DNA of 64,000 nucleotides. It comes from Singulisphaera sp. GP187. Lineage in GTDB: Bacteria > Planctomycetota > Phycisphaerae > Phycisphaerales > SM1A02. Under the pieces are notes generated by a model. It had not been told where the DNA came from. It searched no databases and worked only from the letters and a program-made list of their open reading frames with translations. The stretch spans positions 70,868-134,867 of the forward strand of contig CAMBMO010000004.1 in assembly GCA_945868805.1 (NCBI GenBank), given 5' to 3'. Positions 1 to 64,000 of this stretch are shown piece by piece. Both the position numbers and the translations under genes were made by a program. The stretch's first letter is position 1. Every line of letters starts with the position of its first letter.

Positions 1-704
1 AGGAGGATTCCGATGAAACCAATCGAGATGCGTTGGCGAAGCGACTCGAGCAGAACGGTGTGTGCAATCCCGAAAACCGGATTGGATGAGCTCATGAGCG
101 CGAGGGTGACTCTCATGAGTAACTGAAAGAGGAGAATGAGAAAACCGATGCCAGCGACCGCGACGACCCAGTCCAGCTGCGAGCTCCGCCAAAATATCGC
201 CATCAAGAGCGAAGTCGCCAGCGTGATCACGATTGACTGAATCGCCATGCCGACCCACACCGCGAGCACCGCGAGCGCGATCAACGATGCCGCGATTCCA
301 GAGACCAACCACGGTCGCTCGACGACATTGATCGGCGCCCAATTTGGGGCGACAGCGGAAGCGACAAAGGAGGAGACATAGCCGACCTCCCCAATTCGTC
401 CATCGCGTGCGAACATTTGGTCGGAGGCCGCCTGAATCCGGACACTTCCGATTTCGACGCCGTCGACAGTCACGGTCCCTCGCTCGATCAATTGCATCGC
501 GATGGGATTGCGTTGCGCGATGTTCGCCTCCGAAAGAACCACTGCGATTCGGTCCCGAAGTGCCGAGTACTCGAACGAAGACCAACAGAGCGGCCCCAAT
601 GTTGCCACCCCGACGACCACGAATACGACCGTCAGAATCATCCGCCCCCGCGTCGTGTCTTGCCAGGAGGAGAGGCGCTCTCGCCATTGGCCGATCCGAA
701 TCAC
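1..704 (-). CDS. Integral membrane protein, C-terminus cut by window edge; probable permease partner of the adjacent ABC ATPase
   Basis: The minus-strand frame stays open to position 1 and is absent from the ORF track because it runs off the window. GTG at 704-702 overlaps the ATPase stop (GTGA). The translation VIRIGQWRERLSSWQDTTRGRMILTVVFVVVGVATLG...WLVSGIAASLIALAVLAVWVGMAIQSIVITLATSLLMAIFW...VVAVAGIGFLILLFQLL contains several hydrophobic helices. Confidence 0.45.
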   Translation of the reverse strand, partial: MIRIGQWRERLSSWQDTTRGRMILTVVFVVVGVATLGPLCWSSFEYSALRDRIAVVLSEANIAQRNPIAMQLIERGTVTVDGVEIGSVRIQAASDQMFARDGRIGEVGYVSSFVASAVAPNWAPINVVERPWLVSGIAASLIALAVLAVWVGMAIQSIVITLATSLLMAIFWRSSQLDWVVAVAGIGFLILLFQLLMRVTLALMSSSNPVFGIAHTVLLESLRQRISIGFIGIL

Positions 705-1939
705 TCTCGCTTCTCCCGACCGCCGTCGATGAGGTCGTCGATCACTCCACGATCGACCGATGGAGTCGGCGCCGCGGGAGTCGGGGGGATCGATTCCTTC
801 GCCTGCGTCGCGGACGGGGTCATCAGTTCCTTCAGGAGTGCGTCGTTCTGTGTCTTCTGCGCCACGACTGAAGGCGCGCCGACATGCGAAGGATGCAAAG
901 GATGCGAAGGGCGTGGTTGATCGATTTTCGCGGAACTTTCGAGGCTCGCGATCACGCCTGCCCCGGAAGCTTCACCACTTTCACCCAGCAAGAATGCTGC
1001 GGTTCGACCACCTTGACTCGCTCCACTCGTCGCAGCCTGCTCGACGCGCGCGCTCTCGACGATACTCATGAACAGGTCTTCGAGTTTTTGCCTCGGAGAA
1101 TCGACCCGCTCGATCGCTACGCCTTCTTCACGACGAATGAGTTCGTCGATTTTCTCAATCGTCTTCGCCTTCAATCTCTGAACGCTGATCGTGGTTCGCT
1201 TCGTGTCGCACAACAGCTCATCCACCGTCCCTGCGGCACGAATCTTCCCACCGTACAGAACGACCATGCGATCGCATACATCTTCGACATCTGCCAAGAG
1301 ATGGGATGAAAGCAAGACCGTCTTCCCTCTGCGACGAAGATCAAGCAACAGATCCTTCACTTGTCGCGTTCCAATGGGGTCTAGTCCCGAGGTCGGCTCG
1401 TCGAGGATGAGAAACTCTGGATCATTTATCAGCGCCTGCGCGATCCCAAGACGACGAGACATTCCCTTCGAAAACTCTCCGACTGCACGATGAGCTGCGC
1501 CGTCAAGCCCGACCATCTCGAGCAGTTCCTCGCTTCGACGAAGACGAATTCGGCGCGGAATCCCGAAGAGCTTGCCGAAGTAATCGAGCGTTTCCTTCGG
1601 ATTGAGGAACCGGTACATGTACGACTCTTCGGGCAAGTACCCGATGCGCGATTTGATCGAAACGTCCGAAGGATCTCGATCAAAGACGGTGAGCCGTCCC
1701 TTGCTCTTGCGAAGCAGACCGAGGATCATCTTGATGGTCGTGCTTTTTCCTGATCCATTGGGCCCGAGCAATCCAAAGATCTCATGCGGGCGAATTTCAA
1801 AGTCGATGCCGTCGACGGCTCGCGCCTTGTCACGGAGCCAGAAGTCGCCAAAGACTTTGACGAGTCCTTGTGCGTCGACGATCGGGCGTGACTTGATTGG
1901 TGTGTCGGGTGAACTCATTCGGCTGAACTTTTCGGGCAA
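701..1939 (-). CDS. ABC transporter ATP-binding protein with a long low-complexity C-terminal tail
   Basis: Walker A GPNGSGKST, ABC signature SKGMSRRLG, Walker B FLILDEPTSGLD and H-loop SSHLL are present. About 110 S/A/P/G-rich residues follow the ABC core. Confidence 0.9.
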   Translation of the reverse strand: MPEKFSRMSSPDTPIKSRPIVDAQGLVKVFGDFWLRDKARAVDGIDFEIRPHEIFGLLGPNGSGKSTTIKMILGLLRKSKGRLTVFDRDPSDVSIKSRIGYLPEESYMYRFLNPKETLDYFGKLFGIPRRIRLRRSEELLEMVGLDGAAHRAVGEFSKGMSRRLGIAQALINDPEFLILDEPTSGLDPIGTRQVKDLLLDLRRRGKTVLLSSHLLADVEDVCDRMVVLYGGKIRAAGTVDELLCDTKRTTISVQRLKAKTIEKIDELIRREEGVAIERVDSPRQKLEDLFMSIVESARVEQAATSGASQGGRTAAFLLGESGEASGAGVIASLESSAKIDQPRPSHPLHPSHVGAPSVVAQKTQNDALLKELMTPSATQAKESIPPTPAAPTPSVDRGVIDDLIDGGREKRE

Positions 1940-1954
1940 GTCGCTCCTTCGCGA

Positions 1955-3397
1955 TCACTCTTTTCCGAAACCCTTGTCGCCAGTTGCCTCGAGACGGCGA
2001 CCAGGGCGATCGATCATGATCTGCCTGCTTCCAAGTTGAAAGGATGGCAGATTCGCACCGATCATCGAGGCCGCCAACTTCTTTCGGGCAAGTTCCGCAT
2101 CGCGCCTCGTCTGCATCATCGTTGGCGAACTCTTCACTCGAATCGCATACCGCCCCAGTTCATTCGGAACCGAGAAAACTTCGACCTCGTTCTGCGTGAT
2201 CGCCTGTCGTACTGCGTCGAGCCAGAGTTGCTGAATCAACTGAAGCGGATTTTCCTTGTAGCTCGGTGCGAGGCTCTCCAACCTTCGCGACTCCTTTGCC
2301 AAGGTCGATTCGAGCACTGACTGATAGGCCTTGGCTCCCGTGATGATGCGCGCGGCATCCCCACTGATGTCTGCCTCTTCGAATCGGAGCCCAATCTTTC
2401 CCAGGAGCGCATCCGAACCTGCCTGGTCGCCTGAAGTGAGCAGCAACTCGTACTGATGAATCATCGCGAGAATCTCGCCGTACTTCGGTCCCGCCGCTCC
2501 AACGAGTTTCGAGTTCGCATCCTGCCGCGCGCGCTCGAGGTTCGTCTTCATGTCTTCGCGCGCCGTCTGGACTCGACGAAGTGACCCGCGGACAGCGAGT
2601 GGCGCGGTGCGCTCCAAAATTGTGACCGATCCGATCTGGATTCCGCTCTGCAACGCATTAAGCGACTCTTGCATTCGCTGCCGAATTTCGAGGGCTGGCG
2701 TATCGCGTTGTTCCAGCAGATCGCTGAGCGTGTACTGCGCGGCAGTTTGAACGACCGCTCGACGAAGCGTGCTTCGAACCAAGGCGTCTGTCTTGTCCGC
2801 GCTGATCTGCCGCAACATCGCGACTGGATCCGCGATGGAATACTCGACCGAAAGTTGAAGATGCGCCAAGTCACCGTCTGCGGTGATGACCGAACCATCT
2901 CGTCCTGGTCGAATCGGGGTATTGACATCCGCAGAGTCCGTCGCAGCCTCGACCGTGACATCCTTCGTGGTCCGCTCCGGCCAGAACGCATCGACAACAT
3001 CGAGGCTCTGCCGTTGTTGCATTGTCGTGAATTCGCCGACGGGATATGGCCAAAATGGTTGGAGTCCAGGCTCCACTGTTTCTTCGCCAGGTTCGCCAGC
3101 AACCTTTCCAAACACGGTTCGGATGCCGGTGACGCCCTCGGGAATTTGCTGAAATCCCGAGACCAGAAATGTCACAACCAGCCCAGCGATCGCCAATTGA
3201 AGGATGCGATACGACAGTCGGAGCGCTTCACCCAAGCTCTGGTTGGCTGGATCCATCGCTTCGCGCATCGAAGCGCGATCGCTTCCCGTCGAGCCCACGC
3301 TCAAGCGTGCACTTTTGCCAAGTCGCTCCGCATGCGGAGCATCTGTGTCATGCTCACCGCCGGAATCAGGAACTGGATCAGGGCTCTTGGGCGACAT
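1955..3397 (-). CDS. SPFH/band-7 domain membrane protein (HflK-like)
   Basis: One TM helix (ILQLAIAGLVVTFLVSGF) is followed by an SPFH-like core (GIRTVFGKV...LQPFWPYPVGEF...LAHLQLSVEYSIADP) and a long helical tail. It lies 15 nt upstream of the ABC ATPase gene. Confidence 0.7.
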   Translation of the reverse strand: MSPKSPDPVPDSGGEHDTDAPHAERLGKSARLSVGSTGSDRASMREAMDPANQSLGEALRLSYRILQLAIAGLVVTFLVSGFQQIPEGVTGIRTVFGKVAGEPGEETVEPGLQPFWPYPVGEFTTMQQRQSLDVVDAFWPERTTKDVTVEAATDSADVNTPIRPGRDGSVITADGDLAHLQLSVEYSIADPVAMLRQISADKTDALVRSTLRRAVVQTAAQYTLSDLLEQRDTPALEIRQRMQESLNALQSGIQIGSVTILERTAPLAVRGSLRRVQTAREDMKTNLERARQDANSKLVGAAGPKYGEILAMIHQYELLLTSGDQAGSDALLGKIGLRFEEADISGDAARIITGAKAYQSVLESTLAKESRRLESLAPSYKENPLQLIQQLWLDAVRQAITQNEVEVFSVPNELGRYAIRVKSSPTMMQTRRDAELARKKLAASMIGANLPSFQLGSRQIMIDRPGRRLEATGDKGFGKE

Positions 3398-3399
3398 CG

Positions 3400-4368
3400 T
3401 CAGGGTGTTCCGCTTCCGATTGGAGTACCCGAGGATCCCTGCTTCGCGCCCTCGACCGCATAGGGCTTCTTCGGCTGGGGAATTCCTCCTGGGCCGGCGG
3501 GAGCTGACAGATCAAGCAGATGGAATGGAGCGCGATTGAGATCCGTCACGAATGTCGTGCTCCCCGAGAGTGAGCCTTTGAGAGTGTCGAGCCATGTCAA
3601 GAAAATCGCAAGCTCGGCTTCCTTCTTCATGAGTTGGTAGTACCGAGTCGCCTCTTCGTTGCCCATCGCTTCGATCTCCGCGGCCCACTGCTCTGCGAAG
3701 CTCTGAATCGTTCCAGCTGAACTCTGCGCCTGACTCCTGATCGCCTCCGCTTCGGAGTTTCCCTTCGACTCTTCCAAATTTGCCAACGTCTCTTGGACGG
3801 CTGCCATTCGGCGCAGGACCGCGACCGTCGTCTTTGGTGGAAGGACGATTTGTGAAATCCCTACGCTTACTGGGTCGATTCCGACAAGCTTAGTTGCGCG
3901 TAGGTCGCTGAGGATCGCGGTTTCCGCTTCGGCAATCTTGCTTCCTTGCCCGATCAGATCCCCGAATGCATATCCACCCAAGGAACGAACCGCTCCTTGC
4001 AGTCGAGTCTCGAGTTCCTTGCCGGCCGCCTCGATCGATCCGTACGAGACGAAAAACTGGAGTGGAGCGTCGCCCGCTTCCTCGACGCGCCAAAGCAAAT
4101 ACGCCTGCACGAGGACTTGCTGTCCATCCTTGGTCAACACCATCTCAAGCGGACTCTCGATGAATTGCAGTCTCGAGTCAAGTTTGGTGACCTGGTCAAT
4201 GAAGAGCGGCGCCTTCAGGTGTAACCCCGAATCTCGTTGAACGCCGGCAGGCTTCCCAAAGCGCGTCAAGACTGCGATTTCGTGGAAGTTGACCGTATAC
4301 GTTGTGTTGAACAGAACGAGCACAACAACGATGAGTGATGCGATGACAATGGGAATTTTGCGAATCAT
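3400..4368 (-). CDS. SPFH/band-7 domain membrane protein (HflC-like)
   Basis: An N-terminal TM helix (IPIVIASLIVVVLVLF) is followed by FHEIAVLTRFGKP...GLHLKAPLFIDQVTKLDSRLQ...TKDGQQVLVQAYLLWRV, which is typical of the HflC/prohibitin fold. There is a 2-nt gap to the next SPFH gene. Confidence 0.8.
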   Translation of the reverse strand: MIRKIPIVIASLIVVVLVLFNTTYTVNFHEIAVLTRFGKPAGVQRDSGLHLKAPLFIDQVTKLDSRLQFIESPLEMVLTKDGQQVLVQAYLLWRVEEAGDAPLQFFVSYGSIEAAGKELETRLQGAVRSLGGYAFGDLIGQGSKIAEAETAILSDLRATKLVGIDPVSVGISQIVLPPKTTVAVLRRMAAVQETLANLEESKGNSEAEAIRSQAQSSAGTIQSFAEQWAAEIEAMGNEEATRYYQLMKKEAELAIFLTWLDTLKGSLSGSTTFVTDLNRAPFHLLDLSAPAGPGGIPQPKKPYAVEGAKQGSSGTPIGSGTP

Positions 4369-6788
4369 TTCTGATCCTTCTTCTCGAGGTAGTCGCCAAG
4401 GTTGAGCCCTGGTTCTGGTTGTTCCATCTGAACGTCAAAGTCGACGCGAGATGGATCGATTGCAAGCACATACTTGATTCGTGCGGAAGCCAAGGCGCGA
4501 GAGAGCACCAACATGATCGCTCGCTCTCGGTAGATTTCGGGCGCAGCTCGATAGGACGCGGCCTGACCGAGCACTTCGCTAGTGGTCCCGCGCGCACTCA
4601 TGAGCATCTCCCAACGACGCGCGCGCGCAGCGCCGATGACGCTGGCAGCCTGTGCACGAGCATCGACGAGCATCTTCTCGATTGCGGCACGTTGCGATCG
4701 CGCCTGCGGAGAATCCTTCCCAGAGGCCTTCTCCGTCGCCCTGAGTGCGATGATGTCGCTGACGACCCGTTGGGCCACCTCAGGACTTCCCACGAGCGTC
4801 GACATAGTCGTGTTCACCAAACGACGCGCCTCATCGATGACCTTGCGCGAGTTCTGAATGTCGATCGAGAGTTCTTCGAACATCCCCGTCGATTGACTCG
4901 CGGGCGGACGCAGGATCGGAATGAGCACTCCGACGACTTCGACGCCACTTCGGGATCGGTCGAAAGAAGCCTGGATCCGTTCCTTGAGCTGTTGGACGAG
5001 CGAATCCCCTGATGGCGAGAGCACCTGGTCGATCGAGCGCGTCGAAAGCAGTTGACTGACTTCTCTCATCGCCAGAGCCTTCAAGACACGCTCCCGAGTG
5101 TCAAGAACCGTCCGTCGCGACCTTGAATCGCTCGAGAAATTGAGATAGTTGAGCAGGCCGTCCGACTTCACTCGATACTCGAGGACGATGTCCGCATCGA
5201 CGAGTGCAAACTGCGTTGCAACCCTCGTTGGATCCAGACCATCTGTGGAATCCGAGCCATCGGATCCCGCAACGAATGAAGTGACGGGGCCGCCGATCGC
5301 CGATGGATCAACCGCAGCACTCGCCGAACTCGCGAGCACGATGAACGGAAGTCGATCTGGATCTGGCTCTCCCTCGACCGTCCAAAGATTGACTTTCGAA
5401 GTCGGCAGCAATTTCGATCCGAGGACGAGCGACCGAATCTGACCGACATCGAATCGTTCGATCGACTCGAATGGCCACGGCCACTTCATCACCAGCGATC
5501 CCTGCGCGACATCACCGATCACCTTCCCGCCACGCAACCGAACCGCTTGCTCACCTGGCTGAACAACGACGACCATCGACATCAGCACCAGAATGGCGAC
5601 GCCGAGCACGACGAGACGGAGCGTGCTTCGCAGGAGCAGTTGATATCCCCAAGAGCTCGTGATATCGAAACCGAACTGGTAGTTGACCGCCTCGTTGATG
5701 CTGCGCACGATCGAGTCGGGAGCCGCGGCGAGTCCAAGCAATTTCGAGTCGAAGGCCGGTCGCGACGATTCCGACCTGCGCCTCGGTCGATAGATGTTCA
5801 GAATCAGATTGAGACCGATTTCGCAAGCGATGACCGCGACAAATATCGCAATCCCATAGGCGACTCCCTCGAGGACTTGGGGTTTTCGAAAAACCTGAAA
5901 GAGAATTCCAACCGCTACCGCGAGAAGAACGAGGGCGTTTCCCACCATGACACCAGCGCCACCCCGCAAGTTTTGCCAAGCGGGTTGCTGAGCCATTCCC
6001 GCCACAAATCTTGAAAAGATGAATGTTGCGAGCGCGAGAGTCGCGCAGATTGCCAATTGCCAACCCAGGTTTGGCGCGACATCAAACACCGTTGCGGTCC
6101 CGGTCGTGCTATCAAGCCGCCCGAGCCATACAAGCGTGAAAAACGAGATCGCCCCCAAGATCAGCGCAACCGCCAAGCTGACGATGGGCATCAGCCACTG
6201 ATCCATCACGCGCAATCTGCGAGTGGCAGATTGGCTTTCCTCGCGCTCCCCATCGAAAACACTCTTTGCCCCACCGCGGAGTCGGGCGATCTCTTCGTTC
6301 TCGAGCGCCTCGATTCGTTCGAGGCGGTGCTGATGGAAGAGCACCATTAATGCCACCCAGACGATGGTGCCTGTGAGTACATAAACCGAGGCGAGAATGA
6401 AGGCCGAATCCCCCGCCGCTCTCCCAAAGACGAGGAGGAAAAGCCCGAGGAGCGATTGCGTGGCGAGTCCGAGAGCGGAGACGCGCGTCGCCTGTTGGTA
6501 CACAAATTGATCTCGGGTCATGTCTGCGAGTACTTTACGGTCAATCCAAGGTTCTGGTTCGAGAGCCTGGGTCGCAATCTCAGATGCAAACAGTCCGACA
6601 GAAATCGGCGTAGAGTGAAGTGGTTCTTGCCCACGCTTACCAGCTTCTGGTTCGTGGGCTTTGTCTGGCGATCCGCTCGATCCAACACGACTTCCACCTC
6701 GTTGCACAATGGCCTTCTTTGAACAACTTCTCGCCATCCTGCGAAACACGTTTTCCGAATGCGTCCGGCAGCCGATTTCGCTCGTCAT
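4365..6788 (-). CDS. Polytopic membrane domain fused to an SPFH/band-7 domain
   Basis: About seven hydrophobic helices fill the first ~400 aa (e.g. AFILASVYVLTGTIVWVALMVLF, GAGVMVGNALVLLAVAVGILFQVF). An SPFH core follows (VVVQPGEQAVRLRGGKV...MKWPWPFESIERFDVGQ). It overlaps the next gene by 4 nt. The start is uncertain, with alternative Met codons at 6737 and 6521. Confidence 0.7.
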   Translation of the reverse strand: MTSEIGCRTHSENVFRRMARSCSKKAIVQRGGSRVGSSGSPDKAHEPEAGKRGQEPLHSTPISVGLFASEIATQALEPEPWIDRKVLADMTRDQFVYQQATRVSALGLATQSLLGLFLLVFGRAAGDSAFILASVYVLTGTIVWVALMVLFHQHRLERIEALENEEIARLRGGAKSVFDGEREESQSATRRLRVMDQWLMPIVSLAVALILGAISFFTLVWLGRLDSTTGTATVFDVAPNLGWQLAICATLALATFIFSRFVAGMAQQPAWQNLRGGAGVMVGNALVLLAVAVGILFQVFRKPQVLEGVAYGIAIFVAVIACEIGLNLILNIYRPRRRSESSRPAFDSKLLGLAAAPDSIVRSINEAVNYQFGFDITSSWGYQLLLRSTLRLVVLGVAILVLMSMVVVVQPGEQAVRLRGGKVIGDVAQGSLVMKWPWPFESIERFDVGQIRSLVLGSKLLPTSKVNLWTVEGEPDPDRLPFIVLASSASAAVDPSAIGGPVTSFVAGSDGSDSTDGLDPTRVATQFALVDADIVLEYRVKSDGLLNYLNFSSDSRSRRTVLDTRERVLKALAMREVSQLLSTRSIDQVLSPSGDSLVQQLKERIQASFDRSRSGVEVVGVLIPILRPPASQSTGMFEELSIDIQNSRKVIDEARRLVNTTMSTLVGSPEVAQRVVSDIIALRATEKASGKDSPQARSQRAAIEKMLVDARAQAASVIGAARARRWEMLMSARGTTSEVLGQAASYRAAPEIYRERAIMLVLSRALASARIKYVLAIDPSRVDFDVQMEQPEPGLNLGDYLEKKDQK

Positions 6789-7746
6789 CCTCGTGATCTC
6801 GACGCTCCTCGTCCTGCTGAGTAATCCGCTCTCGGCCTTTACGATGTCGGACGATCAGCGCATGTATGTCGACATCGGGCTCTCGACTGTATTCATGTGT
6901 GGCGCGATCTTGGCATCCTTCCTGGCAACTGCTGTCGTCGACCGAGAAATCACAAATCGCACAGTCCTGATGGTGGTTTCAAAGCCAGTTCCGAGAGCGA
7001 CATTCGTCTTGGGGAAGTACCTCGGAGTGACACTTGCACTCTTCGCAATCACCGCAGTCCCCGCAACGAGCTTTCTGCTGGTGGAGGTTCACGGCGTCAT
7101 GCAGACTGCCGCAACTCCCATTCGCTGGCCAGTCGTCGTCTTCGGGCTCCTCGCTGTCGCGACGACGATTGGGACGGCGACTTGGTGCAACATTTTCTAT
7201 GGGAAATCCTTCGCGGCACTCACTTCCCTGATCGGCGGTCCTCTCCTCATCGTCGCCTACATCCTTTGTCTCTTCTTCGACTGGGATTGGTCGACGATCA
7301 GTGCGACGAAAGAGTTTCGTGGCGATCTGGTTGTATCGATACTTCTAATGTTTCTATCGCTTACGGTGATCGCAGCGATCGCCGTCGCGTTGAGCACCAG
7401 ACTGGGACAAGTGATGACCATCGGGATTTCGTTGGGAATCCTCGTACTTGGACTGCTTTCAGATTGGATCTTCGCGCGCAGGATTCTTGCACTCGAACAG
7501 GTCATCGCAGTTCGCGATGCCGTCGAAGGTCGTGCGTTTGGAATCGACGATCTTGCTCTCTATGGATACAAATTTGGCTACGCAGCACTTCCGAATTTTC
7601 AGGTCTTTTGGGTTGTCGACGCGGTCAATCAAGAACAGGCGATTCCGTTGGAATACCTCGAATTGGTCGTTCCATACGGTGTTCTGATGACGATCGCCGC
7701 TCTCGCGATCGCGGTGGCGCTCTTCCAACGCCGGGAAGTCGGCTAG
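6709..7746 (+). CDS. ABC-2 type transporter permease-like membrane protein
   Basis: The ORF runs 6661-7746. I prefer the ATG at 6709 (MAFFEQLLAILRNTF). It has multiple TM helices and the REITNRTVLMVVSKPVPRATFVLGKYLGV segment typical of ABC-2/NosY-like permeases. Confidence 0.65.
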   Translation: MAFFEQLLAILRNTFSECVRQPISLVILVISTLLVLLSNPLSAFTMSDDQRMYVDIGLSTVFMCGAILASFLATAVVDREITNRTVLMVVSKPVPRATFVLGKYLGVTLALFAITAVPATSFLLVEVHGVMQTAATPIRWPVVVFGLLAVATTIGTATWCNIFYGKSFAALTSLIGGPLLIVAYILCLFFDWDWSTISATKEFRGDLVVSILLMFLSLTVIAAIAVALSTRLGQVMTIGISLGILVLGLLSDWIFARRILALEQVIAVRDAVEGRAFGIDDLALYGYKFGYAALPNFQVFWVVDAVNQEQAIPLEYLELVVPYGVLMTIAALAIAVALFQRREVG

Positions 7747-7790
7747 TTCAGTTTCGAGAACCCAAGCTCTGCGACACCAGAATATCGCAG

Positions 7791-8915
7791 TCAGTTTCTT
7801 GCGCCAGCGGCTGCGTTCTGCATCTCTTTGATTTGCTTTCGCATCTGCACGATTTCAGCTTCGAACTGCTCGATCGCCTCTTCGGGGATGTTCAGCTCGT
7901 AGACCATCGCGGCCTTGCACTTCTTGAACCAGTCGATGATTTTCTGAGTGTTTCTGATCCGAGCCTGAAGGAATGCAATCCCGCCCTGGCTCGTACCTTC
8001 GATCCCGCGCTTCTGCAGAAGGAGCGGAACCTCATCCTTCGCACCCTTGATGAGTTTCTGCCACTTCGTGGAGATGACCTTGCCGGCGTTGTTCACCTCG
8101 AACTTCGTAGGGTCATCGAGACCGAGTTCTCGGAAGAGGTCCGCTTCCGTTGCAGCGGTCCCATCAGAAAATCCACAGTGCTCAGCGGATTGCGCACTGA
8201 AATCGAGGTTCTCCTCGCGGTTGCTCAGCGGGTACTTCCCCTTCATGTTGGGATAGAAAGTCACCTTGTCCCCAACCTTGTCGTACGAAAGTTCGACTTC
8301 GGAGTGAACCATTGCGGGTCCGATGAGTGGATCTCGATCGCCCGTTTGGCATGCCTGGGCAACGCGTTCCTTCCAGTCCTCGCGGACAGCCGTCACTTCT
8401 GTCCGGCCGGAAAGCATCGTGATCGACCCAAGCGCCGCTTCGGGCATGAAGTACATCTCGTTTGCGTAGAGGGCGGTAAACGCGCCACCCGAAATCGCCT
8501 TTTCAATCCATGCGACAAGTCGATGCTTGTTCTTGATCCGGGTGAGAGACTCTGCGATCTTGTCGCCTTCGATGACGAGTCCGCCGTTCGAATTGATACG
8601 GATGATGAAAATCTGTCCCGGACCGTATTTGTCGGCGATCTTCTCGAGTTGCTCCATTTCGTCGTGCCGAAGTCCGACACCCACCATGCCGTCGAGTGGA
8701 AGAATGAAGACCTGTTGTTTCTTTCGTTCGTCAGTCGCTTCAGCTGGTGTCGCCTTCGACTGACCGCTCGGCGCGACATCTGTCGCCTTTGGCTTTGTCG
8801 GAAGAGTCGAAGGAGGGTTCTGGGTCTGTGCTGACGCATCGACAGACAGCGTCAGGCACGCAAAGCATGCGATAGAAAACCAACGTGTCGAACTCATGGA
8901 TCGATTGTGCTTCAT
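7791..8915 (-). CDS. Exported ClpP-fold serine peptidase-like protein (NfeD/SppA-like)
   Basis: A signal peptide is present (WFSIACFACLTLSVDASAQ). IRINSNGGLV and AISGGAF match the NfeD/S49 pattern around the nucleophile Ser. The C-terminal region looks like a coiled coil. Confidence 0.6.
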   Translation of the reverse strand: MKHNRSMSSTRWFSIACFACLTLSVDASAQTQNPPSTLPTKPKATDVAPSGQSKATPAEATDERKKQQVFILPLDGMVGVGLRHDEMEQLEKIADKYGPGQIFIIRINSNGGLVIEGDKIAESLTRIKNKHRLVAWIEKAISGGAFTALYANEMYFMPEAALGSITMLSGRTEVTAVREDWKERVAQACQTGDRDPLIGPAMVHSEVELSYDKVGDKVTFYPNMKGKYPLSNREENLDFSAQSAEHCGFSDGTAATEADLFRELGLDDPTKFEVNNAGKVISTKWQKLIKGAKDEVPLLLQKRGIEGTSQGGIAFLQARIRNTQKIIDWFKKCKAAMVYELNIPEEAIEQFEAEIVQMRKQIKEMQNAAAGARN

Positions 8916-8948
8916 CGTGAACTCCGTTGATTCGTCAATTCCGTAGAA

Positions 8949-10238
8949 TCAGAGGCCGGGAATGCCCGAACCTGGCCCAAATCCGCCGCCTCCACCCTTG
9001 TTACCACCGCCTGCTGGTGGCGGTGATGTCGACTTGTTCAATCCCCGAATGCGCTCCTGAAGTCGGAGCAGTTCCGTTTCGAGCTCCAGCTTCGACACCC
9101 CAAAATCTTGATTGAGTTTGATCGCGACGGCTGGGTATTTCTTCATCGCGGCGAGAACCTTGTCCAACAATCCCTTTGCCTTTGATAGGTTTTTCTTCTC
9201 ATCTTTCCCTTGCGCGTCCGCGAGCGCTTCGCCGTAAAGCGGGTATGCCTTTTTGCAATCTTCAAGTGATTTTCGCCACCCTTCGATGTACTTCAGCACA
9301 AGCGCTTCGCCGTCGTCGGGCATCCGCTCGAAGGTTCGAAATCCGCGCTGAAACATGAGGTCCTCAATCATGGTCGCTTCGTCATCGGAGACGATGCCAT
9401 CTGAGAGTCCAAGCTCTTCTGCCATCTCGGCATTGAAGTTCGCCCGAATATTCTTGTCATCGCCATCAACGACCCAAGTTCCCTTGTCGTCTTCGGCCCA
9501 AACGATCTTGCGACCGTCGAAACTCGCGCTCAGCATTTTCTCTGGGCGCATCATCGCCAATCCGATCGACGGGTTGTAACCCCCCGAGACCAAGAATCCA
9601 TTACAGATTCCCACGAAGGCCTCACGGAACTTCCTGCGCACTTCCGGATCTTCGACTTGAGTTCTTTCTTGAATGCGACTCAGCCCCATCAGACGCGCAG
9701 ATTCCGTCATGTACATGTTTGGCCACGACAACCCGAGCAATGCGCCATAGCCAACCGCGTCACGAACAATCATGATCGGTTCGGCTCCGACCTTCTCGAT
9801 GACTTCTTTCAAATCGCGGGTCATCTTGCGGGTCGAGTCGTCGTCAAAGATTCCGAAATTTCGCGGGTCGTCCCCGAGGTACCGGACACTGTCCACATCG
9901 GCCGAATTGAGGACGAAGACGACGACATCCGGTCGCTTCGCTTCGATGTCTTTCGCGACATCGACATAGACCATCGGATGGATGTCGAGACCGAACTGAC
10001 CCTTTCCTTTGATTCCCATCGGCACGACATAGACCGACTTGGGCTTTTCTTCAGCGACCGCTGAATGCGCCTCGACCGGACCACCTGCGCCTGGAGCGGA
10101 GTCCTTCGCGGTTGGTTTCGCTACCTTCCTTGGCGCAGTGGCAGCCGGAGTCGCGGGCCTCGACTGCGCAAGCGCACTTCCCGCACAGAGAGCCACCGAT
10201 GTCAGCGCAATAATCCAAGACTTGTTGACGGTAACCAT
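8949..10238 (-). CDS. Exported NfeD-like ClpP-fold paralog lacking the nucleophile Ser
   Basis: The ORF extends to 10313, but the Met at 10238 gives a clean signal peptide (MVTVNKSWIIALTSVALCAGSALAQ). The architecture matches 7791-8915, yet the AISGGAF position reads AVGYGAL. The C-terminal tail is Gly-rich. Confidence 0.5.
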   Translation of the reverse strand: MVTVNKSWIIALTSVALCAGSALAQSRPATPAATAPRKVAKPTAKDSAPGAGGPVEAHSAVAEEKPKSVYVVPMGIKGKGQFGLDIHPMVYVDVAKDIEAKRPDVVVFVLNSADVDSVRYLGDDPRNFGIFDDDSTRKMTRDLKEVIEKVGAEPIMIVRDAVGYGALLGLSWPNMYMTESARLMGLSRIQERTQVEDPEVRRKFREAFVGICNGFLVSGGYNPSIGLAMMRPEKMLSASFDGRKIVWAEDDKGTWVVDGDDKNIRANFNAEMAEELGLSDGIVSDDEATMIEDLMFQRGFRTFERMPDDGEALVLKYIEGWRKSLEDCKKAYPLYGEALADAQGKDEKKNLSKAKGLLDKVLAAMKKYPAVAIKLNQDFGVSKLELETELLRLQERIRGLNKSTSPPPAGGGNKGGGGGFGPGSGIPGL

Positions 10239-10300
10239 AGACTTGAGATCATAGCCTCGAGTCAGACGCAATCGCCAATGAAGTCGACCAAGAAACCGCC

Positions 10301-11566
10301 TCATGGGGTCCAAAGCGTGCGAGCTTCGACGACCGCCTGCTCGTTCGAGGTGACATGCCCTTCCAATTGACGGTCGTAGATCTGCTCCAAGATCGCCTTG
10401 AACTTCGGGCCGGGAGCATGCCCGAGTGCGATTAAATCCACTCCCGTGAGGAATGGCATCGGAGCGAGCCCGCCAGGCTCCAAGGCAAGCCCGTCAACCT
10501 CCAACCGAATTTCATGCACACGCCTGGCATCGATTCCGAAGAGCACACTCAGCGCAGAGTTGAAGTCCATGCGGGCGGCGAGTCTCTTTTTCTGCGCCGT
10601 CGACAGACCCTCCCAACTCCCTTCCAAGGTGGCAATGATGTCGAGGATCTCCCCGCACTGCTTCCACTCAGAACCAGACGTATTGAGTGTCGATCTCCAC
10701 TCCCCGGGCTTTACGGAATCCGCTCTTCCCCTGCGGTCGAGCCACCACGCAGCCAAGACAGTTCCAAACGACGCCTCATCCGGGATTCTCTCAACCCGTT
10801 CACAAGGTCCAGTCGAATTCGACTCACCTAGGGCTGGAGCATCGAGTCCCCATTTTTCGATGAGTTGCACCGCACGCGCACGGGTTCGATGGGAGAACAT
10901 TCTTCGAAACTCACCTCCAATGCGTTCTCGGCTCACGCCGACCAAGTCGCGCGCCGCGTCGCAGATTGCATGCTCGGTCTCTGGATCGACGGTGAGTTCG
11001 AACCGCGCGACAAATCGAACTGCTCGGAGCGTTCGAAGTCGATCTTCGCGAAGTCGCGCGACAGGATCCCCGATCGCGCGCAACACACGCTTGGCAAGAT
11101 CTTCCTGTCCCTTGACGAAGTCGACGATTTCTCCTGTCGTGGGATGTCGAAAGAGTCCGTTGATCGTGAAGTCGCGACGATGTGCGTCTTCTTCAGCAGT
11201 GGTAAAGCGGATGTCGCTCGGTCGACGACCATCGTGATAGACACCATCGGCACGAAAGGTCGCAACCTCGACGACTCGGTCCTTCCACCGAACCAGCATG
11301 ACTCCAAACGATTCGCCAACACCGCGAGCACCACGAAAGATCTTGGCGATTTCGTCCGGAGTCGCGTCGGTTGCGATATCGAAGTCGGTCGGCGCAAGTC
11401 CCAAGATCTCGTCGCGAACGCATCCCCCCGCGAAGTACGCAATGAATCCCTGATCGATGATTGCCGACGCAACCGCGACCGCCGCCGCTCGCGCGCCAAA
11501 GTTGCGTGGATGCTCGACTGATTCCCTCGAACCCCCGCGAGTTGATGGGCTTTCAGGCTCGCTCAT
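10301..11566 (-). CDS. cca: tRNA nucleotidyltransferase (CCA-adding) / poly(A) polymerase family protein
   Basis: GGCVRDEILGLAPTDFDIAT (nucleotidyltransferase head) and RRDFTINGL motifs are present. The CCA assignment over PcnB is an inference, supported by all four tRNA genes in the window lacking an encoded CCA. Confidence 0.7.
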   Translation of the reverse strand: MSEPESPSTRGGSRESVEHPRNFGARAAAVAVASAIIDQGFIAYFAGGCVRDEILGLAPTDFDIATDATPDEIAKIFRGARGVGESFGVMLVRWKDRVVEVATFRADGVYHDGRRPSDIRFTTAEEDAHRRDFTINGLFRHPTTGEIVDFVKGQEDLAKRVLRAIGDPVARLREDRLRTLRAVRFVARFELTVDPETEHAICDAARDLVGVSRERIGGEFRRMFSHRTRARAVQLIEKWGLDAPALGESNSTGPCERVERIPDEASFGTVLAAWWLDRRGRADSVKPGEWRSTLNTSGSEWKQCGEILDIIATLEGSWEGLSTAQKKRLAARMDFNSALSVLFGIDARRVHEIRLEVDGLALEPGGLAPMPFLTGVDLIALGHAPGPKFKAILEQIYDRQLEGHVTSNEQAVVEARTLWTP

Positions 11567-12299
11567 CTGCCACTCCTTGCGCCGGGTACTTCCCTCCGGA
11601 ACGTGCGCGCAATCGCGCGCGACATTCTCGCATCAGCGCGATCACTCGGGCGCGGAGTTCCTTCAATCCCAGCTCCGGATCGGCCAAGAGCCCCGAGCAT
11701 TCACTTGGAGAAATGGGCGCACCGATCGACGCCCAAATTCGTCCGCTCCAGAACGGGAGTTTTCGACTCGATGGCCAGACATCGAAGGCGCCATCGATAC
11801 CCATTGGGACGATCGGCGCACCCGACTTTCGCGCGAGCAATTCGACCCCCCGGCGAAAATCCTTCACCGAACCGTCGGGCGAACGAGAACCTTCGGGGTA
11901 GACCATGATCGTTCGACCTGCGGCGAGCTCTTCGAGCGCCGATCGCACAGCGTCTCGGTTGCCGCCGTCCGATCGAACGGGGATGCAGTTCAACGCGCGT
12001 AGCACAGCTGCGCAGAGCGGATTGCGGAAGAGTTCCTGCTTGGCCATCGGACGCGGAGCGCGATCACCAACGGCGAGCCCGTGAATCATCGGATCCAAGA
12101 ACGACTGATGATTGGCGATGAAAATCACGGGGCCGTTTCGCGGAACATGATGCGCACCTTCGACTCGGAATCGATACCCCCAGGACAAGGCGCTTTGACA
12201 GACTTGCGAGCAGGCATCCCAGAAGGCGGTCTTCACGAAGCCCGCTCCCGGCGCCCGGCGCCGGTGGGCAAGTGAGTTTCTCACGCACATCCCCCGCAC
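11553..12299 (-). CDS. plsC: 1-acyl-sn-glycerol-3-phosphate acyltransferase
   Basis: The acyltransferase motifs NHQSFLDP (HX4D) and VYPEGSRSPDG are present. Confidence 0.8.
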   Translation of the reverse strand: MRGMCVRNSLAHRRRAPGAGFVKTAFWDACSQVCQSALSWGYRFRVEGAHHVPRNGPVIFIANHQSFLDPMIHGLAVGDRAPRPMAKQELFRNPLCAAVLRALNCIPVRSDGGNRDAVRSALEELAAGRTIMVYPEGSRSPDGSVKDFRRGVELLARKSGAPIVPMGIDGAFDVWPSSRKLPFWSGRIWASIGAPISPSECSGLLADPELGLKELRARVIALMRECRARLRARSGGKYPAQGVADERA

Positions 12300-12988
12300 C
12301 GGATGTTTGATTCATTGAGTCTCGCACGAACGAGTCGCTCAAGCTCTGTCACGACCGACTCGAACGTCATGTCGCTCGTATCGATCTCCGCCGCTCCCGT
12401 TGGACACTGAAGCGGTCCCTCCGCGCGACCACGATCCGACGAGTCGCGCTCGATGATCTCAGCGAGTACGCGTTCCTCATCGACTTGCTCCCCGCGCGCC
12501 CGCAGTTCTTCTGTTCTTCGACTAGCGCGTACCTGCGGTCGAGCGTCGAGCCAGACACGAACGGTCGCATCTGGGAAAACAACGCTTCCTTGGTCGCGAC
12601 CCTCAGTCACCAAACGATCGTGCTGGAGTGCGACCTGTCGCTGCGCCCGGACCAGTCGATCGCGGACCTCGTGGTGCGATGCGATCAGCGAGACGATTCC
12701 AGTGACATCGGCGTCTCGGATGCGGTGGTGCACATCTCGTTCGCCGAGGCGAATCACTGGCGGTCTGCTCGAAAAGTCGACATCGAGAGTTGTGCGATCC
12801 ATCGCGATCGCCAAACGCGCTTCGTCGTGCGGATCGATCTTGGACTCGATCGCAAGCAACGCGACAGCTCGATACATGGCACCCGTGTCGAGCATGTCAA
12901 AGCCGAGCCGATCGGCGAGCATCAACGCCGCAGACGACTTGCCTGTTCCAGCTGGACCGTCGATCGTAATAATGATGGGAGAGCTCAT
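12281..12988 (-). CDS. cmk: Cytidylate kinase
   Basis: IITIDGPAGTGKSSAALMLADRLGFDMLDTGAMYRA is diagnostic. The Met at 12988 directly abuts the stop of the upstream gene; the ORF itself extends to 13075. Confidence 0.9.
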   Translation of the reverse strand: MSSPIIITIDGPAGTGKSSAALMLADRLGFDMLDTGAMYRAVALLAIESKIDPHDEARLAIAMDRTTLDVDFSSRPPVIRLGERDVHHRIRDADVTGIVSLIASHHEVRDRLVRAQRQVALQHDRLVTEGRDQGSVVFPDATVRVWLDARPQVRASRRTEELRARGEQVDEERVLAEIIERDSSDRGRAEGPLQCPTGAAEIDTSDMTFESVVTELERLVRARLNESNIRCGGCA

Positions 12989-13869
12989 ACGACGGAATCC
13001 TCTCGATCCATCAACAGAAGCAGCTGCTCTCGCGCCTTCTGGACTCCTTGGACCCAGTTCGTCGTTCCGCACCAATCGATCGAAAACTTATTCAGGTACC
13101 CGAGATTCAAAAGCGAAGAGACATACTCGTCGAAATTCCACCCCGACGTTGACCCTTGCTTCGTCGACCCAGCGAACGACACTTCAATCGCCGCGGAATA
13201 GGGTGCCAGCTTTCGCAAGGTCTGAATGCCCCCGCCCGTCGCGTGAGCATTCGCAAAACTGGGCATGGCGCTAATGTGAAAACCACCAATTCGCTTGACG
13301 AGCTCCATCAGCAATTCAGGCGTATCAACCGGCTTGACCGAGGGCCGAATGAGCAGATTTACTTCGTATCGCTGGACCGCCTCGAGTGCGCGTTTCATCG
13401 AACTAGCAACGGTTACAACCGACTCTGGTGGACAATTGACCCTGACGGCGAGCTCGCTACACCCAAGCATCTTCGCCGCGCGACTCAAATTCGTTAGTAC
13501 GAGCGTTGATCCCTCTACATTCCCATAAAAATCGAGAGGCTCGTCCTGGTAAAGGATCAGACACGGGCAGTGGACTCGATCCGCCTGGTCGCGCAGTTTC
13601 TCGAGCATCGACGATGATTGTCCGCGGATCATTTCCACGGGCAGGTTGAGTCCTCGCAATTCCAACTCTTCCGCTACGAATCGTGGCATATCCAAGAGTT
13701 CCAGCTTCACGCTCTTTCGTGGAAGTGGTTGAAGCAGGCATGAACCCGAGAGTGTTAGGAGGATCTGGTTGCTCATCAGTTCAATGTCGAACGCACGGAC
13801 TCGCGCGACGACAGATGAGGATAACAGCTTGTTATCATCCGACACCCTCAAAGGAGCCATGAATGCCAA
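12985..13869 (-). CDS. Xylose-isomerase-like TIM-barrel family protein (putative)
   Basis: There is only a weak pattern match to sugar-phosphate isomerase/epimerase barrels (LGCSELAVRV, YEVNLLIRP, LLNLGYLNKFSIDW). The start may be the Met at 13776 (MSNQILLTLSG), which would leave a divergent promoter region with gcvH. Confidence 0.4.
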   Translation of the reverse strand: MAFMAPLRVSDDNKLLSSSVVARVRAFDIELMSNQILLTLSGSCLLQPLPRKSVKLELLDMPRFVAEELELRGLNLPVEMIRGQSSSMLEKLRDQADRVHCPCLILYQDEPLDFYGNVEGSTLVLTNLSRAAKMLGCSELAVRVNCPPESVVTVASSMKRALEAVQRYEVNLLIRPSVKPVDTPELLMELVKRIGGFHISAMPSFANAHATGGGIQTLRKLAPYSAAIEVSFAGSTKQGSTSGWNFDEYVSSLLNLGYLNKFSIDWCGTTNWVQGVQKAREQLLLLMDREDSVV

Positions 13870-14246
13870 GTCCCTCGAATTGCAAGTTCACTGATTCGCA
13901 CGAATGGTTTCGGATCGAAGGGGATCTTGTGGTGGTCGGCATCACCCAGTTCGCCGCAAATGAGCTGACTGATGTCACCTATGTCCTGATGAAACCGGCC
14001 GGAACCACGGTCGGTGTCGGTGCGAGTTTGGGCGAGGTCGAAAGTGTCAAGACGACCAGCGATGTCTACAGCGTGCTCGCAGGCTCCATTGTTGAGGTGA
14101 ATCCAGCAGTGTCGAAGAACCCATCACTCGTCAATAGCGATCCCTTCGGTGAAGGCTGGCTCGTGAAATTTCGTTCCGACGATGCGGGGCGACTTGGTGG
14201 ACTGATGGACGCCGCCACATATGACGCCAAGCACCCTGTCGGTTGA
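13863..14246 (+). CDS. gcvH: Glycine cleavage system H protein
   Basis: FTDSHEWFRIEGDLVVVGITQFAANEL and the lipoyl-Lys motif EVESVKT are present. An AAAGGAG Shine-Dalgarno sequence lies 7 nt upstream. Confidence 0.9.
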   Translation: MPSPSNCKFTDSHEWFRIEGDLVVVGITQFAANELTDVTYVLMKPAGTTVGVGASLGEVESVKTTSDVYSVLAGSIVEVNPAVSKNPSLVNSDPFGEGWLVKFRSDDAGRLGGLMDAATYDAKHPVG

Positions 14247-15000
14247 ATCCACGATCTCGGTTCGGAGAGTCCGAAAGACCTATTCGAGCGCCGCTGCAAG
14301 AGGTGATTCGCGCCCAGTCGAAGCACTCCGCGGAGTCGACCTTGAGATTCAGGAGTCGGGCTTTTACGCCGTCATGGGGCGATCTGGGAGTGGCAAGAGC
14401 ACTCTCTTGCATCTGCTGGCGGGGCTCGATCGTCCAGACTCGGGGGAACTCCATGTCGGCGCAGAAGCAGTTCACGAGATGAGCGAATCTCGACTCGTTC
14501 GATATCGAAGGCGGGTAATCGGAGTGGTCTTTCAACAATTCAACCTGTTGCCAACGCTTGACGCACTTGCAAACACCATTCTTCCTGGCGTACTCGACGG
14601 TCGACCAACGAAAGAAAACGAGGCACGCGGGCGCCAAGTGCTCGACGAACTCGGGATGGGCGATCGGCTTCACCACCGACCGGAGGCACTCTCTGGAGGC
14701 GAACAACAGCGCGTCGCAATTGCACGTGCGCTCTTCTTCGCTCCCCCCGTCATCCTTGCCGACGAACCCACCGGGAATCTCGATTCGGCGACGAGCATGG
14801 TGTTGTGGCGTCTGCTGGAGGCGACGGCGGCAAAGCGCAAGATGATCGTGCTCATGGTGACCCACGAGAGCATCGCCGCCTCGCATTGCCGAAAAACATT
14901 CGTCTTGAAAGACGGTCGCGTTGCAGGAGAAGTTGAAAGTCATGGACTCGATCCCACCCAGTTGGCACATCGCGCGTCTGAGCTTGCTCGGACGAGCTAA
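14221..15000 (+). CDS. ABC transporter ATP-binding protein (MacB/LolD-type)
   Basis: GRSGSGKSTLLHLLAGLD, LSGGEQQRVAIARAL and ILADEPTGNLD are present. Confidence 0.9.
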   Translation: MTPSTLSVESTISVRRVRKTYSSAAARGDSRPVEALRGVDLEIQESGFYAVMGRSGSGKSTLLHLLAGLDRPDSGELHVGAEAVHEMSESRLVRYRRRVIGVVFQQFNLLPTLDALANTILPGVLDGRPTKENEARGRQVLDELGMGDRLHHRPEALSGGEQQRVAIARALFFAPPVILADEPTGNLDSATSMVLWRLLEATAAKRKMIVLMVTHESIAASHCRKTFVLKDGRVAGEVESHGLDPTQLAHRASELARTS

Positions 15001-17542
15001 CCGAACGATTCTCGTCGGAGTTTCCGTCGCGCTCGCATCGACGATCGTTGTGACTGTCAGCTGTGCACTGACGACCGCGCTCGCCAATATTGAGATGCGG
15101 ATCGGCGCGTTGATCGGCGAGGCGGATGCGCGCGTCGTCCATCGGCACGGTGCGGAATTCGACGCGTCCACTGTCGAACTCGTCCAGTCATTTCCGGATG
15201 TTGTCGCGGCTGCTGGAAGACTCAGCGGCGCGATCTCGGTTCGGCGAACCGATGGATCGCAGGGACTGGACGGCAGAGAGTTGCGTACGACCCTGCACTG
15301 CCGAGGAACTGATCTTTCCCAAGATCGTGCGTTCGATCAATTCGAGTATCGCATCGGACGGGCTCCCGAGTCCGAAGATGAGATTGGAATCGACCAGCTC
15401 GCGGCTGACCTCTTGGACGCCCGGATAGGGACGAAGTTGTCCATCGTGCACTTTGGAGATCCGATCGAGCTGTCGGTCACGGGAATCCGCGATCGCCCGA
15501 AGCTCGGAGCGCTTCAGCGACCAACTGCGCACCTTTCGCGACGAATCCTTGCCTCCGCGGCCAGCCGCGACAGCGACATCGCGATCGTGTCGATCGTCCT
15601 GAGAAAGGGAGTCAATACAGACGCATGGGTGAAGGAGAATGCCTCGCGAATCGATCCGCCCTTGCAACTCGAAAGCATGGAGTTAGCCACGAGCGGACTC
15701 GATCGACCGGAGCGCGGGGGTCAAGTCGCACTCGCAATCGCAACGATGCTCGCATTCCTTTGCTGCTCGTTCATCGTCGCAACCGCGATGACCACGGCGC
15801 TTGGCGAGCAACAACGATCGTTCGCGATGGCGCGGTGCGTCGGAGCATCTCGTGGGCAACTCTTCTTTGGACAGCTTCTCGCTGGAGCGACACTCTGCTT
15901 GACCGCCGGCCTGATCGGAGTGCCGCTTGGGCTCATGACAGCGACGATCGCGATCGAGTCGTACCGCGAGCACCTTCCCGCTGGGCTCTCAGTTTCGTGG
16001 ACTGGAATCATCCTTGCCGTCGTCGGGTCAACGGTTGCGGGAATCGCTGGCGCACTGTGGCCCGCTTGGAGAGCATCGAGTGTCTCGGTCCTTCGGGCTC
16101 TTGGACCGCAGGCGAGCGCGACGAAGTCTTCCGGGATCTGGATCGCGGCATCATGTGGGATTGCATGCATCGCGATTCAACTCGCGCTCACGACGATCGC
16201 TGATGAGAATTCCAGTTTCTGGGCGTACATCCTGATTGGACTGCCACTCTTGCATATCGGCTGGTTCCTGCTGTCCGTGCCCACACTTTGGACTATCGGC
16301 GCGATCTCAGCGCGATCGATCGCCTTGCTCGTACGGATTCCGCCGACATTGCTGAAAAGCTCGCTCGCCACGAATCCGTGGCGATTCGGTCTCATTGCGG
16401 GAGCGATGATGGTTGGAGTTTCGGTCCTCGTCAGCACTTGGACGAATGGCGGTGCGATCCTCTGCGACATCAGCGAACGCGTGCGGTTCGGCGATGCATT
16501 TGCGTTCAAGTCGACCGGATTTCGCGCGAGCGAAACCGATCGACTGCGAGTGATCCCAGGAATCACATCGGCGGCGGCAGTCGGATACCTGCCCGTCAAG
16601 GTCATTGGTGAGCAAATCCTTGGATTGAAGGGAATGTCGACTCCCAATGTCGTCTGTATCGGCTTTGACTCCGAGCCATTTCTCAAAATGAATCGGCTTG
16701 AATGGATCGAGGGAGATCCGGTGATCGCCGCGAGGCGACTGCGCGAAGGAGACGCGATTCTCGTCGCCGAGGAGTTTCGGATAGCTCGGCAGATCGGCCC
16801 TGGGTCGTGGATCGAGCTCGGAAGTGATTCAGATCATGCCTCGTTTGAAGTCGTCGGCGTCGTCGGAGCAGCAGGTCTCGATGTGGCGACCCAATTTTTT
16901 GGAATTGGGAGCATGTACATGGAGCACGCTGTCAGCTGTGTCTTCATGGACTTCGATGCAGTGTGGAAACACTTCGGAACTCGCGAAGCGTTTCTCGTTC
17001 AGCTAGCGATTCCCGAGAGCGCGACCTCGAGCGAGGAGGAACTCCTCGCAAGAGCTGTCGAAGATGCCGCGCCCGGAGCCGTGTTTGCGAGCGGACGAGC
17101 GATCCGCACGGAGATTCTCCGAATTGGATCCATCATGCTGACTATCAGCACATTTGTCGCGCTCGGGGCGCTGTTCTTGGCATCGCTTGCAGCGGGTGGA
17201 GTGATCGCCGCAGGGGTCGCAACTCGATCATTCGAACTGGGAGTCTTGCAAGCCGTGGGCGCCAGTCGCGGCGTTGTGATCCGACTGATCCTCGCAGAGT
17301 CTTTGCTGATTGGCCTGACGGCAGCAATCATCGGAAGCGTTTTCGGAATTCAACTGGCATGGATGGGAACGCGTTGCTACCGAGACCTCGCAGGGCTTGA
17401 ACTGGCACTCGATGTTCCGCTCGATGTTGTCCTGGGAGGAGGCGTGGCAGTCTGCTTCGCGGCGATCTGCTCCGCACTCCCCGCTGCCCGAATTCTTACT
17501 CGAAAATCTCCGCGGGAACTTCTCGGCGGATCCAAGGGGTAG
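14942..17542 (+). CDS. ABC transporter permease with two FtsX-type modules
   Basis: The protein is large, with two repeats of the FtsX signature (RCVGASRGQLFFGQLLAGATL and LQAVGASRGVVIRLILAESLLIG) and long extracytoplasmic loops. The start is either 14921 or 14942, and both overlap the ATPase gene. Confidence 0.8.
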   Translation: MDSIPPSWHIARLSLLGRANRTILVGVSVALASTIVVTVSCALTTALANIEMRIGALIGEADARVVHRHGAEFDASTVELVQSFPDVVAAAGRLSGAISVRRTDGSQGLDGRELRTTLHCRGTDLSQDRAFDQFEYRIGRAPESEDEIGIDQLAADLLDARIGTKLSIVHFGDPIELSVTGIRDRPKLGALQRPTAHLSRRILASAASRDSDIAIVSIVLRKGVNTDAWVKENASRIDPPLQLESMELATSGLDRPERGGQVALAIATMLAFLCCSFIVATAMTTALGEQQRSFAMARCVGASRGQLFFGQLLAGATLCLTAGLIGVPLGLMTATIAIESYREHLPAGLSVSWTGIILAVVGSTVAGIAGALWPAWRASSVSVLRALGPQASATKSSGIWIAASCGIACIAIQLALTTIADENSSFWAYILIGLPLLHIGWFLLSVPTLWTIGAISARSIALLVRIPPTLLKSSLATNPWRFGLIAGAMMVGVSVLVSTWTNGGAILCDISERVRFGDAFAFKSTGFRASETDRLRVIPGITSAAAVGYLPVKVIGEQILGLKGMSTPNVVCIGFDSEPFLKMNRLEWIEGDPVIAARRLREGDAILVAEEFRIARQIGPGSWIELGSDSDHASFEVVGVVGAAGLDVATQFFGIGSMYMEHAVSCVFMDFDAVWKHFGTREAFLVQLAIPESATSSEEELLARAVEDAAPGAVFASGRAIRTEILRIGSIMLTISTFVALGALFLASLAAGGVIAAGVATRSFELGVLQAVGASRGVVIRLILAESLLIGLTAAIIGSVFGIQLAWMGTRCYRDLAGLELALDVPLDVVLGGGVAVCFAAICSALPAARILTRKSPRELLGGSKG

Positions 17543-17624
17543 AGGCAAGGAGATATCGCGACCACCGCGACTCGCCCAATGATGCGAACTGTTAGGCTTC
17601 CAACAAGCGACGGGTGCGCGAGAC

Positions 17625-19739
17625 ATGACGATTCCTTTTCGACTTCAATCACCCTATCAACCCGCTGGCGACCAGCCTCGGGCGATCGCCCAGCTCTGCG
17701 AGAGTTTGAATGGTGGGAGCCGCTTCCAGACGCTGATGGGAGCGACGGGTACGGGAAAGACTTTCACGATGGCGAATGTCATCGCTCAATGCCAGCGTCC
17801 AGCGCTCATCATGAGCCACAATAAGACGCTTGCCGCTCAGTTGTACGAGGAGATGAAGGCGCTCTTTCCCGACAACGCTGTCTCGTATTTCGTCTCCTAT
17901 TACGACTACTACCAACCCGAGGCGTACATCCCGCAGCGGGACATCTACATCGAAAAGGACGCCTCGCGCAACGCGGATCTCGATCGCCTTCGATTGGCAT
18001 CGACGAGCAACCTGCTTCATCGATCCGACACCATCGTGGTGGCAAGCGTCTCATGCATCTATGGGCTCGGGTCACCCGACGAATACGCGAATAAGACCGC
18101 TCTTGTTACGCGTGGAGCTCCCTTGAATCGTCGTGGGTTTCTTCTGGCTCTCCATGCGATGCAGTACCGACGCAATGACGTCGATCCCGACCGCGGTTGC
18201 TATCGAGTCCGTGGCGAGTGCATCGAACTCTGGCCGGCATACCAGCAAAGCGCAATCCGATTCGAGATCATCGACGATCGTGTTGAGAGGATCGAACGAT
18301 TCGACTCGTTGACGGGCGAAGTCCTCGGGACTGACGAACGGATCTTCGTCTCTCCGGCAGTGCATCACATGATGCCGGAAGATCAGCTGGCTCGGGCGGT
18401 CGCTTCGATCCGTGGGGAAATGAATGAACAGGTGGCGATGCTTCAGTCATCGGGAAAACTGCTCGAAGCGCAACGACTGCTCGGGAGAACTCGATGGGAT
18501 CTCGAACTCCTCTCGGAGACTGGGATTTGCCCTGGAATCGAGAACTACTCGAGGCATATGGAAGGTCGTGCGCCTGGGTCACGGAGTTCTTGCCTCTTGG
18601 ACTACTTCAAACACATTCCAGATCGCAAGCCAGACGACTGGCTTGTTTTCGTGGACGAGAGTCATGTGGCCATCCCACAGATTCGCGGGATGTACTTCGG
18701 CGATCGAAAACGCAAGGAAACGCTTATCGAGCACGGGTTTCGCTTGCCGAGCGCACTCGACAATCGTCCGCTCACTTTCTCAGAGTGGGAGGGGATGATT
18801 CCGCAGTGCATCTTTGTGAGCGCGACGCCTGCGCCCTACGAAATCGAGAAGTCGCAAGGCATCGTTGCGGAGCAGGTCATTCGCCCAACTGGATTGGTCG
18901 ATCCACCAGTCGAAGTACGGATCGCACGCGGGCAAGTTGCCGATTTGCTCGATCAGATCCGTCCAATCGTGGAACGCTCACAACGCGTCCTCGTCACCGC
19001 GCTCACAAAGCGACTCTGCGAAGATCTGACCAACTTCATGCACACACACGGAGTTCGAGTTCGCTACCTGCATAGCGACATTGAGACGCTGGAACGGTTG
19101 GAGATTCTCCGCGACCTCCGCGACGGAGCGTTTGACGTCCTCGTCGGAGTGAATCTCCTGCGTGAAGGGCTCGATTTGCCCGAGGTCGCATTGGTCGCCA
19201 TCCTCGACGCAGATCGGCAAGGGTTTCTGCGCACCGAGTCGAGCCTCATCCAAACGATGGGTCGCGCAGCGCGAAATGCCGACTCCCGATGCATCCTGTA
19301 CGCGGATCGCGTCACGCCCGAAATGCAGCGCGCGATCGACGAAGTCAATCGGCGCAGAGCAAAGCAACTCGCTCACAACGCGACCCACGGCATCACTCCG
19401 CGCACGATCGTCAAAGAAAATCGGCGTGCGCTCGAAGACGAAGTTGCAGCCGATCGCCGGAGCCACTCTCCGCGACCAACGCGGGTCGCGATCCCGAAGG
19501 ACCAGCTCGCAGAAGAAATCGAGGCGGAGATGCTCGAGGCCGCGACTGAACTTCAATTCGAACGTGCGGCCAAATTGCGTGATGAACTCGCGCGCGTCCG
19601 AGCGATGAGTGGTGATCTCGTCGAGACGGATGGCGAAGGGCGATTGGATGATGACGCGAGGATCTCCGAAAAGAAATCGAAACCGCCCGGTTCGCCCGGT
19701 TCACGGGCACGCGGTGGGCGTCGCAAACCTCGCGATTAA
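17625..19739 (+). CDS. uvrB: Excinuclease ABC subunit B
   Basis: PAGDQPRAI, GATGTGKTFTMANVI and helicase motifs are present, together with the C-terminal UVR domain (ELQFERAAKLRDEL). Confidence 0.97.
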   Translation: MTIPFRLQSPYQPAGDQPRAIAQLCESLNGGSRFQTLMGATGTGKTFTMANVIAQCQRPALIMSHNKTLAAQLYEEMKALFPDNAVSYFVSYYDYYQPEAYIPQRDIYIEKDASRNADLDRLRLASTSNLLHRSDTIVVASVSCIYGLGSPDEYANKTALVTRGAPLNRRGFLLALHAMQYRRNDVDPDRGCYRVRGECIELWPAYQQSAIRFEIIDDRVERIERFDSLTGEVLGTDERIFVSPAVHHMMPEDQLARAVASIRGEMNEQVAMLQSSGKLLEAQRLLGRTRWDLELLSETGICPGIENYSRHMEGRAPGSRSSCLLDYFKHIPDRKPDDWLVFVDESHVAIPQIRGMYFGDRKRKETLIEHGFRLPSALDNRPLTFSEWEGMIPQCIFVSATPAPYEIEKSQGIVAEQVIRPTGLVDPPVEVRIARGQVADLLDQIRPIVERSQRVLVTALTKRLCEDLTNFMHTHGVRVRYLHSDIETLERLEILRDLRDGAFDVLVGVNLLREGLDLPEVALVAILDADRQGFLRTESSLIQTMGRAARNADSRCILYADRVTPEMQRAIDEVNRRRAKQLAHNATHGITPRTIVKENRRALEDEVAADRRSHSPRPTRVAIPKDQLAEEIEAEMLEAATELQFERAAKLRDELARVRAMSGDLVETDGEGRLDDDARISEKKSKPPGSPGSRARGGRRKPRD

Positions 19740-20181
19740 CTCGTCTGGAGCTTCGATTAAGACTGGGGGATTCAAGCGCGCCTGAGCCGAATCCGGCTTG
19801 CCCGGTCGCGAACGTCGTCCTCAGAGTCACGAACGATAAGTTTCGTGGGTTGGCAGTTCGCTAGATGACGAGTTCGTGGCAGTGAGCGAGATCCGCCCCG
19901 ATTTCCAGGAAGTGCACCTGTCATCGGAACGCTGGACTGCGCTGGACTTTCCGTCACGAGAAAGGGACCGATCGTGGCAGGCGCGTCTGTGAGAACCGAA
20001 ATGTTGGAAATGGGTGGTGACATTCTGGAGCTACTTGGGTGGGACTTCTGGGGTGTAGAGCAATTCGGTCAAACCATACCGAAAGATGCACAATTCGCGA
20101 ACTATCATGCCCCGCGTTCTTGGACAATTCCACTTTCCTTCGAATCTTCGCCAAGTTTGATTGTTATCTCGGACCCACACG

Positions 20182-23166
20182 ATGACCCCCAACCCACAAC
20201 AGCCACCCGAAGGAGGGCGCAATATTCGAGTTCGGGGAGCACGCGAGCACAACCTCCGAGGGATCGATGTGCAGATTCCGCGCGATCAGATGGTCGTGAT
20301 GACCGGGGTTTCGGGGAGTGGCAAAAGTTCACTCGCTTTCGACACCATATTTGCGGAAGGCCAGCGCAAGTACATGGAGAGTCTCTCCGCGTACGCACGG
20401 CAATTCCTCGATCAGATGAAGAAGCCTGATGTCGAGTCGGTTGATGGGCTCCCCCCCACGATCGCGATTGAACAACGAGCTGGCGGACATACGCCTCGTT
20501 CAACGGTTGCGACGACAACGGAAATCTACGATTACCTACGGGTGCTTTTCGCCAGATGCGGGGACCCCCGTTGCTGGCACCAATCGGAAGCTGGATCGAG
20601 ATGCGGCAAGCCGATTTCCGCGACGAGTGCAACACAAATTGTCGAGAGCATCTTGACGACGCTGAGCGGTCGAAAGTTGCTGGTGTGCGCTCCAATCGTT
20701 CGAGGCAAGAAAGGGCATCACAAGGATGTCGCCGAGGAAATGCAACGCAATGGCTTTGTTCGGGCGCGAGTGAATGGTGTCGTCGTCGATTTGCGCGATG
20801 CGCTCAAGGCGGGTGGCGAGAATCCGATGAATCTCGCTCGCTACGAGACACACGACATCGAAGCGGTCGTCGATCGCCTCGTCGTTGCTGATCCAGAACG
20901 GCAGCGAATTTCCGAGAGCGTGGAGACTGCACTGCGGGCCGGATCGAATTCAGTGTTGATCCTCGTCGAACAAATCGATGGAACCGATGGAGCATGGAAG
21001 GAGATTCGGTACAGCGACCGATTCGCTTGCGCAGACCACCCAGAGTGTTCGCTGGAAGAGATCGAGCCTCGCCTCTTTTCATTCAACTCTCCCCACGGCG
21101 CGTGTCCAGCCTGCGCAGGACTCGGTTGCGTCGACGAGTTCGACGAGGCGCTCGTCGTCGCTGATCCATCGCTTGGAATTGCCGAAGGTGCGATCGCGCC
21201 GTGGCGCAAAAATGGGCGACGCATGAACATGTGGTACGCGCGGTTCTTAAAACGCTTTTGCGCGGACACGAAGACCCTCCCCTCGACTCCCTGGGCGAAG
21301 CTCCCGGCGCGAATTCGACAGATCCTGATGCACGGGACGACTGATGCCGATCAAGAAAGGCTAGGGTTCACCTTCGAAGGAGTACTCCCGAACTTGCGTC
21401 GGCGCTACCGTGAGACAGAAAGCGCCTTCGCCCGCGAGAGACTTCAGGCATACACAAGCAACCTCGCCTGTGGTGTATGTGGAGGTTCGCGCCTGCGTCC
21501 CGAAGCTCGCGCGGTCGTCCTGAACGGGAAGAGCCATGTGAGAAACATCGCGGAGATTTCCGCGTTGTCGATCGACCGCGCCCGCGAGTTTCTAGCGGCG
21601 CTCACGTTCTCGCCTGCGCAGCGATCCATCGCGGAACCTGTACTGAAGGAGATCGACGCGAGACTTGGGTTCCTCAGTTCGGTCGGGCTGAACTATCTCA
21701 CCCTGGATCGGACTGCATCAACTTTGTCTGGTGGCGAGGCACAGCGCATTCGGCTCGCGACACAGGTGGGATCAGGGCTTGTCGGAGTCTGCTATGTCCT
21801 TGACGAACCGACGATCGGGCTCCATCAGCGAGACAACGATCGACTCGTCGCGACACTCCGTCGACTGACATCCATTGGAAACACGGTTCTCATCGTCGAG
21901 CACGACGAAGACACAATTCGAGCTGCTGACCACTTGATCGATGTCGGTCCCGGACCGGGTCGGCATGGTGGCGTGATCGTGGCACAGGGATCGGTCGAGG
22001 ACATCTGCGAGTCCTCGGCGAGCATCACTGGTGCATATTTGTCGGGGAGGCTGAAGATTCCAGTTCCAGCGATGCGAGTGCCTCGCACAAAGGGAAGATC
22101 GATCGAAATCAAGGGGGCTCGCGAAAATAACTTGAAGGGAATCAATGTCGCCTTTCCCCTTGGTTGCTTCATCTGTGTCACTGGAGTTTCTGGGAGCGGC
22201 AAGAGCACGCTCGTCGGAGAGATCCTTCTGCGAACGGCGGAGCGCGATGTCTCCCAAAAGCGCGTGGTACCCGGTCGACATGATTGCGTGAGCGGACTCG
22301 AGCAAATCACTCGAGTCATCGAAGTCGATCAGTCTCCGATCGGGCGAACTCCTCGATCAAATCCTGCGACCTATACAGGCATTTTCGATCACATTCGGCA
22401 GGTCTTCGCCCGCGTTCCAGAAGCCAAGATCCGTGGCTATCCGATCGGACGCTTTTCGTTCAATGTCAAGGGTGGACGTTGCGAACCGTGCCAGGGCCAA
22501 GGAATGCGGAGAATCGAGATGCATTTCCTACCCGATGTCTTTGTGGAATGCGAGGTCTGTCGCGGCACTCGATTCAATCGCGAGACACTCGAGATTCGCT
22601 ATCGAGGCAAGTCGATTGCAGACATCCTGGCAATGACGGTGGATGATGCGTGCACGTTTTTCGAAGCCCATACAAAAATTGCTCGGATGCTCGCGTGCCT
22701 GCGCGATGTCGGATTGGGATATCTCCAGCTTGGACAGGCTTCGACGACAATGTCCGGGGGCGAGGCACAGCGGATCAAATTGTCAACCGAATTGGGGAGC
22801 CAAGCGAGCGGGCGGACGCTTTATGTCTTGGACGAACCGACGACGGGATTGCATTTTGCAGATGTCGCGCGACTTATGATCGTTTTGCAGCGACTCAGGG
22901 ACGCGGGGCACACACTCGTCGTCATCGAACACAATCTCGACGTGATTAAGTCGGCGGATTGGATCATCGATCTTGGCCCAGAAGGTGGTGAGGGTGGCGG
23001 CCATCTCTTGACGGTCGGAACTCCGGAGGAGGTCTCGACTCACCCCACCAGTAGCACTGGTTTCTACCTGCGTCGTGTTCTCGGTGCAGTGCAAGGACCA
23101 AGTGGCACTGCCACACGAAAGCGTTCGGATCGTTCGCTCAAGAATCCTGCAATCCGAAGACGCTGA
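20182..23166 (+). CDS. uvrA: Excinuclease ABC subunit A
   Basis: IRVRGAREHNLRGIDV, two ABC modules (GVSGSGKSSLAFDT and GVSGSGKSTLV), zinc-finger Cys pairs and LSGGEAQRI twice are present. The ORF starts at 20161; I prefer the Met at 20182. Confidence 0.97.
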   Translation: MTPNPQQPPEGGRNIRVRGAREHNLRGIDVQIPRDQMVVMTGVSGSGKSSLAFDTIFAEGQRKYMESLSAYARQFLDQMKKPDVESVDGLPPTIAIEQRAGGHTPRSTVATTTEIYDYLRVLFARCGDPRCWHQSEAGSRCGKPISATSATQIVESILTTLSGRKLLVCAPIVRGKKGHHKDVAEEMQRNGFVRARVNGVVVDLRDALKAGGENPMNLARYETHDIEAVVDRLVVADPERQRISESVETALRAGSNSVLILVEQIDGTDGAWKEIRYSDRFACADHPECSLEEIEPRLFSFNSPHGACPACAGLGCVDEFDEALVVADPSLGIAEGAIAPWRKNGRRMNMWYARFLKRFCADTKTLPSTPWAKLPARIRQILMHGTTDADQERLGFTFEGVLPNLRRRYRETESAFARERLQAYTSNLACGVCGGSRLRPEARAVVLNGKSHVRNIAEISALSIDRAREFLAALTFSPAQRSIAEPVLKEIDARLGFLSSVGLNYLTLDRTASTLSGGEAQRIRLATQVGSGLVGVCYVLDEPTIGLHQRDNDRLVATLRRLTSIGNTVLIVEHDEDTIRAADHLIDVGPGPGRHGGVIVAQGSVEDICESSASITGAYLSGRLKIPVPAMRVPRTKGRSIEIKGARENNLKGINVAFPLGCFICVTGVSGSGKSTLVGEILLRTAERDVSQKRVVPGRHDCVSGLEQITRVIEVDQSPIGRTPRSNPATYTGIFDHIRQVFARVPEAKIRGYPIGRFSFNVKGGRCEPCQGQGMRRIEMHFLPDVFVECEVCRGTRFNRETLEIRYRGKSIADILAMTVDDACTFFEAHTKIARMLACLRDVGLGYLQLGQASTTMSGGEAQRIKLSTELGSQASGRTLYVLDEPTTGLHFADVARLMIVLQRLRDAGHTLVVIEHNLDVIKSADWIIDLGPEGGEGGGHLLTVGTPEEVSTHPTSSTGFYLRRVLGAVQGPSGTATRKRSDRSLKNPAIRRR

Positions 23167-23198
23167 ATTCGACCGCGACAACGGTTACGATCGGGAGC

Positions 23199-23612
23199 AT
23201 GTCACACTCGGATGGTGATCTTGTCTTGCGGGTCATGACCATGCCACGCGACACCAATCACAGTGGCACGGTCTTCGGCGGCGTGATCATGAGCTATATC
23301 GATCAAGCTGCTTACGCGCATGCGAGGACCCACGGACTGCACCGGTGGGTGACGGTCGTGGTGGAGCGGGTCGAGTTCGTCGCCCCAGTCCATGTCGGAG
23401 AATTGGTATCCCTCCGAGCGACGACGCTGGCGAAAGGAAGGACATCCGTCACGATTCGAATACTCGTCGAGGCGGAACGGTATTCGACTGGCAGGTGCGT
23501 TCGAGTCACCGATGCGATCGTGAAAATGGTTGCGCTCGACGCAAACCACAAGCCAATCCCGTTCACGAATCCACCGACGCTGACTGACGACGACGGACTT
23601 GCGATCTCGTGA
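23199..23612 (+). CDS. Acyl-CoA thioesterase (hotdog fold, YciA-like)
   Basis: MPRDTNHSGTVFGGVIMSYIDQAA and the VEFVAPVHVGELVS pattern are present. Confidence 0.8.
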   Translation: MSHSDGDLVLRVMTMPRDTNHSGTVFGGVIMSYIDQAAYAHARTHGLHRWVTVVVERVEFVAPVHVGELVSLRATTLAKGRTSVTIRILVEAERYSTGRCVRVTDAIVKMVALDANHKPIPFTNPPTLTDDDGLAIS

Positions 23613-24223
23613 GCACATCGAATCGAAAATTCAAAGCCGCCGTGCTGGTATCCGGCGGTGGATCGACGGCACTCAACTTGATCGAGTGTGCGGCGCGAGG
23701 AGAGATACCCGTCGACATCACACTCGTCATCTCGCACCGATCAGATATCCCCGCAATGACCCGATGTGCAGGCGCGGGAAGAACTGTGGAAGTGATCTCA
23801 GGCATTCCATCATCCCATGCAAGCGACCAACTTGACGAACGATTGCGTGCACACGGAATCGAACTGATCTTGCTCGCCGGATACCTGCGCCCGCTCCGCG
23901 TCGGTCCGTGGCTCGGACGAGCACTGAATATCCACCCCGCTCTCCTTCCCGAATTTGGGGGCAGAGGAATGTTCGGGCGGCATGTTCACGTCGCTGTTCT
24001 TGCGGCTCGCGCTCGCGAATCGGGGTGCACCGTCCACCTCGTCGATGACCGATACGACCATGGAGAAATTCTCGTTCAGCGAAGAGTTGCGGTCATCCCA
24101 ACTGATGATCCGCTTTCGCTCGCGAAGCGTGTTTTCGAACAAGAATGCATCGCCTACCCCGAGGCAATTCGAATCTGGGCCACCAGGATGGAAAGATCGC
24201 TCTTGGGAAGTTGCGCGTACTAG
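23609..24223 (+). CDS. purN: Phosphoribosylglycinamide formyltransferase
   Basis: AVLVSGGGSTALNLI, LILLAGYLR, LNIHPALLP and GCTVHLVDDRYDHGEIL are present. The GTG start overlaps the preceding stop. Confidence 0.9.
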   Translation: MSTSNRKFKAAVLVSGGGSTALNLIECAARGEIPVDITLVISHRSDIPAMTRCAGAGRTVEVISGIPSSHASDQLDERLRAHGIELILLAGYLRPLRVGPWLGRALNIHPALLPEFGGRGMFGRHVHVAVLAARARESGCTVHLVDDRYDHGEILVQRRVAVIPTDDPLSLAKRVFEQECIAYPEAIRIWATRMERSLLGSCAY

Positions 24224-24232
24224 AATTTCACA

Positions 24233-25687
24233 ATGCGCCGATCGACGCCTCTGATCGCAATCGCCTGCCTCGCGATGTGTGCATCACACCATTCGATTCC
24301 CCCGACGCGAGAACAACTTGAGCTCGCGCTTCCGCGGATGCTGGCATCCGATCGTTCAACCGAAGCGCTCGCGCTCATCGAGTCGTACCTCGCACTCCAC
24401 CCCAACGACCCGCAGGTTCTCTTCGATGCTGCGCGGGTCTCGTCACTCCTTTGCGATGCTCGGGGTGCGGCGGTTTTTGCCATTCGCGCAGTGCGTGCTG
24501 GCTGGGTCGACGAGAAGGCGCTCGAAGAACATCCCGACCTCGCCCGATTGCGCACCCACGATGCTTGGGTGCAAGTGCTCGCCGTTCGGCGCGAAGTGCG
24601 GCCCGTGAGGCGCGATCAAGATCCGTCCGGATCCGATGCCACCGCGAGACGATCGCTCAACGAATGGCTCGCAATGTTTGACGGTGGCCGCTATCGAATC
24701 GAAGAGAACGGCGAGCTCAGATTGATCACCGCATCGTCCGTCGAACCCGAGGGATTTCGCCCAACGATGGCTGCGATCCATCAGTTGTCGAAGGTGCTCT
24801 CGAAGGAATTCTTTGGATCCATCCAACCGGACTCTGTTTTGCTCGTCATTGCCACTGAAGCCGATGCATCCCAGTTTCTCAGTGGACCCCAGGAAGGTGG
24901 CGCGTATGTACACGAAGCGCGAAGACTGGTCGCGCGCGACACTGGATCGAGCCTGCGCCATGAGTACGCGCATGTCCTTCACTACGGGCACATGCAACGA
25001 CTGAAGCAGACACATCCAATCTGGATTCAGGAGGGTCTCGCCACTCTCTTTGAAGACTGGCAATTGGGGTCCAAGGGGGAGTTGATCATCCTTGCGAATT
25101 TGCGATCGAACGAGGTTTACGACCGAGTTCGCCAACACAAGGCGATGGCATGGACGGATTTCTTTTCGCTCGACAACCGCGAATTCATGAGTCAAGCCCA
25201 GTGGAATTACGCGCAGGCAAGATCCATGATGATGTATTTCGCGTCGGAGAAAAAACTGACCGAGTGGTACCGCCTCTACACCACCAGTTGGGCCGCGGAT
25301 CCGAGCGGTCGGCGTGCGCTCGAGCAGTGCTTTGGATCGCCGATTGGTCGCATCGAGGCGCAGTGGAAAGAGTGGGTTCACGATCGTGGCAGGCAGGATG
25401 CCACGATCGAACCTGGCGATGGGGTCATGGGAACGGCGATTTCCAATGTGGCGGATGGGGTTCGGATTGACTCGGTCGAAAATCCGTCCCCGGCCCAGCG
25501 GGCGGGAATCCGTGAAGGGGATGTCATCACGGACATCGCCGGGGCGGAGATTCGATCTGTCGGGGATTATTTGCTCGCAACTGCAAATCGAAGGGTCGGA
25601 GAAAATCTCAAGGTTCGCTTTCGCAGAGGCAGTTCGTATTCGATAGTTGAAGTGAACTTGGCATCAGGGCATGCCATCACCCCGTGA
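24233..25687 (+). CDS. Exported putative zinc metallopeptidase-like protein with a C-terminal PDZ domain
   Basis: It has a signal peptide, a helical N-terminal region, an HExxH motif (HEYAHVLH) and a PDZ-like C-terminus (GVRIDSVENPSPAQRAGIREGDVITDIAG). Confidence 0.6.
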   Translation: MRRSTPLIAIACLAMCASHHSIPPTREQLELALPRMLASDRSTEALALIESYLALHPNDPQVLFDAARVSSLLCDARGAAVFAIRAVRAGWVDEKALEEHPDLARLRTHDAWVQVLAVRREVRPVRRDQDPSGSDATARRSLNEWLAMFDGGRYRIEENGELRLITASSVEPEGFRPTMAAIHQLSKVLSKEFFGSIQPDSVLLVIATEADASQFLSGPQEGGAYVHEARRLVARDTGSSLRHEYAHVLHYGHMQRLKQTHPIWIQEGLATLFEDWQLGSKGELIILANLRSNEVYDRVRQHKAMAWTDFFSLDNREFMSQAQWNYAQARSMMMYFASEKKLTEWYRLYTTSWAADPSGRRALEQCFGSPIGRIEAQWKEWVHDRGRQDATIEPGDGVMGTAISNVADGVRIDSVENPSPAQRAGIREGDVITDIAGAEIRSVGDYLLATANRRVGENLKVRFRRGSSYSIVEVNLASGHAITP

Positions 25688-25951
25688 ACGCGAATTCAAT
25701 CCAAACGCCGATCGAAAGCAATCCACCCGACCATCGGGATAAATGGGTTGGTCTTTTGATCGCGCGCCTGGATCAGAATTGCCGATCACAACTAGCATCA
25801 TCGCATGAGGTCATGCGTGATTTCGTCGCCTCGAGCGCCGTCATTGGGCGCAGGACGGTGAAATCCCAGCGGCAATGGTTGCCGACGCAAGATCCCATGA
25901 TCGACGTGTTGGACCTGACCGGCATGCCCGCCATTATTGGAGGATAGAACC

Positions 25952-26251
25952 GTGCTCATCACAATCTGCGCAAAACATATGGAACTGACCGAAGCACTGA
26001 CGAACTACATCAAGTCGAAGGTCGGAAAGCTCCCCCGCTTTTTCAATGGACTTCAGCAACTCGCGGTCACGATCGAACGGGCTCCCCGTGGGTATCACGT
26101 CGAGATCCGATCCGATGTCGAAAGACATCGCGATTTCATCTGCAACTACAGGCACAACGACCTCTACGCCTGCGTCGACCTCGCAGTCGATCGTGGCGCA
26201 CGGCAACTTTCAAACTACAAGGACCGTTTGCGACATCATCACAGGTCGTAA
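25952..26251 (+). CDS. hpf: Ribosome hibernation promoting factor (short HPF/RaiA family)
   Basis: ITICAKHMELTEALTNYIKSKV...YHVEIRSDV...LYACVDLAVDRGARQL is present. GGAGGA lies 7 nt upstream of the GTG at 25952; the ORF track starts at a TTG at 25937. Confidence 0.85.
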   Translation: MLITICAKHMELTEALTNYIKSKVGKLPRFFNGLQQLAVTIERAPRGYHVEIRSDVERHRDFICNYRHNDLYACVDLAVDRGARQLSNYKDRLRHHHRS

Positions 26252-26270
26252 ACGATTCGCCCGCATTTTG

Positions 26271-26320
26271 TCGCATGACGCCGCATGACGCCGCATGACG
26301 CCGCATGACGTCGCATGACG
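26271..26320. repeat. 10-bp tandem repeat, 5 copies, (T/C)CGCATGACG
   Basis: Read directly as tcgcatgacg ccgcatgacg ccgcatgacg ccgcatgacg tcgcatgacg. It lies in the hpf-ptsN spacer and ends 15 nt before the ptsN ATG. Confidence 0.95.
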
Positions 26321-26335
26321 GTATGATCGAGCGCG

Positions 26336-26839
26336 ATGAAGCTCCGAGATATCGTCGTGCAGACAGCGATTCTTCCTTCGTTGAAGAGCACGAAACGTGA
26401 TTTGGCGATTGGTGAACTGCTCGACAGCCTGATTGAAAGTCGCGTCATCAAGGCGGAATCACGTGCAACTCTTCTCAGGGAAGCACTCGCCCGCGAACGC
26501 AAGGGTTCGACTGGATTTGGGCATGGAGTCGCCGTCCCACATGCGAAGACGACGTTGGTCACGAAGCCACACGCCGCAATCGGTGTCTCGGGGGCAGGCG
26601 TGGAATTTAACTCCCTCGATCGGCAACCCGTTTACTCGATCGTTTTCATGCTCAGCCCGCTCACTGACCCAGAGTCGCATTTGAACGCGATGGAGACAGT
26701 CTTTGGTGCGCTGAGTCAGGAATCCTTTCGGCGGTTCTTGCGTCAGGCGCGCAACATCGACGATGTCACCACGCTGATCGGCGAGTTAGACGCTGGTTCA
26801 TCTGGTTCATCTGGTTCATCTGGTTCATCTGGCAGCTGA
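26336..26839 (+). CDS. ptsN: PTS EIIA-Ntr type regulatory protein
   Basis: The GFGHGVAVPHAK active-site His region is present and the gene sits in the classic hpf-ptsN-HPr context. The C-terminus is a (GSS) repeat tail. Confidence 0.85.
   Translation: MKLRDIVVQTAILPSLKSTKRDLAIGELLDSLIESRVIKAESRATLLREALARERKGSTGFGHGVAVPHAKTTLVTKPHAAIGVSGAGVEFNSLDRQPVYSIVFMLSPLTDPESHLNAMETVFGALSQESFRRFLRQARNIDDVTTLIGELDAGSSGSSGSSGSSGS
26795..26830 (+). repeat. In-frame 9-bp tandem repeat (GGTTCATCT x4) encoding the GSS tail of PtsN
   Basis: Four perfect copies are followed by GGCAGC TGA, giving the protein end AGSSGSSGSSGSSGS. Confidence 0.95.
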
Positions 26840-26848
26840 GACCTATCC

Positions 26849-27121
26849 GTGGCGTGCGGTGAATCGAAGATCCTCAATCAGCTTGGACTACACGCCCGAC
26901 CCGCGATGAGTTTCGTTCAGCTTGCAAGCGGGTTTGCGTCGACCATCCGAGTCCGTCGCACCGATTCCAATGAGTGGGTCGATGGAAAGAGCATTATGCA
27001 GATGTTGCTCCTCGCAGCCACGGCAGGTACGACAATTGAAATTTCGTGCGAAGGAGAGGACGAAGATCGGGCATTCGCCGAAATTCGCGAACTTATCGAT
27101 CGGAAGTTTGACGAGGAATAG
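26849..27121 (+). CDS. ptsH: HPr-family phosphocarrier protein (NPr-like)
   Basis: The GLHARPA active-site His and the GKSIMQM Ser site are present. The start codon is GTG. Confidence 0.85.
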   Translation: MACGESKILNQLGLHARPAMSFVQLASGFASTIRVRRTDSNEWVDGKSIMQMLLLAATAGTTIEISCEGEDEDRAFAEIRELIDRKFDEE

Positions 27122-28145
27122 TCGATGTCTGCTCGCGAGATTTGCGGGTCAAATCCCACGCGGACTCGAGGACAGCCCGAACACCTTCACCACTTGCGCC
27201 ACTGGCGAGGAGGGGAATCGTTCCGCGCTCACGCTTGAAGCGATCGCAGAGGTCTTGAAGAACAACAGCGCGATCCAACTCGGGAATGAGGTCGATCTTG
27301 TTGAGCACGACGACTTCTTGAGTGCGAGCCAACTGCTCGCTGAATTCTGCGAGTTCGCGACGGATCGTTCGATGGTTCTCGAGCGGATCACTGCCATCGG
27401 GAGGAGCCACATCTAGGACGTGAATGATGACCCGTGTCCGTTCGATATGGCGAAGGAAATCGTGCCCCAAACCGACTCCTTGCGAAGCTCCTTCGATCAG
27501 TCCTGGAAGATCAGCGAGCACGAGCCTGCGTTCGTCCGAGAGTTCGGCGATCCCGAGTTGCGGAGCCAAGGTGGTGAATGGATAGTCGGCAATCTTGGGC
27601 TGAGCGCGTGTGGTCGCTCGAAGAAATGTGCTCTTCCCCGCATTGGGGAGTCCGACGAATCCGACATCGGCGATCAGCCGGAGTTCAATTCGCAACCTAC
27701 GTTCAATCGACTTTCCGCCTGGTGTGAACTCGGTCGGCGTCTGATGGACCGGCGTCTTGAATCGATCGTTGCCGATCCCACCCGTCCCTCCACGCGCGAT
27801 GATCGCGGTCTGTTCTGGAGCTGTGACATCTAAGAGCAACTCGTCCGTCTCTGCATCAAAAAGCTGCGACCCAAGCGGGACGCCCAAGATGAGATCCTCC
27901 CCAGCTCTCCCCGCGCACTTCTTTCTGGCTCCCGCGTCTCCATCCTGCGCGAACCAGTGCGGCCGAAATCCAAAGGCCGCAAGCGTGTCCATGTGCGGAT
28001 CCGCGACAACGACGATGTCTCCACCCTTTCCGCCGTCGCCTCCGTCAGGACCGCCCTTGGCGTTGCCCTTCAGCCGGAGGAGGTGCATGCACCCATCGCC
28101 ACCCTTCCCCGACCGAATCAAAATGAGTGCGGTATCAATGAACAT
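27093..28145 (-). CDS. obg: GTPase Obg/CgtA
   Basis: MFIDTALILIRSGKGGDGC, the Gly-rich Obg fold and GFVGLPNAGKSTFL G1 motif are present. The gene lies downstream of rpmA, as in many bacteria. Confidence 0.95.
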   Translation of the reverse strand: MFIDTALILIRSGKGGDGCMHLLRLKGNAKGGPDGGDGGKGGDIVVVADPHMDTLAAFGFRPHWFAQDGDAGARKKCAGRAGEDLILGVPLGSQLFDAETDELLLDVTAPEQTAIIARGGTGGIGNDRFKTPVHQTPTEFTPGGKSIERRLRIELRLIADVGFVGLPNAGKSTFLRATTRAQPKIADYPFTTLAPQLGIAELSDERRLVLADLPGLIEGASQGVGLGHDFLRHIERTRVIIHVLDVAPPDGSDPLENHRTIRRELAEFSEQLARTQEVVVLNKIDLIPELDRAVVLQDLCDRFKRERGTIPLLASGASGEGVRAVLESAWDLTRKSREQTSTIPRQTSDR

Positions 28146-28147
28146 GC

Positions 28148-28189
28148 TTGCGGAATGGAGATTGCGGAATGGAGATTTCGGAAATCGAG
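28148..28189. repeat. 14-bp tandem repeat (TTGCGGAATGGAGA x2 plus one degenerate copy)
   Basis: Two perfect copies lie at 28148-28161 and 28162-28175, with a degenerate third at 28176-28189. The array begins 2 nt upstream of the obg start codon (28145-28143, minus strand). Confidence 0.9.
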
Positions 28190-28298
28190 TTTGGAAGCAA
28201 CCTAGGTCTCTGCGAGCTTAATTTATGAAAGCGTGCGTTTGTCAAGAGTCCTCCGATTCTGGAGGGCACTCGATAGAGCTGTGAACGCAAAAAGCCTA

Positions 28299-28571
28299 TC
28301 AGCGGTCGATCGCCATACGCGGCGTGCTCGGATCCATCGGGATGATGTCGACTGATCGACCCCTGAAGCGAACGGTTCCATCGACGAGCGCCGTCAGCGT
28401 GTAATCCCGCCCCTGATGAACGAGATATCCAGCTCTCCACTTCGTCCCGCACTGACTGACGAGGACTGACCCCGCTTGCGCGAGTTGCCCTCCGAAAAGC
28501 TTGATGCCACGGTACTGCGCGTTTGAGTCGCGACCGTTTTGGGTTGAACCTTGTCCTTTTTTGTGCGCCAT
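28299..28571 (-). CDS. rpmA: 50S ribosomal protein L27
   Basis: [29 protein letters not shown] is the canonical L27 N-terminus. The ORF extends to 28643, but the Met at 28571 matches that N-terminus. Confidence 0.95.
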
Positions 28572-28664
28572 GGTGGATGCTCCGCAGGTGAACCGATCGA
28601 GCTCCAAATGATAGAGCGGATTGTCGCATCGAGCAACCCCCATCCTCAGCCCGAATCTCGGGAT

Positions 28665-29360
28665 TCAGCGAAGGATCCACTCGGTCTGCTCGCACGGCAC
28701 AGGTGTCGAGCCCCGCGCCATGGCGTCCCCTGCGATTCGAAAATCCATCTTCATCGTCTTATGCATTGTGATGTCAATGCCACCCTTGCTGGGATTTGGG
28801 ACTTTCTTGATCTCGCTCGACATCCCGCGAATGAAGAGATTCAACTCCGTTGACATCGCTCCAAGTGCATTCCAAACCACGAACCCTTCCTTCGCATTCG
28901 GATCCCCTTGACGGATTTCACCAAGAATCTGATATTGATCCTGAATCAGCTGATTGCCAATCAACGCCTCAATTCGCTTCATGGTGATCGGAGAAATGTC
29001 CTTGCCAGATCTCCGAATGCGACCTTGATCGTCCATCAGCTCGAATCGTGGCGCCCACCAACGGTCCTGACCTGTCCGGTTCACAACCTTGTAGGTGAAA
29101 TACCAATAATCGACCCCTGTTTCTGGATCTATGTAGAGCCGAAAATCTCCCGGGGCGAAATGGAGTTGCCAATTCCCCTCGCTCGCTTCCGGTGGCAGGG
29201 TCAGCGCAGGATCCGTAGGCGATGGTTCAGCGGGTTGTGGTTTGGCGGGTACCGGCACTTTCGGCGTCGACTCTGATTGAAAGCTCTTCGCGTTCACGCT
29301 GAGGAGAACGAAGGCAATCAAAGTGACGAAAGCGATGAATCTCACTGTGAATGGGTGCAT
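28665..29360 (-). CDS. Hypothetical exported protein
   Basis: It has a signal or anchor helix (FIAFVTLIAFVLLSV), a Pro-rich linker and then a globular region. I do not recognise any family. Confidence 0.5.
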   Translation of the reverse strand: MHPFTVRFIAFVTLIAFVLLSVNAKSFQSESTPKVPVPAKPQPAEPSPTDPALTLPPEASEGNWQLHFAPGDFRLYIDPETGVDYWYFTYKVVNRTGQDRWWAPRFELMDDQGRIRRSGKDISPITMKRIEALIGNQLIQDQYQILGEIRQGDPNAKEGFVVWNALGAMSTELNLFIRGMSSEIKKVPNPSKGGIDITMHKTMKMDFRIAGDAMARGSTPVPCEQTEWILR

Positions 29361-29403
29361 CCACTAAAGTGTAGCGCAGATTTTCGGTGCTACGCTTCGG
29401 CGG

Positions 29404-30396
29404 ATGGACTCGTCGCCGAGCGAACCCTACGAGATTTTCTCCCCCACCGACGATCGGAGATTCCAGGCGATCTCGACTGTCTTTGGGGGATCGCACCAAC
29501 GAACTGCACGCTACACCCAACGAAGTGCGGATTCGGGCGGTGAACTCATCTTTGCGATTTGTGGCGAGAACGGATCGATCTCCAACGCAGTCCTCCTGAG
29601 TCGCTCACCTGGGCGAACTGCGATGCTTTTCGTCACCCAACCGCATTCGAAGGAAGATCAGGAGCGTGGAGTCGCATTGATTCAGCATGCGATTTCGCGG
29701 GCAGCTCGGATCAATGCAGTCTTGATACAGGCACTCATCGAACCGCTCCGTGACGACGAACTTGCGATGTTTTCGAGGGGCGGGATGAATCCGATTGGAA
29801 CCCTCGCGTACATGGAGCTGACACGGGTCCAACCGTCGAGTTCTGATCGCGAAAGAGCCCCATTGGGAGCCACGATTCGATCGTGGGATTCGAGCAAACG
29901 CGACGAGTTGGAGGCGCTCCTGGAATCGACCTACATCGACTCACTTGATTGTCCCGGCCTGTCGAAGCTCCGCCAGACCTCTGACATATTGGACGGTCAC
30001 ATCCATACTGGAATCGTCGACCCAGACACTTGGCTCATACTTGAATTGAACGGCGTCCCGTGTGGAGTGTCGCTGATCAGCGAGATCCCAGCATCAAAGT
30101 GCCTCGAATTGGTCTACTTCGGACTTTCTCCTCAGGCTCGTGGCCAACGCCTAGGAGCTCATCTCCTTGATTACGCACTGCGCGTTGTTCAAAACCGAAA
30201 TCGACCAATCGCGCTCGCCTGCGATGAACGGAATCAACCCGCTCTTCGACTCTATCAATCGCGAGGATTCTCCATCCGACTTCGACGAGTCGCGCTTGTC
30301 GCGCCAGCGCAACCCCTGCGAGATTGCACGCACACACCGACCTCAGCTGAGCGCCCTCCGCTTCCCACGACTTATCCACGCCCCGTGGACAAGTGA
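29404..30396 (+). CDS. GNAT-family N-acetyltransferase
   Basis: The C-terminal half has the acetyl-CoA motif region LELVYFGLSPQARGQRLGAHLLDYAL...LRLYQSRGF. Confidence 0.7.
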   Translation: MDSSPSEPYEIFSPTDDRRFQAISTVFGGSHQRTARYTQRSADSGGELIFAICGENGSISNAVLLSRSPGRTAMLFVTQPHSKEDQERGVALIQHAISRAARINAVLIQALIEPLRDDELAMFSRGGMNPIGTLAYMELTRVQPSSSDRERAPLGATIRSWDSSKRDELEALLESTYIDSLDCPGLSKLRQTSDILDGHIHTGIVDPDTWLILELNGVPCGVSLISEIPASKCLELVYFGLSPQARGQRLGAHLLDYALRVVQNRNRPIALACDERNQPALRLYQSRGFSIRLRRVALVAPAQPLRDCTHTPTSAERPPLPTTYPRPVDK

Positions 30397-30671
30397 TCGC
30401 GTGAAGATTCGAGTAATAATATCTGCACCGCTATCGCTCGCTCAGCACGAGCTTTAGGATCCACAGGTCGAGAACTTCGCTACAGACATGATCTGGTGGT
30501 GAGAAACATCGGTACATTTCTTAGACCGCACCTCATGGAAGATCGTGCGATTCGTCCGACGCGATGCCCGCCTCTTTCGAGGTGCGAGCATCGCGACGAG
30601 CGTTGGCGTGGACGGACCCGTTACAACAATCTTGGGTGAATTGGCAGAACTGGGCGATACTCGTGTCCACA
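30372..30671. promoter_or_regulatory. Cluster of DnaA-box-like 9-mers upstream of dnaA (dnaA autoregulation or candidate oriC)
   Basis: TTATCCACG lies at 30372-30380. CGTGGACAA at 30384-30392 (reverse complement TTGTCCACG) forms an inverted pair with it. GGATCCACA lies at 30457-30465 and GTGTCCACA at 30663-30671. A short AT-rich stretch, AGTAATAATATCT, lies around 30412-30424. Confidence 0.35.
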
Positions 30672-30695
30672 GGTGTTCTGCCGACTGGAGGTTTC

Positions 30696-32210
30696 ATGAA
30701 CCGCTGCTCGTCGATTGTCGATTCCCCCGTCGAAACACATCCGGAATCCCTCGCGAATGCACCTGCGAATGACCCAAACAAGGGGACAGGGATCGTGATC
30801 GATGCCCTCCGAAAGGAATTGAGGCAGCGACTCGGCAATCGAAAATACGAATTGTGGTTTCAGGACAATGCCCGACTCGACCTCAACGGTGAGAACGTTT
30901 GTGTGAGCGCTGAGAACCAGTTCACTGCGGATTGGATCGAGCGACACTTCAGGTCACAGCTTGAAGAAGCTGGGCGGGCGCTGATAGGCGCGACAGCGCG
31001 CGTCTCAGTGGAGGTTCGATCCGCTCAGGCGACGGCGGCAACCAATGCGGTTGCGACGAACCTGCAGCGGCCAACGACGATGACCGCTCCGACGACTCCC
31101 GAGCCGATGACTCGCAAACACAGGGATTCGCCACCACCTCGACGAGAGGAGTCCGGATCAGGGTGGCGACGATTTGAAGACTTTCTTGTCGCTCCACCAA
31201 ATCGGCTGGCGTTCGAAAGCGCACGGCAAGTCGCCGAAGTCGCGGGCGATCCACTTCGACTCCTGTTTCTCCATGGCTCATGCGGTGTCGGCAAGACCCA
31301 TCTGCTTCAATCGATCTGCCGTCGATTTCTGGAACGACAACCGAATGCAAAGGTGCGCTACGCGACTGGCGAGCAATTCACGAACGAATTCATCGCGGCG
31401 ATCCGCGAGGGGAATATTGAGCGATTTCGTCGAGAGACGAGACGGCTCGATTTGCTCGTCATCGACGACGTGCACTTCTTGGGCAACAAGACTGCCACGC
31501 AATCCGAGTGCCTTCACACGATCGATGCAATCGGATTTCATGGATCACGGATCGTGCTGGCGTCCGATGCGCATCCGAGGCAGATCGCAAAGTTCAGCGC
31601 GGCATTGGTGAGCCGTTTCCTCTCTGGGATGGTCGTCAAGGTCGACGACCCAGATCGCGCAACGCGATGCGCACTCGCGGAGCAGTTCGCACGACGACGG
31701 GGACTTGCGCTCCCTCCCGCTGCAATCGAGACGCTGGTCGATCGCGCAGGGACGAGTGTGCGCGAAATCGAGGGTGCGGTGATGACCATTGCGGCGGTTC
31801 ATTCACTTGGAGGGGTTGAAGTTGGGAGCGGGCAGATTCTGATCGAGCGTGCGCTCGGTCGGGTTGCGACATCGCATGCAGGTCGTTCCGTCAGGGTTGG
31901 GGAGATCCTTCAGGCTGTGTGCACAACTACCGGCGTCGAGCGCGACGACCTCGTGGGCGCCGGTCGCCACCGACGAGTGGTCACTGCGCGGGGGCTGGCG
32001 GCTCATCTCGCCCGTGAAATGACAACCCTATCGTTTCCAGAGATCGCGTCTGCTCTCGGTCGGTCGAGTCACTCGACCATTCACGCCGCTGCCGCACGAT
32101 TTCGAGAGCTGGTCGCCCGGTCAGAGTTGCTCGCGACGCGCAACGACCACGTGACCGCCGCCGACTTGATCGAGCGGACCCGACGCGAGGTCTTGCGCGT
32201 GCGCTCCTAG
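30696..32210 (+). CDS. dnaA: Chromosomal replication initiator protein DnaA
   Basis: LFLHGSCGVGKTHLLQSI (Walker A), LLVIDDVHFL, the SRFLSGMVVKVDDPD sensor region and the C-terminal DNA-binding helix region (SFPEIASALGRSSHSTIHAA) are present. The ORF starts at 30564; I prefer the Met at 30696. Confidence 0.95.
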   Translation: MNRCSSIVDSPVETHPESLANAPANDPNKGTGIVIDALRKELRQRLGNRKYELWFQDNARLDLNGENVCVSAENQFTADWIERHFRSQLEEAGRALIGATARVSVEVRSAQATAATNAVATNLQRPTTMTAPTTPEPMTRKHRDSPPPRREESGSGWRRFEDFLVAPPNRLAFESARQVAEVAGDPLRLLFLHGSCGVGKTHLLQSICRRFLERQPNAKVRYATGEQFTNEFIAAIREGNIERFRRETRRLDLLVIDDVHFLGNKTATQSECLHTIDAIGFHGSRIVLASDAHPRQIAKFSAALVSRFLSGMVVKVDDPDRATRCALAEQFARRRGLALPPAAIETLVDRAGTSVREIEGAVMTIAAVHSLGGVEVGSGQILIERALGRVATSHAGRSVRVGEILQAVCTTTGVERDDLVGAGRHRRVVTARGLAAHLAREMTTLSFPEIASALGRSSHSTIHAAAARFRELVARSELLATRNDHVTAADLIERTRREVLRVRS

Positions 32211-32246
32211 CCGGATTCCTCTCTCGATCTCGTTACACTTCGGGAT

Positions 32247-33797
32247 GTGTCGCGCGATTCTTCAACGACGATTCGGATCTCCCCATTGAACTCCTCGACG
32301 ATTCGTTATTGCGTCATCGTCGCGGTGATGTTCGCGACGACGATTGTCGGCGGAAGCAGCGCATTCAGCCAGTACAACCGAACGGATCACTTCGATGGCG
32401 CTGTCTCCACCTTGCGCCGATGCGCATCGCCATCGAGCGCTGGCGAACACCACGCACTCATCGTCTCACTTCGATCGCTCAGAGATCCGACACTTCGACC
32501 CTTCTTCGAATCGTTGACTCGATCGAGCCACTGGAGTTCGCGGGTCGACGGGATCCTTGGCCTCGCAGAACTCTCGACTCCAAACGACATCGATGCCAAA
32601 TTGGTACTCGCACTTCCCGCCATCGAAGATCGTTCGACGGCGATTCGAAATGCGGTCGGACTCCGGTTGCTACAACCCGCAACGATTCTGGAGCTTCTCA
32701 AGTCAGCGGATCTACCGAGGCTCGACCGAGTTGTGCTCAACGCGGAGTTGCATCGACAGGGGATGAAAATGGAGGGATCTGGTCTTGAGGATGCGGCGGC
32801 TGATCCTTCCGACGAAATCGCGGGACTCGCAACCGCCCTGCTCATGGAATCTGGCAACACTGTGCAATGGGATCGCTTCGCTGAGCGACTCAAGACTCGC
32901 TCGCCCGAAGTCGCAAACGCGGCCATGCAGGAATTGGGACGCGCCGTTCTGCTCTACTCGGTCCGAGCTCCAATTGCACGAATCGCCGAGACGACTGGTG
33001 GCGACACGTATGCGCTTCCGACACGCATGATCGTGACTGGCTCGGCGCTCGCGCTCGACCCCGCGCTCGGGCAACGGGAGTGGCGAAAGCTCGTCGAGAA
33101 AGAGCGCGGTCAAGCGGCGCTCGTTCGCGCTGGCCTTCAGTTGATGTCCCAAATCAGTGGCGTCGAACCAGGTAATGGATCGGTGTTGCGAAATGGCGAA
33201 CCACTCGTCGAGGCGATCGCCGATGCCATCGACGCCAATGCTTCGGGCGACCCGGTCGCTCTGGCAACGGCACTGGAAGTCGTGATCGACCGAGCGAATC
33301 GACCCAGCGCGGAATGGGCAGTCAAGCGCGCGGCAGGATTGCCCCCGCTCCTCGCGGCGAGGGTTTGGCGTCATTTGCTCACTTATTTTCTGACCGCTCC
33401 GTTTAACACACCAGCACTCTCGGGTTCGGTGCTTGACTGCGCAACTCGACTCGCCATGGTGGATGCGGGCGCGATCGAAACCATGATCAAGAGCGCGGCC
33501 GATGAGCGTCAAGTCCAAGAGATTTTCATTCTCGCGCTCTGCAACGCATCGACCCCCGAAGCGGCAGATGTCGCCGCTCGAATGCGTGGGTCACTCTCGC
33601 GACGCGGAGATGCCCTCGCGATCCTCGCCGTCGCGCGCGGACGCCCGACACTCGAACCGGAACTCCTGACCGATCTTGGGATTGCGGCCGCCGGAGGAGG
33701 AGACCTCGACCCGACGCTTCTCGTGCAAGCAGCCTGGTTATTCGCGCGACACAGCGGACGTGGCGAACAAGCCCTCTCGCAGATTGGCGTGAAATGA
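32247..33797 (+). CDS. Hypothetical exported helical-repeat (HEAT-like) protein
   Basis: An N-terminal hydrophobic segment (YCVIVAVMFATTIVGGSSAF) is followed by Ala/Leu-rich helical repeats. No catalytic motif is recognised. Confidence 0.5.
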   Translation: MSRDSSTTIRISPLNSSTIRYCVIVAVMFATTIVGGSSAFSQYNRTDHFDGAVSTLRRCASPSSAGEHHALIVSLRSLRDPTLRPFFESLTRSSHWSSRVDGILGLAELSTPNDIDAKLVLALPAIEDRSTAIRNAVGLRLLQPATILELLKSADLPRLDRVVLNAELHRQGMKMEGSGLEDAAADPSDEIAGLATALLMESGNTVQWDRFAERLKTRSPEVANAAMQELGRAVLLYSVRAPIARIAETTGGDTYALPTRMIVTGSALALDPALGQREWRKLVEKERGQAALVRAGLQLMSQISGVEPGNGSVLRNGEPLVEAIADAIDANASGDPVALATALEVVIDRANRPSAEWAVKRAAGLPPLLAARVWRHLLTYFLTAPFNTPALSGSVLDCATRLAMVDAGAIETMIKSAADERQVQEIFILALCNASTPEAADVAARMRGSLSRRGDALAILAVARGRPTLEPELLTDLGIAAAGGGDLDPTLLVQAAWLFARHSGRGEQALSQIGVK

Positions 33798-34963
33798 GAT
33801 CTGAGATTCCGCTGAGTAAGCCCGACCTGACCGATGCCGACCGCGAGGCGGTCGTCGCGACACTGCGCGGCAATAGATTGACGATGGGGAGTGCTCTGCT
33901 CGAATTCGAGTCACACTTGGCGACGGTGGTACGCCGACCATTCGCCATCGGGGTTTCGAGCGCCGGAACTGGTTTGGAAATCTGTCTCCGCGCGCTTGGG
34001 ATTGGCGTGGGCGACGATGTGCTCGTTCCATCGCTTTCGTTTTCGGCGAACGTCAATTCGATCATCGCCGTGGGAGCGAAGCCAATCTTCGTCGACTGCG
34101 ATCCACGCACGCTCAACATGAGTGTCGCGAATGCAGAAGCGCGAATGACCCCACGGACTCGTGCGGTCATCGGCGTTCCTGTCCTTGGCAATCCAGCGGG
34201 ATTACCCGAGCTGATCGCGTTTTGTTCACGTTTCGAGATTCCGATGATCGAACATGCATCGGAGGGACTCGGATCGACAATCGGTAGCGACAATGTGGGG
34301 AAGTTTGGAAGACTCAGCGTCTTTGGATTCGGTCCCAATCGACCAATCGCCGCTGGCGAGGGCGGCGCGATCGTTACCCATGATGATCGACTCGCAGCGA
34401 TCTGCCGAGCGCTCCGAAACCAAGGGCGGATCGATCGACAGAGTTTTCCGAATCAGTCACAGGATCTGGGAATGATCATGGAATTCTCTGGCATGGGATA
34501 TGACGCGCGACTTGCCGAACCGCTCGCCGCGCTCGCATCGAGCCAACTTCGTCGCCTCGACGAGATTCGCGTTCGCCGAATGGAAGTGGCCGCGGCGTAT
34601 ACGAGGGCGCTCGGTGGACATCCCGACCTCATCCTCCCCAATGTCCTTGAGAACTCCCAAATCTGTTGGCCGCTTTTCTGGGTGAGACTCTCTGATCGAT
34701 TCGGTCTCACCGACCGGAATGCCCTCATCGACGGATTGCACCGTCACGACATCGGCGCAGCAAATCACTACCCGCCTTCGCACTTGCTCGCGCATGTCCA
34801 GCGTCTCTTTGGGACCAAGGTTGGCGACTGCCCTGCAGCCGAGTCCATCGGCGACAGGATGGTGACGCTTCCGATGTTCACCTCGATGACAGCGAACGAT
34901 GTTTCCCAAGTCTGCCAAGCGCTTGACATTGTCATCTCCCGAACAGGAATCACACGGAGTTGA
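33794..34963 (+). CDS. DegT/DnrJ/EryC1/StrS aminotransferase-family protein (atypical active site)
   Basis: IPLSKPDLTDADREAV, GVSSAGTGLEICLRALG, DDVLVPSLSF and GEGGAIVT match the family. It overlaps the upstream gene by 4 nt (ATGA). Confidence 0.85.
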   Translation: MRSEIPLSKPDLTDADREAVVATLRGNRLTMGSALLEFESHLATVVRRPFAIGVSSAGTGLEICLRALGIGVGDDVLVPSLSFSANVNSIIAVGAKPIFVDCDPRTLNMSVANAEARMTPRTRAVIGVPVLGNPAGLPELIAFCSRFEIPMIEHASEGLGSTIGSDNVGKFGRLSVFGFGPNRPIAAGEGGAIVTHDDRLAAICRALRNQGRIDRQSFPNQSQDLGMIMEFSGMGYDARLAEPLAALASSQLRRLDEIRVRRMEVAAAYTRALGGHPDLILPNVLENSQICWPLFWVRLSDRFGLTDRNALIDGLHRHDIGAANHYPPSHLLAHVQRLFGTKVGDCPAAESIGDRMVTLPMFTSMTANDVSQVCQALDIVISRTGITRS

Positions 34964-35026
34964 TCGCCCGAGCAAGCGCTCGAATCTGCCCTACATCTGC
35001 CTTAGATATGGGGCGATTGCGAGAAA

Positions 35027-35098
35027 AGCCACCCATGGGACTCGAACCCACGACCTATGCTTTACGAAAGCATTGCTCTACCACTGAGCTAGGGTGGC
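35027..35098 (-). tRNA. tRNA-Thr (anticodon CGU)
   Basis: The reverse complement GCCACCCTAGCTCAGTGGTAGAGCAATGCTTTCGTAAAGCATAGGTCGTGGGTTCGAGTCCCATGGGTGGCT folds as a cloverleaf. The anticodon loop is TTCGTAA and no CCA is encoded. Confidence 0.9.
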
Positions 35099-35241
35099 GA
35101 TGACTTGAACAATCCGACTGACTGGGATCGACTCCAAAGCCGATCGTCATCGCGATGAAAAAGCAATTGCCATTTCGGACGCTCAACCAACGAGAAGTGT
35201 AACGAAATCCGCTGGGTCTGATCGAGCGACGCCGTCAACCG

Positions 35242-37575
35242 TTACGACTTCGGAGCGAGGATAAGTTTCACAACTTCCGATGTCGGAAGCTCAAGTGCGC
35301 CGAAAGCCTGACCAGCCGCGTCTGCGATAGGTCCGGTCGAACTTTGAATGAGCGCCTGAAGCGATTGAATCTGACTCGCATCAAGCAAGTTGCCGTACTT
35401 CCGCGCACTCGTGGCAACACTCGAAAGGAGCGTCGCACGATCTTCCTCGCTCGCGGATAGAGCTGCATTCATAAGTGAGCGCTGAGCCGTAGCGCCGGGG
35501 AGTAGCGCCAGAACTCGAGCGACCTTCGACTGAACTTCCCCTGTAGATGATTGAAGCGTGCCGATCAGAGTCGCTTCTGCGACGCGAACATCCAGAATCA
35601 GATTCGATGACTCCGCCAGTCTTCGAAGCGCATTCAACGACTCGTCGAGATAGATCGCTGACTCTTCCGGGGTCACTGCGATGCCACCGGCAGCACCGAC
35701 GGCAGAATCGATCGCCATGACAAACTGCTCTTCCGTCGCGATCGACGCGAAGACCGAAACACGGGGATCGTTTTCGAATTCGATCGAGAATGCCTCCGCA
35801 TCGCCACCATTGGCGATGATGACAACGGGCGAAGTCGCGGTCGACCGTGCAAGCCGGATCCCGTTGACCGAATCGACCATCGATGCGTGCGATCCCTGAA
35901 GAACGACGAGATCCATCGTCACGCCGGGAGCCAATTTCCCTTCAATTTCGCTCATAGAAGCGCCGGTCGTCACCGTGGAAATCCCCAAACTGCCGAGTCG
36001 GGCAGCGAGCGCCTGCCGATCTTCCTCCGTCGTTGCGATCACCGCACCGGTCATGCCCCCCATCTGAATCATCGATGCCAGCACGGGAACGACGAGCGAG
36101 TCCTGCTGGAATGAACTTTGTGGAAGTGAACTCGCGAGCACGATCGCCGCCTCAAATCGCACTCGTCGATCGGCGAACAAGAGGCACTCGACGATGGGAG
36201 AACGCCCACTCAGTGGCGCAACCAAGGTCGTAGCGCCACCATTTGTGGAAAGCACACGGATGCATTCGCGCGCGAGAAGGACATCGCTTGCATCGATCGC
36301 GAATCCGAGAGCCATCTGGGCGATTCGCGCACCACTCGCGGTCCCGAAGAACTGCGCGCTGTAGCGACTCGCAAACATCGATGACTCTTCCGATTCGGAT
36401 GCGACGTCGATTTCGAGAAGTCGCAGAAACATCGACCGTCGGAGATCTGACGCGACATAGATCGCCAGCGCTTGCTCGGAATCCGGATCAAGTTCAAGCG
36501 CCTTCATTGCCGACTGAATTGCCATCGTTTCGCAGTAGAGCGGAGTTGGGATTTCGATCCCGACAAGTCCATTCGTAGCGCCGTAGCTCCAGATCGCATT
36601 GCGAGCATCGGCTGGATAAGGAATAAGCGAGGGGGCCTGATCGAAATAGCGACGTGCAAGCGCCGTGTATTGGCTCGCCGGATCCTGAGAAGTCCCCCCG
36701 AGTCGGGCGTAAGCGCGCAGTGCAGCGGCCCGGACATCATCCGCGGCCGCTGGATTTGTCGCAAGCCCCAACAGATACGCCTGACTGCTTGGATAGCCAA
36801 TCTCAGCCAAGATTTCGCAAACCTGACGTTGTGTATCGACTTCAAGGTCAGGCAGTGCCGCGCAAAGTGGAGCGACCGCGAGGCGCTTGAGATCGACCAG
36901 AACTGACCGCGCAGAGTTCGCGAGCTTTGGGTTGCGTGCATCACCGAGGGCATTGAGGAGCGCATGCACTGCAAATGCGCCTGCGCGCATGAGTTTCGCC
37001 CGCGCGACCATCTCCTGTCGCATCGAACCACCAAGCGCCGCGACAGCTGCTTCGATCCGGAGCGCGCTACGACTCGTCGCACGCGTTCCAGCGAGGTACC
37101 GCGATTCGAGTTCAGCGACCAAAACATCGGCGCCTTCCATCCCGCGACCTCGCGAGAATGCACGGTCAACCTTGTCAGAGATCCCCCGCGCTTCGACGAG
37201 ATTCGCGATCTGCTCGTCCGTAATTCCAGAATCGAAAAGCGACTGGATCGAAGCCTGCGCTCCTTCCGGATTCCCTATGAGGATGTAATGAAGCGCCATG
37301 TCGAGGTCGCGAGTCTGCTGGGTCGTCGCCTCAGTTGAGGCGTCTACCGGCGCTTCCGCAGGCGCTTCAGCAGGCTCGTCCGCCTGAGGCGAAGCGTGGC
37401 AGAGCATGTCAGCACTCATCAGGCTGAACGTGACGAGGGATGCGAAAATGTAGGACGTGCGAAATGTGGGGTCGAACAATTGAATTCTGCTCCTGACGGA
37501 CTCGAGATTCCCATCGATGAATGTTGATCGAAACGTTGGACTGCCAAAAGTAGCGCAATCGGGAGGACTGCGCAA
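35242..37575 (-). CDS. Large hypothetical exported helical-repeat protein
   Basis: The long ORF has coding-like composition, a signal-like segment (IFASLVTFSLMSADMLCHA) and HEAT-like repeats. The start is uncertain, with a possible TTG near 37479. Confidence 0.5.
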   Translation of the reverse strand: MRSPPDCATFGSPTFRSTFIDGNLESVRSRIQLFDPTFRTSYIFASLVTFSLMSADMLCHASPQADEPAEAPAEAPVDASTEATTQQTRDLDMALHYILIGNPEGAQASIQSLFDSGITDEQIANLVEARGISDKVDRAFSRGRGMEGADVLVAELESRYLAGTRATSRSALRIEAAVAALGGSMRQEMVARAKLMRAGAFAVHALLNALGDARNPKLANSARSVLVDLKRLAVAPLCAALPDLEVDTQRQVCEILAEIGYPSSQAYLLGLATNPAAADDVRAAALRAYARLGGTSQDPASQYTALARRYFDQAPSLIPYPADARNAIWSYGATNGLVGIEIPTPLYCETMAIQSAMKALELDPDSEQALAIYVASDLRRSMFLRLLEIDVASESEESSMFASRYSAQFFGTASGARIAQMALGFAIDASDVLLARECIRVLSTNGGATTLVAPLSGRSPIVECLLFADRRVRFEAAIVLASSLPQSSFQQDSLVVPVLASMIQMGGMTGAVIATTEEDRQALAARLGSLGISTVTTGASMSEIEGKLAPGVTMDLVVLQGSHASMVDSVNGIRLARSTATSPVVIIANGGDAEAFSIEFENDPRVSVFASIATEEQFVMAIDSAVGAAGGIAVTPEESAIYLDESLNALRRLAESSNLILDVRVAEATLIGTLQSSTGEVQSKVARVLALLPGATAQRSLMNAALSASEEDRATLLSSVATSARKYGNLLDASQIQSLQALIQSSTGPIADAAGQAFGALELPTSEVVKLILAPKS

Positions 37576-37638
37576 TGATCACGCCCTATGGATTTGGTAT
37601 CGTCGGGTCGTGATTGATCCTCGGCACTCGTGCGCTGA

Positions 37639-37830
37639 GGCGTAGCGTGGATGGCTGGCGCCACCCATTCTGCGAGGGAAGGCGGTGAGAATCCGCCACG
37701 GACGCGCCGCCGTAACGGGTGGAGGGCAGCCCTCCGCAACCCGAATCTGAGAAGCCACTGGATGTTGCAAGCGCAAGATCTGGGAAGGCAGATTCGGACG
37801 CCCGAAGTCGGAAGACCTGCCTTCGCCATG
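37639..37830 (+). promoter_or_regulatory. Cobalamin (B12) riboswitch
   Basis: The conserved core reads on the plus strand: AGGGAAGGCGGTGAGAATCCGCC (37675-37697), GCCACTG (37754-37760), TGGGAAGGC (37781-37789) and the B12 box AGTCGGAAGACCTGCC (37806-37821). Nested helices are GGCGG/CCGCC, GGAGGG/CCCTCC and GAATCTG/CAGATTC. The boundaries are approximate. Confidence 0.8.
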
Positions 37831-37858
37831 CATCGCTCCCTCGCGAATAGGGATCCCG

Positions 37859-38821
37859 ATGTCAGTCGCCTTCCAGTTCAAATCCCAAATGAAGATTCCA
37901 CCATGCATCATGCCATGTGAGTTCCGCCGCCGAGTGGTCGTCGCATTCATCGTTTCAATTTCATGCGCGCCACCAAGTTTGGCGACTGACTTCGCGCAGT
38001 CAGTCATCTCGTATTCGAGCGGATCGAATCCAGCGAATGGCTACACGAATCCATTGGTCGCGCTCGGATCCCCCGAGAGATTCACTGGCGAAGGAATTGC
38101 TCCTGGTGCCGTGACTCCCTTTTACCCCTGCTTCGGCGCGAACGAGATCGTTTCGATCGGAGCCGGTGGCCAACTCACGCTTGGATTCAACCCTCCTCTT
38201 CGCGATGAGGCAGGGAATCCATTCGGAATCGACTTCCTCGTCTTTGGCAATTCGTTCTTCACAGACGGCGCGTATCCATCGGGTACGGTCGGTTCGCTCG
38301 CGACCGACGGAGGAAGGATCGAAGTTTCGGCGGACGGGATCGAGTGGTTCCTTGTTCCGAATGCGATCGCGGACGGACTCTTCCCGACGATCGGATCCAG
38401 CGATGCCGGACCGTACTCCTCACTCGCTGGTGGCGTGGATGCCGATCAGCACAAGCCTGTTGATCCGAAATGGACTGCGCAGAATCTCGTCGGGAAGTCC
38501 TACTCCGAACTGATCGAGATTTACGATGGATCAGCGGGCGGCGCAGGGATTGATCTTTCGAGCGTCGGTCTGGACCAAGTCATCGCCGTGCGAATCTCCG
38601 TTGCAGCAGGTCCGAATTCCAATGTCGAAATCGACGCAGTCGCTCGCGTGCGATCAACGCTTGCCCGAGCCGACACGAATGGCGATGGAGTGGTCGACGG
38701 CATCGATCTCGCCACGGTGCTGTCGGCGTTCGGAACGACAACGGAAATAGCCGATATTGATCACAGTGGCATGGTGGATGGTGCAGATCTTGCGGCGGTC
38801 TTAGCTGGATGGACCGGGTGA
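37859..38821 (+). CDS. Uncharacterised exported protein with a C-terminal dockerin-like double repeat
   Basis: It has a signal peptide (best if the start is the Met at 37910: MPCEFRRRVVVAFIVSISCAPPSLA). The tail is DTNGDGVVDGIDLATVL...DIDHSGMVDGADLAAVLAGW. It is the first gene after the riboswitch. Confidence 0.6.
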   Translation: MSVAFQFKSQMKIPPCIMPCEFRRRVVVAFIVSISCAPPSLATDFAQSVISYSSGSNPANGYTNPLVALGSPERFTGEGIAPGAVTPFYPCFGANEIVSIGAGGQLTLGFNPPLRDEAGNPFGIDFLVFGNSFFTDGAYPSGTVGSLATDGGRIEVSADGIEWFLVPNAIADGLFPTIGSSDAGPYSSLAGGVDADQHKPVDPKWTAQNLVGKSYSELIEIYDGSAGGAGIDLSSVGLDQVIAVRISVAAGPNSNVEIDAVARVRSTLARADTNGDGVVDGIDLATVLSAFGTTTEIADIDHSGMVDGADLAAVLAGWTG

Positions 38822-39606
38822 CTGTTCGTCGCGGATTCACGTTGGTGGAAGCGCTTGTTTCCATCGGCATCGTGACACTCTTGCTCTCGCTCTCCCTCTC
38901 AGGCGTTGAGAGTGTGCGTGAGAGCAGCAGAGGAAGCGAATGCGGAGCGCGACTTCGCCAACTCGCAGTCGCAGCACACTCTTATTCGAATGCGTTCCGA
39001 GATTGCTACCCGCCGGCGGTGCTCTTCGAAGTCACCCCGACGGGAGTTCGAACAGTCGCGTGGGATTTCGTTCAGAATGCAAACGGGGAAGTTTCTCCCG
39101 GACCGCTCTGGTCATTCACCGACCATCCATATCGAACGCAGCAGTGCCCCGCATTTACGGGCTCGAGCACATTCGGAAATGACCCATACACAGGATTCAA
39201 TTACAACACGACCTTTATTGGTGCGGAAGGTTCATGGCCTACGGTTGGGATGGACGGTCAAGTCTTGGCCGGTTGGCGCAGCGCACGCCGCGGTTTGAAA
39301 GCAAGTCAACATCGACGCTGCGCCGAGACCGCGCTCTTTGGTGATGGCGGTTGGAAGGGCGGCGCAAACAAGTTTATGCGTGCTCCAAGCGCGACCGTTG
39401 AGATGGACCTCGGAGTCGTCTATGCGGGAGCGCAAGCGTATCGACATCAAGGCTGCACAAATGTCGCATGGCTCGATGGGCATGTCAGCGGAGTTTGTCA
39501 ACAGTGCAAAGGGGTGCATGCCACCGAGGCGATGATCGACTCCCCTCTTGGATGGCCCGCGAACGGTTTCTTGAGCGACGATGATTCCGCTTACGACCCG
39601 CGGTAG
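38809..39606 (+). CDS. Prepilin-type N-terminal cleavage/methylation domain protein with an H-X9-DG motif (DUF1559-type)
   Basis: The RRGFTLVEALVSIGIVTLLLSL pseudopilin N-terminus and HQGCTNVAWLDG (H-X9-DG) near the C-terminus are present. The start overlaps the stop of the previous gene (ATG 38809 or GTG 38818, against the stop at 38819-38821). Confidence 0.75.
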   Translation: MDRVTVRRGFTLVEALVSIGIVTLLLSLSLSGVESVRESSRGSECGARLRQLAVAAHSYSNAFRDCYPPAVLFEVTPTGVRTVAWDFVQNANGEVSPGPLWSFTDHPYRTQQCPAFTGSSTFGNDPYTGFNYNTTFIGAEGSWPTVGMDGQVLAGWRSARRGLKASQHRRCAETALFGDGGWKGGANKFMRAPSATVEMDLGVVYAGAQAYRHQGCTNVAWLDGHVSGVCQQCKGVHATEAMIDSPLGWPANGFLSDDDSAYDPR

Positions 39607-39666
39607 CCACCTCTCGATGCCGCCTCGCATAGTCGTCACTGATCTTCGGGGCCGAAGCAATTGGTC

Positions 39667-41454
39667 TCAGCGACGACCGAACCGTCGCTCGATCTCGATG
39701 ATGGGAATTCGAATCGAAGTTGGGCGACCATGCGGACAATTCGACGATCGGTCTGTCGTCGATCTGGCCGAGAGTAATTCCGCGATTTCTTCTCTCGATA
39801 GTCGGTCTCCGCCCTTGACCGCAGCCTTGCACGCCATCATGTCGAGAATGTCCGCAAGTGCTTGCTCGCGAAGTGTGGAGTCGTCGCTCGACGTTGCGGC
39901 ACTCGCGAGCGACTCATCACAGAGTGCGCGCACGACGAATGTTGCGGCATCGACTTTGCGTCCGATCAGAAATCCTGGGAACGCATGCACGGCGATCGTT
40001 CGCGGTCCGACTGCCGTTACTTCGATCCCCAGTCGCGCGAAGAGTGGCCCGAGCGTCTCGAGATTCGCAAGCGACTCTGGAGAAACATCCGCCGTTGCTG
40101 GGATCATCAGCCGCTGCGACATCAAGTCGCCTCCCCCGATGCGCGATCGAATCTCTTCGAACATGACTCGCTCGTGGAGCGCATGCTGATCGACGATCAC
40201 GACGGCGTCATCTTCCGCGAGGATCAACCACGTGTCGTTGACTTGCAGGACTTGACGCACTGCGACCGGAGGCGCGAGCAGATGTCCCTGATCTTCTTCC
40301 ATCACGACCCGTGAATGCGAAAACGAGTGCGAGGGCGAGGCTCGATCGACCGCGGATCGAGTCGAAACTGATGCAGAACTCGGCGCAGTTCGCGGATCGA
40401 TCCCATTCGAATCCGAGAGGGCGTGCGAGATCAATCTCGAATCCCCGACCGTCAGGTCCTCGCTCCGCAGTGCATCTTGTACTGATCGATAGACGAGGCG
40501 ATGCATCCACGATGGATTGCTCCAGCGAACCTCGCTCTTCTGCGGATGGACATTGACATCGACGAGCGAAGGGTCGACCGTCAGAAAGATTGCGAAGACT
40601 GGCTGCAACGATGGTTCCGCAAGCCCCCGGTACGCCTCGCGAACCGCGTGGACGAGTGAACGGTCGACGATTGGGCGACCATTGACAAAGATGCGCTGGG
40701 TTCTGCTCACCGACCGCATGGACGCTGGTCGACAGACGATCCCCAGCACACGACTCGCGAATTCCTCGCCGATTGCCTCGCCCGCGACCGTCAAGGGATT
40801 CTGTCCGAGCGCATCGCCGAAAACATCCGAGACCCGGCCGAAGCAGTCATTCGCCGTCGCGAAATCGAGGACTTTTCGTCCCCCACTTTCAAGGCGAAAC
40901 GCCACCGAAGGATGCGAAAGCGCAGCGTTACAGACGACTTCAGTGACCCGAGCCGCTTCGGCTGGATCTCCTCGGAGAAACTTTCGGCGTGCGGGAACAT
41001 TCGAAAAGAGACCCGCGACGACAATCGACGTTCCTGGTGGTCCAGACGATGGTTTTGCTTCACTGACTTCGCCGAACCTTGATTCGATCGTCCAAGACTG
41101 CCCGTTGCCACGAGTCGCTGATGCCAGTTTCACATGGGAGACAGACGAGATGGCACAGAGTGCCTCGCCCCGAAACCCGAGTGTCCTGATGCGGTTCAAG
41201 TCTTCGCTCGTTGTGAGCTTGCTCGTGGAGTGAGGGGCAAGAGCGAGCGAAAGTTCGTCGTGCGGTATTCCGTCCCCATCGTCGATGACTTCCAATCGTT
41301 CTCGTCCGCCACCTTCGATGCGGACGACGATGCGAGTCGCCCCGGCGTCAATGGCGTTCTCAACGAGTTCTTTCGCAACGCTTGCCGGACGCTCGATCAC
41401 CTCACCCGCGGCGATTTGATTCACGAGCGCAGATGAGAGAGTCCGAATCGGCAT
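39667..41454 (-). CDS. mutL: DNA mismatch repair protein MutL
   Basis: MPIRTLSSALVNQIAAGEVIERPASVAKELVENAIDAG and DDGDGI match the GHKL ATPase. The ORF extends to 41877, but the Met at 41454 gives the canonical N-terminus. Confidence 0.95.
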   Translation of the reverse strand: MPIRTLSSALVNQIAAGEVIERPASVAKELVENAIDAGATRIVVRIEGGGRERLEVIDDGDGIPHDELSLALAPHSTSKLTTSEDLNRIRTLGFRGEALCAISSVSHVKLASATRGNGQSWTIESRFGEVSEAKPSSGPPGTSIVVAGLFSNVPARRKFLRGDPAEAARVTEVVCNAALSHPSVAFRLESGGRKVLDFATANDCFGRVSDVFGDALGQNPLTVAGEAIGEEFASRVLGIVCRPASMRSVSRTQRIFVNGRPIVDRSLVHAVREAYRGLAEPSLQPVFAIFLTVDPSLVDVNVHPQKSEVRWSNPSWMHRLVYRSVQDALRSEDLTVGDSRLISHALSDSNGIDPRTAPSSASVSTRSAVDRASPSHSFSHSRVVMEEDQGHLLAPPVAVRQVLQVNDTWLILAEDDAVVIVDQHALHERVMFEEIRSRIGGGDLMSQRLMIPATADVSPESLANLETLGPLFARLGIEVTAVGPRTIAVHAFPGFLIGRKVDAATFVVRALCDESLASAATSSDDSTLREQALADILDMMACKAAVKGGDRLSREEIAELLSARSTTDRSSNCPHGRPTSIRIPIIEIERRFGRR

Positions 41455-41475
41455 GAATGAAAGTATGGTACGACG

Positions 41476-42252
41476 ATGCGTGACACGGTCGTGATCGGAG
41501 ACATCCACGGCTGTGGCGAGGAACTCCGAAAGATGTTCGACCGACTTCGACGCTGGGCAGGAGAGTCCCGAATCATTCTCGTGGGGGATTTGTTGACGAA
41601 GGGGCCCCGACCCGATCTCGTGGTCGAGGAGATTCTTCACCGACAACAATTGGGCTGGCGAATCGAAATCGTTTGCGGAAATCACGAACCGCGGGCCCTC
41701 GCAGCACTCCGCCGCGCTGGTCCGGACGGACGAACCAACGATCTTCCCCCACGACTCGCTGAGATGGTCGACATTCTCGCGGACGCGGATTTGTTGGAGG
41801 AAGCGCGGGACCTCCTCCGTGCATCCATGCGAACTCCATTCATCAGGGGACGCAATCCACACTGGACAGTCGTCCACGCCGGGGTCGATCCAATGCGGGG
41901 TTTCGAGAAGACTCCCCAGCGCTTGCGCATGTCTATCAAGTCAGCGCCTGCCGAAGACGACTGGTGGTGGCATTACGACGGCTCGGACGGACTGCTTGTC
42001 GTCGGGCACAAACCCCTTTCTCGACCGCTCATCCTTCGCAGGCCGGACGGGCGACCAGTCGTCGCCGCGATCGACACGGGGTGTGTCTACGGTGGATTCC
42101 TGACCGCCTATTTTATCGGTGCAGATCGACTGTTGATGATTCCGAGCAAGCAGAGACGACAGTTCAATTTCCGCCATCGAACGAGCCGTCGACCAGCCGA
42201 TAGCGCATGGCGAGCGGCATCCGCCGTCCAGGTCCGAAAGCTCGCGCGCTGA
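41476..42252 (+). CDS. Metallophosphoesterase (ApaH/PrpE-like Ser/Thr phosphatase family)
   Basis: The GDIHGC, GDLLTKGP and GNHE motifs are present. Confidence 0.8.
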   Translation: MRDTVVIGDIHGCGEELRKMFDRLRRWAGESRIILVGDLLTKGPRPDLVVEEILHRQQLGWRIEIVCGNHEPRALAALRRAGPDGRTNDLPPRLAEMVDILADADLLEEARDLLRASMRTPFIRGRNPHWTVVHAGVDPMRGFEKTPQRLRMSIKSAPAEDDWWWHYDGSDGLLVVGHKPLSRPLILRRPDGRPVVAAIDTGCVYGGFLTAYFIGADRLLMIPSKQRRQFNFRHRTSRRPADSAWRAASAVQVRKLAR

Positions 42253-43852
42253 GCTTTGGAATCATCGGTGCTTGGAATCGTTTGTATTGAGCTCGATCGA
42301 TCGCAGTCGTCCAACGCACCACGAGGTCTCGGTCCAACTTTGTCGCGAGCACGATCTCTTCGACGGAAAGTTCGTCATCGACCCAACCGGTAATGATGCT
42401 GTCAAGAACCGAATAGGGAGGGAGCGAATCTTGATCCGTTTGATTCGGTCGAAGCTCCGCCGATGGTGGCTTTGTCAGACTGGAAACTGGAATTGGCGCG
42501 ACTGCGAACCCGAATGCATTGTGATTGTTGTTCAGCCATGAGGCAACCGAAAAAACCTGTGACTTCAGCAGGTCGCCCAGTGGAGCCAATCCCCCGCACA
42601 TGTCTCCATAGAGCGTTGCATATCCAACTGCCAATTCGCTCTTGTTTCCCGTCGACAACACGAGAGCACCTGTTGCGTTGGAAAGCGTCATGAGAGTCAA
42701 TCCTCGCAATCGACTCTGCAGATTTTCATCCGTCACACCAGTGACCTTCGCGACGCGACCGATCGCGGCACCCGCTAACTCGTATCCACTATTGATCGAG
42801 AGGACATCGGGCGGCTTCATGCCCAACCGCTTCGCAGAGTCGAAGGCATCCGTGCGAGACTCGACGGATGAGTACGGTCCCGGCATCGAAACACCGCGCA
42901 CTCGATCCGGACCGAGCGCCGCGACCGCGAGTGCTGCGACGAGCGCGCTATCAATCCCGCCGGAAAGACCCAAGAGAACCCGCTCATGCCCCGTTTTCGA
43001 GACATAACCGCGAATGGCGCTGGTGATCGCATGCGCGTGCTCTTCGTCATCCACCATGTCGGGGGGCTTCGCCATCGCGCAGCCGCGATCCGCAATGAGG
43101 ACCTCCTCAGTAAACCTTCGAGCGAACGATCCACTCCCGTCCGGATGGACAAGGCACGAACCACCGTCAAAGACGAAATCGTCGTTCGCCCCGACTGCAT
43201 TCACGCTCGCGATCGAGACGGCGTATTTTGCCGCGGCATTGCCGACCAGTTGAATTCGACGCGCCTGCTTTCCCTCGAAGAATGGCGAGGCGCTCGGAAC
43301 GACGATGAGATTCGCACCCGCCTGCACCATTTGTTTCGTCAGATCGTTGGAGTAGCAATCGCTCTCCCCAACATCAGCACCCCGCCAGAAGTCCTCGCAA
43401 ATCAACACTCCGACTCTTTCTCCCTCTACGTCAATCAGCGCAGAATCGACTCCCGGCGCGAAGTACCGTGTTTCGTCAAAGACGTCGTACTGAGGAAGGA
43501 GTCGTTTCATATGAACGCTCTCAACTTGACCCCCTCGCAAGACGACGCACGCATTCGCGATTGGGAGCGGACGACCCGCGACTCGCCACGGAGAACCGAC
43601 GATCACCGCAACCTCGCCGGCACCATCACTCTTCAATTGCGTCGCCAGCTCGACGAGAGTCCGTGCGCAAGCGTCGACGAATCCACCACGAAGGAGGAGA
43701 TCGCGAGGCGGGTAACCGACCAGCGAGAGCTCTGATGTGATCGCGAGTTGAGCGCCTCCCCGTCTCGCCTCGATCACTCGTTTGCGAATGAGAGATGCGT
43801 TGTGTACGAGATCTCCGACGACAGAGTCCGATTGAATGAGCGCGATGCGCAT
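42164..43852 (-). CDS. nadE: Glutamine-dependent NAD+ synthetase
   Basis: An N-terminal CN-hydrolase domain (MRIALIQSD...ITSELSLVGY...ICEDFW) is followed by the NAD synthase P-loop GLSGGIDSALVAAL. Confidence 0.92.
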   Translation of the reverse strand: MRIALIQSDSVVGDLVHNASLIRKRVIEARRGGAQLAITSELSLVGYPPRDLLLRGGFVDACARTLVELATQLKSDGAGEVAVIVGSPWRVAGRPLPIANACVVLRGGQVESVHMKRLLPQYDVFDETRYFAPGVDSALIDVEGERVGVLICEDFWRGADVGESDCYSNDLTKQMVQAGANLIVVPSASPFFEGKQARRIQLVGNAAAKYAVSIASVNAVGANDDFVFDGGSCLVHPDGSGSFARRFTEEVLIADRGCAMAKPPDMVDDEEHAHAITSAIRGYVSKTGHERVLLGLSGGIDSALVAALAVAALGPDRVRGVSMPGPYSSVESRTDAFDSAKRLGMKPPDVLSINSGYELAGAAIGRVAKVTGVTDENLQSRLRGLTLMTLSNATGALVLSTGNKSELAVGYATLYGDMCGGLAPLGDLLKSQVFSVASWLNNNHNAFGFAVAPIPVSSLTKPPSAELRPNQTDQDSLPPYSVLDSIITGWVDDELSVEEIVLATKLDRDLVVRWTTAIDRAQYKRFQAPMIPKLSARAFGPGRRMPLAMRYRLVDGSFDGGN

Positions 43853-43857
43853 GGTCG

Positions 43858-45114
43858 TTAGAGCGTCGCGATGTCGCGCAGTCCGCCACGCGCAACGACT
43901 TCGATCTCTCGCTCGCGCAAGGCGCGAAAAACTTCCTCGCAGTGGTCAGGCCCGCGAACCTCGACCTGACAGAGAACTTGCACTTTCGAAACGTCTGCCT
44001 CTCCGAATGCACGTTCATGGGAAACCTGCTTGATACTTGCCCCGGTCGAGGCAATTCCAAGCGCGAGGTCGGCCAATCCACCGGGACGATCGCGGATCAC
44101 TGCGAGAAACTGAATCAGACGACCGTCGAGAGTCAACCCGTGTTCAATGACGCGCGAAAGTGTCGTGGGATCGATGTTTCCTCCGCAAAGGACCAGCACG
44201 ACCTTTCGCCCGACCAGCTGAGGCAGCTTCCCTTCGAGGAGGGCTGCGAGTGGCGTGGCGCCGGCACCTTCAACGACACCCTTCTCATACTCTGCGATTC
44301 GAAGAATTGCACGCGTGATCGATTCCTCCGAAACCGTCACGACCTGCTCGATCCGATTCCTCGCAATCTCGAAAGAGAGTGATCCGACCTCAGGAACTGC
44401 GAGTCCATCGGCCAATGACGAATCAGATTGCACTCGAACGGGATGCCCCGCCGCGAGTGCGGCGGTCATACTCGGACAGCGGGCGGACTCCACACCAATC
44501 AACTTGGCGCTCGGCCGAAGAGCTGAGCAGACAAGACTGATTCCTGCGATCAACCCGCCACCGCCAATTGGTACGACGATCGCGTCTAGGTCTGGGCATT
44601 GCTCAAGAATTTCCAAACCACAAGTCCCCGCACCGATGATGATGTCGGGATCATTGAAACCGTTGATGTAAGTCAGCCCCTCACTCGAAACGATTTCGTC
44701 AGCGCGGTGGCGCGCCTCGGCGATATTGTCTCCGTGCACCACGACTCGGGCTCCAAATTCCCTGCAACGAACCTGCTTGACGATGGGTGCGAATCGAGGC
44801 ATGACGACCGTAATCTGAATTCCCAAGTCCCGCCCATGAAAAGCGAGAGCGAGCGCGTGATTGCCCGCGCTTGCAGCGATGACACCTTTCGATCTCGTCG
44901 CAGCATCGAGTTGCATCAAGGCGTTGCGAGCCCCACGTTCTTTGAATGATCCCGTCGACTGCTGATAGTCCAGCTTGCACCAGACTTCGCAATGACAGAG
45001 TTCCGAGAGCGCTTCGCTGCGCTTGCAGGGAGTTCGGATGATCCCACTCTCGATTCGAGTCGCCGCCGCGACGATGCGGTCAAAGGTCGGAGTCATCGTC
45101 GTAGTGATCGACAT
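43858..45114 (-). CDS. ilvA: Threonine ammonia-lyase (short form with a C-terminal ACT-like domain)
   Basis: The PLP motif QSTGSFKERGARNA, the GGGGLIAG loop and an ACT-like tail are present. The Met at 45114 lies just after the pckA stop; the ORF extends to 45222. Confidence 0.85.
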   Translation of the reverse strand: MSITTTMTPTFDRIVAAATRIESGIIRTPCKRSEALSELCHCEVWCKLDYQQSTGSFKERGARNALMQLDAATRSKGVIAASAGNHALALAFHGRDLGIQITVVMPRFAPIVKQVRCREFGARVVVHGDNIAEARHRADEIVSSEGLTYINGFNDPDIIIGAGTCGLEILEQCPDLDAIVVPIGGGGLIAGISLVCSALRPSAKLIGVESARCPSMTAALAAGHPVRVQSDSSLADGLAVPEVGSLSFEIARNRIEQVVTVSEESITRAILRIAEYEKGVVEGAGATPLAALLEGKLPQLVGRKVVLVLCGGNIDPTTLSRVIEHGLTLDGRLIQFLAVIRDRPGGLADLALGIASTGASIKQVSHERAFGEADVSKVQVLCQVEVRGPDHCEEVFRALREREIEVVARGGLRDIATL

Positions 45115-45118
45115 AATT

Positions 45119-46717
45119 TCACGAGCCGCAAATTGGTCCCGCGCAGCGGACATCGTCGGACATCGCGAACTTCGCGTCATTCGTCCGGAACCGCTGCGCC
45201 AAATCCTTCGCCTTCGCGTCATAGGCAGACTTGTCCGCCCATGTGTTACGCGGGTCGAGTACTACACTCGGCACGCCTGCGACTGCAGTCGGCATTTGGA
45301 GACCGAAGATCGGATGCGTGGTCCAGGTTGCGCGACTGAGTGACCCGTCGAGAATCGCGGTCACGAATGCACGTGTGTAGGCGAGCTTGAATCGAGATCC
45401 GGTTCCGTACGGTCCGCCGGTCCATCCCGTATTTAGCAACCAGACATCGGATCGATGTGCTGCGATCCGGTCGCGGAGCAATTCCGCGTACCGCATCGGA
45501 GGGCGGGGCATGAACGGTCCACCAAAGCACGCAGAGAAATTTGGTTGTGGCTCGGTTACGCCCGCTTCGGTCCCCGCGAGTTTCGATGTGTAACCATTCA
45601 GGAAGTAATACATCGCCTGTTCTGGACTCAGCCGCGAGACCGGTGGGAGCACTCCGAATGCATCAGCGGTGAGGAAAATCACATTTCGTGGATGTTGTGC
45701 GACGCTGGGAATTCGCGCGTTTTTGATGTAAGAAACTGGGTAGGTGACGCGAGTGTTTTCGGTCTTCGCGGCACTGTCGTAATCGGGCACTCGCGTCGTT
45801 GGATCGACCACCGTGTTCTCGAGGACGCTGCCAAATCGAATCGCATCCCAGATTTCGGGCTCGCCTTCCCGAGTCAACTTAATGCACTTTGCGTAGCAGC
45901 CACCTTCCATGTTGAAGATCCCGCGCTCGCTCCAGCCGTGCTCGTCATCTCCAACGAGATCGCGATTTGGATCTGCGGAGAGAGTCGTTTTTCCAGTTCC
46001 GGACAATCCAAAGAAGAGCGCGACATTCGACGGATCCTTGCGGTCGACATTGCACGAGCAGTGCATCGGGAAGACATTCATGTCGGGAAGGTCGTAGTTC
46101 ATCGCGTAGAAGATCGACTTCTTGATCTCGCCCGCATAGCGCGTGCCGACGATGAGTACGGTTCGCTTCTCGAGACTCTGTGCAATGCAGATCGGGCTCT
46201 TCGCGCCATACTTTGCTGGATCATCGAGTCGAAGGCTTCCTGCGTCGATGATCGTCCAGTCCTGCTTCCAACTATTCAAGTCTGCCGGGGTCGCGTGAAT
46301 GAAAAGCGTGCGGGCAAAGAGGCTGTGCCAAGCCTCTTCGGTGAATACAGAGACTTTCAAACGAAACGCTGGATCAGCGCCCGAGTAACCGTCGAACCGA
46401 TAGAGATGCTCGCGACGACTCAACGAAGCCAATACCAATTTCTCGAGAGCATCGAAATGCTCCGGCGTCATCGGCTGATTCACCTTTCCCCAATCGATTG
46501 TTTCATGGATTGCCGGCGAGTCCTCCAAGAACTTGTCGCTCGGACTGCGTCCAGTCCGATCGCCCGTATCACAGGCCAACGCTCCATTGGCCGCAAGCGA
46601 TCCCTCACCGCGTTCGATCGCATGTTCGACCAAGACCGGCACCGAAAGATTGCTGAGAATCCTTGCGTTACCGAAAGCGTGGCGTTGCGAAGACGAAATC
46701 GCGGTCATGGTGCTCAT
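45119..46717 (-). CDS. pckA: Phosphoenolpyruvate carboxykinase (ATP)
   Basis: FFGLSGTGKTTLSADP, DDEHGW and the overall PckA pattern are present. Confidence 0.95.
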   Translation of the reverse strand: MSTMTAISSSQRHAFGNARILSNLSVPVLVEHAIERGEGSLAANGALACDTGDRTGRSPSDKFLEDSPAIHETIDWGKVNQPMTPEHFDALEKLVLASLSRREHLYRFDGYSGADPAFRLKVSVFTEEAWHSLFARTLFIHATPADLNSWKQDWTIIDAGSLRLDDPAKYGAKSPICIAQSLEKRTVLIVGTRYAGEIKKSIFYAMNYDLPDMNVFPMHCSCNVDRKDPSNVALFFGLSGTGKTTLSADPNRDLVGDDEHGWSERGIFNMEGGCYAKCIKLTREGEPEIWDAIRFGSVLENTVVDPTTRVPDYDSAAKTENTRVTYPVSYIKNARIPSVAQHPRNVIFLTADAFGVLPPVSRLSPEQAMYYFLNGYTSKLAGTEAGVTEPQPNFSACFGGPFMPRPPMRYAELLRDRIAAHRSDVWLLNTGWTGGPYGTGSRFKLAYTRAFVTAILDGSLSRATWTTHPIFGLQMPTAVAGVPSVVLDPRNTWADKSAYDAKAKDLAQRFRTNDAKFAMSDDVRCAGPICGS

Positions 46718-46817
46718 ACTGGACTCCTTTGTAGTGAGCGGTACAGGTTAGCACGGGGTTTGCGGAATTCGCTTTGCGAACTGCGCGTGATTTTTCTACT
46801 ATCTTGCGCCCTTGGTT

Positions 46818-46891
46818 GGCGGCCGTAGCTCAGTTGGTAGAGCGCCGGGTTGTGATCCTGGATGTCGCGGGTTCAAATCCCGTCGGTCGCC
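46818..46891 (+). tRNA. tRNA-His (anticodon GUG) with an encoded G-1
   Basis: The sequence is GGCGGCCGTAGCTCAGTTGGTAGAGCGCCGGGTTGTGATCCTGGATGTCGCGGGTTCAAATCCCGTCGGTCGCC. The extra 5' G pairs with discriminator C and no CCA is encoded. Confidence 0.9.
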
Positions 46892-46920
46892 CTCGTTGAG
46901 TCTCTCGTATCCTTTTCGCA

Positions 46921-47730
46921 ATGCGTTTTCATGCGATCCAGACCGATCCGATTTGGGAGGACCCACTTCCAAATCGGACGGCCATCGAACGAGCACTCGA
47001 CGTATGCGCCCCGAATGAGGGAGAGTTTGTCGTGCTCCCTGAACTATGCGAGACTGGATTCTCGATGCGGAGCGACCTCGCGGCGCATCCAGGGTCGGTC
47101 GCATGGGGTTCGCGACTCGCGAAAACTCACCGAATCTGGCTTCAATGCGGGATCGCGCGGGTCCATCCCGATGGTGGCATCGCCAACACAGCAACAATCT
47201 TCGATCCCAGTGGATCTGAGGTCGGGGTGTACGAAAAAACTTTTCTCTTCACTCCCGGTGGCGAACATCTTGCTTATCGACCAGGTCTTGGCGCGGTTGT
47301 CATCGATTGTGCCGGAGTCCGAATCGCTCCGATGATTTGTTACGACTTGAGGTTCCCAGAGTTATGGCGCCTAGCGCTTCTCGCAGGAGCGGAGGTTTTT
47401 ACGGTCGGCGCCTGTTGGCCAATGGCGAGATTAGCGCAGAAACATGCAATGATTGCTTCGCGAGCCATCGAAAATCAAGCGTGGATTGTCTCGGCCAACC
47501 GAACCGGAGACGAACCATCGACGCGTTATTCCGGAGGATCGACGATTGTCGATTTCGAAGGCGCAACAAAGGCGCTGCTCGGGAGCCACATCGGATTCAT
47601 TTCGCAAGAAATCGATTTGAATGAACTTCGCTCTTATCGGGCGAAGTTCCGAGTGATATCAGACATTCAGGAAAAATTTCTCGGACCTCCTCCGACGGGC
47701 GGGCAGTCGAAGTTCAGCGCCACGCATTGA
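46921..47730 (+). CDS. Carbon-nitrogen hydrolase (nitrilase superfamily)
   Basis: The Glu-Lys-Cys triad contexts VVLPELCETG, YEKTFLF and APMICYDLRFPE are present. Confidence 0.85.
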   Translation: MRFHAIQTDPIWEDPLPNRTAIERALDVCAPNEGEFVVLPELCETGFSMRSDLAAHPGSVAWGSRLAKTHRIWLQCGIARVHPDGGIANTATIFDPSGSEVGVYEKTFLFTPGGEHLAYRPGLGAVVIDCAGVRIAPMICYDLRFPELWRLALLAGAEVFTVGACWPMARLAQKHAMIASRAIENQAWIVSANRTGDEPSTRYSGGSTIVDFEGATKALLGSHIGFISQEIDLNELRSYRAKFRVISDIQEKFLGPPPTGGQSKFSATH

Positions 47731-47809
47731 CGAGCGACACAGACTTCGTAAACTTCCGATGCGTTCGAAGTGACGGTCGAGAAAGATCCTGCAGGAGCTT
47801 CCCAAAGAC

Positions 47810-48478
47810 ATGAGAACACTCGTCGTGAGATCGCCATCGTGTAACGCGCCTGGAAAGCTGCACACAAAAAGCCAACGCGAGGAATCCGAGTGTCTGACTC
47901 TCGAGCAACGGACAAACCTGCTCCGACGCGCGTACTTCGCGAGTTCTCGCGACCATCTCCGATGGGAAGTCGGGTTTGATCAGGTGCTATCGCAAGTCAC
48001 AGACATGAATTGGAGCTGGAAATCTCGGCCAGACCGATGGATCGAAGATGTTGTCGTCGCCTGCGCCTGCGTGCGAGGAGAGCAACTCGCTTGGCACCAG
48101 ATTCAACTCGTGAACACCTGGCGATTACGCGATGATGCGGAACTTCGACTGAATCCAGCTCAGGCGAGCCTCTTCGTGGAACGATTTTGGAGCGAGCTCC
48201 GACGAAACACACTCGCGCGCGATCTCGGGAGAACTCTCGATCGGCATCTGGAACGGAAGGAAACTCCCGTCGCCAACCTATCCAATCTTCGCATGCAGGA
48301 GTATCGCGGGTGCGAAACACTCACGCAATGGCTCAGGTCGCACGTTTTGTCGAGAATCGAAGCGCTTCCGCTGGGTTCTCGAGCAGATTTGAATGGCGAG
48401 ATTCTTGACACCATCCCACGATTGCGTAGGCTCGGGTTGAGTGCATCTCATTCATGTCGGGTGCCGCAGGCAACATAG
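47810..48478 (+). CDS. Hypothetical protein
   Basis: It is the only long ORF here and I recognise no motif. Its last 10 nt overlap the 5' end of tRNA-Phe. Confidence 0.35.
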   Translation: MRTLVVRSPSCNAPGKLHTKSQREESECLTLEQRTNLLRRAYFASSRDHLRWEVGFDQVLSQVTDMNWSWKSRPDRWIEDVVVACACVRGEQLAWHQIQLVNTWRLRDDAELRLNPAQASLFVERFWSELRRNTLARDLGRTLDRHLERKETPVANLSNLRMQEYRGCETLTQWLRSHVLSRIEALPLGSRADLNGEILDTIPRLRRLGLSASHSCRVPQAT

Positions 48479-48541
48479 CTCAGTTGGTAGAGCATCGCAT
48501 TGAAAATGCGAGTGTCCCCGGTTCAAGTCCGGGTGTTGCCA
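48469..48541 (+). tRNA. tRNA-Phe (anticodon GAA)
   Basis: The sequence is GGCAACATAGCTCAGTTGGTAGAGCATCGCATTGAAAATGCGAGTGTCCCCGGTTCAAGTCCGGGTGTTGCCA and no CCA is encoded. Confidence 0.9.
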
Positions 48542-49038
48542 TTCAGCGCATGGTTCGAACGGACAATTTGGACTCCCATCCCATCGATGGGATAGTGCGT
48601 CTGGAGTGCTTCCGCAAGCTCATGCGTATCGACGATGACGAAGAGCGCCGGGATGCCGAGAACTCCGCTTGCGAACCGAGACGCACGAGCGAGATGTCCT
48701 GGCGTTGTAGCCGCTGTCAGCGTTCCATGCTCAATCCGAAGAGGAAAGATGCGAAACTGCCAGGCTTGTCGTGCACTGATCAATGCGAGTGCCGCTGGAC
48801 TTGCGCATGCAAAGTCGGCGTCGAACGACGCAGCGAGTGCGCGATACTGGTCGACCCATGCGCCTTCGATGAACTCGGGATCGATTCCAAACATCTCCTC
48901 GCAGAGGACGCCGAATGGTCGACCAATCTGCGCCTGTCGTGCAAGGACCTCATCAACTTCGTGCTCACGCAAAAGCCCTTGCGCGACCAAAAGTTCGCCG
49001 AGTCGAGGAATGCGTGGATGAATGGTGACCGTTGACAT
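48523..49038 (-). CDS. Standalone GspE-N-terminal (T2SSE_N, MshEN-type) domain protein
   Basis: From the Met at 49038 the protein reads MSTVTIHPRIPRLGELLVAQGLLREHEVDEVLARQ, followed by ...LISARQAWQFRIFPLRIEHGTLTAATTPGHL...LGIPALFVIVDTHELAEALQTHY. This matches the T2SS ATPase N-terminal domain pattern without any ATPase domain. The ORF extends to 49458. Confidence 0.65.
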   Translation of the reverse strand: MSTVTIHPRIPRLGELLVAQGLLREHEVDEVLARQAQIGRPFGVLCEEMFGIDPEFIEGAWVDQYRALAASFDADFACASPAALALISARQAWQFRIFPLRIEHGTLTAATTPGHLARASRFASGVLGIPALFVIVDTHELAEALQTHYPIDGMGVQIVRSNHALNGNTRT

Positions 49039-49152
49039 CTGTCGGATCGTTCTTTCATGATCCTCATCGGACGACGCCAAAGCCGACTTTCGAAGAGTTC
49101 CAAGTTTTCGCGATTCGATCGTGGGTCCTGCGATTAGACTGATTTCCAGCCC

Positions 49153-50136
49153 TTGAAAACCACCAACCCTTCCCGCAGTTTCTTCGACACGGTTGCGCAG
49201 CGCTGGCTTGAGACTCATGCGGCGAGTGGGATGGGGCGCATGTCTGCGCGCCTCGCTCAATCCGCTCATCACGCGAGACTTCATACCTCGCTCCTTCGAG
49301 AAGTCCTGTTGGCAAGGAGGCTCAGTGCCCTGGGATTTGATGTTTTGAGCGAAGTACCAACCCCTCGAGGACGAACATGCGATCTCGTCGCGACCCGTGG
49401 CGAACTTGCGTTGCATATCCATGTCAAGTGCATGGACTCGAGCGATCGACCACACCAACTTCGTTCAACCAGGATCCCTGACGCAATCCGTGCACTCGAG
49501 CATGTCAGTCGACGATTGCTGGTCGAGGTGGAATGGAAACCAGGAATGAGTTCGCGCGCGCTCGATTCAACCGCCGAGCGACTGAGGTCGTTTCTGAATC
49601 GAGCCGCGGTCGGCGACGAATGTGTCGTGCGAAGCAACCGCGGGACCATTCGTGCGAGGTGCCGAGTTCGGTCCTCTCGGGATACCCAAGGCGTCGCGAT
49701 CATCGACGGAATCAGCGAAGACCCTCGTGCTTTGGTCGAACGCGCGCGCAGACTCCTTCGACGCGCTCGCGAACAGTTCCTGCCTGGCGGCGAAAACATC
49801 ATCGTCTGCTACGGGCCGAAGCAATTGCAATGGGTCTTCGAGCAGGCGTTGATGGGAATTCCAGTCGAACGATGGGATGAGTTTCCACGTCGCGGGGAAC
49901 GCGTCGCCCTCGGTTGCGCTGACGACGGATTCTGGAGAGGTTGTCGAATGCAAGCAAGGTCCGATGCCCGGGGAGTATCGCGCGGTCACACGAGCCGGAT
50001 CGTCGCTTGGGGATCGCTCGAATCGGCGCGGGACGACTCGATGGCGTGGATTCGTGCGGGTGTCGGCGACGAAACACGCTCGGCTTGTTCCGAGATCTTC
50101 CGGCAAATCCACCCGGTTCGTGGCGCAGAACGCTGA
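49153..50136 (+). CDS. Hypothetical protein
   Basis: Codon usage resembles the neighbouring genes and I recognise no family. The start is more likely the ATG at 49231. The stop abuts the hflX stop. Confidence 0.45.
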   Translation: MKTTNPSRSFFDTVAQRWLETHAASGMGRMSARLAQSAHHARLHTSLLREVLLARRLSALGFDVLSEVPTPRGRTCDLVATRGELALHIHVKCMDSSDRPHQLRSTRIPDAIRALEHVSRRLLVEVEWKPGMSSRALDSTAERLRSFLNRAAVGDECVVRSNRGTIRARCRVRSSRDTQGVAIIDGISEDPRALVERARRLLRRAREQFLPGGENIIVCYGPKQLQWVFEQALMGIPVERWDEFPRRGERVALGCADDGFWRGCRMQARSDARGVSRGHTSRIVAWGSLESARDDSMAWIRAGVGDETRSACSEIFRQIHPVRGAER

Positions 50137-51570
50137 CTATGCGCCATCGCCGACGAGGCGCTCGTGTGGCGGAATTCGGACCGCGGGAATTTCTTTCGGC
50201 GCAGGCCAGAGCTTGGAGATCGCCTCATGCACCGGGAGTCCGTCGATGACGAAGCGCGAGCCCATCGCAATAAGGTGCTCAACATGCCGCCGAGCGAGCT
50301 GGACGAGAAGGATCGCGTTCGTTTCGTCGTACTCCCGACTCACGACCGTGGCACGCGCCTCCAAGTAATCGACAGCCCTCCCATCGCGCATCGGGATGGA
50401 GACAGTCACTTCCCGGATCTCGCCGAGCAACTCCTGTCGCACACGCGCGCGAAGATCGTCGAAGCCGTCGCGTGTAAGTGCCGAGAGCGCGAACGACGAA
50501 GGCTCCTTGACGCTCCACTCTTTGAGCGAGCGGAGCGATTCACTCGGGGAGCGATTTTCTGCTTCCAACTTGTCCAACTTGTTCAAGACCACAATGCGAG
50601 GCTGGCCTTTCGCGCCGATCCCATCGAGCACTTCCCGAACGGTCGCAAGTTGTGCCGGGGAATCGACATCAGCGGCGTCGACCACCAAGAGCAGAAGGTG
50701 CGCGTGCACCGTTTCTTCGAGAGTCGCGCGGAAACTGGCAACGAGATGATGCGGTAGTCGCTGAATAAAGCCGACGGTGTCGGAAAGCATGACGGCGTTC
50801 CCACCACCAAGATTCCACGCCTCTGTTCGTGTCTGCAGTGTTGCGAAGAGTTTGTCGTTTGCAAACGCGCCGCCCTGCGTCAGGGCATTGAACAGCGTGC
50901 TCTTGCCTGCATTCGTGTACCCGACGATTCCCACCGTGAAATGCTCCGCGCGCCTCGCTTGAACTTCGCGGGTCTTGCGCGCCTGGACCTCCGAAAGTTC
51001 GCGCTTCAGCGCGACGATTCTCCTCGATACGAGTCGTCGATCGATTTCGATTTGCTGCTCGCCTGGGCCGCGAGTTCCAACCCCCATCGGCGAACCCCCG
51101 GTGACTTGTCCCAGATGCGACCACATTGCCCGCAGGCGCGGCGCGGTGTATTCGAGTTGCGCAATTTCCACCTGCAACTGCGCGGCTCTCGACGAGGCAC
51201 GATTCGCAAAGATGTCGAGGATCAATTCGCTTCGATCGATCACCTTGCAGCAGAGTTCCTTCTCGATGTTGCGAAGTTGGCTCGGGCTTAGGTCATGATC
51301 GAAAATAACGACGGCTGCACGGAGTTCTCTGACAACTGCGACCAATTCCTGAATCTTCCCTTTGCCGAGACACGTGCGTCCGTCCATGCCCTGTCTGTTC
51401 TGAATCAATTGCCCCACCGGAAGGACTCCAGCTGTTTCGGCAAGTGCGCGAAGTTCGCTCAGCGGATCGGAGCGACTGAGCGTGGCCTCATCCGAATTCA
51501 GAATGACCGCAGCCAAGATGGCGCGTTCAGACTGAATTGATGCACTGCGCAATCCTGTCTCCATGGGCAC
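50137..51570 (-). CDS. hflX: GTPase HflX
   Basis: The HflX N-domain pattern, G1 motif GYTNAGKSTLFNALT, DTVGF and NKLD are present. Confidence 0.92.
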   Translation of the reverse strand: MPMETGLRSASIQSERAILAAVILNSDEATLSRSDPLSELRALAETAGVLPVGQLIQNRQGMDGRTCLGKGKIQELVAVVRELRAAVVIFDHDLSPSQLRNIEKELCCKVIDRSELILDIFANRASSRAAQLQVEIAQLEYTAPRLRAMWSHLGQVTGGSPMGVGTRGPGEQQIEIDRRLVSRRIVALKRELSEVQARKTREVQARRAEHFTVGIVGYTNAGKSTLFNALTQGGAFANDKLFATLQTRTEAWNLGGGNAVMLSDTVGFIQRLPHHLVASFRATLEETVHAHLLLLVVDAADVDSPAQLATVREVLDGIGAKGQPRIVVLNKLDKLEAENRSPSESLRSLKEWSVKEPSSFALSALTRDGFDDLRARVRQELLGEIREVTVSIPMRDGRAVDYLEARATVVSREYDETNAILLVQLARRHVEHLIAMGSRFVIDGLPVHEAISKLWPAPKEIPAVRIPPHERLVGDGA

Positions 51571-51606
51571 GGAAGTCTACGCACCGATGGCGATACTCTG
51601 AGTCGC

Positions 51607-52647
51607 ATGGCGACGCAGGTCATCCTCGGCATTGAGAGCAGTTGCGATGAGACTTCCGCGGCCCTCGTTGGCGTTGAGGGCGAACATCTGCGAGTGCTCT
51701 CCTGCTCCACAGCAAGTCAAGATGATTTACACGAGGAGTATCGAGGGGTCGTGCCCGAAATTGCCAGTCGCGCCCATCTGGATCGGATGATCCCTGTGGT
51801 TCGACGCGCATGCGCCGAGGCCGGGGTCAAGCTTGGCGAGATCCACGGTGTTGCTGCTGGACATCGGCCTGGTCTGATCGGGTCGCTTCTCGTTGGATTG
51901 AGCACCGCCAAGTCGCTCGCCTGGTCGCTTGGCGTTCCCTTCGTCGGCGTCGATCATGTCGCCGCGCATCTCGTTGCGGCGTTACTTGATCGCTCTGCTG
52001 TTGAGTGGCCTGCCATCGGGCTTGTCGCGTCCGGCGGTCATACGAGCCTCTTCCGGATGCGGTCGCCACTCGAATTCGATCTGATCGGTGCGACGATCGA
52101 CGATGCGGCTGGCGAAGCATTCGACAAGGCGGCGTCCATCCTGGAACTCGGATACCCAGGAGGCGCCCGAATCGATGCGATCGCCGAGTCTGGCGACGCG
52201 ACCGTTCTTGATTTGCCAATGACACGATTGAAGGGTCTGGATTTCTCGTTCAGTGGAGTCAAGACAGCGCTTTCGCTCGCCGCGAGAGAGCCACAATACT
52301 TGGGTCGCTCCGCGGACCTCGCGGCGTCATTCCGCAAGGTGGTCGTAGGACAGATCATCCGCAACCTATCGCTCGCATTGGATGAGAATCCGACTCCATC
52401 GTGCCTCATCGGCGGCGGTGTCGCGGCGAATACCTTGCTTCGGAGCGAAGCGCTTCGGGTCTGCGGGGAGCGCAGAGTCGAGCTTCGAATCGCAGAACAT
52501 CGATGGTGCACGGACAATGCCGCGATGATCGCAGGCGCGGGAGCGCTTCGAATCGTGCGAGGCGAGTGCGACGGATGGGATCTCGCAGCGCAACCGCTCT
52601 CAGCAGTCGCCCGTGGCATGCGGGGACCTCAGGGGCGCAAGAGTTGA
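51607..52647 (+). CDS. tsaD: tRNA N6-adenosine threonylcarbamoyltransferase
   Basis: ILGIESSCDETSAALV, GVDHVAAHL and the overall Kae1/TsaD pattern are present. Confidence 0.95.
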   Translation: MATQVILGIESSCDETSAALVGVEGEHLRVLSCSTASQDDLHEEYRGVVPEIASRAHLDRMIPVVRRACAEAGVKLGEIHGVAAGHRPGLIGSLLVGLSTAKSLAWSLGVPFVGVDHVAAHLVAALLDRSAVEWPAIGLVASGGHTSLFRMRSPLEFDLIGATIDDAAGEAFDKAASILELGYPGGARIDAIAESGDATVLDLPMTRLKGLDFSFSGVKTALSLAAREPQYLGRSADLAASFRKVVVGQIIRNLSLALDENPTPSCLIGGGVAANTLLRSEALRVCGERRVELRIAEHRWCTDNAAMIAGAGALRIVRGECDGWDLAAQPLSAVARGMRGPQGRKS

Positions 52648-53213
52648 AACGGGAATCCGTCGATGCAGAATCCCTCGTGAATTCAGATTCGATACTGGTC
52701 TGTGCTCCGCATCCAGCGACACTTGACGAAGCACAGTTGATTCGCCAGTGCAAATTCTCCACTGGACGGGTCTCCGGACCTGGTGGCCAACATCGCAACC
52801 GCGTTGAGACAGCGGTGTTCGTAACACACGCCGTGACTGGCATCGAAGCGCAAGGAACTGAGCGTCGAAGCCAGATCATGAATCGTTCCATGGCGATCCA
52901 TCGACTGCGCGTCCTACTCGCGATCCTCGTTCGAACTCGGCCTGGGGATAGAAACCTTCAACCGAGTGCGCTTTGGTTGAGCCGTCGGCGCGACCGAGCA
53001 ATTCGTGTCAATATTGATCATTGGGATTATCCAGACATCCTCTCGGAGGCGCTCGATGCGGTCGATACATGCTCGTTCGATGTCGCCGCTACCGCAAAGA
53101 CGTTCGGGGTGTCGTCCAGCCAGCTGACTCGCTTCATCCGCACAAACAAACTTGCCGCGCGACGGATGAATGATTCTCGCACCACGCACGGGCTGCGACC
53201 GCTCCGCGATTGA
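52644..53213 (+). CDS. RF-1 (GGQ) domain protein, ArfB/peptidyl-tRNA-hydrolase-like, with an atypical C-terminal region
   Basis: The GGQ loop context is SGPGGQHRNRVETAV. The start is uncertain: a TTG at 52644 overlaps the tsaD stop, and a GTG lies at 52677. The ORF track begins inside tsaD. Confidence 0.65.
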   Translation: MKRESVDAESLVNSDSILVCAPHPATLDEAQLIRQCKFSTGRVSGPGGQHRNRVETAVFVTHAVTGIEAQGTERRSQIMNRSMAIHRLRVLLAILVRTRPGDRNLQPSALWLSRRRDRAIRVNIDHWDYPDILSEALDAVDTCSFDVAATAKTFGVSSSQLTRFIRTNKLAARRMNDSRTTHGLRPLRD

Positions 53214-53270
53214 TTGGCGAATTCTCTCCGACCGACCTCGGTCCCTACGCTCCTTCGGTACCCTTATGAG

Positions 53271-54482
53271 ATGAACGAAAATGGCGATCAATCGCGCTTG
53301 ATTCGAGAGTTGATCGAAGGAGAACTTCCGAGCCTCATCGCCCTCCGCCACGACCTGCACGCGCATCCAGAGATCGGCCACTGCGAAACTCGAACGTCCG
53401 CCACCGTCCAACGCGAATTATCAGCGGCGGGCGTCGAGTTTCAGTCGGGTGTGGGCGGAGGGACCGGAGTCCTCGCGCACATTTCTGGTTCCGACGGCGC
53501 GGCCATCGGTCTGCGCGCCGATCTGGATGCACTTCCGATTGCCGAAAGTACTGCGCTTCCTTATGCGTCGGTCTTCCCAGGCAAGATGCACGCGTGCGGA
53601 CACGATGGTCATACGACGATTCTGATCGGCGTTGCTCGGATCCTTGCGAAACTTGGACGAATCGCACCGTTGACTCGACCAGTGACCCTGCTTTTTCAGC
53701 CTGCGGAGGAGAATTTGGGTGGCGCATCAAAGATGATCGAGGACGGCTGTCTCGCTGGAAGACTCGGTCCGCCAGTGAGCGAAATCTACGGACTCCACTG
53801 TTGGCCATGGCTGCCAATTCGTTCTGTGGGGGTTCGCGACGGACCCATACTCGCGGCAACCGACTCGTTTACCGTCACCATTCACGGTCGAGGATCTCAC
53901 GCCGCATGGCCCCACCTCTCCAACGACCCGATTGTCGCGATCGCTTCGGTTATTACTGCGCTCCAGTCGATCGTCAGCCGCAACACTGATCCCGTCGACG
54001 CAGTCGTTGTCTCGGTCTGCACGATTCGCGCCGGCGACGCATTCAATGTCATTCCACAAGAGGGTGTGATCGGAGGGACAATGAGGACGCTCAGCGCGAG
54101 TTCGCGTGCATTGACTCTCAGACGCATCGAAGAGATTTCCGATCACGCGGCGAAGATGCATGATTGTTTCGCGACGGTGGAAATTCAACGGGGATGTCCC
54201 GCGACTATCAACGATCCCGTCGCGACTCGCTCGGTGCGTCGCGCGGTTGCGCAAATGGCAGGAACTCGACTGGTTGAAATGAAAGCCCCATTCATGGGTG
54301 GGGAGGATTTCGCTCACTATGGCGAAGCAATCCCCGCAAGTTTCTTCCTGCTCGGGATCCAAGATCTAGATGCACCGCCCTCTCCCCCGCTGCATCATCC
54401 GAAGTTTGATTTTAACGATTCCGCAATTGCGGTCGGCATCGAAGCGATGTGTCTGCTCGCGATCGGCAAACCATTGAATTGA
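53271..54482 (+). CDS. M20-family amidohydrolase (N-acyl-amino-acid amidohydrolase-like)
   Basis: LRHDLHAHPE, MHACGHDGHT and FQPAEE metal-ligand contexts are present. The ORF starts at 53214; I prefer the Met at 53271. Confidence 0.85.
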   Translation: MNENGDQSRLIRELIEGELPSLIALRHDLHAHPEIGHCETRTSATVQRELSAAGVEFQSGVGGGTGVLAHISGSDGAAIGLRADLDALPIAESTALPYASVFPGKMHACGHDGHTTILIGVARILAKLGRIAPLTRPVTLLFQPAEENLGGASKMIEDGCLAGRLGPPVSEIYGLHCWPWLPIRSVGVRDGPILAATDSFTVTIHGRGSHAAWPHLSNDPIVAIASVITALQSIVSRNTDPVDAVVVSVCTIRAGDAFNVIPQEGVIGGTMRTLSASSRALTLRRIEEISDHAAKMHDCFATVEIQRGCPATINDPVATRSVRRAVAQMAGTRLVEMKAPFMGGEDFAHYGEAIPASFFLLGIQDLDAPPSPPLHHPKFDFNDSAIAVGIEAMCLLAIGKPLN

Positions 54483-54538
54483 TCGCGAATCGTGCCTCTT
54501 TCGTTTGCCTCAACGATGTACTGGGGTACGATTGGGCG

Positions 54539-56827
54539 ATGACCATCCAAAGAGTCGCACTTGCCCTCGTTCCCCTCTTCTGCGGAGTATCGGCACTCGC
54601 GGCGTTGGAGTCCTCGCAATCGACAATTTCGAATCCCGCTCGAGTCGCGATCCCATCTGTGGAGCGCGTGAGTTCACCACTGACGCGACGTGCAGACCAA
54701 CAAGCGGTGGCACGACATCTGCAAGAGTCGGTGAGCGCGCTCGAAATCAATGACTCCCTCTGGAATGCACTCTCCTCGCACGACGATGTCCTGATCACTG
54801 ATCTCCCGCTGGGCCCACTTGCGAGTCGCTCCCTCGTCTTGCACCGGGTCAATCCATTCGAACTCCAACCAACGATCGTTGGCGCAACCATTGGCCGCGA
54901 TGGAGTCGTAACTGAAACGCCGATCCCCGTACCTGAACTTGCCTGCTACATCGGGTCGGTTCTCGATGATTCCGACTCTCGCGTACTGCTCGCACGAGGC
55001 GAAGGATTTGTCGTTGGATATGTGCAGACTCAAGAGAAGACCTGGATCATCTCGAACGAGCGCGCAGGCTCGTCCGGTCCAATTGTCTCCTATGCGATGG
55101 ACGAGGTGCCACCGGGCACTTTCCCAATTCCCGAATGGACATGCCAGACGCTGATGTCGCCCGATTGGGCTGGTGGCGAAGGTTCTCATGGAGGGATTGC
55201 AGATGTTCAGGAGCCTTGCTGGCAATCCCGCATCGCCATCGACACGGATGTCGAATTCCTCGGACTCTTCGGAAACAACCAAGCGGCAGCGATCGGTTAT
55301 GTCGGAACACTCTTCGCGGCACTCTCTGATATTTATCCGCGGGATGTTCATCTGCGACCTGGTATGAGCTATCTGCGACTCTGGACCGATGGTGCAGATC
55401 CCTGGGGCGCGTCGGGAACCGTGAATCAGCTCTACGAATTCCAGGCATACTGGGAACAGCAGGTCTTCACTGGAGTCCGAGATTCTGCCGCGCTCCTATC
55501 GGGACGCGGGCTCGGTGGCGGAGTGGCTTGGCTCAACTCTGGTTGTGGGTCCTATGCCTATTCAGTCTCGGCGAACCTGGCCGGTTCGTTCCCCTATCCC
55601 CTCGTCGACAACAACGGCGGCAATTGGGATATCATGGTTTTTGCCCACGAACTTGGGCATAATTACGGCGCGCCCCACACGCACTCATACACGCCACCAG
55701 CGGACGGATGTGGATCATCTCCTCAGGATTGCTCCGCTGCATCGAACGATCTCGGCACGATCATGAGTTACTGCCACCAGTGTTCGGGTGGCATGAGCAA
55801 CATCAATCTGTACTTTCACCAGGCCAATGTTGGGTCGATCGAGGCTTACTTACCCGCGAGCGGTTGTGGGTTTACCGCGGCAGCGCAACCAGCCGTTGCT
55901 ATACCAGATCGCATGAGCGCGCTTCCTGGAACGACCATCGACATCGATGTCCTGAAGAATGACATCCGATTCAATTGCGAGAATCTGACGATCGTCGCGA
56001 ACTCGCCGCCGGCGCAGGGTTGCACGGCAGTGATCGTCCCCGGAGCGGGCCCATCCGGGCGAGCCATCGTGCGGTTCACTTCCCCTGCTCTCGGTCCGAC
56101 GTCCATCACGTTTAGCTACACAGTCGCCGAACTGAGCGGTTCACAAGCGCTCGCGCTGGTGACCGTCGATCTCGTCTCGCTCCGACTCCCCGAGTATCCC
56201 ACTGGAGACACCCCCGGCGTGACGACGCGGTATTACGAACTCAACAACCCTTCCGTCCTGCCAAACTTCGACATGCTCATTCCGTATGACACGACGAGCG
56301 TGCCACAGATGAACTTCGGCAGCACTAACGGAAACTTCGCGACGAGCAATCGTTCCGAGCAGGTTGGGGCAGTCTTCACGGGTTGGCTCAATGTTCCAAC
56401 TGGCGGAACATGGACACTCTTCACACATTCCGACGATGGCTCGCGACTGCTGATTGGCAGCGACCCGCTCGTCGCCAATGATGGACTGCACCCCATGGTT
56501 GAAAGGAGCGGATCAATCGATTTGGCTCAAGGAAAGCACGCTGTGAGAGTCGAATTTTTCGAGAACGGCGGTGGCGCAGGATTAATCGTCTCATGGTCTG
56601 GCCCAAACACGCCGAAGTCGGTGATCCCCGCAAGTGCACTGACCGCTGGTGGAACGATTAATCAATCGGACATTAACCACGACGGAGTTGTCGATGGAAT
56701 CGACCTCACCATACTGCTGTCAGGATGGGGAGCATCACAGGCTGGCGCCGACATCAATAATGACGGAACAGTCGATGGCACCGATCTCGCGACCTTACTC
56801 GCTGGATGGTCCGCGCCACCGAACTGA
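54539..56827 (+). CDS. Exported reprolysin-like zinc metalloprotease with a PA14 domain and a C-terminal dockerin-like repeat
   Basis: It has a signal peptide (MTIQRVALALVPLFCGVSALAA) and the zinc site HELGHNYGAPH. The PA14-like segment is FTGWLNVPTGGTWTLFTHSDDGSRLLIG...VEFFENGGGAGLIVSW. The tail is DINHDGVVDGIDLTILL...DINNDGTVDGTDLATLLAGW. Confidence 0.75.
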   Translation: MTIQRVALALVPLFCGVSALAALESSQSTISNPARVAIPSVERVSSPLTRRADQQAVARHLQESVSALEINDSLWNALSSHDDVLITDLPLGPLASRSLVLHRVNPFELQPTIVGATIGRDGVVTETPIPVPELACYIGSVLDDSDSRVLLARGEGFVVGYVQTQEKTWIISNERAGSSGPIVSYAMDEVPPGTFPIPEWTCQTLMSPDWAGGEGSHGGIADVQEPCWQSRIAIDTDVEFLGLFGNNQAAAIGYVGTLFAALSDIYPRDVHLRPGMSYLRLWTDGADPWGASGTVNQLYEFQAYWEQQVFTGVRDSAALLSGRGLGGGVAWLNSGCGSYAYSVSANLAGSFPYPLVDNNGGNWDIMVFAHELGHNYGAPHTHSYTPPADGCGSSPQDCSAASNDLGTIMSYCHQCSGGMSNINLYFHQANVGSIEAYLPASGCGFTAAAQPAVAIPDRMSALPGTTIDIDVLKNDIRFNCENLTIVANSPPAQGCTAVIVPGAGPSGRAIVRFTSPALGPTSITFSYTVAELSGSQALALVTVDLVSLRLPEYPTGDTPGVTTRYYELNNPSVLPNFDMLIPYDTTSVPQMNFGSTNGNFATSNRSEQVGAVFTGWLNVPTGGTWTLFTHSDDGSRLLIGSDPLVANDGLHPMVERSGSIDLAQGKHAVRVEFFENGGGAGLIVSWSGPNTPKSVIPASALTAGGTINQSDINHDGVVDGIDLTILLSGWGASQAGADINNDGTVDGTDLATLLAGWSAPPN

Positions 56828-56847
56828 AGCGCGTGGGCTCATTCACA

Positions 56848-57930
56848 TTACTGCGAGAGAACCGTTGCCTTCTGGTCGATCTTCGAAATCAGCTCGTTCC
56901 AGCTGGCATCGAAGGAATCTCGACCTTCGATCTGGAGTTCTCGTCCGCATGCGTCCAAGTCAACTCCCGCTTTCTTGACTTCGTCCAGCGTTGCCTGCCA
57001 AGACATGTCACCGGGCGCAAGCACGGCCGCGATCTCCGCGCCCTTCGCAAGAGCGAGCAATGTCTCTTCAGGCATCGTGTTGACTGTGCGGGCTGAGGCG
57101 AGGCCCTCGACATAAAGCGTCTGCGAAAGCGATGGATCTTTGGTACTCGTGCTTGCGTAGAGCAGTCGCTGTGGTCGCGCACCTTTGGCTTCGAGTGCGA
57201 GCCATCGATCTGATGAGTACACGGCGCAATAGGCGTTGTAGCACTGACGACTAACAGCGATACCAACCTTGTTCTTCAATGGGGCGGGCAGTTTCGGTGC
57301 GGTCTTTCGATCCCAACGCGAGACGAAGAGGCTCGCCACGCTGGAAACTGTTCCGAGCGGAAGCCCTGCAGCGACTCGTCGTTCGAGTCCACGAAGGTAC
57401 GCCTCGACCGCAGCGTCGTAGTGCGCCTTGGCGAAGAGCAATGTGACATTGACTGAGATTCCATCAGCGATGAGGGCTTCAATCGCGGGGATTCCCTCTG
57501 GTGTTCCAGGAACCTTGATGAAGAGGTTTGGGCGCTTGGCACGACCATGCAAGTCACGCGCCTGCGCGACGGTTGCGTCAGTGTCGTTGGCAAGAAGTGG
57601 CGAGACTTCGAGCGAGACCCAACCATCGATGCCGCCCGTTCGGTCATAGATCGGCTTGAAGAGATCGCACGCGCGACTGAGATCGGTCAAGGCACACTCG
57701 AAGAAAATTTGCTCGGACTTCATTCCCTTCGCGATCAAAGGGCGAATTTGCGCGTCGTAATCGCTACTTCCGACGATTGCCTTCTCGAAGATGGATGGAT
57801 TCGAAGTGAGCCCCACGACGGAGAGATCCCTGATCCATGTAGCAAGTTGTCCAGAATCAAGCAGTTTTCGAGTGATGTTGTCGAGCCAGATGGATTGACC
57901 AGTCATGGCCAGCAAAGCGGTTGATCGCAT
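56848..57930 (-). CDS. tal: Transaldolase
   Basis: [24 protein letters not shown] and the active-site Lys context NLFIKVPGT are present. The ORF extends to 58098; I prefer the Met at 57930. Confidence 0.92.
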
Positions 57931-57996
57931 GTGAAGAATCTCCTTGGCGCAAGCATAACTCAACCTCACCCACCGACACACTGCTATCTTCAAGCG

Positions 57997-59655
57997 ATGC
58001 CAAACGCTCCAGCTCCAAGTCCCGTGCGCCAATCCCTCACCGACCTCCCCGAGTGGAAGGCACTGCAATCGCATTGTGCCCAGACTTCCCACGAGCACTT
58101 GCGGGAGATGTTTAAGAACGATCCGACCCGCGCTCGATCACTGAGCACCGATGGGCCGGGCGGGATGTTTATGGACTACTCCAAACAGCGCGTCACCAGC
58201 CAGACGATGGATCTGCTCTTGAGTCTCTGCGAGGCATGCGGTCTCCGCGCCCGAATCGACGCGATGTTTCGAGGCGACAAGATCAACGTCACGGAGGATC
58301 GCGCGGTGCTTCATGTCGCTCTTCGAGCGCCACGGACGAGTCGCATCATGGTCGACGGCATCGATGTCGTCCCGGAGGTTCACCAAGTTCTCGACCGAAT
58401 GTCCACCTTCGCCGACTCGATCAGAAGTGGGGCGTGGAAGGGCCACACTGGGAAGCGAATTCGCCACGTGATCAACATCGGCATCGGCGGGAGCGATCTC
58501 GGACCCGCGATGGCATACGACGCACTCACCGCGTACTCGGCGCGCGATATCTCATTCCGGTTCGTATCCAATGTGGATGCGACGGATTTCGCAGAGAAAA
58601 CCCGTGACTGCGACCCAGCTGAAACGCTCTTCATCGTCTGTTCGAAGACTTTCACAACGCTCGAAACGATGACCAATGCCAGCACGGCTCGCGAATGGAC
58701 GCTCAAGGGGCTCGGTGGCGACGCCACCGCGGTCGCGAAGCACTTCGTGGCAGTCTCAACCAACGCGCAGAAAGTGAAGGCATTCGGCATCGACACGGCG
58801 AACATGTTCGGATTCTGGGATTGGATTGGCGGTCGGTACTCGATGGACTCGGCGATCGGACTCTCGACGATGGTCGCGGTCGGACCAAGTGCGTTCCGCG
58901 AGATGCTCGGCGGCTTCCACGAAATGGACGAGCACTTTCGCACAACGCCCTTCGCGAAAAACCTTCCGGTGATTATGGCACTCGTTGGCTTATGGAATTC
59001 AAATTTTCTGGGTGCACAAACGCTTGCAGTTCTCCCCTACGACCAATATCTGGATCGATTCAGCGCGTACCTCCAGCAGTTGGAGATGGAATCCAATGGC
59101 AAGCATGTCACTCTCGATGGGACGCGCGTGAAGTGGAGCACTTGCCCTGCGGTCTGGGGACAACCCGGAACGAATGGTCAGCATGCGTTCTATCAGATGA
59201 TCCATCAGGGCACGCCACTCGTCCCCTGCGACTTCATCGCCTTCTGCGAACCGCTCAACCCCATCGGCACTCACCAAGATTTGCTGATCGCAAATGTGCT
59301 TGCGCAAGCGGAAGCTCTCGCTTTCGGTAAGACACTTGAGGAAGTCGAAGCGGAAGGTTCGGCACAGTGGCTCGCTCCGCACCGTCAGTTCGACGGCAAT
59401 CGACCATCGACGATGATCCTTGCTCCAAAGTTGACACCCGCGATGCTCGGTCGGCTGATTGCGCTCTACGAGCACAAGGTCTTCGTGCAAGGAACGATTT
59501 GGGGGATTAACTCATTCGATCAATGGGGCGTCGAGTTGGGCAAGGTTCTGGCACAGCGCATCATTCCAGAGCTTTCTGGTTCAACACCGAAACCAGCGCA
59601 CGATTCAAGCACCCAACAGTTGATTGGGCGCTATCGAGCAGGCCGAAGGAGATAA
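57997..59655 (+). CDS. pgi: Glucose-6-phosphate isomerase
   Basis: [21 protein letters not shown] and [15 protein letters not shown] are present. The ORF starts at 57931; I prefer the Met at 57997. Confidence 0.95.
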
Positions 59656-59668
59656 CCGCGAGGACTTC

Positions 59669-60823
59669 TCACGGCATCGACCGAGAGAGTTTTTGCACTG
59701 CTTCGATCACGACACTTGCCCCGTCGGTGATCTCCGATTCGGTCGTATTGCGTGAGATCGAAAATCGGACTGCGCCGTGAGCGATCTCGGGAGCAATTCC
59801 CATCGCGAGTAAGACCGGCGATGGATCGAGCGATCCAGACGAACACGCAGCGCCAGCGGAGGCGGCGAGCCCTCGACTTGAGAGTTCGATCACGACCGCT
59901 TCGGCTTGCAAGTTTGGGAATGCGATGCAACTCGTCGACCAGATTCGGGGGGCGGTGTGGCCGAGAACAATGGCGGTTGGCAGTCCCGCGCAGACCAGAC
60001 CTTCGAAGTGGTCCCGCAGTGCTTCGCATCGCTTGCAGCATTGCCGCGACGAGTCGTGCCACTCCCGCGCCTGATCGGCGGCCACGCCGAATCCTACGAT
60101 TCCTGCAACATTTTCTGTGCCGCCGCGACGGTCGCGTTCCTGCGCACCCCCGACAATCATCGGACAGAGGGTCACCCCTCGACGACAGAAGAGGGCACCA
60201 GAACCCTTGGGGCCATGAAGCTTGTGCGCCGAAAACGTCATCAAGTCGATCTCCGAGTCGGACATGTTCGTCGGCATGCGACCGACCCACTGCGTTGCAT
60301 CAGTATGAAATCGCACCTGGTATTGCCGACAGATTGAACTCAATTGCTCGATGGGTTGAACAACCCCAGTCTCATTGTTTGCCCACATGATCGAGACCAC
60401 CGAAATCTCCGATGCGCGCGACTTGAGGAGGCGTTCGAGCGATGTTGGATCAATCACGCCATCCACTCCACCCTCGATCCAGACAACTTCCGTACCGCGG
60501 GATGCGAGTGCCTCGGCGCACTCTCGGATGGCACTGTGTTCGAAGCGCGTCGTCGCGATGGCTCGACGGCCAAGCTCTCCGATCGATCCGGCGAGCGCGA
60601 GGTTGCAGGATTCGGTTCCGCCAGATGTAAAAATGATCTCGCGCGCAGAGCAACCGACCAGCCGTGCAACTTGCTCGCGTGCGTGGTCTACGAAGTGACG
60701 CGCGTGCAACCCAGCCTGATGCACACTTGATGGATTCGCCCAACATTCGGTCAGTGCTTGCTGCATCGCCGTAACCACCGCCTCCGATGGTTGGGTTGTT
60801 GCGTTGTTGTCGAGATAGATCAT
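59669..60823 (-). CDS. Cysteine desulfurase (class V aminotransferase, NifS/IscS-like)
   Basis: MIYLDNNATT, FTSGGTESCNLA, the PLP Lys context SAHKLHGPKG and the active Cys context GAACSSG are present. Confidence 0.9.
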   Translation of the reverse strand: MIYLDNNATTQPSEAVVTAMQQALTECWANPSSVHQAGLHARHFVDHAREQVARLVGCSAREIIFTSGGTESCNLALAGSIGELGRRAIATTRFEHSAIRECAEALASRGTEVVWIEGGVDGVIDPTSLERLLKSRASEISVVSIMWANNETGVVQPIEQLSSICRQYQVRFHTDATQWVGRMPTNMSDSEIDLMTFSAHKLHGPKGSGALFCRRGVTLCPMIVGGAQERDRRGGTENVAGIVGFGVAADQAREWHDSSRQCCKRCEALRDHFEGLVCAGLPTAIVLGHTAPRIWSTSCIAFPNLQAEAVVIELSSRGLAASAGAACSSGSLDPSPVLLAMGIAPEIAHGAVRFSISRNTTESEITDGASVVIEAVQKLSRSMP

Positions 60824-60876
60824 GGGTTGAGGGCACTGGTTCGCCGCCAACCCCACTCACGGTTCCGCGCGACTGT

Positions 60877-60966
60877 GGCTACATCCGGCTACATCCGGCT
60901 GCATCCGGCTGCATCCGGCTGCATCCGGCTACATCCGGCTACATCCGGCTACATCCGGCTAAATGC
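60877..60966. repeat. 10-bp tandem repeat GGCT(A/G)CATCC, 8 copies plus 1 degenerate
   Basis: Read directly. The variant order is A A G G G A A A, then GGCTAAATGC. The array abuts the 3' end of tRNA-Leu (60964) and ends 53 nt upstream of the cysteine desulfurase ATG (60823). Confidence 0.95.
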
Positions 60967-61047
60967 GGGCGAGAGGAATCGAACCTCCACGGGTTTTACC
61001 CCACAAGAACCTGAATCTTGCGCGTCTGCCAATTCCGCCACGCCCGC
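60964..61047 (-). tRNA. tRNA-Leu (anticodon CAG), long variable arm
   Basis: The reverse complement is GCGGGCGTGGCGGAATTGGCAGACGCGCAAGATTCAGGTTCTTGTGGGGTAAAACCCGTGGAGGTTCGATTCCTCTCGCCCGCA and no CCA is encoded. Confidence 0.9.
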
Positions 61048-61140
61048 AACGGGGAAGCATTGTAGCGTCGGGCGACGCACTGGCCCTTGCGCCGACCGCC
61101 CTCTGCTCCACCTTCGGAAGTAACCATACTCAGGTCGAGA

Positions 61141-61179
61141 CGGAAAATCCCCTTGGAGGAATCCAAAGCCTCCAAGGGG
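61141..61179 (-). terminator. Rho-independent terminator of recA
   Basis: A perfect 11-bp stem, CCCCTTGGAGG (61149-61159) with CCTCCAAGGGG (61169-61179), encloses a 9-nt loop. ATTTT follows on the minus strand, about 20 nt after the recA stop. Confidence 0.7.
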
Positions 61180-61200
61180 ATATCGATTCTTTCGCTCAGA

Positions 61201-62313
61201 TCACTCTTCGCCGCGAGGAGTTCGCGGGGTGATAGCAGCATCCGGATTCAATGCGCGCTTGGCGAGGATTCCTGCACGGATTTCCGATGCGAGATCAGCA
61301 TGTTCACGAATGAACTGCTTCGACGCTTCGCGACCTTGCCCGAGGCGCACTTGACCGAAACTGAACCACGATCCTGACTTGTCGACGACTCCATGGTTCA
61401 CTGCCAAATCGATGAGGTCGCCCGCCACGCTGATTCCTTCATTGAACATAATGTCGAACTCCGCTTCGCGGAATGGCGGGGCAATCTTGTTCTTCACCAC
61501 CTTCGCACGCACACGATTTCCAACATTTTGATCGCCATCCTTGATTGCGCCGATGCGACGAATGTCGATACGAACGGACGAATAGAACTTCAATGCACGA
61601 CCACCAGTCGTCGTCTCGGGGCTGCCAAACATCACCCCAATTTTCTCTCGCAGTTGGTTAATGAAGATCACGATGACTTCGCTCTTGGAAATTGCGCCAG
61701 TCAATTTCCGCATCGCTTGGCTCATCAGTCGCGCTTGCAGACCCATGTGACTATCGCCCATTTCACCTTCGATTTCAGCACGTGGGATCAGCGCAGCAAC
61801 CGAGTCGATCACGATCACATCGACTGCATTGGAGCGAACCAAGAGCTCGCAGATTTCGAGCGCTTGCTCTCCCGTGTCTGGTTGCGAGATCAACATTTCT
61901 TCGAGATTGACTCCCAATCGCTTTGCCCAAGATGGATCAAGTGCGTGTTCCGCATCGATGAATGCCGCGTTGCCGCCATTCTTCTGTGCGTTTGCGATCA
62001 CTGTCAGGGCGAGCGTAGTTTTTCCGGAAGACTCCGGTCCAAAGATCTCGACAATGCGCCCCTTGGGAAGTCCGCGACCACCGAGGGCCAAATCCAAGCT
62101 CAATGTTCCGGTGCTGATACCAACAATGTCGGGGACATTGCCGCCGACGAACCGCATGATCGATCCCTTGCCGAACGCTTTCTCGATCTGACCGACCGCT
62201 GCTTCCAGCGCACGAGTCCGACCTGCCGATTCCGCAGCAACGGCTTTCGCCGAAGCCACACTCGTCTTGCTTGCCTGCGCTATCGGGGCGACCGGTGATT
62301 TGGCTTCTGTCAT
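61201..62313 (-). CDS. recA: Recombinase RecA (core; the ORF continues upstream to 62595)
   Basis: [19 protein letters not shown], Walker [22 protein letters not shown] and [22 protein letters not shown] are present. The Met at 62313 gives a normal-length RecA of about 370 aa. The upstream 94 codons are low-complexity and repeat-containing. Confidence 0.95.
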
Positions 62314-62365
62314 AGTTGCAGTTGTATCTGAGCCGCCACCTGCGGACTTCTCATTTTTCGATGTT

Positions 62366-62425
62366 GCGGACATTGCTGTTGCGGACATTGCTGTGGCGGA
62401 CATTGCTGTGGCGGACATTGCACTG
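62366..62425. repeat. 15-bp tandem repeat GCGGACATTGCTGT(T/G), about 4 copies
   Basis: Copies lie at 62366-62380, 62381-62395, 62396-62410 and 62411-62425, the last matching 13/15. On the recA strand each unit is CACAGCAATGTCCGC, in frame, giving (MSATA)n. A second 15-bp duplication lies at 62491-62520 ([10 protein letters not shown]). Confidence 0.9.
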
Positions 62426-62867
62426 CCCGTGGCATGAGCTGGCATATGAACTACCGAGGGCGTGAGCGTCACCGACTGCGTGGTCGGGACAGGCCGTGAG
62501 GACTCAGGCCGTGAGGATGGTGACGTCCTGCTAGCTGGGGTGGGATTGGATGTGGTGACCGGTGACTTTACTGCGCTACTTCCATTTGAAATCATTTGGG
62601 ATTCCTTTCCGCCTCTCGCTGCTTTCCTACGCTGGATAATGCAGTCTTTGAGGCATCCTTGCTTCGTTTGGTGTTTGTACGGTATAGAAGGTATCGGTTG
62701 ATGTCAAGGTTTGTTCGGATATTTTTAGGGTTGAATTGTGCGATACCGGTGAATGAACACAGTAATGCGCTGCATTGTCCGTCTACAGAAAGGGCCATTT
62801 TTTCTTGAGAAGAATCGTCCGATAATTGCGTTGACGATTCCTCCATAAAGTCAATATCCTCCTCCTG

Positions 62868-63122
62868 ATGGAGCAAGCAATGAGTAATTCCCCTGATTTG
62901 CCTCGACAGTGCGACCACTGCAAATCTGCCGACCTCTACACGACGAAAGTCAATTCTGGAGGTGGATATGCGCCAAATTACTTGCCCCAACTTTCCACCA
63001 AATGGTGGGCAACTCCATCGTTGGATGTCGTTCTCTGCGCACAGTGTGGCAAGACACAGATGTTTGCTCCGAAAGAGAGTCTTGAAAAGCTTTCGACGAG
63101 CACAAAGTGGCGAAAACTCTGA
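62868..63122 (+). CDS. Small zinc-ribbon protein (hypothetical)
   Basis: It has two CxxC pairs (CDHC and CAQC) about 40 aa apart. It is divergent from recA across an AT-rich spacer. Confidence 0.5.
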   Translation: MEQAMSNSPDLPRQCDHCKSADLYTTKVNSGGGYAPNYLPQLSTKWWATPSLDVVLCAQCGKTQMFAPKESLEKLSTSTKWRKL

Positions 63123-63250
63123 TCGCTCGTTCGTGCGACTGTGTGGACTCAACTTTGAAGAGGTATTATCGCATCGGCTTCTCTCGTTGGGAAGCTCGTC
63201 AAGATCACAGAGTGGATCAGGATTTTTACACTTTATTAGGGGAGCAATCA

Positions 63251-63850
63251 ATGAATATGAAATCAAGAGTCCATGGGTCGGGGTACACCTTGTCGCTTCA
63301 ATCGAGACGCGGTGCGGATTTGTCACGTGTCGTTTGCATGCTCGCAGGCATTGCAGGCGTTTCACTGATCGCATCGCCACACATCGCGTGGGGCGAGACG
63401 GTCGTGAAGGGACAGACCTCCCAGCGAAAAATCGTTGCGACAGAAGTCGCGGCAGAGACAGTCGAAGTCAAAGTTCTGGCGAAGACCACAGTCGGAACAT
63501 GGGTCGCAGTCGACGATCTCACGAGCGATGTCGAGATTGCTGAAACTGAGATTCCACCAACTTCTTCGAACACGGCTCTTACCGATTGCAACAACAACGG
63601 CATCGAAGACGCGGCGGAGATCGCCTCGGGTGCTGAATCAGATATCGATGCGGATGGTCGACTCGACTTCTGCGAGATATCCTTCGGTGATGTAAATCTC
63701 GATGGGTTCGTCAACGGATCTGACCTCAATATCGTGCTGGGATGGTGGAATTCTGGGTATTCCCCCACCTCCGATATCAACCACGATGGAGTCGTCGACG
63801 GTCGCGATATCGCCTATGTACTGGCAGGCTGGGGAAGCATTCTTCCCTAA
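63251..63850 (+). CDS. Exported protein with dockerin-like repeats
   Basis: GGAG lies 7 nt upstream of the ATG at 63251. It has a signal-like segment (VVCMLAGIAGVSLIASPHIAWG). The repeats are DCNNNGIEDAAEI, DIDADGRLDFCEI, DVNLDGFVNGSDLNIVLGWW and DINHDGVVDGRDIAYVLAGW. Confidence 0.6.
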   Translation: MNMKSRVHGSGYTLSLQSRRGADLSRVVCMLAGIAGVSLIASPHIAWGETVVKGQTSQRKIVATEVAAETVEVKVLAKTTVGTWVAVDDLTSDVEIAETEIPPTSSNTALTDCNNNGIEDAAEIASGAESDIDADGRLDFCEISFGDVNLDGFVNGSDLNIVLGWWNSGYSPTSDINHDGVVDGRDIAYVLAGWGSILP

Positions 63851-64000
63851 GAGGTTGCTGCACAATTCTGAACTGACCAGAATCAGGTTCTGGAACTCAC
63901 GGACTTGATCCAATCCCCGCACCACTCTGTGGTGCCGCACGCTTTGCTAAACGCGTCGGCGTCGGTGCTGGCGCCATCACCGTTGCGGCGGGGCAGTAGA

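Follow-up and report, generated by a model that had tools for sequence, protein, structure and literature searches.

The locus lies in a window of 64,000 nucleotides (the whole stretch of DNA that we analyzed) and consists of a cobalamin riboswitch followed on the same strand by two overlapping genes. We identified a full-length riboswitch aptamer at positions 37632..37838 of the plus strand by comparing the window to Rfam with cmscan (RF00174; 74.0 bits relative to a gathering score of 31.5; E = 2.3e-16). The match spans positions 1-189 of the 189 positions of the model and is the sole non-tRNA Rfam match within the 64-kb window. An earlier note on this DNA had read a riboswitch from the letters and had called for a scan with this model, whose score bears out the reading; all the sequence features that it quoted were found in place. 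The aptamer presents the core AGGGAAGGCGGTGAGAATCCGCC (AGGGAA..GGTG..AATCC; 37675-37697), the motifs GCCACTG (37754-37760) and TGGGAAGGC (37781-37789), and the B12 box AGTCGGAAGACCTGCC (37806-37821), all on the plus strand. This is the complete architecture, B12 box included, of classical cobalamin riboswitches such as the btuB leader of E. coli and Salmonella (RF00174). The aptamer sits in the 5' leader of the two genes and this placement is kept in relatives.

The first gene (gene 1; 37889..38821, plus strand) encodes a predicted exported, BtuH-like protein with a dockerin tail, 310 aa long when read from a conserved ATG. The second gene (gene 2; 38809..39606, plus strand) encodes a prepilin-type DUF1559/H-X9-DG pseudopilin-like protein of 265 aa. 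The two genes overlap by 13 nt across the stop codon of gene 1. A GTG at 38818 is an alternative start of gene 2 and would yield a GTGA overlap.

Putative expression platform and start codon of gene 1

A putative expression-platform hairpin resembling P13 is found at 37830..37862 (plus strand), with an outer stem (GCATCG/CGATGT), an inner stem (CCCT/AGGG) and the loop CGCGAAT. As in classical cobalamin riboswitches, this hairpin lies just 3' of P1 and its loop is complementary to L5 (ACGCG; 37702..37706, plus strand), which we propose as its kissing-loop partner. Across 17 loci, 94% of cells were paired in the hairpin, relative to 36-55% when the partners were slid; compensatory changes were observed at two pairs and the GCG of the loop was invariant. 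L5 was (A/T)CGCG in 62 loci, all of which (62/62) presented a downstream hairpin loop containing CGCG, and the control motif CGGG was found in the hairpin loop of 24/62 of them. Where L5 is NCCCG, loops carrying CGGG were found in 3/4 loci; the covariation between L5 and the loop is thin, since only 4 loci have a different L5.

Platforms based on an L5-L13 kissing loop are known for classical cobalamin riboswitches. Here, in contrast, the conserved start codon lies ~27 nt beyond the purine-rich 3' arm of the hairpin, and this arm does not form its ribosome-binding site. No intrinsic terminator was found in the leader. The likely routes of control are therefore occlusion of the initiation region, Rho-dependent termination, or both.

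The earlier note had gene 1 encode 320 aa from an ATG at 37859. An open reading frame of this length does exist (37859-38821, plus strand), but the start itself is not conserved. The 37859 ATG falls within the conserved RNA helix of the platform hairpin, relatives present GTG or GAG in its place, and its equivalent is out of frame in one locus (L003) and followed by a stop in another (L004). In contrast, the ATG at 37889 (M11) is conserved in 17/17 close loci, and the true start of gene 1 is probably 37889 rather than 37859. Some gene callers choose 37910 (M18).

The two encoded proteins

Gene 1 starts with a Sec signal peptide, read from the sequence (MKIPPCIMPCEFRRRVVVAFIVSISCAPPSLA; 37889..37984, plus strand; predicted cut before TDFAQ), and the mature proteins of its homologs all align from a DFA/PFA motif on. 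No conserved lipobox cysteine was found in gene 1 or in the aligned homologs. The mature protein contains an N-terminal domain (N-domain; residues 44-266; 37988..38656, plus strand), described below as a putative remote homolog of the BtuH-type B12-binding domain, and a dockerin-type double calcium-binding repeat (DTNGDGVVDGIDL ... DIDHSGMVDGADL; 38666..38815, plus strand). The tail of gene 1 shows the two D-x-[DN]-x-[DS]-G-x-V-D repeats, and its match to Pfam Dockerin_1 (PF00404) falls just under the cut-off (22.8 and 22.9 bits, respectively). This model matched 101/101 aligned homologs (best E = 9.8e-9) and the profile of the gene-1 family matched solved dockerins (E = 8.5e-6). The signal peptide and the double repeat agree with the earlier description of an exported protein with a dockerin-like C-terminus. 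Distant members of the family present PEP-CTERM-type sorting tails in place of the dockerin. When searching for a cohesin partner, we found no cohesin-like match to the structural model of gene 2 and no Cohesin domain among the scanned proteins of the window. The AF2 model of gene 1 reached a pLDDT of 90.7 and a pTM of 0.80. At least 521 homologs of gene 1 were found, every one of them in Planctomycetota or Phycisphaerae; the genomes of 469 GTDB species encode such a homolog.

Gene 2 presents a prepilin cleavage and N-methylation motif at the start of a hydrophobic helix (RRG/FTLVEALVSIGIV..., the slash marking the cut; 38827..38892, plus strand). The site RRG/FTLVEAL, with E at +5, is the only such N-terminus in the window based on a regular-expression scan, and the N_methyl model (PF07963) matched with 22.7 bits (cut-off 21.2). 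The DUF1559/SBP_bac_10 model (PF07596) matched with 28.6 bits (cut-off 23.3), a match confined to residues 35-72, which correspond to profile positions 2-38 of 268. The H-X9-DG motif is present as H213-x9-D223-G224 (HQGCTNVAWLDG; 39445..39480, plus strand). In an alignment of 102 orthologs, D223 and G224 were invariant and H213 was found in at least 90% of the sequences. The assignment of gene 2 as a prepilin-type protein with H-X9-DG is confirmed by these features. The NCBIfam model of H-X9-DG proteins gave no match to gene 2 at E <= 0.1. Many orthologs are named 'prepilin-type processing-associated H-X9-DG protein' by JGI, and PF07596 is precomputed on many of them.

The ortholog group of gene 2 contains at least 609 proteins with 50-77% identity. 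The AF2 model (pLDDT 92.4) consists of a long N-terminal helix (residues 12-62) and a beta-rich head, and it yielded no significant match among PDB structures (the pilins MshA and PAK matched at E of about 1). The prepilin motif, the N-terminal DUF1559 region, the H-X9-DG motif and the restriction to Planctomycetota are shared with the DUF1559/H-X9-DG proteins of this phylum (PF07596, with PF07963). Relative to DUF1559 at large, gene 2 represents a single orthologous group, is single-copy in the window, and is tied to a riboswitch and to a defined partner protein. DUF1559 is the largest paralog family of model planctomycetes such as P. limnophila, which has 68 copies, two being essential, and no function has been assigned to any of these or to the family overall (PMC10632474).

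Conservation of the locus across genomes

The earlier note had called for a check of the riboswitch linkage in other genomes, and this linkage was recovered in both close and distant relatives. Using nhmmer, a riboswitch was detected upstream of gene-1 homologs in 76/77 assessable loci of GTDB reference genomes, and 16/20 gene-1 loci tested passed the Rfam gathering score. A gene-2 ortholog was found directly downstream of gene 1, mostly overlapping it, in 79/80 loci, with E-values ranging from 1e-26 (contig-truncated copies) to 1e-145. Reciprocal look-ups starting from gene-2 homologs returned the same trio of riboswitch, gene 1 and gene 2, and this trio is present in diverse genomes, well over 100 in number.

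The distant relatives are PEP-CTERM-tailed proteins of 35-48% identity found in metagenomes. A riboswitch was detected in 61/72 assessable loci of this set and not in the other 11/72; the nhmmer-positive loci that we sampled all exceeded the Rfam gathering score (20/20; 54-118 bits). Of the distant loci, 45/80 contain a DUF1559-like gene, which may precede the BtuH-like gene, follow it, or lie at a distance of 1-2 kb. Since DUF1559-like genes persist in varied gene orders, this suggests functional coupling rather than inherited synteny. Other genes related to B12 were found in these BtuH-like operons: a divergent TonB-dependent receptor under an RF00174 riboswitch of its own (adjacent in 7 distant loci, L121, L130 and L093 among them) and a PduO-type cobalamin adenosyltransferase (L092). 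Beta-propeller proteins (BamB/PQQ-like) are also present at distant loci. In one locus (L110) a c-di-GMP riboswitch stands in place of the cobalamin type, and another precedes a family member at L143.

Relationship to BtuH and proposed function

BtuH and BtuG1 are surface B12 binders expressed under B12 riboswitches in Bacteroides (PMC8941943, PMC10404256, PMC13616437). Judging from sequence and structural comparisons, the N-domain of gene 1 is a remote homolog of their BtuH-type B12-binding domain. The top Foldseek match of gene 1 was BtuG1 (8blw_B; E = 2.5e-7; probability 1.0; next match 1.5e-3), with a query-normalised TM-score of 0.33 and with an H domain that is poorly resolved in that cryo-EM map. 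BtuH2 (7BIZ) was absent from the top 50 structural matches. Residues 425-498 of 8blw_B were also the only significant match of the broad family profile among 177,635 PDB sequences (E = 1.2e-3). The stitched H domain of Bacteroides BtuG1 scored 28.0 bits relative to a maximum of 2.9 in 400 shuffles, and the BtuH-like domain of the Bacteroides locus only 16.1 bits (maximum of 2.9 in shuffles). Finally, hhalign aligned the N-domain to the BtuH-type domain of BtuG1 over 71 columns (probability of 95.3%; E = 2.1e-8). Sequence identity is very low and the core of the domain alone aligns (about 70-100 residues). At the level of 50% identity, the N-domain family comprises 1639 clusters. Models of Pfam and NCBIfam give no match to the domain, and the proteins are called hypothetical by current annotation pipelines because Pfam lacks a model for it. 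The earlier statement that gene 1 belongs to no recognized family is therefore correct with respect to these databases, but it overlooked the remote homology.

The N-domain and the Bacteroides proteins share collinear motif blocks (FAxxVxxYxP..G.[FY].N; vSiG.GG.lT..F...D[FL].vfGN.F; [ED][GP]G.[IV].VS.D; L..I..VRI). In BtuH2, B12 or metal is contacted by Q333/F334, N399/F401, E406, H476, Y510, W577 and S582/E584. At the motif level only, the invariant gene-1 motif GN131xF133 corresponds to GNPF/GNAS in the Bacteroides domains, with the same N-x-F spacing as N399/F401, and the GQFIN block is matched by the aromatic residue of G61-[YF]62-x-N64.

Similarities extend beyond the globular domain that gene 1 appears to share with the BtuH and BtuG1 (BtuGH) surface lipoproteins of Bacteroides thetaiotaomicron (PDB 7BIZ, 8BLW). 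Like these, gene 1 is predicted to be exported and associated with the envelope and it follows a cobalamin riboswitch; a TonB-dependent receptor adjoins its relatives in some lineages, and a beta-propeller protein often adjoins them or is fused to them. Several differences were observed. BtuH carries a lipoprotein signal and a lipid anchor, whereas gene 1 presents a Sec signal peptide and a dockerin or PEP-CTERM anchor; gene 1 lacks PKD domains; and the nearby beta-propellers are BamB/PQQ-like and not detectably BtuG-like. The conserved partner of gene 1, a DUF1559 pseudopilin, is absent from Bacteroides. BtuJ proteins (DUF4465) are jellyroll surface B12 binders of B12 transport loci that are widespread beyond Bacteroidota (PMC13616437), and gene 1 would resemble them as an extracellular corrinoid-capture protein. 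Pfam DUF4465 matched 0/101 homologs of gene 1 even at E <= 10, and the matches of gene 1 in structure and sequence point to the BtuH domain instead.

The structural matches that follow BtuG1 are to CBM32, discoidin and lectin domains (E of 1e-3 to 1e-2). Gene 1 could be a glycan- or surface-binding beta-sandwich (CBM32/discoidin-like) and gene 2 an adhesion pilin, the riboswitch merely tying a surface or adhesion program to B12 status. The c-di-GMP riboswitches at L110 and L143 are typical of surface and biofilm genes, and exopolysaccharide-associated proteins commonly bear PEP-CTERM and dockerin tails. However, the E-value of BtuG1 is four orders of magnitude better than that of every CBM match, BtuG1 is the sole sequence-level match in the PDB, and BtuH itself weakly resembles an alginate-lyase CBM-like domain, yet it does not bind glycans (PMC8941943). 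The btuB-like receptor with its own riboswitch and the cobalamin adenosyltransferase adjoin the gene elsewhere, and genes of B12 transport and metabolism typically show riboswitch linkage as frequent as that observed here (76/77 and 61/72 loci). We consider a non-corrinoid function very unlikely.

Classical cobalamin regulons control btuB, btuFCD, cob/cbi or B12-independent isozymes, whereas the genes controlled here encode a BtuH-like binder and a pseudopilin. The earlier note had found none of the known regulon genes, and no btuB or btuFCD transporter gene was indeed identified among the window proteins scanned; however, gene 1 itself appears to be a divergent transport accessory. The regulon would not be aberrant, since the N-domain is remotely homologous to the BtuH-type domain, an accessory of the B12 transport loci of Bacteroides. 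As in the classical systems, the controlled gene would serve B12 acquisition.

We consider it likely that the locus is a B12-repressed module of corrinoid capture and uptake. When adenosylcobalamin is ample, it would be bound by the aptamer at 37632-37838, L5 would dock onto the CGCG loop of the 37830-37862 hairpin, and this docking would shut off expression of the bicistronic mRNA. The shut-off would likely proceed through an occluded, non-Shine-Dalgarno initiation region before 37889, through Rho-dependent termination, or through both. Under B12 scarcity, both genes, which are coupled in translation, would be expressed. Gene 1 would be exported via Sec, its BtuH-like N-domain would bind corrinoids outside the cytoplasm, and the dockerin tail (PEP-CTERM in relatives) would keep the protein at the cell envelope. 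Gene 2 would be cut by prepilin peptidase and then anchored through its long N-terminal helix, either in the inner membrane or as part of a pseudopilus, and would work one-to-one with gene 1. It could serve as a pseudopilin specific to this cargo, bringing the binder to the surface, or as an element that hands the captured corrinoid inward. The corrinoid-repressed module built on a pilin-like protein that the earlier note proposed is thus backed by the linkage and by the B12 neighbors, and for the pilin we infer a role in capture, display, secretion or import.

Gene 2 shares its N-terminal processing motif and long hydrophobic helix with the pseudopilins of type II secretion (T2SS) and competence (ComG) systems, and differs from them by a head domain without significant structural match. 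Given that BtuH-type domains bind B12 (PMC8941943), gene 1 might instead be freed as a soluble B12 scavenger, similar to a hemophore, with gene 2 as a dedicated minor pseudopilin of T2SS serving export only and not import. The G/FTLVE site with E at +5 and the 50-residue helix are hallmarks of T2SS and type IV systems, NCBIfam matches to GspG, GspJ and ComGE were detected (weak, E of 0.003-0.08, far under the cut-offs), and the two genes are tightly coupled in translation, which suggests a helper dedicated to this cargo. However, the envelope-anchoring tails (dockerin or PEP-CTERM) argue against free release and private pseudopilins do not accompany classical T2SS substrates. T2SS core genes were found neither in the window nor in the sampled loci, and gene 2 is not linked to genes for an assembly ATPase, a platform or a secretin. 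Such a secreted scavenger is, in our view, unlikely.

Import through a pseudopilus represents a tentative possibility. DUF1559 would form or tip a retractile pseudopilus, comparable to the DNA-importing pseudopili of competence, which would take either the corrinoid itself or the BtuH-like protein with its load across the envelope and stand in for the TonB-dependent BtuB step in Planctomycetota. Beside the BtuH-like gene, we found the receptor only in 7 loci, DUF1559 only in 124 and both in 0; this exclusivity may reflect lineage alone, the 7 receptor-linked loci representing roughly five independent contigs. DUF1559 persists across loci that differ in gene order and in the binder's tail, and the 68 copies of P. 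limnophila fit a set of substrate-specific adaptors (PMC10632474). Against import, the pilus assembly ATPase and secretin are not linked and no PDB structure significantly matches the gene-2 model.

Returning to the capture and uptake module, the comparative sequence data strongly support a corrinoid module that would provide a handle on an H-X9-DG family member. Because the riboswitch is a ligand-specific label, the ortholog group of gene 2 can be linked with high confidence to B12 supply. With a trio that recurs so widely, the DUF1559 family gains its first testable role. We speculate that the DUF1559 pseudopilins could be substrate-specific adaptors of pilus or pseudopilus uptake in Planctomycetota, the gene-2 ortholog being the corrinoid-specific one that, with the BtuH-like binder, replaces the TonB-dependent BtuB step. 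If true, this would for the first time assign a function to a family whose paralogs number in the dozens per genome, and each DUF1559 paralog may pair with its own exported binding protein. No report of this module of riboswitch, BtuH-like protein and DUF1559 was found in the searchable literature. BtuH homologs were reported mainly in Bacteroidota, plus three Firmicutes, and BtuH-type binders were previously seen as essentially a specialty of gut Bacteroidota (PMC13616437). With about 1,600 sequence clusters, the N-domain family would add a remote branch in environmental Planctomycetota, with other anchors and other partners. This suggests that extracellular corrinoid capture is older and more widespread than known, also among freshwater plankton, in which B12 is traded as a commodity.

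The riboswitch leader and its gene pair

The Rfam 15 scan of the window returned a single match other than tRNAs: a cobalamin riboswitch (RF00174) at 37632-37838 on the forward strand, matched over the full model with 74.0 bits (gathering score 31.5; E = 2.3e-16). The earlier note had expected a score above the gathering threshold, and the sequence motifs that it quoted were all found where it had placed them. The two overlapping genes that it described were also recovered: gene 1 (ORF 37859-38821, forward strand, 320 aa), an exported protein with a dockerin-like tail, and gene 2 (ORF 38809-39606, forward strand, 265 aa), with a prepilin N-terminus and an H-X9-DG motif. These ORFs overlap by 13 nt, and the operon presents a GC-content of 58.4% (57.7% for the window).

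The start of gene 1, in contrast, needed revision. We rejected the ATG at 37859 that the earlier note had used, because it belongs to the 3' side of the outer stem of a conserved hairpin and is not kept in relatives: these have GTG or GAG at this position and, among the homologous loci of other genomes (L-numbers), L003 has the codon out of frame and L004 has a stop after it. The equivalent of 37889 is ATG in 17 of 17 close loci, which suggests that gene 1 probably starts there.

The hairpin itself (37830-37862, forward strand) lies directly 3' of the aptamer and consists of an outer stem GCATCG/CGATGT, an inner stem CCCT/AGGG and the loop CGCGAAT. Across the 17 close loci, 94% of the cells are paired, relative to 36-55% when the partners are slid, with compensatory changes at two pairs and an invariant GCG in the loop. 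A kissing-loop platform between L5 and L13 is known from other cobalamin riboswitches. The aptamer L5 loop reads (A/U)CGCG in 62 loci, all of which present a complementary CGCG in the loop of the downstream hairpin (a control motif: 24/62), and it reads NCCCG in four loci, three of which have loops with CGGG. This complementarity would fit an L5-L13 platform, with a small covariation sample. The leader showed no intrinsic terminator and no match to a sigma-70-like promoter. The regulated step could be translation initiation, at a leader that lacks a Shine-Dalgarno sequence, or Rho-dependent termination.

We identified at least 521 homologs of gene 1, and every named one is from Planctomycetota or Phycisphaerae MAGs. 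Scanning one genome per GTDB species yielded relatives in 469 stretches, of which 80 loci were kept with their flanks as the sample of close orthologs. Of the first 11 loci, 10 have RF00174 immediately upstream according to Rfam. These hits served to build an nhmmer profile, by which 76 of the 80 loci present the riboswitch upstream; three of the misses are contigs ending at the gene (L015, L041 and L077), and in the fourth, L044, the aptamer is lost. The Rfam curated threshold was passed in 16 of 20 loci tested, the others being L044, two loci with large insertions (L020 and L025) and L078, which lies at the edge of a contig. In 79/80 loci, gene 1 is followed by a specific ortholog of gene 2 (E-values from 1e-26, for copies cut by the contig end, to 1e-145), usually with an overlap of a few bases; the sole locus without it (L016) ends ~140 nt past gene 1. 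The reverse look-up from gene-2 homologs on long contigs gave, in three of three cases, the riboswitch, a ~310-aa dockerin-tailed protein and then the pseudopilin. The riboswitch is conserved and the two genes form an obligate pair.

At L044 (L044:5900-6003; GTDB Phycisphaerae MAG, VGXL01000072), a remnant of the hairpin is kept, in which the loop reads GGTG in place of CGCG. L044 is the only ortholog locus with full flanks and no riboswitch, and B12 control seems to have been lost there naturally.

The earlier note had remarked that none of the genes of known B12 riboswitch regulons is present; we found no other B12 gene in the 64-kb window, and the neighbours are housekeeping genes. A divergent HEAT-repeat protein (35242-37575, reverse strand) lies upstream of the module, and the convergent MutL (39667-41877, reverse strand) and NAD synthase NadE (42164-43852, reverse strand) lie downstream. 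UvrA, UvrB, RecA, Obg and HflX are encoded elsewhere in the window, as are three consecutive SPFH/Band_7 genes (480, 322 and 807 aa; 1955-6788, reverse strand) and DnaA (30564-32210, forward strand); the latter precedes the riboswitch by ~5.4 kb, and the module may thus be close to the origin of replication. Another exported protein with a dockerin tail (54449-56827, forward strand, 792 aa) combines an M12 reprolysin-like metalloprotease, Big_9 and PA14 with a C-terminal Dockerin_1 match of 30.2 bits, which indicates that such tails recur in this organism as envelope or sorting tags and are not confined to the B12 module.

Relationship of gene 1 to BtuH-type domains

Gene 1 presents a signal peptide and a C-terminal double Ca-binding repeat. 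The repeat scores 22.8 bits on Pfam Dockerin_1 (cut-off 22.9), but Dockerin_1 matches 101 of 101 aligned homologs and the family profile matches solved dockerins with E = 8.5e-6. Pfam and NCBIfam matched only this dockerin/EF-hand-like tail, and residues 44-266 (the N-domain) are without any model. The description of gene 1 as a member of no recognised family therefore holds for these databases, although a remote family, that of the BtuH-type domains, is recognisable. BtuJ (DUF4465) was rejected as an identity, since none of the 101 homologs matches it even at E <= 10.

The structure prediction proposed in the earlier note gave a confident AlphaFold2 model of each gene singly. The gene-1 model (101 homologs; pLDDT 90.7; pTM 0.80) was compared with the PDB using Foldseek, and the sole hit below E 1e-3 was chain B of 8blw (E = 2.5e-7; probability 1.0). 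This chain is BtuG1 of B. thetaiotaomicron, which joins a beta-propeller to a ~250-residue C-terminal domain homologous to BtuH2, a surface protein binding B12 (PMC10404256; PMC8941943). The next hits, all with E-values of 1e-3 or weaker, were beta-sandwiches of the CBM32, discoidin and lectin types. With such folds as neighbours, a function unrelated to B12, e.g., glycan binding or adhesion, can be conceived, but we consider it very unlikely next to the riboswitch and the B12 genes found in related operons. Because the TM-score of 8blw_B, normalised to the whole 320-residue query, is low (0.33), we sought independent evidence for the link to BtuH.

Searching exhaustively with a profile of only the N-domain, we obtained a family of 1,639 clusters at 50% identity, with many architectures and mostly PEP-CTERM-type or dockerin tails. 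Searching PDB sequences with gene 1 (phmmer) returned only calmodulin and dockerin noise, and a narrow N-domain profile had no hits. With a broad profile, built from 71 representatives, a single significant hit emerged among 177,635 distinct PDB sequences: 8blw_B (E = 1.2e-3), aligned over residues 425-498, within the H domain, with a weak collinear segment at 625-640. A transitive bridge through ~635-aa family members with a C-terminal domain (P0316 and P0368) gave no PDB sequence hit, and the 74-residue BtuG1 fragment, used as a query for BtuH homologs, gave three short fragments only. On the contig around one fragment, which carries a Bacteroides btuB1-btuG1 locus, frameshifted ORFs were stitched. 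The broad profile scored 28.0 bits on the stitched BtuG1 H domain (best of 400 shuffled controls: 2.9) and 16.1 bits on a second BtuH-type domain of the same locus. Aligning the N-domain to the Bacteroides domain with hhalign yielded a probability of 95.3% (E = 2.1e-8; 32% identity; 71 core columns).

Four blocks are shared between the N-domain and BtuH-type domains: FAxxVxxYxP..G.[FY].N, vSiG.GG.lT..F...D[FL].vfGN.F, [ED][GP]G.[IV].VS.D and L..I..VRI. The invariant GN131xF133 of gene 1 has the N-x-F spacing of Asn399/Phe401 in BtuH2, a putative correspondence; both BtuH2 residues contact B12. These results suggest that the N-domain is quite likely a remote homolog of the BtuH-type B12-binding domain. 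Gene 1 would be at most a distant branch of this family: its signal peptide, anchor and partners differ and, unlike BtuH, it is not a lipoprotein.

Distant loci and neighbouring B12 genes

The HEAT-repeat gene, a tRNA ~3 kb upstream, MutL and NAD synthase are kept around the module across Phycisphaerae MAGs. Because this flanking synteny is conserved, the linkage among close orthologs is partly inherited, and rearranged distant loci matter. We scanned metagenome contigs using as a reference a distant PEP-CTERM-tailed subgroup (8-sequence alignment) and obtained 80 loci with 35-48% identity to it. Among the 72 with enough upstream sequence, nhmmer found the riboswitch within 700 nt upstream in 55 and Rfam added six, for a total of 61/72; it was not detected in 11. 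All 20 nhmmer-positive loci sampled were above the Rfam gathering score (54-118 bits). The proposed check, whether homologs in other genomes are also linked to the riboswitch, was thus positive in both the close and the distant sets.

DUF1559-like genes were found in 45 of the 80 distant loci, many being short contigs, and their place varies: some directly follow the BtuH-like gene, some lie 1-2 kb beyond it and others precede it. The last arrangement is seen in four Rfam-added loci (L092, L098, L099 and L153), where the riboswitch heads a longer operon. A frequent layout is the riboswitch, the BtuH-like gene, a beta-propeller protein (Pfam PQQ_2, in many cases dockerin-tailed) and DUF1559; such BamB/PQQ_2-type propellers of 400-670 aa separate the two genes in L096, L102, L112, L129, L147, L152 and L155. 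Three database proteins (P0257, P0266 and P0375) appear as fusions of a BtuH-like domain and a propeller. We rejected a BtuG identity for these partners: their sequences are BamB/PQQ-like and show no detectable relationship to BtuG, so that the analogy to BtuG-BtuH is architectural only.

Bona fide B12 genes have been recruited into the same operons in other lineages. The operon at L092:1767-5344 contains a cobalamin riboswitch, a DUF1559-like gene, a BtuH-like gene and a PduO-type cobalamin adenosyltransferase (Pfam Cob_adeno_trans, E = 3e-56), which links the module directly to cofactor salvage. A TonB-dependent receptor (Plug and barrel, ~700 aa) was found in seven loci (L093, L120, L121, L127, L130, L156 and L160); it is transcribed divergently from its own RF00174, so that two riboswitches stand back to back. 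These seven loci have the receptor only, 124 have DUF1559 only and none has both. This mutual exclusion is suggestive, with lineage as a potential confounder, and the receptor-bearing loci represent only ~5 independent contigs. A pseudopilus-based import route, in which the pseudopilin would substitute for BtuB, can be considered beside this pattern; we regard it as possible but doubtful.

In one relative, an ABC ATPase and a FecCD-family (BtuC-type) permease (L163:10493-12816, reverse strand) lie ~4.5 kb downstream of the module and may constitute an inner-membrane importer; a 283-aa protein without Pfam hit is found next to them. No equivalent of this ATPase and permease was seen in the window. 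Other RNA elements were also observed. Tandem cobalamin riboswitches (113 and 79 bits) followed by a c-di-GMP-I riboswitch precede the BtuH-like gene at L143:519-1968, and a c-di-GMP-I-GGC riboswitch (70 bits) precedes it at L110:215-311, where no cobalamin riboswitch was detected, suggesting that some family members may answer to c-di-GMP. An Acido-Lenti-1 sRNA (37.7 bits; threshold 37) lies downstream of a BtuH-like/DUF1559 pair at L082:5849-5893.

The pilin-like partner and the role of the module

Gene 2 is the window's only prepilin-type gene. It passes the Pfam thresholds for N_methyl and DUF1559 (SBP_bac_10), presents the prepilin site RRG|FTLVEAL and the H-X9-DG motif, and its orthologous group includes at least 609 members (50-77% identity). 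With 68 copies, of which two are essential, DUF1559 outnumbers every other paralog family in P. limnophila, and its function is not known (PMC10632474). The AlphaFold2 model (pLDDT 92.4) shows a long N-terminal helix (residues 12-62), of the kind seen in type IV pilins and pseudopilins, and after it a beta-rich head. Foldseek against the PDB found nothing significant, the nearest being the MshA and PAK pilins (E ~1), and no cohesin, periplasmic binding protein or BtuF-like fold. These negative results speak against the two products pairing as dockerin and cohesin, and also against a role like that of BtuF. The sequence LDGHVS (39472-39489; residues 222-227) with G228 (39490-39492) fits the cobalamin-binding signature DxHxxG of B12 enzymes as DGHVSG; we rejected this as a coincidence, the last G not being kept in orthologs and DGH being generic to DUF1559.

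The best-supported reading is that the module serves a B12-repressed capture of corrinoids outside the cytoplasm, with gene 1 as the predicted corrinoid-binding protein. An envelope-anchored BtuH-like binder would be co-produced with a dedicated pilin-like protein, which may position the binder or relay from it; among three roles considered for the pseudopilin, we rank this first. As a private secretion helper, the pseudopilin would also be expected beside its client, and its pilin-like helix would suit that role; we nevertheless hold this to be improbable. The earlier note, which had proposed corrinoid-repressed capture or uptake with a pilin-like protein, was essentially right in its interpretation, and the linkage is strongly conserved; we infer the role of the pseudopilin, the binding of corrinoids and the way in which the switch blocks expression.

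The proposed capture module resembles the accessory B12-capture proteins of Bacteroides, BtuH and BtuG1/BtuGH, which are also riboswitch-controlled and in many cases either fused to a beta-propeller or located beside one (PMC8941943; PMC10404256; PMC13616437). Our full-text searches, with most subscription journals outside their reach, turned up no paper that connects cobalamin riboswitches to Planctomycetes, DUF1559, H-X9-DG, prepilins or PEP-CTERM proteins. The pilin-like partner is a new element of this module.
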